Below, piece after piece: positions 1-44,091 of a stretch of 44,091 bases of DNA. The position numbers and the translations under genes were made by a program. Under the pieces are notes generated by a model. That model did not search any database and was not told the origin of the DNA. It worked only from the letters and a program-made list of their open reading frames with translations. The stretch spans positions 1 to 44,091 of the forward strand of contig JBPCPB010000284.1 in assembly GCA_050999735.1 (NCBI GenBank). Reading direction: 5' to 3'. Every line of letters begins with the position of its first letter. Positions within the stretch are counted from its first letter, which is position 1. Source of the stretch: Thermomicrobiales bacterium. GTDB taxonomy: Bacteria; Chloroflexota; Chloroflexia; Thermomicrobiales; JALYUS01.

Positions 1-292
1 TCCAAAGGGCACCCGCCGTCGCCATCGCTGGGGTCTGTCCATATGCGAGACCCTGCTTCGTGGCGGTACTCATGGACTCTCGCGCTCCGGCGTGTGCGCC
101 GCTGTCGGCGATGTGCAAGAAAACGGAGGATTGCTTGGTACTACTCGATCGCATGGCACGCACTCCGATTTCGACCGTGTCAACGCCCGCAAACGTACCA
201 TAAAACTGGTCTGCGAAATCTCTGTACCAATGACATCGACGGTCAGTGAGTTCCGTGGTACAACGACCCTGACAGATGCAAACGAAAGGGCC

Positions 293-919
293 ATGCCCAT
301 GCTTGTTGGCTATGCCAGAGTTTCGACCACCGATCAGAATCTCGATCTTCAGACCGATGCGCTCCACGCCGCCGGATGCGAGCGCCTGTTTACCGACACG
401 ATCAGCGGCGCCAAAGTGGACCGGCCGGGACTGACCGCAGCCCTCAACATCTGTCGGCCCGGCGATACGCTGGTGGTCTGGAAGCTCGACCGTCTCGGCC
501 GCTCGCTCCCACACCTCGTCGAGACGGTGCGCGATCTGGTCGCCCGCGGGGACGACTTCAAGAGCCTGCAGGAGAGTATCGATACGACAACCAGTGGCGG
601 TAAACTGATCTTCCACCTCTTCGCGTCGCTCGCCGAGTTCGAACGCGACCTGATCCGCGAGCGAACGAATGCCGGGTTATCGGCGGCACGGGCGAGAGGG
701 CGGAAGGGGGGACGCCCGAAAGGCGTAGACCCGAAGAAGCAGAAAGTGGCGCTGGCGTTGAGGAAGGAGGGCGAGCATAGCATCCACGAGATTTGCGAGA
801 TCGTCGGTATTTCACGCAACACTTATTACAAGTACACGCGTGCGGCCGACCAGCTGGTACCAGAGAAACAATGTGCAAACGAGCCCGATGAGCACCGGCC
901 AGCGTCCCAAGTCATGTAA
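293..919 (+). CDS. Serine recombinase (resolvase/invertase family)
   Basis: ORF 92..919 contains the canonical N-terminus MLVGYARVSTTDQNLDLQ (catalytic Ser in YARVST), a DRLGRS block, and a C-terminal HTH (IHEICEIVGISRNTYYKY). The first 67 codons of the tracked ORF look like non-coding filler, so the start is placed at ATG 293 (alternative ATG 299). Confidence 0.9.
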   Translation: MPMLVGYARVSTTDQNLDLQTDALHAAGCERLFTDTISGAKVDRPGLTAALNICRPGDTLVVWKLDRLGRSLPHLVETVRDLVARGDDFKSLQESIDTTTSGGKLIFHLFASLAEFERDLIRERTNAGLSAARARGRKGGRPKGVDPKKQKVALALRKEGEHSIHEICEIVGISRNTYYKYTRAADQLVPEKQCANEPDEHRPASQVM

Positions 920-1036
920 CGCCTGCTCTGGTACGGCACTCCCGACTTTTTAGTGCTCTCTATCTGGAACAATCGTCTTATGCGCGCGACACTATAGGGG
1001 AAGACGCCTCTCGATGATCTTACGGTTACGCTGCCT

Positions 1037-1571
1037 TCAGACGTCGCTCCAGTTGATCCACCGCGCGACGATGTAGATCACCGGGATGAAGTCGAAGACC
1101 TCCGGCAGCGCACCCACGATCAGCCCCGCCAGTTGCTGATCCGCGTGCGCGCTCATCCCCCACGCCACGGCCCGTGCGGCGTACGCGGGAAACCACGGTC
1201 CTGACGTGCCGAAGAGCGCCATGCCGAAGAAGACCCCCACCAACGAGGCGGCGATGTCGCAGAAGAGCACGCGCGCGTAGCCCATCGTTGGCCGTGCCTG
1301 CGGGTGACGGATCATCCACCAGAAGAGCAGGCCGACACCCAGGAAGCTTGCCTGCTCGAGGAGATGCAACGGTTCGCTCGCGAGCGTCGCTTGCTGGAGG
1401 GCAGGAATGTGCCAGACAAGCAGCGCGCCGACATCGAGCGCCCCGATGACGGCTGGTCGGACGATCAAGCCCATCAGGACATGGACAATACGCGAGCCAG
1501 CCCACCATCGTCGCGGTTGGCTTGCCGAGGACGAACAGCAAGGGTACTGGGACGGTGAGGAGCATGTACTG
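1037..1571 (-). pseudogene. 5'-truncated ctaG-like (caa3-type cytochrome oxidase assembly factor) membrane protein remnant
   Basis: The translation has blocks typical of the C-terminal half of CtaG/COG3336 proteins (LLVWHIPAL, LHLLEQASFLGVGLLFWW, ADQQLAGLIVG) and only about 4 hydrophobic helices. The frame runs directly into the IS inverted repeat, and the ATG at 1579 used by the ORF track lies inside that repeat. No N-terminal half is found beyond the IS. Confidence 0.5.
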
Positions 1572-1595
1572 GGATGCATCTAAAAGCCGATCGGT
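1572..1595. repeat. IS left terminal inverted repeat (GGATGCATCTAAAAGCCGATCGGT)
   Basis: Its reverse complement occurs at 2939..2962 with one mismatch (A/G). Confidence 0.85.
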
Positions 1596-1664
1596 AGCGG
1601 TGAGCAAGGAAAGGGAGCCATACTGCGGTGTAGCGACTTGCAACCCTACATCGAGGAGGCTCCC

Positions 1665-2939
1665 ATGGAATTGAGGATAACACACCCTCTCATCCTGCCT
1701 GACGATCCCTGCTCCCTTGATGCATTGGAAGAGACGATCCAGACCTGGGGGCAGGAACTCAAGCGCTACGCCCTCGCTGCGGCATGGGCGGCACAGATGG
1801 CACGTCTTCCTCCCGTTCCCTGTCCGAGCTGTCAATCGCTCGATCAGCGGCGTGCGGGCCACAAAACGCGCTGGATCGAAACGCTGTTTGGTGGCGTGCC
1901 GTTGGTGCGCCAACGGCAGCACTGCCGCAGCTGCGGGCGGCACTTCCAGTGCGATGATGCCCTGCTTACGCCGGTGCTGGGCGCGGGACGCTGTCCACCG
2001 CGATTACAGGAGTTGGCGGCGTTATGCGGGGCGAGTTGGCCGTATCAGCAGGCGGCGGTCGTGCTCGGCAAAGTGCGTGGGGCACCGCTGGCGGCGGAGA
2101 CGGTGCGCCGGATCGTCGCGGTGGCCGGGGCAGCGGTGGCTGCGCAGTACGCGGCGGAAGCCCAAATCGCCTGCCGCCCACCCGCGACTGCGCCCGTCCC
2201 CATGACGGCGCCGACGGCGGTGGAGATCATCCTTGATGGCGGATGGATTCGCAGCCGGGACAATGCGCAGGGCATGGAAGTGAAGGTCGGCGTCGTGCAT
2301 ACGGGCAGCGCATCATGCGGCGCGACGCGCATGCGACTGCCGACGCGGCAATATGCCGCTACCGCGCACGGGGTCACGCCCTTTGCTCCGCTGGTCACAG
2401 CGGCGATTGACCATCTGGACGGCTTTACCGCCGCCGAACAAACGCTGCTCGGCGATGGCGCAACCTGGATTTGGCGGTTGGGCGCGGCAATCATCCCGGA
2501 CGCGACGCCGGTGCTGGATCGCTGGCATCTGCGTGACGCGCGCCGCCGGGCGACACGGGCAGCGGTGCCCGACAAGGCGGCACGCACGCCGTGGAGTGTG
2601 CGCTTGGAGGATGCCTTGGACGTGGGCGACGTGCCCCACGCCCTGCGGGTGCTGGGAGAGATGCAGCAGCAGTATGCCCATCCAGCACTGGGAGAGTTTG
2701 CCACCTATCTGTGCAACCACGCAGTGCGGATTCCGGACTATGCGGCGCGGCAGGAGGCGGGGAAGACAATTGGCAGCGGAGCAGGAGAGAAGGGCGTGGA
2801 TGTCGTCGTCAATCGGCGGTTGAAAGGACGGCGGGGGATGCGCTGGTGGCGGGAACGGGCGGACGGGGTCGTGGCATTGCGATTGGCGACCCTCAACGAT
2901 GAGTGGAAGTCACGGCTCTCCGCTGCATTGGCTGCCTGA
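1665..2939 (+). CDS. IS transposase (family uncertain, ISKra4-like guess)
   Basis: GAGGAGG RBS at 1653-1659, 5 nt before ATG 1665. There is an N-terminal pair of Cys-x2-Cys motifs (CPSC...CRSCG) and acidic motifs ILDGGWIRSRD, LLGDGATWIW and LDRWHL, reminiscent of DDE transposases of the ISKra4 group. The family assignment is from memory only. Confidence 0.75.
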   Translation: MELRITHPLILPDDPCSLDALEETIQTWGQELKRYALAAAWAAQMARLPPVPCPSCQSLDQRRAGHKTRWIETLFGGVPLVRQRQHCRSCGRHFQCDDALLTPVLGAGRCPPRLQELAALCGASWPYQQAAVVLGKVRGAPLAAETVRRIVAVAGAAVAAQYAAEAQIACRPPATAPVPMTAPTAVEIILDGGWIRSRDNAQGMEVKVGVVHTGSASCGATRMRLPTRQYAATAHGVTPFAPLVTAAIDHLDGFTAAEQTLLGDGATWIWRLGAAIIPDATPVLDRWHLRDARRRATRAAVPDKAARTPWSVRLEDALDVGDVPHALRVLGEMQQQYAHPALGEFATYLCNHAVRIPDYAARQEAGKTIGSGAGEKGVDVVVNRRLKGRRGMRWWRERADGVVALRLATLNDEWKSRLSAALAA

Positions 2940-2962
2940 CCGACCGGCTTTTAGATGCATCC
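2939..2962. repeat. IS right terminal inverted repeat (ACCGACCGGCTTTTAGATGCATCC)
   Basis: Reverse complement of 1572..1595 at 23/24 positions. The transposase stop codon TGA (2937-2939) abuts it. Confidence 0.85.
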
Positions 2963-2978
2963 AGGCCCATACATCCCC

Positions 2979-3006
2979 TTGACAAACGCATGAAATCATA
3001 GATAAT
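2979..3006 (+). promoter_or_regulatory. Candidate sigma70-type promoter of the GntR gene
   Basis: TTGACA (2979-2984), 16-nt spacer, GATAAT (3001-3006), lying 50 nt upstream of the TTG start at 3058. Confidence 0.4.
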
Positions 3007-3014
3007 AGATTATC
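3001..3014. promoter_or_regulatory. Perfect palindrome GATAAT-AG-ATTATC overlapping the -10 box (candidate operator)
   Basis: Read directly from the sequence. It overlaps the putative -10 of the GntR-family regulator gene. Confidence 0.3.
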
Positions 3015-3057
3015 AGTCATTGAGACAGTTGAGTGTGTCTCGCATGAGAGGTGCCGT

Positions 3058-3774
3058 TTGGATTTACGTACCCACCCCGTTGTGCGACGCGTCTTTCGCG
3101 AAGATGTCAAAGAGTATTTGATCGCTGCAATTCTCAGTGGACGGCTCAAGCCCGACGAGCGGATCGTGGAGACGCGCATCGCCCAGGAACTTGGCATCAG
3201 TCAAGGGCCGGTTCGCGAAGCGTTGCGTGACCTTGATCTCTTCGGCTTCGTCGTCTGCGAGCCCTTCCGCGGCGCACGCGTCCGGCATCTTTCGCACGCG
3301 GACCTCGTCGGCATCTATCCGATCCGTGCTGCGCTCGAAGGTGTTGCGGCGCGCTTCGCGGCACAACGCACAGATGCTCCATTCATCGCCCGGCTGGAGG
3401 CCCTCTTCGCGCACTTGCGGTGCATGGCTGATATCGACGATCGACAGGCATACATGAAGGCGGACAATGCGCTCCATGAAGCGATTGTGGAACACTCCGG
3501 CAACGATTGGCTTCAGCGGTTTTGGCAGAGTCTGAATCTTCCCATGACGACGCTGATCTCGGTGAACATGAGCAACCGCTCACTACCCGAACTCGCGGAT
3601 CGCCACGAGGCATTGGTGGCAGCACTCTCCGTGGGGGACGCGCCCGCTGCGGAAGCGGCGATGCGCCAGCACATCGAAGAAATTGGTGAATGGGTGCTCA
3701 CCGCGCTGGACGCGCAAAACCAGTGGTCGATAGATCAGTCCGCTCTCGGCGCGCTGGCGGAGGTTCGACGCTGA
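3058..3774 (+). CDS. GntR-family transcriptional regulator (FadR/FCD subfamily)
   Basis: N-terminal winged HTH (LKPDERIVETRIAQELGISQGPVREALRDL) followed by an all-helical FCD-like C-terminal domain. TTG start with GAGAGG upstream. Confidence 0.85.
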   Translation: MDLRTHPVVRRVFREDVKEYLIAAILSGRLKPDERIVETRIAQELGISQGPVREALRDLDLFGFVVCEPFRGARVRHLSHADLVGIYPIRAALEGVAARFAAQRTDAPFIARLEALFAHLRCMADIDDRQAYMKADNALHEAIVEHSGNDWLQRFWQSLNLPMTTLISVNMSNRSLPELADRHEALVAALSVGDAPAAEAAMRQHIEEIGEWVLTALDAQNQWSIDQSALGALAEVRR

Positions 3775-3901
3775 GCGCTCGTCATATCAGCGACATGCGG
3801 AAGGAGGCCACGGCGAGAGGGGGACGCGCATACGGGATGGTGAACAGCGAGAATGTGATCGGTCGCCGAGGTAGTGAAGGCGGCGAAAGAGGAGACGGGT
3901 T

Positions 3902-5284
3902 ATGCGACAGGGGACGCGATTGAATCGACGGCACTTCCTTGTGGGTATCGCGGCGACGGCAGGCGCGGCAATCCTCGCTGCATGCGGTGGTGGAAGCGCA
4001 ACGCCCGCCCCGGCGACGAGCGGAAATGCCCCCGCCGCCGCATCAACGACTGGCGGGAGCGGGACGACCACCCCAGCAACAGCGAGTAAGGACAAAATCA
4101 AGCTCAACATCGCGGTGAACAACTCATCACCCGCCGAAGTCACCTTGATGCAGAAAGCGGTCGATCTCTACAAGACCGACCATCCGAATGCCGACATCTC
4201 GGTCCTCGGCTATGATCCGACGACCTACGACCAGAAACTCCTCACCGATGTATCGGGCGGGACGCTCCCGGACATCTTCTCCGTTAGTGATGTCTTCAAT
4301 AAGCCGTTCTTTCAGAATGGCCTCATCGCCGATCTGAAACCGCTTGCGGCGAAGACAGGGTTCAAGCTCGACGACTTCGACCCGCAGTTCCTCGGCCTCG
4401 CCGACTACCAGGGCAAGATTGGTTTCCTGCCGCGCGCCGCCGATGTCGTCGTTCTGTACTACAACAAGCGGATGTTCGACGAGGGTGGGATGAAATATCC
4501 CGACACGAACTGGACCATGCAGGACTTTATGGGGGCCGCAGAGAAATTGACAAAGAAGGCCTCCGATGGCACCGTCTCGCAGTACGGCTTCACGTCGAAC
4601 TACACGACGTGGTCAATCTGGGTCCCGATGGTGGTCGCGGAAGGTGGCACGATCCTTTCGGAGGACAACAAGAAAGCGACCTTCGATTCACCCGAGGGGA
4701 TCCGCGCATGGAACTACATCTTCACCGGCGTGAAGAATAATTGGTTCGCGCCGCCATCCGTACAGAGCACGATGGGTGGACCAAATGTCCCGTTCTTCAA
4801 CAGCAAAGCGGCGATGGTGTTCAGCGTTCGCGCGCTCACGCCGAACGTCCGTGCGCAACTAAAGGATGACTGGGATGTGCAGCTCGTCCCGAAGGGAACG
4901 GTGGATCGGAAGTCCGGGATGGGGACGACGGGATACGGCATCTCCGGCAAGACAAAGACCCCGGACGCCGCGTGGGATTTCATGCAATTCCTGTTCACGA
5001 AGGGACTGCAGGTCTTCATGCAGTCGTACCTCGTCGTGCCGCCGATCAAGACGTTCTACAACGATCCCGCGTGGCGGAATCTCCCACCGCCCCCGGCGAA
5101 CAACGACATCTTCGTGAGTGCGACACAGACCGCGATGTTGCCGCCGCCGCTCCCGTTCTACAGCACAGGGCCATTCAAGCAGGCGATGACGGACGGCTTG
5201 GACGCGGTGACATTAGGTAAGATGACTCCCGATCAGGCGGTCAAGCAGATGGCCACACAGGCCACCGCCTCACTCCAGTCGTAG
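3902..5284 (+). CDS. Sugar ABC transporter substrate-binding lipoprotein (CUT1 / SBP family 1), Tat signal
   Basis: The signal RLNRRHFLVGIAATAGAAILAAC GGG carries a twin-Arg and a lipobox Cys. It is followed by a Thr/Ala/Gly linker and an extracellular solute-binding fold. RBS GAGGAG. Confidence 0.9.
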   Translation: MRQGTRLNRRHFLVGIAATAGAAILAACGGGSATPAPATSGNAPAAASTTGGSGTTTPATASKDKIKLNIAVNNSSPAEVTLMQKAVDLYKTDHPNADISVLGYDPTTYDQKLLTDVSGGTLPDIFSVSDVFNKPFFQNGLIADLKPLAAKTGFKLDDFDPQFLGLADYQGKIGFLPRAADVVVLYYNKRMFDEGGMKYPDTNWTMQDFMGAAEKLTKKASDGTVSQYGFTSNYTTWSIWVPMVVAEGGTILSEDNKKATFDSPEGIRAWNYIFTGVKNNWFAPPSVQSTMGGPNVPFFNSKAAMVFSVRALTPNVRAQLKDDWDVQLVPKGTVDRKSGMGTTGYGISGKTKTPDAAWDFMQFLFTKGLQVFMQSYLVVPPIKTFYNDPAWRNLPPPPANNDIFVSATQTAMLPPPLPFYSTGPFKQAMTDGLDAVTLGKMTPDQAVKQMATQATASLQS

Positions 5285-5290
5285 CGATCG

Positions 5291-5317
5291 GGGGACTGGC
5301 GGGCGATGTCAGTCCCC
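5291..5317 (+). other. Stem-loop immediately 3' of the SBP gene
   Basis: GGGGACTG (5291-5298) pairs with CAGTCCCC (5310-5317) around an 11-nt loop. There is no T-tract. Confidence 0.35.
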
Positions 5318-5386
5318 TGAGTACATCTTGCCGTGTGTTCGAACGCGCGACTGCGCGGCACACCGTACAGATTGGGGGGATGAATC

Positions 5387-6322
5387 GTGCAAACGGATGT
5401 ATCACTCCAAGGAAGCGTCGCAGTCAATCAGGGGGCGCGGCGCGCAAAGAAACGCCAGTACCGCGATTGGCCGTGGGTGCTGCTGTTCCTCGGGCCGAAT
5501 TTCATCCTCTTCGTCGCGTTCCTAGCATTCCCCGTCTTTTACGGCTTGTATATGAGCTTCTTCAAGTGGAATATCATCGGGACGCCCCACTTCATCGGCC
5601 TTGATAACTACGCGCACTTTTTTCACGATCCCTTGACGCCACGTCTCGCCAAGAACTCCGCCTATTATCTGGCCGGCACGGTCGCTCCGATCATCATTCT
5701 TTCGCTGTTGACCGCTACCCTGCTCAACGCGGTGACACGTTTCACCTCCTTTTGGCGCGGCCTCTTCTTCCTCCCCCTCGTCACTTCGCCGGTCGCGGCG
5801 GCAGCTGTCTGGCGCTGGATGTACGCGAAAGACAACGGGCTTGTGAACTATGTCGTGAGCCGCTTTGGCGTTACGCCACATGACTGGCTCTACAACACGA
5901 CCTGGGCAATGCCGGCGTTGATCGTCGTGACGGTCTGGCTGGCGCTCCCGTTCAATACCATCTTGTATCTCGCGGGCCTCCAGGAGATCCCCAAGGATCT
6001 CTACGAGGCGGCATCAATTGATGGCGCATCCGGTTGGCAGCAGTTCCGCCGGATCACGATCCCGCTTCTGACGCCGACAACATTCTTCGTGTTCCTCATC
6101 ACCGTCATTAGCGTCCTGTTTGGGTCCTTCGACATCGTGAACGTCATGACTCAGGGTGGCCCTTTGAACGCAACTAACACCTTCATCTATACCATCTATC
6201 AGAACGCGTTCCAGTTCTTCCAATTCGGCTACGCCTCCGCGCAGGCATATCTCCTCTTCGTGGTGGTCTTCGTCTTCACGCTCGCGAACTGGCGCGTCCA
6301 GAGGAAGTGGGTACACTACTAA
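5387..6322 (+). CDS. Sugar ABC transporter permease (MalF/UgpA-like)
   Basis: Six hydrophobic segments and a permease EAA-loop region (LYEAASIDGASGWQQFRRITIPLL). Confidence 0.9.
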   Translation: MQTDVSLQGSVAVNQGARRAKKRQYRDWPWVLLFLGPNFILFVAFLAFPVFYGLYMSFFKWNIIGTPHFIGLDNYAHFFHDPLTPRLAKNSAYYLAGTVAPIIILSLLTATLLNAVTRFTSFWRGLFFLPLVTSPVAAAAVWRWMYAKDNGLVNYVVSRFGVTPHDWLYNTTWAMPALIVVTVWLALPFNTILYLAGLQEIPKDLYEAASIDGASGWQQFRRITIPLLTPTTFFVFLITVISVLFGSFDIVNVMTQGGPLNATNTFIYTIYQNAFQFFQFGYASAQAYLLFVVVFVFTLANWRVQRKWVHY

Positions 6323-7158
6323 TGTTCGGCCGTATGACTCGCAATCCCCTGATCACCGCGCTGCTCCTGGCGATCCTGATCGGCGCCGCCCTGATTAACC
6401 TCGTCCCCTTCCTGTGGATGGTCTCGACGTCGCTCAAGCCCCTGTCGAAGGTCTTTGCATACCCCCCGGAGTGGATCCCGCATCCGATCAAATGGAGCAA
6501 CTACCCCAACGCGATCCGCATCGTCAACGGTCGCGTCTTCTTGAACTCGGCGATTGTCACATGCGGCATCGTCCTCCTCCAAGGCCTCGTAACGACCATG
6601 GGCGGATTCGCGTTCGCGCGCCTCCGCTTCCCGTTCCGGGATCAGCTCTTTCTCCTCTACCTTGGCACGTTGCTGATCCCCGCGCAGGTCACGCTCATCC
6701 CCGCCTACATCGTGATCGTCCATCTCCATTGGGTGAACACCTATCAGGGGATTATCATCCCGACCGTCGCGCATGGCGCGTTCGGCACCTTCCTCTTCCG
6801 CCAATTCTTCCTGCGCATCCCGGACGAATACTACGAGGCCGCACGTCTCGATGGCGCGAATTATTGGCAGCAATTCTGGACGCTGACGCTCCCGCTCAGC
6901 CGTCCCGTCCTCAGCGCGTACGGCATCCTCACCTTCCTCAATGCCTGGAAACTCTACCTCTGGCCACTCATCGTCGTCCGTTCTCCGCAGATGAAGGTCG
7001 TACCAATGGCGATCGCCGAACTGAGCGGCACGGCGGGGGAGGATCGTGCCGTCATGATGGCGGCCGTCGCCCTCTCGATTTTGCCGCTCCTCCTCCTATG
7101 GATCGTGGCCCAGAAATGGATCATTCAGGGGATCGCGTCGACCGGGCTGAAGGGATGA
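6322..7158 (+). CDS. Sugar ABC transporter permease (MalG/UgpE-like)
   Basis: The start ATG overlaps the upstream stop (TAATG at 6320-6324). EAA loop YYEAARLDGANYWQQFWTLTLPL. Confidence 0.9.
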   Translation: MFGRMTRNPLITALLLAILIGAALINLVPFLWMVSTSLKPLSKVFAYPPEWIPHPIKWSNYPNAIRIVNGRVFLNSAIVTCGIVLLQGLVTTMGGFAFARLRFPFRDQLFLLYLGTLLIPAQVTLIPAYIVIVHLHWVNTYQGIIIPTVAHGAFGTFLFRQFFLRIPDEYYEAARLDGANYWQQFWTLTLPLSRPVLSAYGILTFLNAWKLYLWPLIVVRSPQMKVVPMAIAELSGTAGEDRAVMMAAVALSILPLLLLWIVAQKWIIQGIASTGLKG

Positions 7159-7214
7159 TTGATCGGGAGGGAGCGATACATCGCTGCTATTCCATACGTT
7201 GCGAGCGGAAGCGA

Positions 7215-7248
7215 AGAGACACGCGATTAGAGCGTCTCTTTATTTTTT
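7215..7248 (+). terminator. Rho-independent terminator-like hairpin plus T-tract
   Basis: AGAGAC (7215-7220) pairs with GTCTCT (7233-7238), followed by TTTATTTTTT (7239-7248). Confidence 0.55.
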
Positions 7249-7260
7249 AGGAGGTTTACC

Positions 7261-8772
7261 ATGCAACGAGAGACACGCTTGAATCGCCGTCATTTCCTCG
7301 CTGGCATCGCCGCAACTGCGGGGACGGCGATTCTTGCCGCATGTGGCGGTGGGGTGGATACGAGCACACTGACACCCCTGTCCGCGACGAGCGTCCCGCA
7401 GGCGGCTACTGGGAGTGGCGGCATCACGACGGCGGGAGGTACCACAGCGACGGGCAGCAGCGCGAGCGGGAGTGCCGGTGCCGCAACCGCCATCCCGAAA
7501 CCGTCGGGTAACTTCGATTTCGCGCCCGCGCTCAAGAAAGGCGTGACGCTGCGTTACCAAACCTTCTGGACCCAATTCCTCATCGATACATTGAAGCAAT
7601 CCGTGACGGACTTCACGCAGCGCACGGGCATTAACGTCAACATCGAATCGTTCGCGGGATCGGCCGATTATCGCCAGAATCTGGCGACGACGATGGCGGC
7701 AGGAACGGCGGCGGATGTCTTCATCGCCGATGATTATAATATGGTCAAGTACTTTGACGCGGGTCTGATCCTCGATCTCACCGACCGCGTGAAGGCGGAT
7801 GGGATTGACCTCAATAAAGACTACGGCCTGATTGGAATTGAGCAATATTGCGGCAAGACGTACATGCTGCCATTCGATCTCAGCCCGCACGCGTGGTACT
7901 ACAACAAGACCATGCTCAAGGAGGCGGGGGCGAAGGATCCGTGGGATGATCTCAATGGGCAATGGACCTTCGATGACTTTCGCGAGATCGCGCTGAAAGT
8001 GACCCAGACAGGTGGAGGCAAGCGCTGGGGTGCGCAATTGGATCCCCAAATCCAGTATCAGTGGCAACCGATCATCGACACCTACGGTGGTGCGGTAACC
8101 GACTTCAAGGCGAATCCGCCGAAGTACGCGATCGATCAGCCGAAATCCATCGAAGCAATCACGATGATCGTCAAGTGGTATCGGGATGACAAGATCATCC
8201 TGCCACCCGACCAGAGCAAGGCCTTCACCGATCAGGGGATTACGTCGCCCTTCGCCTCCAAACTCGTCGGCTTTATGGAGAAGAGCAGCACGCAACAAAT
8301 CCTGTACCTCACTCAGAACGTCAAGGACTTCGAGTGGGACATCGCGCCGCCGCTGCGGAAGACGAAGGATGTCACACCGATCGGTCATGCGGATGGCGAT
8401 CCCACGGCGGTTTTCGCGAAGACGAAGTACCCCGACGAGGCATATGCCTTCGCCAAACACCTCGCCGGTCCCGTCACCCAGGAAATCTTTGCGAGAACCC
8501 AACTGGTCATGCCGGCGCTCAAGGCAGCGGGCACTAGTGACGCTTACCTCAAGGCGCCGCCCAAACATATGCGGGTCTTTCCCGACATCCTCCATTCATA
8601 CCGCACCTCGTTCTGGCACGGCAACGGTCTGGAAGTGAACACGGACTTCGACAACTTTGCGGAGGAACTCGTCCTCGGTACCAAGCAGCCGAGCGACGCG
8701 ACTGCGGTCACCAAGGCGGAGAACGCCAAGATTAGCCTTGGTACTTGCGTCCCTTCGTACGTTGGTTCCTGA
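7261..8772 (+). CDS. Sugar ABC transporter substrate-binding lipoprotein (SBP family 1), Tat signal
   Basis: The signal RLNRRHFLAGIAATAGTAILAAC GGG is nearly identical to that of the 3902 gene. AGGAGG RBS at 7249-7254. Confidence 0.9.
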   Translation: MQRETRLNRRHFLAGIAATAGTAILAACGGGVDTSTLTPLSATSVPQAATGSGGITTAGGTTATGSSASGSAGAATAIPKPSGNFDFAPALKKGVTLRYQTFWTQFLIDTLKQSVTDFTQRTGINVNIESFAGSADYRQNLATTMAAGTAADVFIADDYNMVKYFDAGLILDLTDRVKADGIDLNKDYGLIGIEQYCGKTYMLPFDLSPHAWYYNKTMLKEAGAKDPWDDLNGQWTFDDFREIALKVTQTGGGKRWGAQLDPQIQYQWQPIIDTYGGAVTDFKANPPKYAIDQPKSIEAITMIVKWYRDDKIILPPDQSKAFTDQGITSPFASKLVGFMEKSSTQQILYLTQNVKDFEWDIAPPLRKTKDVTPIGHADGDPTAVFAKTKYPDEAYAFAKHLAGPVTQEIFARTQLVMPALKAAGTSDAYLKAPPKHMRVFPDILHSYRTSFWHGNGLEVNTDFDNFAEELVLGTKQPSDATAVTKAENAKISLGTCVPSYVGS

Positions 8773-8804
8773 CCGCCTCGCATCTTGACGTTCAGTATGT
8801 CTTC

Positions 8805-8831
8805 CTCCACTCCCGCGCGCTGGGAGCGGAG
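8805..8831 (+). other. Stem-loop 3' of the SBP gene
   Basis: CTCC-a-CTCCC, loop GCGCGCT, then GGGAG-c-GGAG. Nine pairs with one symmetric mismatch. Confidence 0.3.
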
Positions 8832-8845
8832 GACAGGAGGAACCC

Positions 8846-9799
8846 ATGGTAGTACGAGCAGCGCCGACTGCCCTCATCCAAGCGCAGCAAGAGAAGCGAC
8901 ATCGGACGTTGGGCGAGCGCCTCCGCCGCAATCTGCCTGGCTATCTCTTCATTGCGCCCTGGCTGTTCGGCTTCTTCGTCTTCACCTTCGGTCCCTTCCT
9001 CTACTCCCTCTATCTCTCCTTCACCGACTGGCATATCCTCGGCTCTCCTCATTGGATCGGCCTCTCCAACTACCGTGCCATCCTCACCGCCGATCCCCTT
9101 TTCCGCATCACGCTGAAAAACACCGTCTATTACGGCATCTTCCATGTGATCGGGGTCAACCTCATTTCGCTCGCCCTCGCGCAGTTGCTCAATCAGAAGC
9201 TGCGTGGCTTCCCGCTCTTCCGCACGCTCTTCTACCTGCCCACAGTCACGAGCGGCGTCGCTACCGCGCTGGTCTTCTCGCTGATGTTCAATGGGAACAC
9301 CGGCATCATCAACGCCTTTCTGAACATCTTCGGCATTAAGGGACCAAACTGGCTCTTCAGCGCGCAGTGGACGATGCCGGCCCTCATCCTGATGAGCCTC
9401 TGGGATATCGGCACGCCGATGATCATCTACCTCGCCGCCCTGCAGAACGTGCCGACCGGCCTGACCGAGGCGGCGCTAATCGACGGTGCCGGACGCTGGC
9501 AGCGCTTCCGCTCGGTGATCCTGCCGCTCATCTCCCCAGCCATCTTCTTCAACGTGATCGTCGGCATCATCGGCGCGTTCAAGGTCTTCACCCCCGCCAA
9601 GGTGATCACCAATGGCGGCCCGGCCAATCACACGCTCTTCTATGTCCTCTACCTCTACCGTCAGGCGTTCGAGAACCTGCGCATGGGCTACGCTTCCGCG
9701 CTCGGCTGGCTCCTCTTCCTGATCATTTTCGCCTTCTCCGCAGTGCAATTGGTCGTCTCCCGTCGCTGGGTCTATTACGAATCGGGGGATGGCGTATGA
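8846..9799 (+). CDS. Sugar ABC transporter permease
   Basis: AGGAGGA RBS, multiple TM helices, EAA loop LTEAALIDGAGRWQRFRSVILPL. Confidence 0.9.
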   Translation: MVVRAAPTALIQAQQEKRHRTLGERLRRNLPGYLFIAPWLFGFFVFTFGPFLYSLYLSFTDWHILGSPHWIGLSNYRAILTADPLFRITLKNTVYYGIFHVIGVNLISLALAQLLNQKLRGFPLFRTLFYLPTVTSGVATALVFSLMFNGNTGIINAFLNIFGIKGPNWLFSAQWTMPALILMSLWDIGTPMIIYLAALQNVPTGLTEAALIDGAGRWQRFRSVILPLISPAIFFNVIVGIIGAFKVFTPAKVITNGGPANHTLFYVLYLYRQAFENLRMGYASALGWLLFLIIFAFSAVQLVVSRRWVYYESGDGV

Positions 9800-10674
9800 G
9801 CAGCACGAGGGCCAATACGTTGATCCAGTCCGACGTGCACGCAAAGCGCACGCGCGTGCCGCTCGGCAAGATCCTGCTCTATGCCATGACGATCGCCTTC
9901 GGCTTCCTCTTCGCCCTACCCTTCCTCTGGATGCTTAGTACCGCCTTCAAGTCGCGCGCGGAACTGAACCTCTTCCCGCCGAGCATCACGCCCATCCACT
10001 GGACACCATCGAACTTCGCCAAAATCTGGAGCGTTCAGCCGTTCGCGCGCTTCCTGATCAACAGCGGCCTGTACGCGGGCGGCGCGGTGATTGGCACGGT
10101 GCTATCGAGCACGCTCGTGGCCTACGGGTTCGCGCGGCTGAAATTCTGGGGACGCAACGTCTGGTTCGTGGTGCTCCTCGCGACGCTGATGCTGCCGAGC
10201 CAGGTGCTCTTCATCCCGCAGTACATTCTCTTCCGCGATCTCGGCTGGCTGAACTCGCTCAAGCCGCTCGTCGTCCCGACCTTCTTCGGCAATCCGTTCT
10301 ACATCTTCCTGATCCGACAGTTCCTGCGTACGCTGCCGCGATCGCTCGATGAGGCGGCGCTCTTGGACGGAGCGACCCAGTGGCAGGTCTTCACCCGGAT
10401 CATCCTGCCGCTCTGCCGCCCGATCCTCGTCACGGTGGCGGCGTTCACATTCGTCGCCCATTGGAACGACTACCTTGGCCCGCTGATCTATCTGCGAGAT
10501 CCGAGCCGCATGACGGCGGCGGTGGGGATCCTGCTGTTTCGGGGCGATCAGGAGACACTGGTCTCATGGGTGATGGCGGCGGCGGTGATCACGGTGATTC
10601 CGGTGGTGCTGGTCTTCCTCTGGACGCAGAAGTACTACGTGCAGGGTATCGCCACGACCGGTGGTAAGGAGTGA
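9796..10674 (+). CDS. Sugar ABC transporter permease
   Basis: The real start is ATG 9796, overlapping the upstream stop (ATGA). The N-terminal 143 codons of tracked ORF 9367..10674 are an out-of-frame overlap with the previous permease. EAA loop LDEAALLDGATQWQVFTRIILPL. Confidence 0.9.
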   Translation: MSSTRANTLIQSDVHAKRTRVPLGKILLYAMTIAFGFLFALPFLWMLSTAFKSRAELNLFPPSITPIHWTPSNFAKIWSVQPFARFLINSGLYAGGAVIGTVLSSTLVAYGFARLKFWGRNVWFVVLLATLMLPSQVLFIPQYILFRDLGWLNSLKPLVVPTFFGNPFYIFLIRQFLRTLPRSLDEAALLDGATQWQVFTRIILPLCRPILVTVAAFTFVAHWNDYLGPLIYLRDPSRMTAAVGILLFRGDQETLVSWVMAAAVITVIPVVLVFLWTQKYYVQGIATTGGKE

Positions 10675-10675
10675 G

Positions 10676-11476
10676 ATGGATAAGGGGGGATTGGTGAACG
10701 AACATCGCGTATCGCTTCATTTTGCCTATAGCACGATCAACTGGGGTGCGACGTGCGATCTCCCGGCCGCGCTCGCGGAGATCCGTCAGACAGGATGGGG
10801 AGCGGTTGAACTCTTTGGTCATTCGCTCGATTGGCTCGGACCGCCCTCTGTGCTCGCGGAGTCTCTCGATGGTTTGCGTGTCGCGACGTTGTTTGGTTCC
10901 GTCGCCCTGCCCGTTGATGAAAGACAGCGCACCACGCATAAGCGGCGGATTGACTACGCAGCTCAGTTCGATGTCGCTGCATACGGGTTGGTTGGCGGCC
11001 AACGGCTCCGCTATCGACCGCCGACTACAGCGGAATACGCCGAACTCTCCGCATTTCTCGAGGAACTAGCGATCTACGGGGCGGCCAAAGGCGTGATGGT
11101 TTCTTACCATCCGCACACGGGCTGCACCGTCGAGACCGCAGAGGAGATCGACTTCCTGCTCCAGGGAACGGCGGCGCTCAGACTCTGTCTCGATGCGTCC
11201 CACATCGCGCTCGTCGATGAGGATCCAATAGCCACCTTTCATCGCTTCTGGGACCGCATCGGCTACATCCACCTGAAGGACTGGGCGCGGGGTAAATTCG
11301 TCGAACTCGGCCAGGGAACGGTCGGGATCGACTTCGCCGCAATTCTCCGCGACCTCGATGCGCGGCAATTCGCGGGCTGGGTGGTGATCGAGAACAGCCG
11401 CAGCGATCTCTCTCCGGCGACCAGCGCACGCGTCAATGCCGACTATCTCACCGGGCTTGGCTACAGCATTCGATAG
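10676..11476 (+). CDS. Xylose-isomerase-like TIM-barrel protein (sugar phosphate isomerase/epimerase family)
   Basis: AAGGAG RBS at 10666-10671 and ATG at 10676. Family-typical blocks (GWGAVELFG, YHPHTG, GYIHLKD). Confidence 0.8.
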   Translation: MDKGGLVNEHRVSLHFAYSTINWGATCDLPAALAEIRQTGWGAVELFGHSLDWLGPPSVLAESLDGLRVATLFGSVALPVDERQRTTHKRRIDYAAQFDVAAYGLVGGQRLRYRPPTTAEYAELSAFLEELAIYGAAKGVMVSYHPHTGCTVETAEEIDFLLQGTAALRLCLDASHIALVDEDPIATFHRFWDRIGYIHLKDWARGKFVELGQGTVGIDFAAILRDLDARQFAGWVVIENSRSDLSPATSARVNADYLTGLGYSIR

Positions 11477-11487
11477 GAGGAACCTGT

Positions 11488-12702
11488 ATGGCACTAACCG
11501 TTGCGCTTTTCGGCTGTGGTGGCATGGGGCGCCGACACATCGTTGGTTTCCAGAAATTAAAGGGGATTGGCCGGGATGACATCGCCCTGGTGGCCGTCTG
11601 CGACATTGATCGCGTGAATGCGGAACTAGCACGCGACCGGGCGGTCGAACTGCTCGGCGCGGAGCCGCAAATTTTCTCATCGTTCGACGCGTTGCGCCGG
11701 GCAATGCCCGATCTCGATGCAATCATTGTGACGACCCCACCCCATCTGCACGCCGTGATCGGCGTCGAGGCGCTCGAGGCAGGCGTGCATGTGATGGTGG
11801 AGAAGCCCATCGCGTTAACCGTCCGGCAAAGCCTGCAACTGATCGCGGCCGCTGAACGGACCGGCCAGAAACTCGCTGTGGCGGAGAACTACCGACGCGA
11901 TCCGATCAATCGACTAGCGAAATCAATTATCGACTCGGGCACTCTCGGACGTGTTTTCCTCGGGGTGCAATCCTCGTCAGGATCAGGCGAACGAGTCATC
12001 ATCACACCGTGGCGTCATCAGCGGCAGTCCGGCGGCATCATCGTGGACATGGGTATCCATTATACGGACCTCCTCGAATACTTTCTTGGGCCCATCGATC
12101 AGGTTATCGGGATGAGTGGCCAAGTCGACAGTCAGCGACGCGACGTGACCGGTATGTGGCACCCGGTCGACGCGGAAGATCTCTCGGTCGGCGTCGCCCG
12201 TTTCCGGAGCGGCGCGCTCGCGAACTGGATGCTAAATCTTGCCGGGCGCGGCGAGCCGCACTTCACACGAGTCTTCTATGGCACGAAGGGATCGCTCTCC
12301 GTTCCCCGCGATCGCTCGGGGCGTCCGCTCGCGTTGACCCTCCGTCAAGAGGGTAAGGATGTGCCACTACCGGAGACCGAGCACCTAGCGCTCGTCCCCG
12401 ACTTCACACTCGACGCGACGACCGCAGCGCTCTTCGGGGGGGATCGGCTCTCGTCCTACACCATGGAATTTGCCGATATTGATGCGAATCTGCTGGCGAT
12501 TGAGCTGGCTGATTTCGCCGACGCGATTGTCACCGGTCGCACGCCAGAGGTCACGGGACATGAAGGTCTCCGGGCACTCGCGGTGGTGTACGGCTTTCTC
12601 GAGTCCGAGCGATCAGGCGGTACGGTCTTCATCGACCGCTTCATGCGCGGCGAAGAATCGTCCTATCTAAGCGAAATCGAGACATCGAAAGTGGGGGGCT
12701 GA
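11488..12702 (+). CDS. Gfo/Idh/MocA-family NAD(P)-dependent oxidoreductase
   Basis: N-terminal Rossmann motif ALFGCGGMGRRH and the family EKP motif (VMVEKPIALT). AGGAGG RBS. Confidence 0.85.
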   Translation: MALTVALFGCGGMGRRHIVGFQKLKGIGRDDIALVAVCDIDRVNAELARDRAVELLGAEPQIFSSFDALRRAMPDLDAIIVTTPPHLHAVIGVEALEAGVHVMVEKPIALTVRQSLQLIAAAERTGQKLAVAENYRRDPINRLAKSIIDSGTLGRVFLGVQSSSGSGERVIITPWRHQRQSGGIIVDMGIHYTDLLEYFLGPIDQVIGMSGQVDSQRRDVTGMWHPVDAEDLSVGVARFRSGALANWMLNLAGRGEPHFTRVFYGTKGSLSVPRDRSGRPLALTLRQEGKDVPLPETEHLALVPDFTLDATTAALFGGDRLSSYTMEFADIDANLLAIELADFADAIVTGRTPEVTGHEGLRALAVVYGFLESERSGGTVFIDRFMRGEESSYLSEIETSKVGG

Positions 12703-13679
12703 TGGTTGCGTGGGCCGGTACCCTCGACTTCGGCGTGGTCCATCCGCTCGCCTTCCTGGAGTGCCGGGAAGGTGGCGGGCCAATGCTCGAAACGCTGCAA
12801 ACAATCGTCGACGACGAGACCTTCGGGGCGGTCGAGATCGCCCCAATCCCGGACCGCGTGTTGCGGGCGCGGGTTCGCGCGCTGCTACAGGAGGCGGCAC
12901 TCCAGGTTGTGTACCTGCCGATCCTCCCGATTATCTTCGCGGATCTCGGTATCGGGAGCCTCGATGACGCACGGCGACGAGAAGCGATTTGCCGACTGCA
13001 GGAACTGATCGATCAGGCGATCGAGTTTGACGCGCCGCTCGCCATGGTAACTGGCCCGCGCGATCCCGGCCCCGCGCTCCGGGGGGCGGTCGCCGAGCGC
13101 TTGGCCGAAGACTTCCGAGAACTGTGTGACTACGCGGATCACCGGGCGCGCAGACGGCGGCTGCACCTCACCTTCGAACACTTCGACCGCGATATCGAGA
13201 AGAAGCGGATGATCGGGCCGACCACCGAGGCAGTTATGCTCGCGGAAGCAGTTGATCGCTCGAACTTCGGCCTGACCGTCGATCTCAGCCATCTGCCGCT
13301 CCTCGGTGAGTCGTCTGCGGACGCCATTCGCATTGCCGCGCCGCATCTCATCCACGCCCACATCGGCAACTGCGTGGCGGATAACTCCGCGATCCCCTTC
13401 TTCGGTGACTTCCATCCGCGCTTCGGCCATCCGGAAGGTCGAAACGACGTGCCAGAAGTCATCGAATTCCTCCGCGCATTGCAGGGAGCCGACTATTTCA
13501 CGCGGGCGCGCGCGCGGCTGGATGTGACACCGATCCTCTCGATGGAAAGCCGACCGAATCAGATGGACCACGAGAGCAGTGCCACGATTATTGCCAATGG
13601 CAAGCGAACGTTTCTCCGCGCGTGGGCGTGTGCCTCGCGCAAGGAGACACGAGACGGGAATGTTCACGGGATGGTATAG
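12702..13679 (+). CDS. Xylose-isomerase-like TIM-barrel protein (second copy, divergent)
   Basis: The start overlaps the upstream stop (TGATG). TIM-barrel family blocks (LTFEHF, VDLSHL, HAHIGN). Confidence 0.7.
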   Translation: MVAWAGTLDFGVVHPLAFLECREGGGPMLETLQTIVDDETFGAVEIAPIPDRVLRARVRALLQEAALQVVYLPILPIIFADLGIGSLDDARRREAICRLQELIDQAIEFDAPLAMVTGPRDPGPALRGAVAERLAEDFRELCDYADHRARRRRLHLTFEHFDRDIEKKRMIGPTTEAVMLAEAVDRSNFGLTVDLSHLPLLGESSADAIRIAAPHLIHAHIGNCVADNSAIPFFGDFHPRFGHPEGRNDVPEVIEFLRALQGADYFTRARARLDVTPILSMESRPNQMDHESSATIIANGKRTFLRAWACASRKETRDGNVHGMV

Positions 13680-13694
13680 GGCTGGCGTCCAGCC
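13680..13694 (+). other. Short GC hairpin directly after the stop codon
   Basis: GGCTGG, loop CGT, CCAGCC, followed by a TGTTTGT stretch. A weak terminator candidate. Confidence 0.25.
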
Positions 13695-13780
13695 ACAGTG
13701 TTTGTAGGGAGTGTAGGCAATGTGTCGTGTTCCCCACAGGGCGTGTTGATTGGACACGTACTATTCATAGGAGGTTTGGT

Positions 13781-14074
13781 GTGATTGTTCTCGTTGCGAA
13801 GTACCATGTGAAGCCCGGTAGTGGTGATACGATCCAGGATGCACTTACGCGGATGGCCCCGCTCGTCGCGGCGGGAGAGCCCGGCTGTCGGCTGTATCAC
13901 GTCGCCCGATCTAACGATAACCCGGATCTCTTCCTCCTTTACGAGCACTACACCGACGAAGCGGCACTGGCGGCGCACCGCGAGACTCCGCACTATAGGG
14001 AGATTGTCGAGGGCACGATTGTGCCGCTGCTCGAGAAGCGGGAGCGCGAAGTCTATACCCTGGCCGTGGGATAG
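13781..14074 (+). CDS. ABM-domain (antibiotic biosynthesis monooxygenase-like) small protein
   Basis: AGGAGG RBS at 13769-13774 and GTG start at 13781. It is a 97-aa ferredoxin-like alpha+beta protein (VLVAKYHVKPG...LFLLYEHYTDEAALAAHRETPHY). Confidence 0.75.
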   Translation: MIVLVAKYHVKPGSGDTIQDALTRMAPLVAAGEPGCRLYHVARSNDNPDLFLLYEHYTDEAALAAHRETPHYREIVEGTIVPLLEKREREVYTLAVG

Positions 14075-14226
14075 CCGGGGCGCACACACGCTTGGCACCC
14101 CGTACGGCGAGGCAATCAACGGCGTGTACATATCGGTTCACTGCGGGGATACGCCTATGCGCGATGACCAACGAAGCCATTTGCGGTGTATGGAATCCGT
14201 AGCGGGGCAGAGATGAAGGGGCTTGC

Positions 14227-15201
14227 ATGCGACTCGTCTCATTTCGGATAGCAACGCCAGTAGGATCGTGGACACGAATCGGCGCGATCGGTGTGCATAA
14301 CCGGGTTGTTGATCTCAGGATGGCATACCAACATGTGCTCGTCGCCTCCGGGGCGACCGAGCAATCGGCAGAGCGGATCAGTGAGGCCATCATTCCGAGC
14401 GACATGGTAGCGTTCATCGAGGGCGGGCCTCGTGCCCTCGACGCGGCCCGTGAGGCCCTCGCGTGGGCGAGCGAGCATGAAGGCGATGGCGAGTCGGTCT
14501 CCCATGCGCTCGGCGATCTGACGCTGCTCGCGCCCGTGCCCCATCCGCCACTGCTGCGGGATTTCATGGCGTTCGAAACGCATCTCAAGAATATCTACCC
14601 GAAACTCGGTCGCGCCATCCCGACGGAGTGGTACAAGATGCCCGTTTATTACAAGGGTAACCCGGCCAGCATCGCTGGCGACGGCGACACAATCCCGATT
14701 CCTTCCTACGCGGACGAACTTGACTTCGAATTCGAAATCGCCTTCGTGATCGGGAAGGGCGGCAGCAATATCCCGCGCGAGCGGGCGCTGGAACATGTCT
14801 TCGGCTTCATGATTTACAACGACTTCAGCGCGCGGACGATCCAGAGCCGCGAGATGGAGGTTGGTCTCGGCCCCGCGAAAGGCAAAGACTTCATGCATGG
14901 GCACGTCTTCGGGCCGACCCTCGTGACGATGGACGAGATCGAGAATATCTATGACATGCCGATGCACGCACGCATCAACGGCGAACTCTGGTGCGCCTCC
15001 AACTCCGGCACGATCTACTGGAAATTCGAGGACATGATCGCGCACGCGTCATTGGACGAGTATCTCCTACCGGGCGAAATCTTCGGCTCCGGCACGGTAG
15101 GTGGAGGCGCGGGGGCGGAGATTGGCCGTTTCCTCAAGCGAGGCGACACAGTGGAACTCGCGGTCGAACCACTCGGGGCGCTGCGGAACGTTATCGGCTA
15201 A
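14227..15201 (+). CDS. Fumarylacetoacetate hydrolase (FAH) family protein
   Basis: FAH C-terminal domain blocks (YYKGNPASIAGDGDTIPIP, ELDFEFEIAFVIGK, GEIFGSGTVGGG). Confidence 0.85.
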   Translation: MRLVSFRIATPVGSWTRIGAIGVHNRVVDLRMAYQHVLVASGATEQSAERISEAIIPSDMVAFIEGGPRALDAAREALAWASEHEGDGESVSHALGDLTLLAPVPHPPLLRDFMAFETHLKNIYPKLGRAIPTEWYKMPVYYKGNPASIAGDGDTIPIPSYADELDFEFEIAFVIGKGGSNIPRERALEHVFGFMIYNDFSARTIQSREMEVGLGPAKGKDFMHGHVFGPTLVTMDEIENIYDMPMHARINGELWCASNSGTIYWKFEDMIAHASLDEYLLPGEIFGSGTVGGGAGAEIGRFLKRGDTVELAVEPLGALRNVIG

Positions 15202-15255
15202 GATTGGCTCCGGTCTCATCAGGAGATAGTCGAGATTGCAGAGGGGAGAACCCAC

Positions 15256-16293
15256 ATGTCGCGCGTCCAGTTCGGTTTTTGTGTGCCTATCTTTGCCGCC
15301 CCCGGCTTCCAGCTGTTCCGCACCCCGTCCTACCCCGAACTCGACACCGCGCGGACGATGAGCCTGGCGCGGCAAGCTGAGGCATTGGGATACGACTCTA
15401 TCTGGGTCGCCGATCATTTGATGCGTGGAAAGGAGAACGCCATCCTTGAAGGATGGACCGTACTCGCGGCGCTCGCCGGAAGCACGACCCGTGTGACACT
15501 CGGCCTGATTCACCAGACGCATTTCTTCCGGCCGCCAGCGCTCGTCGCTAAGATGGTAACGACGCTCGATCAGATCAGCAATGGGCGCTTCGTCTATTTC
15601 CTCGATTGCGGCAATCAGCGCGACGAATATCTGGCATACGGACTGCCGTGGGACGACGACATCGAGGCGCGCGTCGCGCAGATGGTGGAGGGTCTGGAAC
15701 TCACGCTCGCTCTCTGGGGATCGCGCGAGGCCGTGACCTTTGAAGGTGCCCACTATCGCCTGGGCGGTGCCGTGTGCAATCCCGGTCCCGTGCAGCAGCC
15801 CCATCCGCCGATCTGGTTCGGCGGCGTGAATCCGGCGATGCTCCGCGCCTGCGCGCGCTACGGGCAGGGCTGGAACACCACCCCGACCTCCGTGCAGCAG
15901 GTGCGGGAACACATCCGAGCGCTGTCAGTGGCATGTGCCGAAGCGGGCCGCTCCGCTTCTGAATTGGAGAAGAGCCTGGAAATGCAGGTGTTGATTGCAC
16001 CCGATCGGGAGACTCTGCGCCATCGTCTGCAGACGATTGTGGATCTCCATCCGTCGGGGCAGCCGCCGGCCCCTTCACTCCAAGCCTTCCTTGTCGGCGA
16101 GACGGACGTGATCCCGGAGATGGACAGAGTCGCGATCATTGGCACGCCGGAGGAAGTGCGGCAGCGGATTCAGGAGTACATCGATGCGGGCATCGTGCAT
16201 TTCCTGCTCTGGTTTCTCGATACACCGAGCGACGAGGGAATGACTCTCTTCGCCGAGCGCGTCTTGCCATCATTTCGGGCCGCGTCGGCGTGA
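15256..16293 (+). CDS. LLM-class (luciferase-like) flavin/F420-dependent oxidoreductase
   Basis: Blocks GYDSIWVADHLM and RVTLGLIH..., with a TIM-barrel LLM pattern. Confidence 0.8.
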   Translation: MSRVQFGFCVPIFAAPGFQLFRTPSYPELDTARTMSLARQAEALGYDSIWVADHLMRGKENAILEGWTVLAALAGSTTRVTLGLIHQTHFFRPPALVAKMVTTLDQISNGRFVYFLDCGNQRDEYLAYGLPWDDDIEARVAQMVEGLELTLALWGSREAVTFEGAHYRLGGAVCNPGPVQQPHPPIWFGGVNPAMLRACARYGQGWNTTPTSVQQVREHIRALSVACAEAGRSASELEKSLEMQVLIAPDRETLRHRLQTIVDLHPSGQPPAPSLQAFLVGETDVIPEMDRVAIIGTPEEVRQRIQEYIDAGIVHFLLWFLDTPSDEGMTLFAERVLPSFRAASA

Positions 16294-16329
16294 CACCAGA
16301 ATAGACCGAGGAATAGGAGTGAAGCAACG

Positions 16330-16998
16330 ATGCAGTACCGGCGGATTATTGATCTGACGCAGCCGCTCGTGCCGGGGCAGGGCGCGCGGCCACTGAGTAT
16401 CGAGCGGGGGCGCACCGAGGAACTGACCGTCCATGTACCGGTGGATCATCCATGGTACATCATGCACCGCGTTCAGACGATCAGCCACATCGGCACGCAC
16501 ATCGAGGCGCCCTACCATTGCTTCCCGGCGGGACGTGACCTCGCCGGCATCCCGCTCGACTGGCTGATCGGCGAGGCGGTCGTTCTCGACCTCAGTATGC
16601 TCGCTCCCGATAGCGTCGCGGGGGCAGCAGAGATGGCCGCCGTCGCGGAGCGGGCGGGCGGCGTGCGCCGGGGCGATATCGCCCTCCTCCTCACCGGCTA
16701 CGCGGGTCGGCAGGAGGACCCGGCGTTCCCGCACCGTCCGAGCCTGACGGCAGATGCGATGGCGTATCTCGTCGAGCGGGGCATCAAGCTCCTCGGTACC
16801 GACCTCTCGGGGCTGGAAGGCCCGAAGACGCCGCAGCATCTCGAATGCCACCTGATACTGCTAGGAAACGACATCCCCTTCATTGAGAACGTGGCGAACC
16901 TGGCGGCACTCAGCCAGCCGCGCGTCTTCGTCTGCGCACTGCCGATCCCGGTGCAAGGGCTCGATGCCTTCCCGCTGCGCGTCGTCGCTCTCGAATGA
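16330..16998 (+). CDS. Cyclase-family protein (kynurenine formamidase-like fold)
   Basis: IDLTQPL near the N-terminus and a metal motif HIGTHIEAPYH (HxGTHxDxPxH-like). Confidence 0.8.
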   Translation: MQYRRIIDLTQPLVPGQGARPLSIERGRTEELTVHVPVDHPWYIMHRVQTISHIGTHIEAPYHCFPAGRDLAGIPLDWLIGEAVVLDLSMLAPDSVAGAAEMAAVAERAGGVRRGDIALLLTGYAGRQEDPAFPHRPSLTADAMAYLVERGIKLLGTDLSGLEGPKTPQHLECHLILLGNDIPFIENVANLAALSQPRVFVCALPIPVQGLDAFPLRVVALE

Positions 16999-17151
16999 GG
17001 CGAGCCGAACGATGCATAGGCTTGGCGAGGTATATCTCGGCGGTTGGATAGATCACGCGGGCTGGTTTGCACTACTCGTTGACGATGATTGTGCCGACAT
17101 TCCCTATCTCCGAGTCGGCGCAGACTGATTTTTCCACATCGGAGGCTACCC

Positions 17152-18231
17152 ATGGCTGCAGATCGTCCGAAGGTACTCCTCGTTTTCAATCAGCAGGTGT
17201 ACGACAGTTACTTTCGACCCGCCGATCGGGAGCGTCTCAGCCAGTTCGCCGACTGGGAGTGGCTGCCCATGGACGGCGGTCCTCGTTTCGGCGCGAACCC
17301 CGAACCGGCGGCGCGGGCACAACTCCTTGACAAAGTCCGCGATGTTGACGGGATCGTTATTTGCCACGGGTCGCCCCTGATCGATGCTGCGGTGATGGAC
17401 CGGGCACCTCGGCTGCGAATCATCGGCGAACTCGAGGGCGACCGCTTCGCCCAGCGCATTGATCTCGACGCGGCTTGGCAGCGGGGGATCCGGACAGTCG
17501 ATACGACCCATGGCTCATCGTACCCGGTCTCCGAATGGGCATTGGCGCTCATCCTCATTTCGTTACGGAACGCTGGCGAACATTTCCGGAAGATCATCGA
17601 GCATGAGATCTATGTGAAACCGACGACCGGCTGGATGCCATCACGGCTCGAGGGGAAGAAGGTCGGGCTGATCGGCGGAGGCTATATCGCCCGACGTCTT
17701 ATCACCTATCTCCAGCCGTTTCACTGTGACATCCGCGTCCACGATCCTTACCTGTCCAAGGTCATTCCAGAAATCATGGGCTTCTTGCTGACCACGCTCG
17801 ACTTCGTGTTCGCCGAGTCGGACATCGTCGTCTGCCTCGCGCCATTGACCCCCGCGACACGCCGGATGATCGGCCAGCGCGAGCTCGATTTGCTCCGGCC
17901 CGGTTCAGTCTTCGTCAATGTCTCACGTGGTGCGATCGTTGATCCTGACGCACTGATTAAACGCCTTCAGCGCGGCGATATCGTCGCCGGTCTCGACGTC
18001 TTCGACCCGGAGCCGATCCCGGCCGACAGCCCGATTAAGGACCTGCCCAATGTCTTCCTAACACCGCACATCGCCGGCTCGAACCGGGGGCTCGAGAGCT
18101 TCTTCACGTTGATGATTGACGAACTCGATCGCTGCTTCCATGGTCACGAGACACTCCATGATCTAACGCCGCAGACACGAGCGAACCGCACGGGCGCACC
18201 GCCACCGTCCGACTTCGAGATGAAGGGATGA
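17152..18231 (+). CDS. D-isomer-specific 2-hydroxyacid dehydrogenase family, NAD-binding
   Basis: GGAGG RBS at 17141-17145. Motifs GLIGGGYIARR (GxGxxG), VNVSRGAIVD and TPHIAG (catalytic His). Confidence 0.85.
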   Translation: MAADRPKVLLVFNQQVYDSYFRPADRERLSQFADWEWLPMDGGPRFGANPEPAARAQLLDKVRDVDGIVICHGSPLIDAAVMDRAPRLRIIGELEGDRFAQRIDLDAAWQRGIRTVDTTHGSSYPVSEWALALILISLRNAGEHFRKIIEHEIYVKPTTGWMPSRLEGKKVGLIGGGYIARRLITYLQPFHCDIRVHDPYLSKVIPEIMGFLLTTLDFVFAESDIVVCLAPLTPATRRMIGQRELDLLRPGSVFVNVSRGAIVDPDALIKRLQRGDIVAGLDVFDPEPIPADSPIKDLPNVFLTPHIAGSNRGLESFFTLMIDELDRCFHGHETLHDLTPQTRANRTGAPPPSDFEMKG

Positions 18232-18390
18232 TCTGAGCACTGACAACCCATGTTTCGCGCGCACGTAGTCGCATGAATCGCCATAGTGCATCGGTGTATT
18301 GCGAACAGATCCAGGCCGGGATGAACCGACTGCGTTGTTCTCTTGAGGATGGACGCACCATGCGGTGGAAGGAACGGTTGCACCGATCGA

Positions 18391-19305
18391 TTAGAAAACG
18401 GTGATCCCGAGCGCTTGCGCGGTCGTATCGAGGAATGCCTTGACGGCGGCGGTTTCCTCGACCGCGCAATGCTCGACGATGATGGGGAAGGACGGATCCA
18501 ACGCTTCCATCAGCCGGAAGAATGTCTGGTAGTCGAGGGTTCCGGTACCCGCCGACACCTCATCGAGATGGACCACCAGTCGGTCCGCGACTGTGACATC
18601 TTTCGCGTGCGCGCTCGCGATCCGCGGCCCGAGGATCGCGACCATTCGCTCCATCGCGGGGCCGGAGTTGTAGACGGTTTGCAGGTTCATCCAGTTCACG
18701 GGATCCCAATCGCACTTCACGAATGGTGAGCCGACCTCGTCGAGCACCAGCCGCATCGTTTCGGGCGAGTCGAGCGTGACAAGCTGATGGCCCTCCATAC
18801 TCAGGATGACGCCGTGCTCCTCCGCGACCGGCGCGCACTCTCGCAGCGTGCGGATCAGTTGCTGACGCGCCGTCGCTGTCCAGTTACCTGGATCGGGAAA
18901 CCACGGCCCGCGCGGACTCATGCTGCCGGGGCCAGTGTCGATACCACGCGCCCCGAGCCATCCGGCAACCTTGAGCGCAGCCTGCAAGGTGCGCGACGCC
19001 GCCCGTCGGCGCGCTTCGTCCGGATGGATCAGGCATTGCCAGTACCCCGTGCATTGGTACATCAGTAGTCCGTGCGCCTCGAGGACCGCGCGCGCCCGGA
19101 TGCACTGCTCACGCGTGGTTGTGTGCGGGTCATTCGCCCGGAACCGGCTGAAGACCCCCGAGAAGCCGAATGCCACGATCCGCCGCGCGAGGTCCTCGTC
19201 GACGTCGTCCATGTTGGTTGGGATAAGCTCCCCCGAAATGCCAAACCGCACCGGTCGCTCCTCTCTGGCGGGCGCATCACCCGCGCGTATGCCGCCATCT
19301 CGCAT
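18391..19305 (-). CDS. Xylose-isomerase-like TIM-barrel protein (third in window)
   Basis: Family blocks (GFSGVF, GARGIDTGPG, ILSMEGH, IASAHAKD). An alternative GTG start at 19251 has a better RBS (GAGAGGAG). Confidence 0.8.
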   Translation of the reverse strand: MRDGGIRAGDAPAREERPVRFGISGELIPTNMDDVDEDLARRIVAFGFSGVFSRFRANDPHTTTREQCIRARAVLEAHGLLMYQCTGYWQCLIHPDEARRRAASRTLQAALKVAGWLGARGIDTGPGSMSPRGPWFPDPGNWTATARQQLIRTLRECAPVAEEHGVILSMEGHQLVTLDSPETMRLVLDEVGSPFVKCDWDPVNWMNLQTVYNSGPAMERMVAILGPRIASAHAKDVTVADRLVVHLDEVSAGTGTLDYQTFFRLMEALDPSFPIIVEHCAVEETAAVKAFLDTTAQALGITVF

Positions 19306-19343
19306 GAGTTTTTCTCAAGGACAGCCCCGTACGCCAGCGAACG

Positions 19344-20180
19344 TCAGACTGTCACTTCCGCGATTGCCGTGGATCCCCCGTCGCTGCGGTATCCTCTGGC
19401 CTGCGACAGGGCCGTGGTCGCTTCCCGCAACAGATTCAATGCTTGCCGCTGCCGCTCCGCAGTGAAACGGACGGTCGGGATCGAGATACTGAGTGCGGCG
19501 ACGTACGTGCCCTTGTGATCCCGGATCGGCATCGCTGTACAACGGAGACCCCGGGTATATTCTTCATTGTCGAGCGCGTAGCCGCGCTTGCGGATGAACG
19601 CGAGTTCGGTACGTAGAGCCTCCTGATCACTGACGGTGCTCGGCGTGAACCGCTCCAGCGGCTGCGTCCCGAGCCGCCGGTCCAGTTCATCCGCAGACAG
19701 ACCGGCCAGTAAGGCTTTACCGAGCGCCGTCGCGTGCGCCTCCAGTCGCCGCCCGACCGCCGAGTCGAGCGTGAGATGCTGCGTGCCGTCCACCTTGGCA
19801 ATGTAGACGTTGTAGCGGCCGTCCAGCAGGGCAAGTTGCACTGTCTCGTTCATCGCGTCCCGGACATGTTCCATGTACGGTCGCGCTTGCTCGGCGATCG
19901 TGACCGCTCGCATGTAGACATTCCCGGCTTCCCATGTGCGGATGCCGAGGCGATACGCGTGCGTCGCCCCATCGAATTCGATCCACCCGCGATCGGCGAG
20001 CGTACGCAGCAGCCCATGTAAACTGGAACGCGGGTACGCGAGCACGCGGGCGATCTCACCGGATGTGAGCGCCCGCTCGCGATTCATCAGCAATTCGAGG
20101 ATCGCGAGCGCCCGCTGGGCGGATTTCACCCCGTCCTGTTTCGTTCCATCCGTGTCCCTCGGCATCGCTGACCCGTACAT
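19344..20180 (-). CDS. IclR-family transcriptional regulator
   Basis: N-terminal HTH (SAQRALAILELLMNRERALTSGEIARVLAYPRSSLHGLLRTL) plus an IclR effector domain. Alternative start at ATG 20165. Confidence 0.9.
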   Translation of the reverse strand: MYGSAMPRDTDGTKQDGVKSAQRALAILELLMNRERALTSGEIARVLAYPRSSLHGLLRTLADRGWIEFDGATHAYRLGIRTWEAGNVYMRAVTIAEQARPYMEHVRDAMNETVQLALLDGRYNVYIAKVDGTQHLTLDSAVGRRLEAHATALGKALLAGLSADELDRRLGTQPLERFTPSTVSDQEALRTELAFIRKRGYALDNEEYTRGLRCTAMPIRDHKGTYVAALSISIPTVRFTAERQRQALNLLREATTALSQARGYRSDGGSTAIAEVTV

Positions 20181-20206
20181 ACGCCTACTCGTGCACTCAC
20201 GACGAC

Positions 20207-20232
20207 CATGTGTTCACATATATGAATACATG
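20207..20232. promoter_or_regulatory. 26-bp imperfect palindrome, candidate IclR operator
   Basis: CATGTGTTCACATATATGAATACATG is self-complementary at 22/26 positions. It lies in the AT-rich divergent intergenic region. Confidence 0.4.
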
Positions 20233-20241
20233 TATCACTCA

Positions 20242-20270
20242 TTGAACAATCTCACAAACCGTGCTATAGT
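20242..20270 (+). promoter_or_regulatory. Candidate sigma70-type promoter for the SBP5 operon
   Basis: TTGAAC (20242-20247), 17-nt spacer, TATAGT (20265-20270). Confidence 0.45.
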
Positions 20271-20346
20271 GCAAGTCACTTCAGCAACGAGCGATCGTGT
20301 CCTCATCATGGTGAATGCGCCTTATGCAGTGGGGAAGGAGCCTGGA

Positions 20347-21918
20347 ATGGCGAGCGCCGAGTTTACCCCGTTCTCATTGTCCCGCCGTCGTTTCCTGCGC
20401 GTCGGAGCCGGTGCCGCCGGAACGATCATCAGCGGACCCGCCCTTCTGGCGTTCCTCACCGCGTGCGGCCAGACGGCGAGCGGCGGGAAGAAACTAACAT
20501 GGGCACGCGGCGACGACCTGCGCACGCAGGACCCGCAGGAGATCTCCGGGCTGATGGAGGGGACGATCTCGCGGCTGATGTATGACCCGCTCATTGATAC
20601 TGATGAAACCGGCAAACAGGTGGCGGCGCTTGCGACGAAGTGGGAGACCGCTCCGGACGGGAAGGCATACACCTTCACATTGCGGCAGGGGGTGAAGTTC
20701 CACGACGGCACTCCCTTCACCGCCGACGCCGTGAAATTCACCTTTGACCGGCTGCTCGCGAACCCGACGCTGCAGCACGCGGCGGTCTGGAAAGACCAAC
20801 TAAGCGACGTGATCGTGAAGGATCCGTTCACCGTCGTCTTCACGCTGAAGAACCCGAGCCCGGGATTGATCACGCAGTTCGGCGAGCCGATCCTCGCCCA
20901 GAATGCGAAGGAGAAGTACGGGGAGCGTTTCTACGAGAAGGGAATCGGCACGGGACCGTTCAAGTACGTCGAGTGGCGCAAGAATGATCATTGGACCGGC
21001 GACGCAAACAAGGATTACTGGGATAAGGGCGCCGTCAAGCTCGATCGTATCATCTTTCGCTCCATCACCGAGGAGGCGACGCGGCTCGCCGCCCTCCGCT
21101 CCGGCGAGGTGGACCTCGTGGACAGCCTGAGCGGCGACCAGGCCACCGATCTCGGCAAGGATCCGAATATCGTCATCGCGCGCACGCCAGCGACCGACAC
21201 AATTCATCTGACGTATAATTTCCGCCGCCCGCCGTTCACGAACCATGATGCCCGCCTCGCCGTCGCGTACGCGATCGACAAGAACCAGATCGTGCAAAAC
21301 ATTCTCAAGTCGGGCCAACTCGTGGGCGCGCCGATCCCACCTGGCGTCGTCGGGTTCGACGCAGAGTTGACCAAGGCAGTGATACCGTACGACCCCGACA
21401 AGGCGCGCGCGCTCCTGAAATCGGCGGGTGTCGCACCGGGCACAAAGATCGAGTTCAAGCTCAACCCGGCCTTCTTCGCCAAGATGACGGAGGTGTCGCA
21501 GTTTGTCTCCGATCAGCTGCGCGCGGTCGGGTTCACGGTGGATATGCAATACCTCGAGCCAGGCGCCTTCACCGAGGCGCGCAAGAGCGGCAATTTCGAC
21601 CTCGCTGTCCAGCAGGGCAATAAGTTCCCCGACCCGGATGCGAACTATACGGTCCTCGTGATCGCAGAGTCGTTTGGCCTCTTCTACAAAGAGGTGAGGC
21701 CGGAGATTGTCTCGTTGCTCACCTCTGCACGGTCGGAACTCGACCCGAGCAAGCGCGACGCGCTGTATAAGCAGGTTCAGCACATGATGTACGACGACAT
21801 GGCGGAGCTCATTCTCTACCGGCAGGAATACATCTGGGGCGTCCGCAAGCGCGTGACTGGCTTCAAGGCGCGGACGGATTACCAGACACGCGTCTTCACG
21901 TGCGACGTGAGCGGTTAG
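20347..21918 (+). CDS. ABC transporter substrate-binding lipoprotein, SBP family 5 (Opp/Dpp-type), Tat signal
   Basis: GGAAGGAG RBS. Signal SRRRFLRVGAGAAG...LTAC G. Family 5 blocks (FHDGTPFTADAVKFTFDR). The N-terminal 137 codons of tracked ORF 19936..21918 overlap iclR and are rejected. Confidence 0.9.
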   Translation: MASAEFTPFSLSRRRFLRVGAGAAGTIISGPALLAFLTACGQTASGGKKLTWARGDDLRTQDPQEISGLMEGTISRLMYDPLIDTDETGKQVAALATKWETAPDGKAYTFTLRQGVKFHDGTPFTADAVKFTFDRLLANPTLQHAAVWKDQLSDVIVKDPFTVVFTLKNPSPGLITQFGEPILAQNAKEKYGERFYEKGIGTGPFKYVEWRKNDHWTGDANKDYWDKGAVKLDRIIFRSITEEATRLAALRSGEVDLVDSLSGDQATDLGKDPNIVIARTPATDTIHLTYNFRRPPFTNHDARLAVAYAIDKNQIVQNILKSGQLVGAPIPPGVVGFDAELTKAVIPYDPDKARALLKSAGVAPGTKIEFKLNPAFFAKMTEVSQFVSDQLRAVGFTVDMQYLEPGAFTEARKSGNFDLAVQQGNKFPDPDANYTVLVIAESFGLFYKEVRPEIVSLLTSARSELDPSKRDALYKQVQHMMYDDMAELILYRQEYIWGVRKRVTGFKARTDYQTRVFTCDVSG

Positions 21919-21923
21919 GCGGG

Positions 21924-22844
21924 ATGCTGGCCTATATCACGCGCCGCTGCGCGCAGGCGCTGCTGGTCATCGTTGGTGTGTCGGTCGTTGTCTTCTTTCT
22001 CGCGCGCCTGGCGCCGAGTGACCCCGTGACGCTGATGCTCTCGGAGACCGCTTCCCCACAGCAAATCGTCGAGGCGCGCCACTATTACGGCTTTGACCGG
22101 CCAATCCCTTACCAATACTGGCTCTTCGTCAGTCGTGCGGCGCGCGGCAACCTCGGCGACTCGCTGTATTACAAGCAGCCCGCCTTTAACGTGGTTATGG
22201 AGGCATTCCCGGAGACCCTCAAGCTCGCCTTTGTTGCCTTCCTGATCGCCATCGCCGTCGCGATCCCGCTCGGAATCCTCGCTGCGGTGAAGCGGGACAC
22301 GCTCTGGGATTATCTGGCGGTCGGCGTGGCGGTCCTCGGCCAAGCCGCGCCGCCGTACTGGATCGGCATCGTGCTCATCCTGATCTTCGCGGTGCGGTTG
22401 CGGCTCTTACCGACCTCCGGCAACGACGGGCCCGACGCCATCATCCTCCCGGCTGTCACGCTCGCTGCCGCGCTGATGGCAGTCCTCGCGCGGCTCACGC
22501 GGGCGGGGATGCTCGATGTGCTTAATGAGGACTTCATCCGAACCGCGCGGGCGAAGGGGGTCCGTGAGCGTTCGGTGCTCTACCGGCACGCGCTGCGCAA
22601 CGTGCTGATTCCTCTTGTAACGGTGATGGGCTTGCAACTCGGCGCGCTGCTCGGCGGGGCGGTGATCATCGAGCAGGTCTTCGCCTGGCCCGGCGTCGGC
22701 AGGCTGGCCGTGACCGCGATCACCGCGCGCGATTACCCGATTATTCAGGCGGTGGTGCTGCTTGTCTCGTGCGTGTTCGTCGTTGTCAACCTCGCGGTGG
22801 ACTTGCTCTATGGCTTCCTCGACCCACGCATCCGCTACCAATAG
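21924..22844 (+). CDS. ABC transporter permease (DppB/OppB-like)
   Basis: N-terminus MLAYITRRCAQALLVIVGVS. Blocks DFIRTARAKG and YPIIQAVVLL. Confidence 0.9.
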   Translation: MLAYITRRCAQALLVIVGVSVVVFFLARLAPSDPVTLMLSETASPQQIVEARHYYGFDRPIPYQYWLFVSRAARGNLGDSLYYKQPAFNVVMEAFPETLKLAFVAFLIAIAVAIPLGILAAVKRDTLWDYLAVGVAVLGQAAPPYWIGIVLILIFAVRLRLLPTSGNDGPDAIILPAVTLAAALMAVLARLTRAGMLDVLNEDFIRTARAKGVRERSVLYRHALRNVLIPLVTVMGLQLGALLGGAVIIEQVFAWPGVGRLAVTAITARDYPIIQAVVLLVSCVFVVVNLAVDLLYGFLDPRIRYQ

Positions 22845-22855
22845 GAGGGCAATGA

Positions 22856-23749
22856 ATGGCTGTGCGCGCGGAAGCGCTCTCCCTCTCCCAGGAACATCGT
22901 ATCGTAGAACCATCGGTCTGGCACCGGTTCGCCGCGAACCGACGCATTCGCTTCGGGGCGACACTCCTCGCGGTGATCGTCTTTGCGGCGCTCGCCGCGC
23001 CACTCCTCGCCCACGCGAATCCGCGCACGCCGCATCCCGAACTCAACAATCATCCGCCTCTCTCCACCGCCGGCCGATTCGCGCTTCTAGGCACGGATTC
23101 GCTCGGCCGAGACATCTGGAGCCGCATCCTCTACGGCGCGCGTGTCTCGCTCCTGACCGGCGTCGCGGCGGCGAGCGTCGCGCTCGTCATCGGCATTCCC
23201 TTCGGGTTACTCGCGGGCTTCTTCGGTGGCGCGGCGGACACGATCATCATGCGGTGGGTCGATATCCAACTGGCGATCCCGTTCTTCTTGCTCGCTATCA
23301 CGATTGCCGCGCTCTTCGGGCCAGGGCTCTTCAACGTGATCGCACTGCTCGGCGTGACGAACTGGGTCGGCTACACACGCGTCGCACGCGCGCAGGTCTT
23401 GCAGGTCCGCGAACTGCCGTACGTCGAGGCGGCGCGGTCGGTCGGCGCCGATTCGCGGACCGTTCTCCTTCGGCATGTGCTGCCGAACATCTGGACGCCG
23501 ATCCTGATTCTCGCCAGCCAGCAGATCGGCGCGCTGATCATCGCGGAATCCTCGCTCACGTTCCTCGGCATTGGCGTCCCGCCGGAGATTCCGACGTGGG
23601 GCGGCATGATTGCGAACGGGCGCAGCTACCTCAGCACTGCGTGGTGGATCTCCACGGTGCCAGGGATCGCACTGACGCTCACGGTGGTCGCGGTTTACTT
23701 CGTCGGCGACGGGATGCGCGATGTGCTCGACCCGCGCCTCAAACGATGA
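22856..23749 (+). CDS. ABC transporter permease (DppC/OppC-like)
   Basis: Blocks GTDSLGRDIWSRILYGARVSL, YVEAARSVGA and WGGMI. Confidence 0.9.
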   Translation: MAVRAEALSLSQEHRIVEPSVWHRFAANRRIRFGATLLAVIVFAALAAPLLAHANPRTPHPELNNHPPLSTAGRFALLGTDSLGRDIWSRILYGARVSLLTGVAAASVALVIGIPFGLLAGFFGGAADTIIMRWVDIQLAIPFFLLAITIAALFGPGLFNVIALLGVTNWVGYTRVARAQVLQVRELPYVEAARSVGADSRTVLLRHVLPNIWTPILILASQQIGALIIAESSLTFLGIGVPPEIPTWGGMIANGRSYLSTAWWISTVPGIALTLTVVAVYFVGDGMRDVLDPRLKR

Positions 23750-23804
23750 CGCGGATGGCAATGGCAATGAATGACGCCGTTTGAGATTCAGAGAGGGTGC
23801 GGAC

Positions 23805-24575
23805 ATGGTCTGTCAGCGTTTCACCGGCAAAGTTGCCATCGTTACGGGATCATCGCGGGGAATCGGCAGAGCCATCGCCCTCGAACTGGCGGAGGAGGGG
23901 GCCGCCGTGATCGTCAATCATCTCGCCGATGAGGCTGCGGCCGAAATGGTGGTCGGTGAGATCGTCGCCGGTGGCGGACGTGCGCTCACATGTGACGCGG
24001 ACGTCGGCGATCGCGTGCAGGCCGAAGCAATGGTCGCGCGAACCTTGGAACGGTTCGGTCGCCTCGATGTCCTGGTGAACAACGCCGGGATCTGCCCGTT
24101 CAGCGATTTCTTCGCGATTACTGACGAGATATGGGAACGTACGCTGCGCACAAATCTCTACGGCCCGTTCGTGATGTGCCAGGCTGCGGCCCGACCGATG
24201 GCGGAGCAGGGGAACGGGGCGATCGTCAATATCTCGAGCGTCTCCAGCTACATCGGTAGCGCGACGCAGGTGCATTACTGCGCCACGAAGGCGGGGGTGA
24301 ACGGCCTCACCGCCTCGATGGCGGTCGCGCTCGGCCCGCTGGGAATTCGCGTGAACGCGTTGCTCCCCGGTGGCGTTCACACGGACATCAATCGCGATCA
24401 ATGGGAAGGCAAACCGGAAACACCCCCTGGTCTGCCGATCGATCGCATTGGCCTGCCCAAAGATATGGCCCGCGCGGTGTGCTACCTGGCGTCCGACGAC
24501 GCCGCATGGGTGACGGGTACCCTGCTACCCGTCGATGGCGGGACAACGGTAACGCCACGGCGCGTTACCCGATAG
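23805..24575 (+). CDS. Classical short-chain dehydrogenase/reductase (candidate L-rhamnose 1-dehydrogenase or 2-keto-3-deoxy-acid 4-dehydrogenase)
   Basis: Motifs TGSSRGIGRAIA, NNAG and YCATKAG (YxxxK). The specific role is only inferred from neighbours. Confidence 0.85.
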   Translation: MVCQRFTGKVAIVTGSSRGIGRAIALELAEEGAAVIVNHLADEAAAEMVVGEIVAGGGRALTCDADVGDRVQAEAMVARTLERFGRLDVLVNNAGICPFSDFFAITDEIWERTLRTNLYGPFVMCQAAARPMAEQGNGAIVNISSVSSYIGSATQVHYCATKAGVNGLTASMAVALGPLGIRVNALLPGGVHTDINRDQWEGKPETPPGLPIDRIGLPKDMARAVCYLASDDAAWVTGTLLPVDGGTTVTPRRVTR

Positions 24576-24593
24576 GTCATAGAGGAGGATCTC

Positions 24594-25760
24594 GTGAAGA
24601 TCGTTGACATACGCGCCATGCGCCTCGCCATGCCACCTCGTCAACAGTCGGAGACGCCGCCGCGTCGCGCCCCGTGGTCGAAGGACGCGGAGGTCGCCAA
24701 TCCGATGTCGCGCTATCCGAAGGTAAAGCGGCACCGCAGCCTGTGGACGCCGGGCTGGGAGAATGTCTGGTGCAAGGTGACCGCCGAGGATGGCACCTGG
24801 GGCATCGGCATGACGAGCAACGGTCGCGCCGTAGCCGCAGTGATTGACGATCACCTGGCACGACAGTTGGTCGGGGAGGACTGCTTCGCGGGCGAGAAAC
24901 TGGCGGACATGATGTTCCGCCTCACCAAGCCGTACGGCTCGACGGGGCTGGCGTCATATGCGATCAGCGCGGTCGATCTCGCGCTCTGGGACCTGCGCGG
25001 CAAACTCCTCGGTCAACCAGTCTATCAACTCCTCGGCGGCCCGCAGAAAGAGCGCCTCTTTTGCTATGCCACCGGCAACGACGTGGACTGGTATCAGGAA
25101 CTCGGCTACCGCGCCTTCAAACTTGCCTGTCCCTATGGTCCTGCCGACGGGCTTGACGGCATCACAAAGAACGTCGAGTTCGTCGCTGCTGCACGGGAAC
25201 AGATCGGTGACGACTGTGAATTGATGCTCGATTGTTGGATGGCGTTCGATGTAGAGTACACCGTCCGGCTCGCGGAGGCCCTCCGTCCCTACCGGCTCAA
25301 GTGGATGGAAGAATGTCTGATCCCTGAAGATTTCGATGCCCATCTCGCCCTGCGCGCGCGTTTGCCGTGGCAGACGTTGACGACGGGCGAACACTGGTAC
25401 ACCCATGTGCCCTTTCAGTGGGCCGCGAGCCATCGTGTGGTCGACATCCTGCAGCCGGACATCAACTGGTGCGGTGGGATGAGCACCTGCAGGAAAATCG
25501 CTGCGATGGCGGATGCGGCGGGTCTCAGCGTCATGCTACATGCCGGCGGCAACACGGTGTTCGGGCAGCACTTCAGTTACGCGACGGCCTGTGTGCCGTG
25601 GCTGGAAACGTTCGTTGGTACGCCGCCGGGAGTGCCGTTAGACGAGGGGTGGACGCTGCCCGGCCAGGCGGCGCCCAAGGATGGCTGGCTGATACCGAGC
25701 GATGCGCCGGGGTTCGGATTGGAGATTCCGGTGGACTGGTTCACGCCGTTCTTCGCGTAG
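24594..25760 (+). CDS. Enolase-superfamily acid-sugar dehydratase, L-rhamnonate dehydratase-like
   Basis: GAGGAGG RBS and GTG start. Blocks recalled from RhmD/YfaW-type enzymes: ANPMSRYP, VDLALWDLRGKLLGQPVYQLLGG, LMLDCWMAFDV, LKWMEECL, TGEHW, QPDINWCGG. Confidence 0.75.
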   Translation: MKIVDIRAMRLAMPPRQQSETPPRRAPWSKDAEVANPMSRYPKVKRHRSLWTPGWENVWCKVTAEDGTWGIGMTSNGRAVAAVIDDHLARQLVGEDCFAGEKLADMMFRLTKPYGSTGLASYAISAVDLALWDLRGKLLGQPVYQLLGGPQKERLFCYATGNDVDWYQELGYRAFKLACPYGPADGLDGITKNVEFVAAAREQIGDDCELMLDCWMAFDVEYTVRLAEALRPYRLKWMEECLIPEDFDAHLALRARLPWQTLTTGEHWYTHVPFQWAASHRVVDILQPDINWCGGMSTCRKIAAMADAAGLSVMLHAGGNTVFGQHFSYATACVPWLETFVGTPPGVPLDEGWTLPGQAAPKDGWLIPSDAPGFGLEIPVDWFTPFFA

Positions 25761-25790
25761 CGCAACGCTCTTGGAGGTATGGGGCCGCAG

Positions 25791-26636
25791 TCATGTGGCT
25801 GCACGTTGAGAGAGTAGGTCATGGAGGCTGCCGCCGAGGATACGGGCTTTGTCGGACTCCGGGATGAAGTCACAATGCACGCGGACGGCCTCGAGGGCAT
25901 GCTGATACGTACTCGCGCGCCGCACGACGGGATAGTCGGATCCCCAGTGCAGACGCTCGGGACCGAAATGCTCGTATAGCGCCCGAACGATCGGGGCGCA
26001 ATCGGCATAGGGATATTCCCAGGCGACGCGGGAGACGTAGTGGAAGCCGGAAAGCTTGATGTGGATATTGGGCCGTGACGCCGAGGCGAGGATCTCGCTG
26101 AGTGGCGTGGTGGTCGATGCGACCCGCGCACCGGCCATGTGATGGCAGAGAAAGGGGACACTTGAACAGCGCCGTGCAAGCTCGCGCAGCACGGGTTGGA
26201 GATGCACTGGCAGCGACAAGCTGACGATCAGATTACACTCGGCCGCCTGTTCAAAGAAGCCCGACCCTTCACCGGAGAGTAGCCACGTGCCATCGTCGTC
26301 GGCGCGGACATAGTGCGTAAAGCCCTTTAGGTTGTAGGCGGCCGCCGCCGATGAGAGCCGCGCGGCCGCACCTGACGTGTGATAGGTCGATGTCCAGTGG
26401 CTATCGACATCGGCAAACTGGTGCAGACGGCCGGGATACCGCTGCACGCATTCCGCGACATAGTCGTTGTTATCCGGGTTGTGATCGATGCAGGCACAAA
26501 CAATGACCGCTTGAGCGACGCCGTGTTGCTCCATCTCGAACAGAAGTTGCTCGATCGTCGCGCGGCTGGACGGATCGGGCACCGGTGGTTGGTAGGGCCA
26601 CATCCGCCATGCGTGGCAGTGCGCGTCGATGATCAT
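25791..26636 (-). CDS. Amidohydrolase_2-family protein with canonical HxH motif (sugar lactonase-like, LRA2 / fuconolactonase type)
   Basis: Start MIIDAHCHAW with a GGGAGGGA RBS. C-terminal GSDYPV block. The longer tracked ORF (to 26705) lacks an RBS. Confidence 0.75.
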   Translation of the reverse strand: MIIDAHCHAWRMWPYQPPVPDPSSRATIEQLLFEMEQHGVAQAVIVCACIDHNPDNNDYVAECVQRYPGRLHQFADVDSHWTSTYHTSGAAARLSSAAAAYNLKGFTHYVRADDDGTWLLSGEGSGFFEQAAECNLIVSLSLPVHLQPVLRELARRCSSVPFLCHHMAGARVASTTTPLSEILASASRPNIHIKLSGFHYVSRVAWEYPYADCAPIVRALYEHFGPERLHWGSDYPVVRRASTYQHALEAVRVHCDFIPESDKARILGGSLHDLLSQRAAT

Positions 26637-26805
26637 CTTCTCCCTCCCGCATCCATCATGATCGGTTGAGATGGCAGTATATCGCGCGCAATCCGACGGT
26701 GACATGCATCCGCTCGTCCTTCAGGCACGGGATTCATGAGACGGCATCGATGATGGGCTTCGGGGAATGGTGCGGGTCAACGCCTTAACAGGAAGGGGAA
26801 GACGA

Positions 26806-27561
26806 ATGAGAGTATTACTCATCGGAGGTTCGGGCCGGGTCGGTTCGTTCATCACACCCTATCTGCGCGAACAGCACGAACTCCGCGTGCTCGACGTTCG
26901 TCCACCGAGCCGCGACGGCGTCGAGTACATCGAGGGCTCGATCACGGACCCAGGCGCCGTGCGCCGTGCGCTCGACGGTTGCGACAGTTTCATCTCGCTG
27001 GTGATGAAGAGCGGCCAGGGAGGGTCATCGACGGAGCAATCCATCCCCGTGATCGTGGACAATTACCACGTGAACACGCTCGGTCTCCACCTGTTGCTCT
27101 ACACGGCCTGCGACCTGGGCATCAAGCGCGGGGTATTCACAAGTACCATGAGCGTCCATTATCGCGAGCGCGATCGGTTCCCGTCCGAGGAGACGGTGCC
27201 GCTCGACTCGCCCAGCGTCTACGGCTTGACCAAGGGATTTGGCGAGCTCATCTGCCAATATTTCGCCCGCTGGTTCGATATGAACCTCATCGCCCTGCGC
27301 ATCACCGGCCCCCGAGACCGCAGCCAGTACATCGAGAAGCGTCGCAACCCGCGACACTATGGCACCGCGCCACTGTACGTGACTGACGAGGAAGACCTCG
27401 CCGACGCCTACTTGGGTGCGTTGGAGGCAATACAGATCGGCCACGGTCGCTTCGACGCGATCTTCGTCGCGGGCGACGAGGACGAGCGCAACCATAACCT
27501 CTCGAAAGCCAAGCGCATCCTCGATTGGCAGCCCCGATCCCATCGCCTACTTACGCCGTAA
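26806..27561 (+). CDS. NAD-dependent epimerase/dehydratase-family (extended SDR) protein
   Basis: Start MRVLLIGGSGRVGSF (GxxGxxG) and YGLTK (YxxxK). Confidence 0.75.
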   Translation: MRVLLIGGSGRVGSFITPYLREQHELRVLDVRPPSRDGVEYIEGSITDPGAVRRALDGCDSFISLVMKSGQGGSSTEQSIPVIVDNYHVNTLGLHLLLYTACDLGIKRGVFTSTMSVHYRERDRFPSEETVPLDSPSVYGLTKGFGELICQYFARWFDMNLIALRITGPRDRSQYIEKRRNPRHYGTAPLYVTDEEDLADAYLGALEAIQIGHGRFDAIFVAGDEDERNHNLSKAKRILDWQPRSHRLLTP

Positions 27562-27568
27562 CGCACGC

Positions 27569-28534
27569 TCACGCGAAGTGCGGCAGCACCTCCTCCATCA
27601 CCCGCTTCAATTGCGCCTGCTGGTCCCAGCTCGTGATCCGCACCGTGACCTCATCGAAGCCGAGCTGCTCAATGACACGCAGGTGCTCGACGCACTCCTC
27701 CGGCGAGCCTGCGGCGACCCATTGCTCGACGAAGGGCATTGGGTAATCCGTGCTGTAATAGATATCGAGGAACTTCTTCGACTCCTCGAGCGCCGCCTGC
27801 CTGTCCTCGTTGATGTTGATGTTGTGGTAGAGATGGGTCGCGATCGACGCAGGGTCCCGGCCGAGGTCCTTCGCCTTCTGGCGCACGTCATTGATCCGCC
27901 ATGCGAGATCCGCCGGATCCGCGATCGAGGTCTGCCAGCCGTCGGCATGGCGCGCGACGCGCCGGTGCGTGCGCTCGATCGTCGCGCGATCGCCGCGGGC
28001 ATTGTTGGCGATCCAAATCGGCGGTCGCGGGGTAGCCGCGGGCTTCGGCTCGACGGTGAGATTCGCGAACTGGTAATGCTTGCCCTGATGCGTGACGTTC
28101 TCCTCGGTCCAGAGCCGCTTGAGGATCGTGATCCACTCGGTCAGGCGTTCGACGCGCGCCTTGTTGTCCACATGGTAGGTCTCATCTTCGAGCCGCCCAC
28201 CCGCCTGGGGCACGATGCCCGTGCAGCCGACCATCACCGTTCTTCCCTGGGAGAGCAGGTCGAGGCTCGCCCACTGATACGCGAGCTGGACGGGATCGCG
28301 CAGCGTGAAACTCGCCATGCACGCCGCGCCGAGGCGCACATTCCGCGTGCGTGCCGCGACGCCCGAGAGGAGGGTCACCGATTCCATGCGCGGCTTGCCG
28401 AACAGGCTGTCGCCGACCCAGACGGAGCGAAACTGCCCCGATCGGTCCGCGATCTCCGCCGTTTGTAGCATCTCCTCGGCGGTCGTCGCTCCGAACATCA
28501 CGCCGCGATTTGGCAAAGTAAAACCGAAATCCAT
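27569..28534 (-). CDS. LLM-class F420-dependent oxidoreductase
   Basis: Start MDFGFTLPN with a GGAGGA RBS 5 nt upstream. Blocks FRSVWVGDSL and RLGAACMAS. Confidence 0.8.
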   Translation of the reverse strand: MDFGFTLPNRGVMFGATTAEEMLQTAEIADRSGQFRSVWVGDSLFGKPRMESVTLLSGVAARTRNVRLGAACMASFTLRDPVQLAYQWASLDLLSQGRTVMVGCTGIVPQAGGRLEDETYHVDNKARVERLTEWITILKRLWTEENVTHQGKHYQFANLTVEPKPAATPRPPIWIANNARGDRATIERTHRRVARHADGWQTSIADPADLAWRINDVRQKAKDLGRDPASIATHLYHNININEDRQAALEESKKFLDIYYSTDYPMPFVEQWVAAGSPEECVEHLRVIEQLGFDEVTVRITSWDQQAQLKRVMEEVLPHFA

Positions 28535-28591
28535 GACCGTCCTCCATTCTGTACCGATCCCCAACAACACTCTCACTACAAGGGGAAACTC

Positions 28592-29392
28592 TTACTGCGT
28601 GACCCGAATGCGGGCGCCGTGCGTGCTGGTGAGCGGGAGGAGTTCGCCACTGCCGGGCGGCACGGCATCGCTCCCACCCAACGCGACCTCGTATGGCCCT
28701 TCGCCGCGCTTTGCCAGGTATTGCCCGAGCGGGCCAGCCTCGTCGGCAGGCTCAGCGAGCGCGAGCCATTGCTCCCCGACGCGGAAGCGGTACCCCGCGC
28801 CCGCGCCGGCGATCTCCGCGCGCGTCCCCTCGCCCTGCTGACCGAGCAGTGCGAGATAGGCGGTCGTCGCCGCAGCGAGATCCTTCACGACGACGGTCAA
28901 GCCCGCCACGCGCGTCACGGGCAGGCGGTGATGCATCGCCGCGCCGTCCGGCACGCGCAAGGAGCGCGGCGTCACGTCCTCGATTACGAAGGGGAGCGCG
29001 CTTTGCGTGGCGCTGAGCGAGATGATCCGCCAGTCGATCTGCTGACCGTCGGGGCGGAGACGGCCCATTTCGACCGGCCCGTGCGTCGGTAAGACGCCCG
29101 GTTGTGTCACGACGGGCTCGGCAGTGAGATTCTCTGAGAGCAGGGCGAAGTCAATTATCCCTTCCCCCTGCGCGATCCGCGCGCCCCAGCGGTGGCTCGG
29201 CGCCTTCGCGAGATCGGTGAACGCGATCAACTCGAAGTACGTGCCGTCGGCGAAGGAAACCAGGGCGTTATGTGTCGCGCCGCTCGTGTGCGCACCCCCC
29301 GGCGTGACGGTGAATCCCAGGTCCGCGTAATCGGCGGATGCCCGTGCGAGGTCCGTGACGAGGATGACGATGTGGTCGAGCTGCTTCGGCAT
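28592..29392 (-). CDS. Two-domain glyoxalase/VOC-like protein
   Basis: Start MPKQLDHIVILVTDLARASADYADLGFTV (glyoxalase-like beta-alpha-beta-beta-beta start). A second repeat occurs around VTRVAGLTVVVKDLAAA. GGAGGGGG RBS. Confidence 0.7.
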   Translation of the reverse strand: MPKQLDHIVILVTDLARASADYADLGFTVTPGGAHTSGATHNALVSFADGTYFELIAFTDLAKAPSHRWGARIAQGEGIIDFALLSENLTAEPVVTQPGVLPTHGPVEMGRLRPDGQQIDWRIISLSATQSALPFVIEDVTPRSLRVPDGAAMHHRLPVTRVAGLTVVVKDLAAATTAYLALLGQQGEGTRAEIAGAGAGYRFRVGEQWLALAEPADEAGPLGQYLAKRGEGPYEVALGGSDAVPPGSGELLPLTSTHGARIRVTQ

Positions 29393-29435
29393 TGTTTCCC
29401 CCTCCGAGTCGTGCAAAAAAGTGCCAACGGTACGC

Positions 29436-30398
29436 CTATTGCGCCTGCTGCAGGCGGATGCGCGGATCGAGCACGCCGTAGACCAGGTCGACGACCAGGC
29501 TGACCGCAACCGTTACCACGGCGATGAAGAAGACATTGGTGAGGACGACGGGATAATCGCGCGCGAGGGCGGCGGTCGTCGTCACCTTGCCCAGCCCGGG
29601 CAGACCGAAGACCGTCTCGACGATCGCCGAACCGCCGAGCGTGACGGGGATGATCGTATTGAGGAGGCTCACCACGACGAGCAGAGCGTTGCGCAAGGCG
29701 TGGCGCGTCACGACGTAGGTGTCCCCGAAGCCTTTCGCGCGCGCCGTGCGGATGTAATCCTCCGCGAGCGTCGTCGTGAGGCCATCGCGCAGGTAGCGCG
29801 CGAGGATCGTCGCCGGACCGAGCGCGACAACCAGCGTCGGCATGACGAGGTAGGGGAGCGAGGCGGCGCCCTGGAAGCCGACCGTCCCCGGCGGGCCGAG
29901 GCCGGAGCCGGGCAGCACATGCCACGCCTCCGTGAAGAGCCGGAGGAGGAGGACGCCGAGCAGGAACGGCGGGAAGGCGAGCGTCGTCGCCATCGCGGCG
30001 GAGAGCGCGCGATCGACCCAGCCACCGGGGCGCCGCGCCGCGAACGCCCCGAAGGGGACGGCGATCAGCATCGCGAACCCCAGGCCCGTTGTTGTCACGA
30101 TGAGCGTCGTCGGGAAGGCGTCGCGCACGATCTGATAGGTCGGCTGCTGCGACTTGAACGACCGCAGATCGCCGCGCACGAGGCCGCGCATCATCTTGAC
30201 GTACTGCACCGGTAAGGAGTCATCCAAGCCGAGTTCGTGGCGCACCGCCGCCCGATCCTCCGGCGTGAGCAGCGAGGGATCAACGACGAGCGTCACGGGA
30301 TCGCCCGGCGTCAGGCGGAAGATCAGGAAACAGAGGATCGAGACGCCGATCAGCAGCGGTACCGTCTCTTCCAAGCGGCTGATCCAGTAGCGCGACAT
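29436..30398 (-). CDS. ABC transporter permease (DppB/OppB-like)
   Basis: Start MSRYWISRL overlaps the upstream stop (ATGA-type overlap at 30398). Blocks DYIRTARAKG and YPVVLTNVFF. Confidence 0.9.
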   Translation of the reverse strand: MSRYWISRLEETVPLLIGVSILCFLIFRLTPGDPVTLVVDPSLLTPEDRAAVRHELGLDDSLPVQYVKMMRGLVRGDLRSFKSQQPTYQIVRDAFPTTLIVTTTGLGFAMLIAVPFGAFAARRPGGWVDRALSAAMATTLAFPPFLLGVLLLRLFTEAWHVLPGSGLGPPGTVGFQGAASLPYLVMPTLVVALGPATILARYLRDGLTTTLAEDYIRTARAKGFGDTYVVTRHALRNALLVVVSLLNTIIPVTLGGSAIVETVFGLPGLGKVTTTAALARDYPVVLTNVFFIAVVTVAVSLVVDLVYGVLDPRIRLQQAQ

Positions 30399-31330
30399 CA
30401 GCGCCGCCTCCGTGTCGGGTCGAGCGCGTCCCGCACGCCCTCGCCGAAGAGATTGAAGGCAAGCACGACGAGGAAAATCGCTACACCGGGGAAGACGACG
30501 AGCCACCACGCCTGCCGCGCGAAACGCGCTCCGTCCGCGACCATGTTGCCCCAGCTTGGCGTCGGCTCAGCAACGCCGAGTCCGAGGTAACTGAGGCCCG
30601 ATTCGACGAGGATATTGCTCGCGACGCGGATCGTCGCGCTTGCGATGATCACCGGGATCAGTTGCGGGATCAGGTGCCGTACGACGATGCGCAGGTCGCT
30701 CGCACCGATCACGCGGGCCGCCGCAACGAAATCTTGCCGCCGTAGTTTGAGCATCAACGCACGGACAACGCGCGCGTTGGCGGGCCAGGATGTGAAGCCG
30801 ATCATCAGGATCAAAAGCGTCAGGCTGCGGCCAAACGTGGCGACGGCGAGGATCAGGAGGAAGAAGGTCGGAAAGACGAGCACGAGATCGGTGAGCCGCA
30901 TTAGGAGCCGGTCCGCCCAGCCGCCGAGATAGCCCGCGAACGATCCGATCGCGACGCCGACGATCAGCGTGATGAGCATTGACAGGAGTCCGATGGAGAG
31001 CGAGACCCGCCCGGCATAAATCAGGCGGCTGAGCACATCGCGCCCCAGCCCGTCGCCGCCCAGGATGAAGGCGGAGCCGGGCGGTGCGAGGCGGAGCTGC
31101 ACGTATTGCGCCTCCGGTCGTTGCGGCGCGAGCACGGGCGCGAAGATCGCCACCAATCCGGCCACCCCGATGATCGCCCCGCCAAAGGCAATCCGCCCAT
31201 TCGCCACGATCCATCGGGCCGGTACGAACCTGCGCCGCGCCGCAGGGCGCAACGGAGTCGCGTTTGCCGGTGCATGCACCTCCGGTTCCAGTACCGGAAG
31301 GGGTGTTCGTGCTCGATCGCTCATCGCCAT
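30398..31330 (-). CDS. ABC transporter permease (DppC/OppC-like)
   Basis: Blocks GGDGLGRDVLSRLIYAGRVSL, FVAAARVIGA and WGNMV. Confidence 0.9.
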   Translation of the reverse strand: MAMSDRARTPLPVLEPEVHAPANATPLRPAARRRFVPARWIVANGRIAFGGAIIGVAGLVAIFAPVLAPQRPEAQYVQLRLAPPGSAFILGGDGLGRDVLSRLIYAGRVSLSIGLLSMLITLIVGVAIGSFAGYLGGWADRLLMRLTDLVLVFPTFFLLILAVATFGRSLTLLILMIGFTSWPANARVVRALMLKLRRQDFVAAARVIGASDLRIVVRHLIPQLIPVIIASATIRVASNILVESGLSYLGLGVAEPTPSWGNMVADGARFARQAWWLVVFPGVAIFLVVLAFNLFGEGVRDALDPTRRRR

Positions 31331-31391
31331 AGACCGATTCCCATTCCCTGTCTCACTCCTCCGACCGCAGCGTGAGAGGCCGAACGCCGCC

Positions 31392-31420
31392 GCACCGATC
31401 TATCGCCGGATCATCGGTGC
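31392..31420 (-). other. Stem-loop 3' of the SBP gene (minus-strand transcript)
   Basis: GCACCGAT (31392-31399) pairs with ATCGGTGC (31413-31420) around a 13-nt loop. Confidence 0.3.
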
Positions 31421-31431
31421 AGTCCTGCCGC

Positions 31432-33192
31432 CTATTGCTTGTAGTACCACGCGGCGGCATCCCGCCAGTTGAAGTACGAGCTGGGATAATCGGGCGTGAC
31501 GAGATCGGCGCTGTAGGCGTAGGCGTTGGGGGGATTGCCGAGCCAGAGATGCGGCACGTCCTGCGCGATGACCTCCTGCCACTCGTAGTAGAGTTTGCGC
31601 CGCTCCTCCTGATCGTTCGTGGCCGCCGCGCGGTTGATCAGCTCGTCCGATTGCGGGTTATTGTAGCTGTTGCGGTTATTCGCGCTCAGGAAATAGCCCG
31701 GCAGCGCGTAGTGCGGGTCCGTGTAAAGCGTGTAGACGACCTGCAACCCCGCCGCCTCGAAGGTGCGCGTGCTGTAGTACTGCGTGTTCAGCGTGTTGAA
31801 GTCCACGAACTGGTGCTTCATTTCCACACCGACTGCCTTCCACTGCTGCTGCACGACGAGCGGCCAGTCATTGTAGATCGAGTACATTGTGAAGGAGAAC
31901 TTCTGCCCCTCCTTCTCGCGGAGGCCGCCCGGTCCCACCTTCCAACCTGCCTCATCGAGGAGCCGCCTGGCCTGCTCCGGGTCGTTGTCAAAGAGCGTCG
32001 TATCCTTCTTCGTCGGCCACCAGTCGTAGGGGAAGACGGAGTTGTAGATCTGCGCGCGCCCCTTCCAGATGGCGTCGTTGATCGCCTGACGGTTGAGCGC
32101 AAACGAGAGCGCCTTGCGCACGCGCACATCCTGGAAGAGCGGCTTGGCGAGGTTGAATTCGATGTATTGGTTCGCGCGGCCCGGTTTTAGGACACGACGC
32201 AGCGACGAGTCCCCCTGGAGCTGATCGTAGGCGTCGAGCGACAACTCGACCGCGTTCATCTCCTTCGATTTCAACCCCGTGATGAGCGTGTTCGCGTCCG
32301 CATTCGGGATCATCCGGTAGACGACGCGATCGAGGTGCGGGCGACCGCCGAAGTAGTCATCGAACGCCTTGCCGATAATGCTGTCTCCTGTCTTCCAGAC
32401 CTCGAAGACGAAGGGGCCGGTACCGATCGGGGCGCGGGCATATGGGTGCTTGAGCATCTCCGCGACGGGGACGCCGCCGAGGATGTGCTTCGGGATGATG
32501 TACTGGCCCGCGCCGATGGTGAAGAACGGCGCGGAGGGCGCGGTCAGATTCGCTTGGAGCGTAAAGTCATCGAGCACCTTGATGCCCGTGATCTCCCGCG
32601 CCTTGCCGGTGTGGAACTCCGGCGCGCCCGCGACGAAGGCGAAGAAGCTATAGAGTTGTGCCCCCGTCTTGTTGTCCGGGTGAGCGATCGTCTCCCAGGT
32701 GAACTTGACATCGGCGGCGGTGAAGGGCTGCCCGTCGTGCCACTTGATGCCCTTACGGAGTTTGAAGGTCCACTGCGTGCCATCAGGCGTACTCGTCCAC
32801 GACTCGGCGAGATCGGGGAGCGGTTCGAGATTCAGCCCCGGCTTCGTCAGGCCGTTGAAGAAGGGCGCCGTCGGGGCGATCACAGTGGAGAAGCTGCTGA
32901 AAGAGGGGATCAGGTGCGAGCCCTCCTGCGAGGCATAGTAGACCGCCGTGCCACCCTTCCGTGCGATGCTCGTGGCTCCGACGGGAGGAGATTGCGCCGC
33001 AGGCGCGGCCGAGCCGGATGCGGCGGCTGTGCTAGTGGGCGCTGATACGGCGGGTGAGGGCGCGGCGGTCGGGATCGCGCCCCCGCACGCCGCGAGGATG
33101 CTGCCGGCGGCAATACCAGAGACGAGCGCGATACCGCGCCGTACGATCCGGCGACGGCTCATGCGGGAAGAAATATCTGCTGAATCTGCCAT
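31432..33192 (-). CDS. ABC transporter substrate-binding lipoprotein, SBP family 5 (Opp/Dpp-type), Tat signal
   Basis: AAGGAGA RBS before ATG 33192. Signal SRRRIVRRGIALVSGIAAGSILAAC GG. Family 5 block WHDGQPFTAADVKFTWE. Confidence 0.9.
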   Translation of the reverse strand: MADSADISSRMSRRRIVRRGIALVSGIAAGSILAACGGAIPTAAPSPAVSAPTSTAAASGSAAPAAQSPPVGATSIARKGGTAVYYASQEGSHLIPSFSSFSTVIAPTAPFFNGLTKPGLNLEPLPDLAESWTSTPDGTQWTFKLRKGIKWHDGQPFTAADVKFTWETIAHPDNKTGAQLYSFFAFVAGAPEFHTGKAREITGIKVLDDFTLQANLTAPSAPFFTIGAGQYIIPKHILGGVPVAEMLKHPYARAPIGTGPFVFEVWKTGDSIIGKAFDDYFGGRPHLDRVVYRMIPNADANTLITGLKSKEMNAVELSLDAYDQLQGDSSLRRVLKPGRANQYIEFNLAKPLFQDVRVRKALSFALNRQAINDAIWKGRAQIYNSVFPYDWWPTKKDTTLFDNDPEQARRLLDEAGWKVGPGGLREKEGQKFSFTMYSIYNDWPLVVQQQWKAVGVEMKHQFVDFNTLNTQYYSTRTFEAAGLQVVYTLYTDPHYALPGYFLSANNRNSYNNPQSDELINRAAATNDQEERRKLYYEWQEVIAQDVPHLWLGNPPNAYAYSADLVTPDYPSSYFNWRDAAAWYYKQ

Positions 33193-33297
33193 GCCCCGGT
33201 CTCCTTCGTCATCGATCACGCGCGGATGTACCGAGACAATGGCTTGGAAGGCCCACGCCCCGTATGCATTCTCCGCAACGGTGAGCGCGCCAGTTGT

Positions 33298-33327
33298 ATT
33301 CCTAACATTCAAAGATTAATATGTCAA
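33298..33327 (-). promoter_or_regulatory. Candidate promoter for the minus-strand SBP5 operon
   Basis: On the minus strand: TTGACA (33327-33322), 17-nt AT-rich spacer, TAGGAAT (33304-33298). The -10 is weak. Confidence 0.3.
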
Positions 33328-33604
33328 GAAAGTGGCTACGGCGATGGCACCTCAACGGGGCATCGGAAACTGGTCCCCAATTGACGTTTCGCCAATCGAC
33401 CCCTTCCCGTTGCCGCAGCAACGGTATTTCCTCGCGGGAGGCCGCTGACGAGCGCCGCGTCGAGAGGAACTGCCATGGCGCTGTCGGCGATGCTGGTGAG
33501 CGTGGCGTGCGATCGTGACCCGAGAGCGGACAGACGGTGCTCGGGCAGACGTCACCAAGGCTCTCGAAGAGCCCAGTTCGCAGTTGCGAATACAGCGGTC
33601 GCCG

Positions 33605-36292
33605 TCAGACGAAAGGAAATACGGACACGAACGTATACGTGCCCGAACCGACGGTGAAGATTGCCTCTCCCTTCTCCATCCGGAAAAACGCGACCCCTTC
33701 CGCCTCTCGCGCCAATGTCGCCCCCTCGCGTATTGCGGCGCCATCCGTTGCCCCCGATGGCACGTGGACGATCGCTGTCGTGTTCGCGGGAATCGTGACG
33801 TCGAGCGTGAAGGTATCGCCGTCCCGTCGCCACGCAGTGGTGATCCGCCCCCGCACGGAGTCGTATGTCGCCTCGGCGGATTGGAAACTCCCGCCCGGGT
33901 GAGGATGGATGAGGATGCGCCGGTAACCGGGGGCTGCGGGATCAGTGTCGATCCCGGCGACCGTACGGTAGAGCCATTCGCCCACAGAGCCGAGCGCGTA
34001 GTGATTGAAGGAGTTCATGCCGGGATCCTGGAACCCGTGCTCCTCGGTCCAGCCGTCCCACCGCTCCCAGATCGTCGTCGCGCCGTGCCTGATCGTGTAC
34101 CCCCACGAGGGGAACGTGTCACTCTCAAGCAGTCGGTAGGCTACGTCGGGGCGTCCAACTACGGTTAGTGCCGGGCAGAGGTAGCCAACGCCGACGAAAC
34201 CTGTGGAGAGGTGCCAGCCCCGGCGCTCGATGTCCGCCACCAAGCGGTCTGTCGCAGCGGCACGGAGATCGGCGGGCAGGAGATTCATGTACAGGGCAAG
34301 TACGTACCCGGTCTGTGTCTCGCCCCGCACCGTGCCATCGGCGGAGACGTACGTCGTAATAAATGCCTCCTTGATCTTCTCAAATAGCGCGTCGTACTGC
34401 CGGGCTTCGTCGTGACGGTCGAGGACGCGGGCCATCTCGGCCATGAGACGCGCGTCATATGCCCAGTATGCCGTGGCAAGGAGGTCTTTCGGCGTCGCGC
34501 TGGCTCCCGGGTGTCGCATCGCGCCGCCATCGAGTGCCAGCCAATCGCCGAAGTTATTGTTGAGCTGCCCGTTGCGCAGATAGCCGAGATTTCCCCGCGC
34601 CAAGTACGTCATCCACCGTGTCATCGCCTCCCAATGCCGCGCGACGATCCGTGTGTCGCCGTAGCACTGCCAGATCGTCCACGGGACGATCACCCCAGCA
34701 TCGCCCCAGGCGGGTGCGCCATCTGTGAGATTCACCAGCCGCGGCGCAACATCGGGAAATGCCCCCGCTCCCGATTGCCCATCCTCGACGTCGCGCATCC
34801 ACTTGGTAAAGAAGGTCGCAACGTCCATATTGAAGCATGCGGTGCGAATGAATATCTGCGCGTCGCCCAGCCACCCGAGACGCTCATCGCGCTGTGGGCA
34901 ATCGGTGGGAACACTGAGGAAGTTTCCCCGTTGCCCCCAGACGATGTTGCGCTGCAATTGGCTCACCATCGGGTTCGAGCATGTGAAGGTGCCGGTAGGC
35001 GGCGTGTCGGAATGAACGACGCAGCCCGTGATCATATCCACCGTTGGTACGCCAGGGAAGCCGATAATTTCGGCGTAGCGGAACCCATGGAAGGTGAAGC
35101 GCGGTTCCCAGGTTTCCTCTCCCTCACCATGCAGGATGTACGTATCGGTCTGCATGGCGGTACGTAGGTTGTCGGTGTAGAGCGTCCCATCCGGGTTAAG
35201 CATCTCTGCAAATCGGAGTCGTATCTTCGTGCCTGCATCGCCTTGGACACGCAGGCGGACCCATCCCGCGATGTTTTGCCCGAGATCGAAGATGAAGGTG
35301 CCCGATGCTGGCTCGGTCACTGAAATGGGAACAATTTCCTCGGTCACTCGGGCCGGTGGGACAGATGCGGCGACGATTTGTGTGTCGCCTCGATCCCGCA
35401 CGCGCACGGGCTGCCAATCGGTATCATCAAAACAAGGAGCGTTCCAGCCTGTGAGCGTGCGACGCGCGTCGTAGGTCTCGCCCATCAGCAGGTCAGAGAA
35501 GCGAATCGGACCAGTCGTGCTCTTCCATGTACCATCAGTCACGACTGTCTGCGCCGTGCCGTCGGTATATTCTACATGCAGTTGCAGCAGCGCTTCTGGA
35601 CGCGATCCGTAATGCCTACTGGACCCGCCGAAACCGACATGGCCGGCATACCATCCCGTGCCAAGGATGACGCCGAGCACGTTCTCTCCCTCGTGGAGGG
35701 ATCCCGTCACATCATGGGTCTGATACTCAATTCGCGCTTGGTAATCGGTCCAGCCGGGTGCGAGCAGAGCGTTGCCCACGCGATTGCCATTGATGTAGAT
35801 TTCGTAAAGACCTCGGGCCGTGCTGTACAGCCGTGCGGCCCGCATTGGTTTCGTGAGACGCACGATTGTGCGCAGGTATGGGCTTGGTGGTAAATCCTCC
35901 TCCGCCTCTATGCCCGGTCCGACCCACCCCCCAAGCCATTCGTCGGTATGGAGCAATCCCATCTCCCACCAGCCGGGCTGACTGTACGCCGACGGCCTGC
36001 CTTCCCGATCCCATACACGCACCTTCCACCAGCAGCGCCTACGCGATTGGAGCGCCGCTCCCGCGTAGACGATGTGGATGGATTGATCAGACGGGACCTT
36101 CCCGCTCTCCCATAGGTCGCCGCCGTCGGCATCGAGAAGTTCCGCGCTGCTGGCAACGATAACTTGGTAGGCAGTTTGTCGCTGCCCGCGGTCCGCTGAC
36201 TCAAGAACCCAGCTAAGGCGTGGCTGGGCTTCATCGATCCCGAGAGGATCTGTCAGATATTCGCACCGCAATCGCGTCGGCGTAATGGGCAT
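33605..36292 (-). CDS. Alpha-L-rhamnosidase, glycoside hydrolase family 78
   Basis: The hallmark N-terminus LRCEYLTDPLGIDEAQPRLSW, a length of about 895 aa, and the multi-domain bacterial rhamnosidase pattern (six-hairpin core with DCPQRDERLGWLGD). AGGAGG RBS. Confidence 0.9.
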   Translation of the reverse strand: MPITPTRLRCEYLTDPLGIDEAQPRLSWVLESADRGQRQTAYQVIVASSAELLDADGGDLWESGKVPSDQSIHIVYAGAALQSRRRCWWKVRVWDREGRPSAYSQPGWWEMGLLHTDEWLGGWVGPGIEAEEDLPPSPYLRTIVRLTKPMRAARLYSTARGLYEIYINGNRVGNALLAPGWTDYQARIEYQTHDVTGSLHEGENVLGVILGTGWYAGHVGFGGSSRHYGSRPEALLQLHVEYTDGTAQTVVTDGTWKSTTGPIRFSDLLMGETYDARRTLTGWNAPCFDDTDWQPVRVRDRGDTQIVAASVPPARVTEEIVPISVTEPASGTFIFDLGQNIAGWVRLRVQGDAGTKIRLRFAEMLNPDGTLYTDNLRTAMQTDTYILHGEGEETWEPRFTFHGFRYAEIIGFPGVPTVDMITGCVVHSDTPPTGTFTCSNPMVSQLQRNIVWGQRGNFLSVPTDCPQRDERLGWLGDAQIFIRTACFNMDVATFFTKWMRDVEDGQSGAGAFPDVAPRLVNLTDGAPAWGDAGVIVPWTIWQCYGDTRIVARHWEAMTRWMTYLARGNLGYLRNGQLNNNFGDWLALDGGAMRHPGASATPKDLLATAYWAYDARLMAEMARVLDRHDEARQYDALFEKIKEAFITTYVSADGTVRGETQTGYVLALYMNLLPADLRAAATDRLVADIERRGWHLSTGFVGVGYLCPALTVVGRPDVAYRLLESDTFPSWGYTIRHGATTIWERWDGWTEEHGFQDPGMNSFNHYALGSVGEWLYRTVAGIDTDPAAPGYRRILIHPHPGGSFQSAEATYDSVRGRITTAWRRDGDTFTLDVTIPANTTAIVHVPSGATDGAAIREGATLAREAEGVAFFRMEKGEAIFTVGSGTYTFVSVFPFV

Positions 36293-36317
36293 TGCTCCTC
36301 CTTTCCCTTCGAACAGA

Positions 36318-36620
36318 TCAGATCACGAGCCACGTACGAACCGCACTCTTCTGCCAGGCACCTACCGCAACATCGGTGGCTCCGTTGCGCGCCTTGGCGA
36401 CGAGCGGCTGTCGAGCCTCATCGGGTTCGCGATACAGATCGCGAATGAATGCGATCTCCATACAATTCGGCGGGATCACGAGAGTGAAGCAATATGCTAC
36501 GACGATCAAGATCGTTGGTGCTTCCAAGTGTGTCTTTGTCATTTCGCGCGGTGCTGGGCCGAAGGGTAAAGATCCTTTGAGCCCATTCGTGTCCATCTTT
36601 ATTGCGTCTCCAGCACCCAC
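36318..36620 (-). CDS. Hypothetical small protein (100 aa), function unknown
   Basis: GTG start 17 nt after the Rieske1 stop, preceded by GAGGAAGG. Its stop lies 25 nt before the GH78 start. No recognisable motif, and local GC is lower than the surroundings. Confidence 0.35.
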   Translation of the reverse strand: MGAGDAIKMDTNGLKGSLPFGPAPREMTKTHLEAPTILIVVAYCFTLVIPPNCMEIAFIRDLYREPDEARQPLVAKARNGATDVAVGAWQKSAVRTWLVI

Positions 36621-36637
36621 TCAGTCACCTTCCTCGG

Positions 36638-37087
36638 TCACGTAGCAAACCCGATCACCACGTTGTGCCGTTCTACGGAGACGTCGTACATCTCGGCGAC
36701 GTATGGGCCCTGCTCCAAACCGTGAAGCGGGGGCGGCGTCCCGATCGTGCAGAGGCTCGGTTCGAGAGAGATTTCATAGCGCCGGACACGGACCCGCCTT
36801 GGGTCGAACCATGATTGGCCCGTTCGGATATCGAATTCCCAGCCATGCCAGGGGCAGCGGAGGATCTCGCTCTGACGGCTGTAGGCGTACTCACCCGGGA
36901 CTTTAGAATGAACAAACCCTGATAGGCGCCCTGTGCAGAGTGGTCCGCCCTGATGCGGGCAGCGGTTGCGGAGGGCGAAGAATTCTCCGTTGACGTTGAA
37001 GACGCCGATGGAGCGCCCCGCGACCTCGACAATCTTGCGCTGTCCCGGTGGAATTTCATCCACGGTTGCAACGATGTATTTCACCAC
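36638..37087 (-). CDS. Small Rieske [2Fe-2S] domain protein (paralog 1)
   Basis: Contains CPHQGGPL and CPWHGWEF boxes. The start is set at GTG 37087 or 37084, after a GGAGA RBS, by analogy with the paralog N-termini (KYIVATVDEIPPG). The tracked ORF to 37252 overlaps AH1. Confidence 0.85.
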   Translation of the reverse strand: MVKYIVATVDEIPPGQRKIVEVAGRSIGVFNVNGEFFALRNRCPHQGGPLCTGRLSGFVHSKVPGEYAYSRQSEILRCPWHGWEFDIRTGQSWFDPRRVRVRRYEISLEPSLCTIGTPPPLHGLEQGPYVAEMYDVSVERHNVVIGFAT

Positions 37088-37148
37088 GATGTCTCCATGG
37101 AGGTGCAGCGAGTAGACCGGTTCGTCCAGGTAGAGCGACTGCGCATGG

Positions 37149-38249
37149 TTACAACGCGGAGTTAAATCGGTAGAGCGCATGTGCGTTGCCCGACATGATC
37201 TTCGCGGTCCGCTCTGGCGGGAGCTTGACCGGAAGTGCCTGATCGGGGGCATCGAAGTCCCAGTGCGGATAGTCGGTCGCGAACATCAGGTGGTCGTCCA
37301 TATCCATCTGTTCGAGAAGTTCATGGAAGTATTCCGGCTTTCCTGGCTCCTCCATCGGTTGGGTCGTCGTCCAGAAGTGTTCACGGATGTACTCGGAGGG
37401 GAGCCGTTTCAGGTGCGGCACTTCCTCGCGTAACCGCTTCACACTCGTATCTAGACGCCACATGAGCGGTGGCAACCAGGCGAGACCGCCCTCGATAAGC
37501 ACCACCTTCAGCGTTGGGAATGCCTCGAAGACCCCCTCGCACACGTAGCTGATCACCTGCGACTGGAACGCCTGTGCCATCCCGGTGTGATCCTCGATAT
37601 AGTATGAGGGCCATCCCGCTCCGGTCGTGGGGTTCCCCGCGACGCCGCCCCCAAAATGGATGCCGATGGGCAGGTTGTGACGGGAAGCCGCCTCGTACAT
37701 CTTCCAGTATTTGCGTCGTCCGAGCGGCTCGCTTGTCCGCACGACGAGGATTACCTGCACGAAGCGCGGATCGGCGGCGCGCTGCTCGATTTCCGCTGCC
37801 GCCATCTCCGCATTCTCGCCGTGCACGACGATCGAGGCGCGCAGGCGCGGCTCCGGGTCGAGCCACCCCGCGACTTGCCAATCGTTGATCGCGTGAGAGA
37901 GAGCGAACCCATAATCCGGATTCGTCTCCCGGATTGGCGTCGTATTATTGAGCACGCCGTACGAGATATCCCACGCATCGAGCAGTTGCTCGCGGAGGAA
38001 GGACAAATCGGACCCTGGTGGCCGACCGGACGGTGGCCAGGAGTCCGTACGCGCCGCGTTCGGATTCGCTTTCGGATACGCGCCGCCCGCGAAACCGCGG
38101 CGTCCGAATCGCTCGTAGTGCGCGCGCCAACGCTCTGGAAGGAACGGGATCAGCGCTTGCGGTGAGGGGAGGGTGTTGTGGATGTCGCAATCGACGATCT
38201 GCACTTTCGTGCGGCTGTGTCGCTCGGATTTCATAGCGGTGACGGCCAT
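37149..38249 (-). CDS. Amidohydrolase_2-family protein, type A paralog (AH1)
   Basis: AAGGAG RBS 6 nt before ATG 38249. N-terminal IVDCDIHN, then NDWQVAGWL, GWPSYYIEDH and C-terminal FATDYPHWDF. Confidence 0.85.
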   Translation of the reverse strand: MAVTAMKSERHSRTKVQIVDCDIHNTLPSPQALIPFLPERWRAHYERFGRRGFAGGAYPKANPNAARTDSWPPSGRPPGSDLSFLREQLLDAWDISYGVLNNTTPIRETNPDYGFALSHAINDWQVAGWLDPEPRLRASIVVHGENAEMAAAEIEQRAADPRFVQVILVVRTSEPLGRRKYWKMYEAASRHNLPIGIHFGGGVAGNPTTGAGWPSYYIEDHTGMAQAFQSQVISYVCEGVFEAFPTLKVVLIEGGLAWLPPLMWRLDTSVKRLREEVPHLKRLPSEYIREHFWTTTQPMEEPGKPEYFHELLEQMDMDDHLMFATDYPHWDFDAPDQALPVKLPPERTAKIMSGNAHALYRFNSAL

Positions 38250-38277
38250 TGGATACTCCTTTTCGTCTATTCGGGGA

Positions 38278-39342
38278 TCAGAGGCGATAAAACGCATGGG
38301 CGTTGCCATACAAGACTTTGTCCATCACTTCCGTCGGCCACACGACCGGCGGGGACGCCTCCTCAGGCGTGTCGAAGTGCCAGTGCGGGTAATCGGTCGA
38401 GAACATCAGCAGGTCATCAGATTCGAGTTGACCGACGATCTGCCGCATCTGACGGTCGGTGTTCGGCGCGTCAAGCGGTTGTGTGGTAATACGGACGTGC
38501 TCATGGATATACTCCGACGGGAGCCGACGCACCCATGGTACTTCGCGTCGCAGCCCTTTCCACTCCTTATCCAAGCGCCACGCGAAGGACGGAAGCCAGG
38601 TGAATCCGCTCTCGATCAGCGCGACATGCAGCGTGGGAAACTGGTCAAAAACTCCCTCACAGATGAGACTCATCAGCTGTGATTGGAAGACCGTGGCCAT
38701 GCCTACATATTCCTCGATGTAATATGAGGGCCAACCGACCGCAGTCGGGGGATTGCCCGGCGCGCCGCCGAAGTGGATACCGACGACGAGGTCGTGGCGC
38801 ACGGCCGCATCGAAGATGGGATGGAAGCGCCGGTTGCCATAGGGGGCCGCCGATCGTGCGGGCAGGAGTACCTGCACGAACCCCGGATGGTTACCGAGTC
38901 GCTCGATCTCCCGCGCGGCCATCTCGGGGTGCTGGCTCGGCACCACGAGTGAGGCGCGTAGGCGCGACTCCTGCTCCAACCATTCCGCGATCTGCCAATC
39001 GTTGACGGCGCTAGCGAGGGCGGCGGCGGCGTCAGGATTATGCACGCTCTCCACGGCGTACGCACAAGTGAGGATTCCGTATTCCACCCCCCACGCGTCG
39101 AGCACCTGTGTACGCATCAGTCCGAGATCCGACCCTGCTGGAGCACCATCGGCGGGCTTCGTGTCGGGTCGGGCAGTGATCGACGCGCTCTGCGGATACC
39201 AACTCTCCTCAGGGCCTTTGAAACCGGATTGGCTGATGTACTCGCGCCAAAAGTCGGACAGATAGGGAAAGAGCGCCTGCACAGCCGGCACGGTGTTGTG
39301 GATATCACTGTCGATCACGGCTCGCCCGGTCCAAAATCCCAT
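38278..39342 (-). CDS. Amidohydrolase_2-family protein, type B paralog (AH2)
   Basis: AGGAG RBS 7 nt before ATG 39342. Blocks VIDSDIHN, NDWQIAEWL, GWPSYYIEEY and FSTDYPHWHF. Confidence 0.85.
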   Translation of the reverse strand: MGFWTGRAVIDSDIHNTVPAVQALFPYLSDFWREYISQSGFKGPEESWYPQSASITARPDTKPADGAPAGSDLGLMRTQVLDAWGVEYGILTCAYAVESVHNPDAAAALASAVNDWQIAEWLEQESRLRASLVVPSQHPEMAAREIERLGNHPGFVQVLLPARSAAPYGNRRFHPIFDAAVRHDLVVGIHFGGAPGNPPTAVGWPSYYIEEYVGMATVFQSQLMSLICEGVFDQFPTLHVALIESGFTWLPSFAWRLDKEWKGLRREVPWVRRLPSEYIHEHVRITTQPLDAPNTDRQMRQIVGQLESDDLLMFSTDYPHWHFDTPEEASPPVVWPTEVMDKVLYGNAHAFYRL

Positions 39343-39386
39343 TGACATGCTCCTACACAATGCCGTTGACAGCCAGTTTCCACTAC

Positions 39387-39836
39387 TCAGGGGGCAACCT
39401 CGATTACGAGATACTGTCCTTCCGCCATGACCGGATACGTCTCAGCGACGTATGGCCCCGGCACCTTGCCGACGATGGGTGGGTCGGCGGTAGTCAGAGC
39501 ATCGCCCGGCTCGACGCTGACATTGTACCGGCGCACGCGCAGACGCTCGGGATCGCACCACGACTGCCCGGTGCGGATGTCGAACTCCCAGCCGTGCCAC
39601 GCGCAGGTGAGAATTTCGCCCGCGCGGGTGTATTCCAGTTCACCCGGCGCTTGCGCCTGGAGCATGCCCCAAATCTTGCCCTCGCACAGCGGCCCGCCCT
39701 GATGCGGGCAGCGATTGCGCAGCGCGAAGAACTCGCCATTCACATTGAAGATACCGATGGAGCGCCCGGCGACCGTGACGATCTTCCGCCCGCCTGGCGG
39801 GATTTCGTCCACTGCCGCCACGATGTAGCGCACCAT
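39387..39836 (-). CDS. Small Rieske [2Fe-2S] domain protein (paralog 2)
   Basis: Boxes CPHQGGPL and CAWHGWEF. ATG 39836 is preceded by GAGGG. An alternative ATG at 39848 overlaps the AH3 stop as ATGA. Confidence 0.85.
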   Translation of the reverse strand: MVRYIVAAVDEIPPGGRKIVTVAGRSIGIFNVNGEFFALRNRCPHQGGPLCEGKIWGMLQAQAPGELEYTRAGEILTCAWHGWEFDIRTGQSWCDPERLRVRRYNVSVEPGDALTTADPPIVGKVPGPYVAETYPVMAEGQYLVIEVAP

Positions 39837-39844
39837 TGTTGCCC

Positions 39845-40939
39845 TCATTCCACGACATCGGACAGCCGGTACAGTTCTCGCGCATTTTCATAGTAGATCT
39901 TCCGGCGCACATCGTCTGGGAGGCGGGCCGGAATCGCGGTGTCGGGCGCGTCCCAGTCCCAGTGGGCGTAGTCACTGGCGAAGATCAAATGGTCCGTGCC
40001 GACCTGCTCCATCAGCCAGAGCAAGTCCTCCGGCTGATGCGGCTCCTCGACGGGCTGCGTGCAGAACCAGACGTGATCGCGGATGTATTCGGACGGGCGG
40101 CGCGTGAGGTGCGGCGTCTCGTCGCGCAACAGTTGGTACGTGTTGTCCAGCCGCCAGAGCAAGGAGGGAACCCAGGCGAAGCCATTCTCCGCCGAGACGA
40201 CCCGTAGCGTCGGGAAGCGCTCGAAGACACCCTCGACCACGAGGCTGATGAGATTGGCCTGCATCGATTGGGCTGGCCCGATGTGGTCCTCAATGTAAAA
40301 CGACGGCCAGCCGCAGCCGGTGATCGGCTGCCCGCCGGAACCGAAGGCATGCGACATCACGACGAGGCCATGCGCGGCGCATGCTTCGTAGATCGGCCAG
40401 TACTTGCGGCGGCCCATCGGCTCGCGCGGGCGGCCGGTGAACTGCACTTGAACGAAGCGCGGATCGCGGGCACGCCGTTCGATCTCCGCTACTGCGAGAT
40501 CGGCGTGCTCGAAGGGAAGGATAACCGAGGCACGCAGGCGTGGCTCCTTGTCGAGCCATTCCGCGACTTGCCAGTCGTTCACGGCGGTTCCCAAGGCCGC
40601 GCCAAACTCGGGATTGAGTTGGGATCCGACTCCCGTCAGAGGATTGAGAATCCCGTAGGCGACGTTCCACTCGTCGAGCAATTGTACCGCAGTGAAGGCA
40701 CAGTCCGAGCCAGCCGCGCGACCCGACGGCGGGAAGGAATCATTGCGCCGATTCATGAAGCGCGGGTAAATCCCTCCAGATGGAGTACGCATCCCGTAGG
40801 TCTTGAGATGCTCCGACCAGCGCGCCGACAGAAACGGGTAGAGGTCCTTCTCGGAGTCGAGTTCGTTGTGGATGTCGCAATCAATGATCGCTGGTTTCGT
40901 CCGACTCTTGTGTGTGGCGCGCTCCAATGTCGTGGCCAT
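39845..40939 (-). CDS. Amidohydrolase_2-family protein, type A paralog (AH3)
   Basis: GGAGGAG RBS before ATG 40939. Blocks IIDCDIHN, NDWQVAEWL, GWPSFYIEDH and FASDYAHWDW. Confidence 0.85.
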   Translation of the reverse strand: MATTLERATHKSRTKPAIIDCDIHNELDSEKDLYPFLSARWSEHLKTYGMRTPSGGIYPRFMNRRNDSFPPSGRAAGSDCAFTAVQLLDEWNVAYGILNPLTGVGSQLNPEFGAALGTAVNDWQVAEWLDKEPRLRASVILPFEHADLAVAEIERRARDPRFVQVQFTGRPREPMGRRKYWPIYEACAAHGLVVMSHAFGSGGQPITGCGWPSFYIEDHIGPAQSMQANLISLVVEGVFERFPTLRVVSAENGFAWVPSLLWRLDNTYQLLRDETPHLTRRPSEYIRDHVWFCTQPVEEPHQPEDLLWLMEQVGTDHLIFASDYAHWDWDAPDTAIPARLPDDVRRKIYYENARELYRLSDVVE

Positions 40940-40955
40940 GTGTCTCCTCCAGAAC

Positions 40956-42062
40956 TTAATAGGCGTGTGCCGGTGCCGGCGACAGCCCGTACAACTCGCG
41001 GGCATTCTCCCCGGAGATCTTCCGTGCCAGCGCATCGGGCAGGTGCGGCAGCACGGTTTCGAGCGGATCGCTTGTATGCAGATGTGGGTAATCGCTCGCG
41101 AACAGCAGCATGTGATCGCCGTCAATCTGCGCGATTATCCGTTCCATATCCCGCCATTCCCGTGGCGCGTCGAGCGGTTGGATTGTCAGCCGGACATGCT
41201 CACGGATGTACGCGGACGGCGCGCGTTTCACCCATGGTACGAGGCGGCGCAGATTGCGCCACTCCTTGTCGAAGCGCCACATGAATGCCGGTAGCCAGGT
41301 AAAGCCGCTCTCCAGCAAGGCGATGCGCACAGTGGGGAAGAGGTCGAGCACCCCCTCGCTGATGATGCTCGCTAACTGTGACTGGAAGACCTGCGCCATC
41401 CCCGCGTACTCCTCGAAGTAGTACGACGGCCAGCCGGAGGGGAAGGGCGGGTTGCCGGGCGCACCGCCGAAATGGATACCGGCGACGAGATTCCGCTTGG
41501 CAATCGCCTCCCACAGCGGGCGGAAAAGGCGGCTGCCGTACGGGTGCTCCGAGCGCACGGGAAGCAACACCTGGACGAAGCCGGGGTGGTCGCCGACGCG
41601 CGCGATCTCCGCTGCCGCCAGTTCCGGCAGTTGGACGGGCACGACGATGGAGGCGCGCAGGCGCGGCTCCTTGTCGAGCCACTCGGCGATCTGCCAGTCG
41701 TTGACGGCGCGGGCGAAGGCGACCGCCGCTTCGGGGTTGTGCAGGCTGTCAATCGCGTAGAGGCAATTGACGACCGCGATCTCCACACCAAACGGGTCAA
41801 GGAGTTGGGAGCGCAAGAGATCAAGGCTGGAACCGGCCGGGCCATCGGGCGGGACGCTGCCGGGGCGGGCAGCGACGGGCGCGCGTGGCGGGTAATACGT
41901 CGTGCCCGCGCCCTTGAAAACGGACTGGTTAACATGCTCGACCCAGTGCTGGGGCAGATAGGGAAAGAGCGCCTCGACGCGCGGCACGGTGCTATGGACA
42001 TCGCAGTCAATCAGCGCGGTTGACGTGGTTGCCACGCTTACTCCATCTGGTTGTGTCTGCAT
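40956..42062 (-). CDS. Amidohydrolase_2-family protein, type B paralog (AH4)
   Basis: GAGGAGG RBS before ATG 42062. Blocks LIDCDVHS, NDWQIAEWL, GWPSYYFEEY and FASDYPHLH. Confidence 0.85.
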   Translation of the reverse strand: MQTQPDGVSVATTSTALIDCDVHSTVPRVEALFPYLPQHWVEHVNQSVFKGAGTTYYPPRAPVAARPGSVPPDGPAGSSLDLLRSQLLDPFGVEIAVVNCLYAIDSLHNPEAAVAFARAVNDWQIAEWLDKEPRLRASIVVPVQLPELAAAEIARVGDHPGFVQVLLPVRSEHPYGSRLFRPLWEAIAKRNLVAGIHFGGAPGNPPFPSGWPSYYFEEYAGMAQVFQSQLASIISEGVLDLFPTVRIALLESGFTWLPAFMWRFDKEWRNLRRLVPWVKRAPSAYIREHVRLTIQPLDAPREWRDMERIIAQIDGDHMLLFASDYPHLHTSDPLETVLPHLPDALARKISGENARELYGLSPAPAHAY

Positions 42063-42257
42063 CGGCACCTCCTCAGGTGATTGTGCCTCGTGGGTACTCC
42101 CTGACTTGATCTCCGCAAGGACGGCTATCAATCGTGCGAGGCTTATTACGCGGGACTCTCTCAGCGGCCGGTGATGGTCGTTTGGGTATCAGATCAAACC
42201 TCCCAATCCTGCGGCCTGAACTGCGAATACTCCATTGAGCCCAGGCTATGGAATCCA

Positions 42258-42686
42258 TCAGAGCTCCACGTGCAGGATGACCATCTCCCGTTCGATCGAG
42301 ACCGGGAACATCTCGATTGACGGGTCCTCGTCCGCCTCGGCGCACTCGATCGTGACTTCATACCGTTTCACCCGCGTCTTGTGCGGATTGACGATCGAGC
42401 GCCCCGTAAGGATGTCGAACTCCCAGCCGTGCCAAGGGCAGCGGAGAATTTCTCCCTCGCGTTCGATCTCGTAGCGATACGGTGCGGGGCCGACAACGAG
42501 ACCCTTGAGCATGCCTAAACAGAGCGGTGCGCCCTTGTGCGGACAGCGATTCCGCAGCGCGTAGTACCGCCCCGCGACGTTGAAGACACCGATTGAGCGC
42601 CCTTCGACCTCAACGATCTTTCGTCCCCCCGGTGGCAACTCATCCACTGTGCCGACCATGTGCCGCATCATTGCTTTCGCTTTCAC
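42258..42686 (-). CDS. Small Rieske [2Fe-2S] domain protein (paralog 3)
   Basis: Boxes CPHKGAPL and CPWHGWEF. GTG start 7 nt after a GGGAGGA RBS. Confidence 0.85.
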   Translation of the reverse strand: MKAKAMMRHMVGTVDELPPGGRKIVEVEGRSIGVFNVAGRYYALRNRCPHKGAPLCLGMLKGLVVGPAPYRYEIEREGEILRCPWHGWEFDILTGRSIVNPHKTRVKRYEVTIECAEADEDPSIEMFPVSIEREMVILHVEL

Positions 42687-42710
42687 ACATGCATCCTCCC
42701 TTCCCCGTGG

Positions 42711-43838
42711 TTACAGACCAAAGGTTTCACGGGCATTCTCGACAAAGATCCGCTGGCGCAGTTCATCCGGCAGTGTCGTAAAGCTTTGCGCCGGGTCGTC
42801 CCAATCCCAATGCGGGTAGTCACTGGCGAACATCAGCGTGCGGTCGCCGTCCATCCACGAGATCAATTCGGCTAGCGCTTCGGGAGTGTCCGGCTCGTCG
42901 ATTGGTTGGGATGAGAAGCGCACATGTTCGCGCATGTATTCGCTCGGCAACCGCTTGACCCAGGGCGTTTGGTGGCGCAAGCTCTTCCAATCGCCGTCCA
43001 TCTTCCATCGGTAGGCTGGGACCCAGCCGAAGCCGCCCTCGAGCATTGCCACTTTCAGCGTCGAGAACTTCTCGAACACCCCTTCGAAGATGAAACTGGC
43101 GAGATGGGCCTGATAGAACGATGGGCGCGCCTGCCGGATTTCGATGTAATAGCTGGGGAATCCGGCCGCTGTCGGCGGCGGGTTGATCCCCACGCCTTCC
43201 GCGTTGAAGTGCAATGCCACCGTGAGGTTGTGCCGGACGCACGCCTCGTAGATCGGGTGATAAAACCGCTGACCGTATGGCCGCGGCGCGCCGCACGGCA
43301 TCATGACGCCGACCACGCTTGGGTGGGACCCCACCCGGTCAATCTCCTGCGCCGCCCCAGCCGGATCCTGCGTGCAGATCGCAATCGCGACGCGGAAGCG
43401 GTGATCAGCGGTCAGCCAGTGCTCGATCGTGAAATCGTTGAACGCGCGACAAAGCGCGCTCGCGTAGTCGATGTCGTTCAAGGCACTGGCAACGTAGAGT
43501 TGCCCACCGGTCAGGATGGCGAGGTCGATCCTCGCCTCATCGAGCAATTGAGATCGCACTTTGTCGACGTTCAACGCCCGGGTGCCATCGTCGCCGGGGT
43601 CATCGGGATCATAGGCATCGACGCGGCGGCCACGCAATCCGCCGTTATTCGCGTACCCGCCCCCGCCGCCCCCGTAGCCGAAGTCGGCGAGGCGCTCCCG
43701 GTACACCTGGGGAAGATAGGGGTAGAGATCCGATTTGTCGCGATAGCCGTGATGCACGTCTGTGTCAATCACGCTCAAGCGGCGTCGCGCGCGGTCTGGG
43801 GTCTCATGCTTGGTCCGCTGCACGGTTTCTAGTGCCAT
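42711..43838 (-). CDS. Amidohydrolase_2-family protein, divergent paralog (AH5)
   Basis: GAGGAGAG RBS. Blocks VIDTDVHH, NDFTIEHWL, GFPSYYIE and FASDYPHWDW. It has a unique Gly-rich insert, GYGGGGGGYANNGG. Confidence 0.85.
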   Translation of the reverse strand: MALETVQRTKHETPDRARRRLSVIDTDVHHGYRDKSDLYPYLPQVYRERLADFGYGGGGGGYANNGGLRGRRVDAYDPDDPGDDGTRALNVDKVRSQLLDEARIDLAILTGGQLYVASALNDIDYASALCRAFNDFTIEHWLTADHRFRVAIAICTQDPAGAAQEIDRVGSHPSVVGVMMPCGAPRPYGQRFYHPIYEACVRHNLTVALHFNAEGVGINPPPTAAGFPSYYIEIRQARPSFYQAHLASFIFEGVFEKFSTLKVAMLEGGFGWVPAYRWKMDGDWKSLRHQTPWVKRLPSEYMREHVRFSSQPIDEPDTPEALAELISWMDGDRTLMFASDYPHWDWDDPAQSFTTLPDELRQRIFVENARETFGL

Positions 43839-43892
43839 ACTGTCCGCTCTCCTCTCGCCTACTGCATCGCCCGCCGTCTAAGTCGTACCGTT

Positions 43893-44091
43893 TCAAGGCG
43901 CATCCTCGCCGACGGGTGCTGCGTTCCATTCCTGCGCCATCGGGGACGCTTCCCAAGCGGTGAGGTCGAGCAGGCCAAGCCCGCGCCCGTACCCGGCCTC
44001 ATCGCCGTGAAAGTTCATCATGAATGCCATCCAGCGACCATCGGGGCTGATGTTCGAGTTGCTGGCCCGCCACGGTGATCGGTCGAAGAAG
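43893..44091 (-). CDS. 3' end of a gene running off the window; C-terminus resembles a PD40/TolB-type beta-propeller repeat
   Basis: Hand translation of the minus strand from 44090 gives FFDRSPWRASNSNISPDGRWMAFMMNFHGDEAGYGRGLGLLDLTAWEASPMAQEWNAAPVGEDAP, ending at stop TGA (43895-43893). SPDGRWMAF is PD40-like. It is absent from the ORF track because no start codon lies in the window. Confidence 0.4.
   Translation of the reverse strand, partial: FFDRSPWRASNSNISPDGRWMAFMMNFHGDEAGYGRGLGLLDLTAWEASPMAQEWNAAPVGEDAP

Follow-up and report, generated by a model that had tools for sequence, protein, structure and literature searches.

A minus-strand array of predicted amidohydrolase-related dinuclear oxygenases and Rieske ferredoxins in a Thermomicrobiales bacterium

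Gene content and surroundings of the array

Five PF04909 genes (AH1 to AH5) and three Rieske genes lie head-to-tail and in B-A-Rieske order on the minus strand between positions 36638 and 43838 of the window, by which we mean the whole stretch of 44,091 nucleotides that was analysed. A and B denote two types of AH protein. All eight open reading frames were found where a preliminary description of this DNA had placed them. A Pfam search assigned the five AH proteins to PF04909 Amidohydro_2 (E 3e-34 to 1e-39) and the three small proteins to PF00355 Rieske (E 2e-16 to 2e-17). In the order of transcription the genes are separated by 24, 195, 16, 8, 44, 28 and 61 nt, in agreement with the gap sizes given earlier. 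A GGAGG-type ribosome binding site had been claimed for every gene; GGAG/GAGG-type strings do precede most starts but are weak at Rieske2 (GAGGG) and Rieske1 (GGAGA). Gene calls by JGI start further out and lengthen AH1 to 382 aa and Rieske1 to 180 aa, but an alignment of the paralogues favours the starts of the preliminary description. The 195-nt gap (42063..42257, minus strand) separates the AH5-Rieske3 pair from the AH4 cassette and divides the putative operon. Scans for sigma-70 promoters and terminators revealed no consensus site within it, and it has no Rfam match at E≤0.1. An internal promoter or a unit boundary at this place is possible.

When some 37 other ORFs of the window were run against Pfam, neither a classical oxygenase alpha subunit nor a ferredoxin reductase came up, which upholds an earlier statement on the 44 kb; four-helix-bundle diiron proteins and Rieske/mononuclear-iron alpha subunits are likewise absent. 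A metagenome contig (L001, 99.87% identical) covers the sequence past the window edge, and no reductase gene is present in these additional 8.5 kb either. The count of five AH and three Rieske genes is correct for the window, but the array continues on L001. AH5 is preceded by the C-terminal end of a PD40/Tricorn_N-like gene (43893..44090, minus strand), recognised by its translation, the remainder of which lies outside the window. On L001 this gene is complete (7660-8733, 357 aa, without NCBIfam match) and follows genes for an Opp-type substrate-binding protein (SBP_bac_5) and two permeases, all upstream of the array on the same strand. Beyond the importer and PD40-like genes L001 carries a divergent sixth ARO gene (AH6), a fourth Rieske gene (Rk4) and a gene for a LacI regulator. 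With two Opp-type ABC importers, a GH78 rhamnosidase, genes resembling a deoxy-sugar-acid pathway and the LacI regulator, the surroundings suggest that an organic compound is imported and broken down by stepwise oxidation. Resolvase- and transposase-like genes are found at the ends of the region.

Relationship of the AH proteins to dinuclear oxygenases

Amidohydrolase-related dinuclear oxygenases (AROs) have Rieske proteins as partners (PMC13154177, PMC10811679, PMC10401708, PMC7782822), and the family came to light when the genes around small Rieske ferredoxins were mined (Hibi 2021; Powell 2023; Liu 2024, 2026). The founding ARO is AibH1H2, which together with the Rieske ferredoxin AibG and the reductase AibF constitutes a three-component monooxygenase encoded in the order aibH1-aibH2-aibG-aibF (PMC7782822). 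A small Rieske protein co-occurs with AibH2-like proteins at 90% (Powell 2023; PMC10401708), and PF04909 ranks ninth among the neighbours of small Rieske genes, which led to the discovery of SfbO (Liu 2024; PMC10811679). AROs are marked by D-x-H and D-x-P-H-x-D/E motifs, and D-x-H and D-x-P-H-x-D are reportedly missing in characterised hydrolases and decarboxylases of the same fold (PMC13154177).

By sequence, the five AH proteins are AROs. Each of them matches ARO crystal structures (AibH1H2, SfbO, D3EI84) with E-values of 1e-55 to 1e-118. A profile built from all five gave full-length matches to 8sm7, 8sm6, 6m1w, 8sm9, 8sm8 and 8ful (E 1e-94 to 1e-125), compared to E 1e-23 or worse for classical PF04909 decarboxylases. 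Both the D-x-H and the D-x-P-H-x-D motif occur in the AH proteins, and the ligands D25, H27, H211, E265, D337 and H340 (AibH2 numbering) are kept in all of them. The D342 column holds Asp in AH1, AH3, AH5 and AH6, and His in AH2, AH4 and AibH1. Sequence blocks that had been regarded as private to the five proteins are also present in SfbO, AibH2 and other AROs, and the PSEY block attributed to all five reads PSAY in AH4.

The preliminary description knew of no Fe–S partner for amidohydrolase_2 enzymes, a view contradicted by AibH1H2/AibG and SfbO/SfbR, and found no characterised pathway to match the array, while the AH subfamily corresponds to the AROs with the characterised AibH1H2-AibG-AibF system. 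The subfamily is thus a characterised one with a known Rieske partner, a finding that, by that description's own terms, refutes its proposal. Since the AH proteins belong to the AROs, the seemingly absent oxygenase would be the AH proteins themselves.

Paralogues and related cassettes in other genomes

AH1 and AH3 (type A) share 55% identity and AH2 and AH4 (type B) 59%, compared to 41-50% between the two types and 39-42% between AH5 and the other four. These values bear out the claimed alternation of types and the B-A-Rieske repeat. Because the identities are this low, the AH genes are old paralogues and not an assembly artefact. Rieske1 (Rk1; 36638..37087, minus strand; PF00355 E 3e-17; CPH...CPWH) and Rieske2 (Rk2; 39387..39836, minus strand; PF00355 E 2e-16; CPH...CAWH), the predicted ferredoxins of the AH2-AH1 and AH4-AH3 cassettes, are 65% identical. 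The ligands C-x-H...C-x-x-H are complete in all three Rieske proteins, which resemble dioxygenase ferredoxins (E 1e-11). Rieske2 groups with the Rieske proteins of loci L077, L045 and L050 (98% bootstrap), in parallel to the subclades of AH3 (100%, NJ) and of AH4 with the type B proteins of the same loci (83%). The Rieske genes have co-diversified with their cassettes.

In line with the suspected co-occurrence of AH and Rieske genes, an ARO gene directly follows type B in 49 of 72 related loci and is always of type A, and a Rieske gene comes next in 40 of the 45 loci with room for it. Such B-A-Rieske cassettes also occur in Chloroflexota, Poribacteria, Latescibacterota and Acidobacteriota, and doubled cassettes in L045, L050 and L075. 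For 17 type B homologues, neither an ARO nor a Rieske gene was found within ~10 kb; given these orphans, type B may not always be a partner subunit. Among 97 neighbours of related cassettes only 2 are of the reductase type. A full three-component set is seen in Bradyrhizobium, where an SfbO-clade ARO gene has a ferredoxin-NAD+ reductase-type gene on one side and Rieske genes on the other.

We consider it very probable that the array encodes several multicomponent ARO monooxygenases, each with its own Rieske ferredoxin. It is possible, though rather doubtful, that the repeated cassettes represent redundant isoenzymes, which a mobile catabolic island gathered by duplication or by horizontal accretion and which act on different, unrelated substrates rather than in a single pathway. 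The age of the paralogues fits such an origin, as do the 0% support for an exclusive sisterhood of A and B, the orthology of the AH3/AH4/Rk2 cassette to cassettes of other MAGs, differences between paralogues at substrate-facing positions, the widely varying contexts of related cassettes and the resolvase/transposase-like genes mentioned above. Nevertheless, both cassette types adjoin in L045 and L050 too, which suggests a functional link, and the genes studied here are co-directional with short gaps, all behind one importer.

Type A and type B proteins

AH1 (37149..38249, minus strand) and AH3 (39845..40939, minus strand) are predicted to be AibH2-like catalytic dinuclear oxygenase subunits. 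The best PDB match of AH1 is AibH2 (6m1w_B; E 3.9e-93, 316 bits, compared to 191 bits for AibH1), with 49% identity and the motifs DIH and DYPHWDF; AH3 is 46% identical to AibH2. Both proteins keep the six ligands as well as D342, and type A forms a clade with AibH2 (78% bootstrap). In AH3 the motif appears in the variant form D-Y-A-H-W-D with Ala replacing Pro, and gamma1, gamma2, gamma4 and gamma5 are Ile, Asn, Trp and Trp. AH1 and AH3 have a His in common with AibH2 at the SfbO R232 column but depart from it at the further SfbO-defined columns compared (67, 235 and 280); the substrate of AH1 and AH3 is presumably not 2-aminoisobutyrate (Aib).

AH2 (38278..39342, minus strand) and AH4 (40956..42062, minus strand) probably are non-catalytic partners of AH1 and AH3, respectively. 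Like AibH1, both have His in place of D342 and Tyr in the column of SfbO R232, and both retain the interface Lys as well as the ligands of the mononuclear site. AH2 (motif DYPHWH, Lys equivalent to K282) scores slightly higher against AibH1 (6m1w_A, 255 bits) than against AibH2 (251 bits), though its overall top match is 8sm7. The AH4 motif reads DYPHLH (DYPHKH in AibH1), and the protein retains the five Site-0 ligand positions besides the Lys corresponding to AibH1 K282. All 79 type B sequences and none of the 65 type A sequences contain this Lys. Bootstrap values are low for type B monophyly (23%) and for B with AibH1 (17%), and the probable AibH1-like nature of AH2 and AH4 is suggested by signature residues and gene order. 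Of the heteromeric A+B-Rieske system proposed earlier, the dedicated AH-Rieske unit and its fixed order stand, while the A/B heteromer is probable only.

It appears unlikely that all five AH proteins (six with AH6) are independently active homomeric AROs, in which case type B would be an oxygenase with altered second-metal site, His/Gln/Asn would replace the Asp positioning the Site-2 water, and B-A adjacency would reflect two sequential reactions. Type B does retain D337 and H340 of the Site-2 loop and gamma1 Ile/Val, and AH2 also aromatic gamma4 and gamma5 residues; the orphan type B genes and the A/B identity well above that between AibH1 and AibH2 (28%) point in the same direction. Moreover, a Glu of PtmU3 at the D342 position ligates M2 directly (PMC13154177), and His could in principle do likewise. 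However, AibH1 with the equal Asp-to-His change is mononuclear in crystal structures, and the reaction of AibH2 reportedly depends critically on this residue, as seen with the D342A mutant (PMC10401708, PMC7782822). Further points against independent activity are the interface Lys restricted to type B, the type A identity of the following ARO in 49 of 49 cases, mostly with one Rieske gene in common, and the lack in AH4 of aromatic gamma4/gamma5 residues, which are tied to Rieske docking (PMC13154177).

AH5, AH6 and their Rieske partners

AH5 (42711..43838, minus strand) is a predicted homomeric catalytic dinuclear oxygenase (Mn/Fe-type) of the SfbO clade. SfbO/SfbR from Litorilinea aerophila is a cambialistic sulfonate beta-monooxygenase with its Rieske ferredoxin (PDB 8SM6), and both AH5 and SfbO come from Chloroflexota-type organisms. 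SfbO is the best PDB match of AH5 (8sm6; E 3.6e-118, 398 bits, 51% identity), and the two proteins pair in 100 of 100 NJ bootstraps. AH5 contains the motifs DVH and DYPHWDW, all AibH2 ligand positions and D342, together with W341 and the gamma5 Trp (W343, which stacks on the ferredoxin) of SfbO. Among the paralogues, only AH5 keeps three of the sulfonate-binding residues of SfbO (N67, R232 and R235), and its substrate may bear a sulfonate or sulfate group. The SfbO Tyr listed as Y280 does not map; the closest one, Tyr 287, corresponds to Gln in AH5. Unlike that of SfbO, the AH5 gene follows a PD40-like gene and the genes of an Opp-type importer.

Rieske3 (Rk3; 42258..42686, minus strand; PF00355 E 2e-17; CPH...CPWH) is the predicted [2Fe-2S] electron donor to AH5. 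The Trp of its C-x-W-H motif is at position 85, matching SfbR W85 (PMC13154177), and all 100 bootstraps join it to Rk4, which is the partner of the second solo ARO, AH6. AH6 groups with 8SM7 (53% identity, 92% bootstrap); its gamma2 residue is Leu, which is ambiguous for metal prediction.

Proposed mechanism and comparison with known systems

By homology, electrons would pass from NAD(P)H via a ferredoxin reductase whose gene is located elsewhere in the genome to the [2Fe-2S] ferredoxins (Rk1, Rk2, Rk3 and, outside the window, Rk4). This electron source is an assumption, because no reductase gene lies nearby and such genes are rare near related cassettes. Docked beside the D-x-P-H-W-D-[WF] loop near the C-terminus of the ARO, the ferredoxin would reduce the dinuclear cofactor, predicted by published gamma1/gamma2/gamma4 rules to be a Mn/Fe-type 'low-potential' one, which then could hydroxylate a C–H bond of an imported small molecule with O2. 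AH1 and AH3 would be the catalytic, AibH2-like subunits and AH2 and AH4 the AibH1-like ones with a mononuclear site only; AH2+AH1 and AH4+AH3 probably pair as alpha2-alpha'2 heterotetramers like AibH1H2. AH5 and AH6 would resemble SfbO and D3EI84 in being stand-alone catalytic AROs.

The B-A-Rieske order equals aibH1-aibH2-aibG of the 2-aminoisobutyrate monooxygenase AibH1H2-AibG-AibF from Rhodococcus wratislaviensis (PDB 6M1W, 8FUL-8FUO), with non-catalytic AH, catalytic AH and Rieske ferredoxin. In contrast to aib, the window contains neither an AibF-type reductase gene nor downstream aib catabolic genes, the two types are more similar to each other than AibH1 is to AibH2, and the cassette occurs twice. 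Orphan homomeric L-AROs with structures, D3EI84 (8SM7), W7L2Y2 (8SM9) and B6JH23 (8SM8), adjoin Rieske ferredoxins as well. The AH proteins are most improbably conventional non-oxidative amidohydrolase_2 enzymes (decarboxylase, lactonase, hydratase) with a recruited Rieske protein and uncharacterised chemistry, as read earlier: PF04909 is the sole Pfam family found, NCBIfam holds no model for them and homologues are publicly annotated as 'amidohydrolase family protein', but ARO structures outscore classical PF04909 enzymes by at least 70 orders of magnitude, the D-x-H and D-x-P-H-x-D motifs are reportedly absent from characterised hydrolases/decarboxylases (PMC13154177), and a partnership with a Rieske protein has been characterised in the case of AibH1H2/AibG and has support in that of SfbO/SfbR (PMC7782822, PMC13154177). 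As the ARO family already explains the AH-Rieske pairing, novelty lies in the stacking of cassettes and in the substrate only. Toluene-4-monooxygenase-type multicomponent monooxygenases and Rieske oxygenases follow the same logic from reductase via Rieske ferredoxin to a non-haem-metal terminal oxygenase; unlike in those systems, the predicted terminal oxygenase here has the TIM-barrel amidohydrolase fold.

Gene content and paralogy of the array

In the preliminary description five amidohydrolase-like genes (AH1-AH5) and three Rieske genes (Rieske1-Rieske3, here Rk1-Rk3) were placed on the minus strand between positions 36638 and 43838, in the transcription order AH5, Rk3, AH4, AH3, Rk2, AH2, AH1 and Rk1. 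All eight were recovered at these positions by an ORF check, and Pfam returned the two families predicted there, PF04909 for all five AH proteins (E 3e-34 to 1e-39) and PF00355 for the three small proteins Rk1-Rk3 (E about 1e-16 to 1e-17), in which the Rieske ligands C-x-H...C-x-x-H are complete. The intergenic gaps along the array measure 24, 195, 16, 8, 44, 28 and 61 nt. Identity amounts to 55% between AH1 and AH3 (type A), 59% between AH2 and AH4 (type B) and 41-50% between the two types; AH5 shares 39-42% with the other four AH proteins. Rk1 and Rk2 are 65% identical to each other and 54-56% identical to Rk3. Together with the gene order these identities bear out the B-A-Rieske repeat that had been described, and the array genes are diverged paralogues in a true repeat, which is neither a product of chance nor an assembly artefact. 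Rfam gave no matches in the array, the 195-nt gap included, the tRNA scan of the window found none, and a promoter and terminator scan gave matches at chance level.

The described extent of the array holds for the window, but the locus is larger. L001, a metagenome contig from JGI that matches the window at 99.87% identity over 11.4 kb, runs past the window end and carries a sixth AH protein (AH6, 361 aa, with DVH and DYPHWD motifs and closest to D3EI84/8SM7) and a fourth Rieske protein (Rk4, 140 aa). Both genes and a LacI regulator gene (L001 1617-3142 and 417-1439, minus strand) are divergent from the array.

The AH proteins belong to the dinuclear oxygenases

A profile of the five AH proteins matched the PDB entries 8SM6-8SM9, 6M1W/6M2I and 8FUL-8FUO at E 1e-94 to 1e-125, whereas classical PF04909 enzymes (gamma-resorcylate decarboxylase, LigW, ACMSD, LigJ) were reached by the same profile at only 1e-23 to 1e-5. 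Alignment to crystal structures of amidohydrolase-related dinuclear oxygenases (AROs), which share the PF04909 TIM-barrel scaffold, extends over the full length of the AH proteins (E 1e-55 to 1e-118) and places them in this family. The AROs were named by Liu et al., who started from small Rieske proteins, found PF04909 as their ninth most frequent neighbour and solved the structures of SfbO (8SM6), D3EI84 (8SM7), B6JH23 (8SM8) and W7L2Y2 (8SM9) (PMC10811679). According to a paper from 2026 the family comprises about 17,000 sequences, and its defining motifs are D-x-H towards the N-terminus and D-x-P-H-x-D/E towards the C-terminus (PMC13154177).

The N-terminal motif, which provides Site-1 ligands on the first beta strand, is DIH or DVH in AH1-AH6 and aligns with D25/H27 of AibH2 and D30/H32 of SfbO. 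The C-terminal motif of the Site-2 loop is exact in AH1, AH5 and AH6 (DYPHWD); AH3 has DYAHWD, in which Ala replaces Pro and the ligands D, H and D are kept, and the last position is not matched in AH2 (DYPHWH) and AH4 (DYPHLH). When the six paralogues are aligned with the sequences of the crystal structures, all of them conserve the AibH2 ligand positions D25, H27, H211, E265 (bridging), D337 and H340. Judged by these motifs, four of the proteins are predicted catalytic-type AROs, and two are ARO-related but fall outside the strict motif, as AibH1 does. Motif and structure matches contradict a reading of the AH proteins as conventional hydrolases. An amidohydrolase and a Rieske protein also appear in a paper on riboflavin catabolism, which deals with a classical Rieske dioxygenase and is not relevant here.

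A three-component monooxygenase for 2-aminoisobutyrate has AibH1H2 as its hydroxylase, with AibG (Rieske ferredoxin) and AibF (FMN/2Fe-2S reductase) as partners and the gene order aibH1-aibH2-aibG-aibF (PMC7782822). AibH2 contains a Mn/Fe cofactor and AibH1 a single structural metal; among 555 AibH2-like proteins, Powell et al. found a co-occurring small Rieske gene for 90% and permeases for 40% (PMC10401708). The earlier statement that no amidohydrolase_2 enzyme was known to depend on an Fe-S partner is therefore wrong, as AROs such as AibH1H2 with AibG do need one (PDB matches; PMC7782822; PMC10811679). Equally, the oxygenase reported as absent is present in the AH proteins themselves, according to the matches to ARO structures. 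A match to a characterised system had also been denied, yet both the AH-Rieske association and a heteromeric hydroxylase were already published, which refutes the proposal on its own terms. The main puzzle of the array, amidohydrolases that need Rieske proteins, thus had its answer, and with it the headline novelty is gone.

Catalytic subunits

AH1 matched AibH2 with 316 bits compared to 191 for AibH1 (PDB), and AH3 (39845-40939, minus strand) is 46% identical to AibH2. AH5 matched SfbO (398 bits, E 3.6e-118) and AH6 is 53% identical to 8SM7. All four have Asp at the position of AibH2 D342 and are predicted to be catalytic, AH5 and AH6 as solo subunits. AH5 alone among the paralogues keeps W341 and W343 of SfbO together with its sulfonate-binding residues N67, R232 and R235. 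Under the numbering in which these five residues fall into place, SfbO has Asp at position 280 and its nearest Tyr at 287 (8SM6), whereas the sulfate-binding residue is given as Y280 (PMC10811679); the mismatch may be a numbering slip in that paper or a matter of transcription.

For metal preference the gamma rules of PMC13154177 (Table 1) were applied, with the gamma2 column placed via the Thr of 'AILTGG' in SfbO. The residues at gamma1/gamma2/gamma4 are I/N/W in AH1 and AH3 and V/T/W in AH5, in agreement with the hydrophobic/hydrophilic/aromatic rule at all three positions; AH6 has V/L/W, with an ambiguous gamma2. By these rules AH1, AH3 and AH5 fall into the low-potential, Mn-preferring class of AROs, a classification that predicts metal preference only. 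The D-Y-A-H-W-D variant of AH3 recurs in a Thermomicrobiales MAG (L077 3659-4825).

Type B proteins as putative partner subunits

AH4 is 39% identical to AibH1. AH2 matched 8SM7 best overall (305.6 bits), followed by AibH1 (255) and AibH2 (251). Like AibH1, both have His at the D342 position and keep the five mononuclear-site ligands D, H, H, E and D. Hibi et al. singled out the loss of the acidic D342 equivalent as the reason why AibH1 is mononuclear (PMC7782822), and a D342A mutant of AibH2 showed Powell et al. that D342 is critical for the reaction (PMC10401708). In the type B proteins of related loci this position is occupied by H, Q, N or R, and never by D or E. Across the subunit interface K282 of AibH1 hydrogen-bonds D342 of AibH2 (PMC12141560). 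The K282 equivalent is Lys in AH2, AH4 and 79/79 type B homologues and in none of 65 type A homologues; Y287, a neighbour of the interface Lys, is not conserved and is replaced by Leu. A further A/B signature is the R232 column of SfbO, with His in type A as in AibH2 and Tyr in type B as in AibH1. The order aibH1-aibH2-aibG corresponds exactly to AH4-AH3-Rk2 and AH2-AH1-Rk1. Bootstrap values (NJ, 100 bootstraps) are 17% for a grouping of type B with AibH1 and 23% for type B alone. To our knowledge, AibH1H2 is the only heteromeric ARO characterised so far.

These sequence features suggest that AH2 and AH4 are AibH1-like partner subunits. A less likely alternative, favoured by the existence of orphan type B genes and by the high identity between types A and B, is that type B proteins are active oxygenases whose second site is modified; the precedent of AibH1, the invariant interface Lys and the strict order of B before A all count against it.

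The orphans are 17 type B homologues with DYPHWH, mostly from Poribacteria, that lack a neighbouring ARO or Rieske gene for about 10 kb in both directions (among them L005, L009, L013, L014, L016, L017, L018, L020, L032, L040, L069 and L079). Genomes with an orphan type B gene sometimes hold a complete B-A-Rieske cassette as well (L009 and L060; L016 and L064), and the orphans may act either by themselves or with a distant partner.

Conservation of the cassette

When 185,579 species genomes were scanned with a type B alignment, 80 related loci with 58-71% identity were obtained; they stem from MAGs of Chloroflexota (Caldilineae, Thermomicrobiales, Dehalococcoidales), Poribacteria, Latescibacterota and Acidobacteriota. 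The window itself probably derives from an uncultured member of the Chloroflexota. Among the 72 loci with enough downstream sequence, type B is followed immediately by another ARO in 49, and this ARO is of type A (DY[PA]HWD) in every case (49/49). A Rieske gene comes next in 40 of the 45 loci with room for one. The AH-Rieske adjacency outside this genome, which the preliminary description had named as a check, is thereby established. Two copies of the cassette are present in L045 and L050 (B-A-R-B-A-R), and L075 likewise shows a doubling (B-A-B-A-R). Neighbours of the cassettes are variable: in a clustering of neighbours at the 80 loci and a Pfam census of 97 neighbours, transporter components were commonest, and ABC-transporter components were the only recurrent neighbours apart from lineage-specific synteny.

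In an NJ tree (100 bootstraps) type A grouped with AibH2 (78%), AH5 with SfbO (100%) and AH6 with 8SM7 (92%). Types A and B were never exclusive sisters (0%), so that a recent local duplication is rejected and the A/B split is ancient. AH4, AH3 and Rk2 each grouped with their counterparts in L077 and in the second cassettes of L045 and L050 (83%, 100% and 98%). Because they group with the same loci, the cassettes appear to be inherited complete, every one with a ferredoxin of its own; the Rieske phylogeny parallels the cassette phylogeny, and the two have co-diversified. The architecture with a partner subunit is widespread and inherited as a B-A-Rieske module in this locus and at least 49 others.

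AibH1-like partner subunits and Pro-to-Ala variants such as AH3 escape the published D-x-P-H-x-[D/E] ScanProsite filter. An earlier six-ligand census would admit type B proteins and score them as catalytic. Partner and catalytic subunits can be told apart by the D342 position and the interface Lys, two marks that could improve the annotation of thousands of 'amidohydrolase family proteins'. Neither the breadth of the B-A-Rieske clade, nor simple markers of this kind, nor the escape from the motif filter, nor a locus with six AROs and four dedicated ferredoxins was found in the accessible ARO papers. The finding can serve annotation and experimental work, but it does not amount to a new type of system. 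With six AROs and four ferredoxins, the locus offers a test bed for pairing specificity, for the role of silent subunits and for new Mn/Fe-dependent C-H oxidations.

Electron supply and proposed mechanism

Three Rieske ferredoxin genes lie in the window and a fourth on L001. FAD, FMN or NAD reductase families were found neither among the approximately 37 ORFs of the window (Pfam), as the preliminary description had correctly noted for the 44 kb, nor in L001. In this respect the array differs from AibH1H2GF, which has an AibF-like ferredoxin:NAD+ oxidoreductase in its cluster. Near related cassettes no recurrent reductase was detected in the neighbour clustering or the Pfam census, in which 2 of the 97 neighbours matched Pyr_redox_2.

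In the model with the strongest support, electrons from NAD(P)H would be passed by an unlinked reductase to each Rieske ferredoxin. The ferredoxin would then dock at the aromatic D-x-P-H-W-D-[WF] loop and reduce the Mn/Fe (or Fe2) site of AH1, AH3, AH5 or AH6; docking and EPR evidence places the Rieske ferredoxin beside the D-x-P-H-x-D/E loop (PMC13154177). The reduced site would activate O2 and hydroxylate a C-H bond, with AH2 and AH4 acting as structural alpha' subunits of AH1 and AH3, respectively, in putative alpha2-alpha'2 heterotetramers.

A complete three-component set is found in Bradyrhizobium sp. WSM471 (L084, CM001442.1 1843451-1862587), where an SfbO-clade ARO with 59% identity to AH5 lies between a ferredoxin-NAD+ reductase-type gene and two Rieske genes. 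Downstream of this ARO is a TPP enzyme of the 5-guanidino-2-oxopentanoate decarboxylase type, and IS66-family fragments border the whole set. Since SfbO makes sulfoacetaldehyde in vitro, the TPP enzyme was tested as Xsc (sulfoacetaldehyde acetyltransferase), which was rejected (774 bits for the decarboxylase type versus 229-252 for Xsc models). These neighbours hint at guanidino or amino-acid-derived substrates in the SfbO clade. The closest genome-derived AH5 homologue, likewise of the SfbO clade (70% identity; Chloroflexota MAG JAJPIK010000018.1, L082 10169-11413) adjoins choline-sulfatase-like and SBP_bac_1 genes and has no adjacent Rieske gene.

Genomic context and possible pathway

On the strand of the array and upstream of AH5, L001 carries an SBP_bac_5 gene, two permease genes and a PD40/Tricorn_N-like gene, which separate AH5 from AH6, Rk4 and the LacI gene. 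The PD40-like protein (357 aa; window 43893-44090, minus strand; L001 7660-8733), encoded between the importer genes and AH5, shows faint similarity to its family and has no NCBIfam match. Downstream of Rk1 and on the same strand follow a GH78 alpha-L-rhamnosidase gene (33605-36292, minus strand, directly downstream), a second Opp-type importer, a glyoxalase-like gene and an LLM-class oxidoreductase gene. Further genes (23781-26705; 14227-15201, plus strand) resemble those of a deoxy-sugar-acid pathway, the best NCBIfam names being L-rhamnose 1-dehydrogenase Lra1, L-rhamnonate dehydratase and 2,4-didehydro-3-deoxy-L-rhamnonate hydrolase, all below curated cutoffs. They include a sixth, non-ARO Amidohydro_2 gene of the window (25791-26705), which could encode the lactonase of this pathway. 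The GH78 and rhamnose-type genes look like a non-phosphorylative deoxy-sugar pathway beside the ARO array, and together with the importers and the LacI regulator they suggest catabolism of an imported organic compound.

The cassettes may act on several unrelated substrates or in one pathway. It is conceivable, although we regard it as rather unlikely, that B-A-Rieske represents a large undescribed heteromeric ARO branch (Chloroflexota, Poribacteria, Latescibacterota, Acidobacteriota) and that the four catalytic AROs and four dedicated ferredoxins of this locus act sequentially on one imported, possibly sulfonated or glycoside-derived compound. If true, this would be a multi-step Mn/Fe-dependent oxidative pathway without a characterised counterpart.

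Four ABC importer gene sets, two of the SBP_bac_1/8 and two of the SBP_bac_5 (Opp/Dpp) type, are present in the 44 kb (3902-10674, 19936-23784, 29436-33312), with no adjacent ATPase gene in the ORFs examined. The window also holds GntR and IclR regulators, three xylose-isomerase-like TIM-barrel genes and two F420/LLM-class oxidoreductases. A serine resolvase gene (92-919) and a UPF0236-like ORF (1638-2939; transposase-related, weak match) lie on the plus strand at the left end of the window, and a DDE_Tnp_1_assoc fragment (163-351, minus strand) lies at the far end of L001; the catabolic region may thus be bracketed by mobile-element genes.
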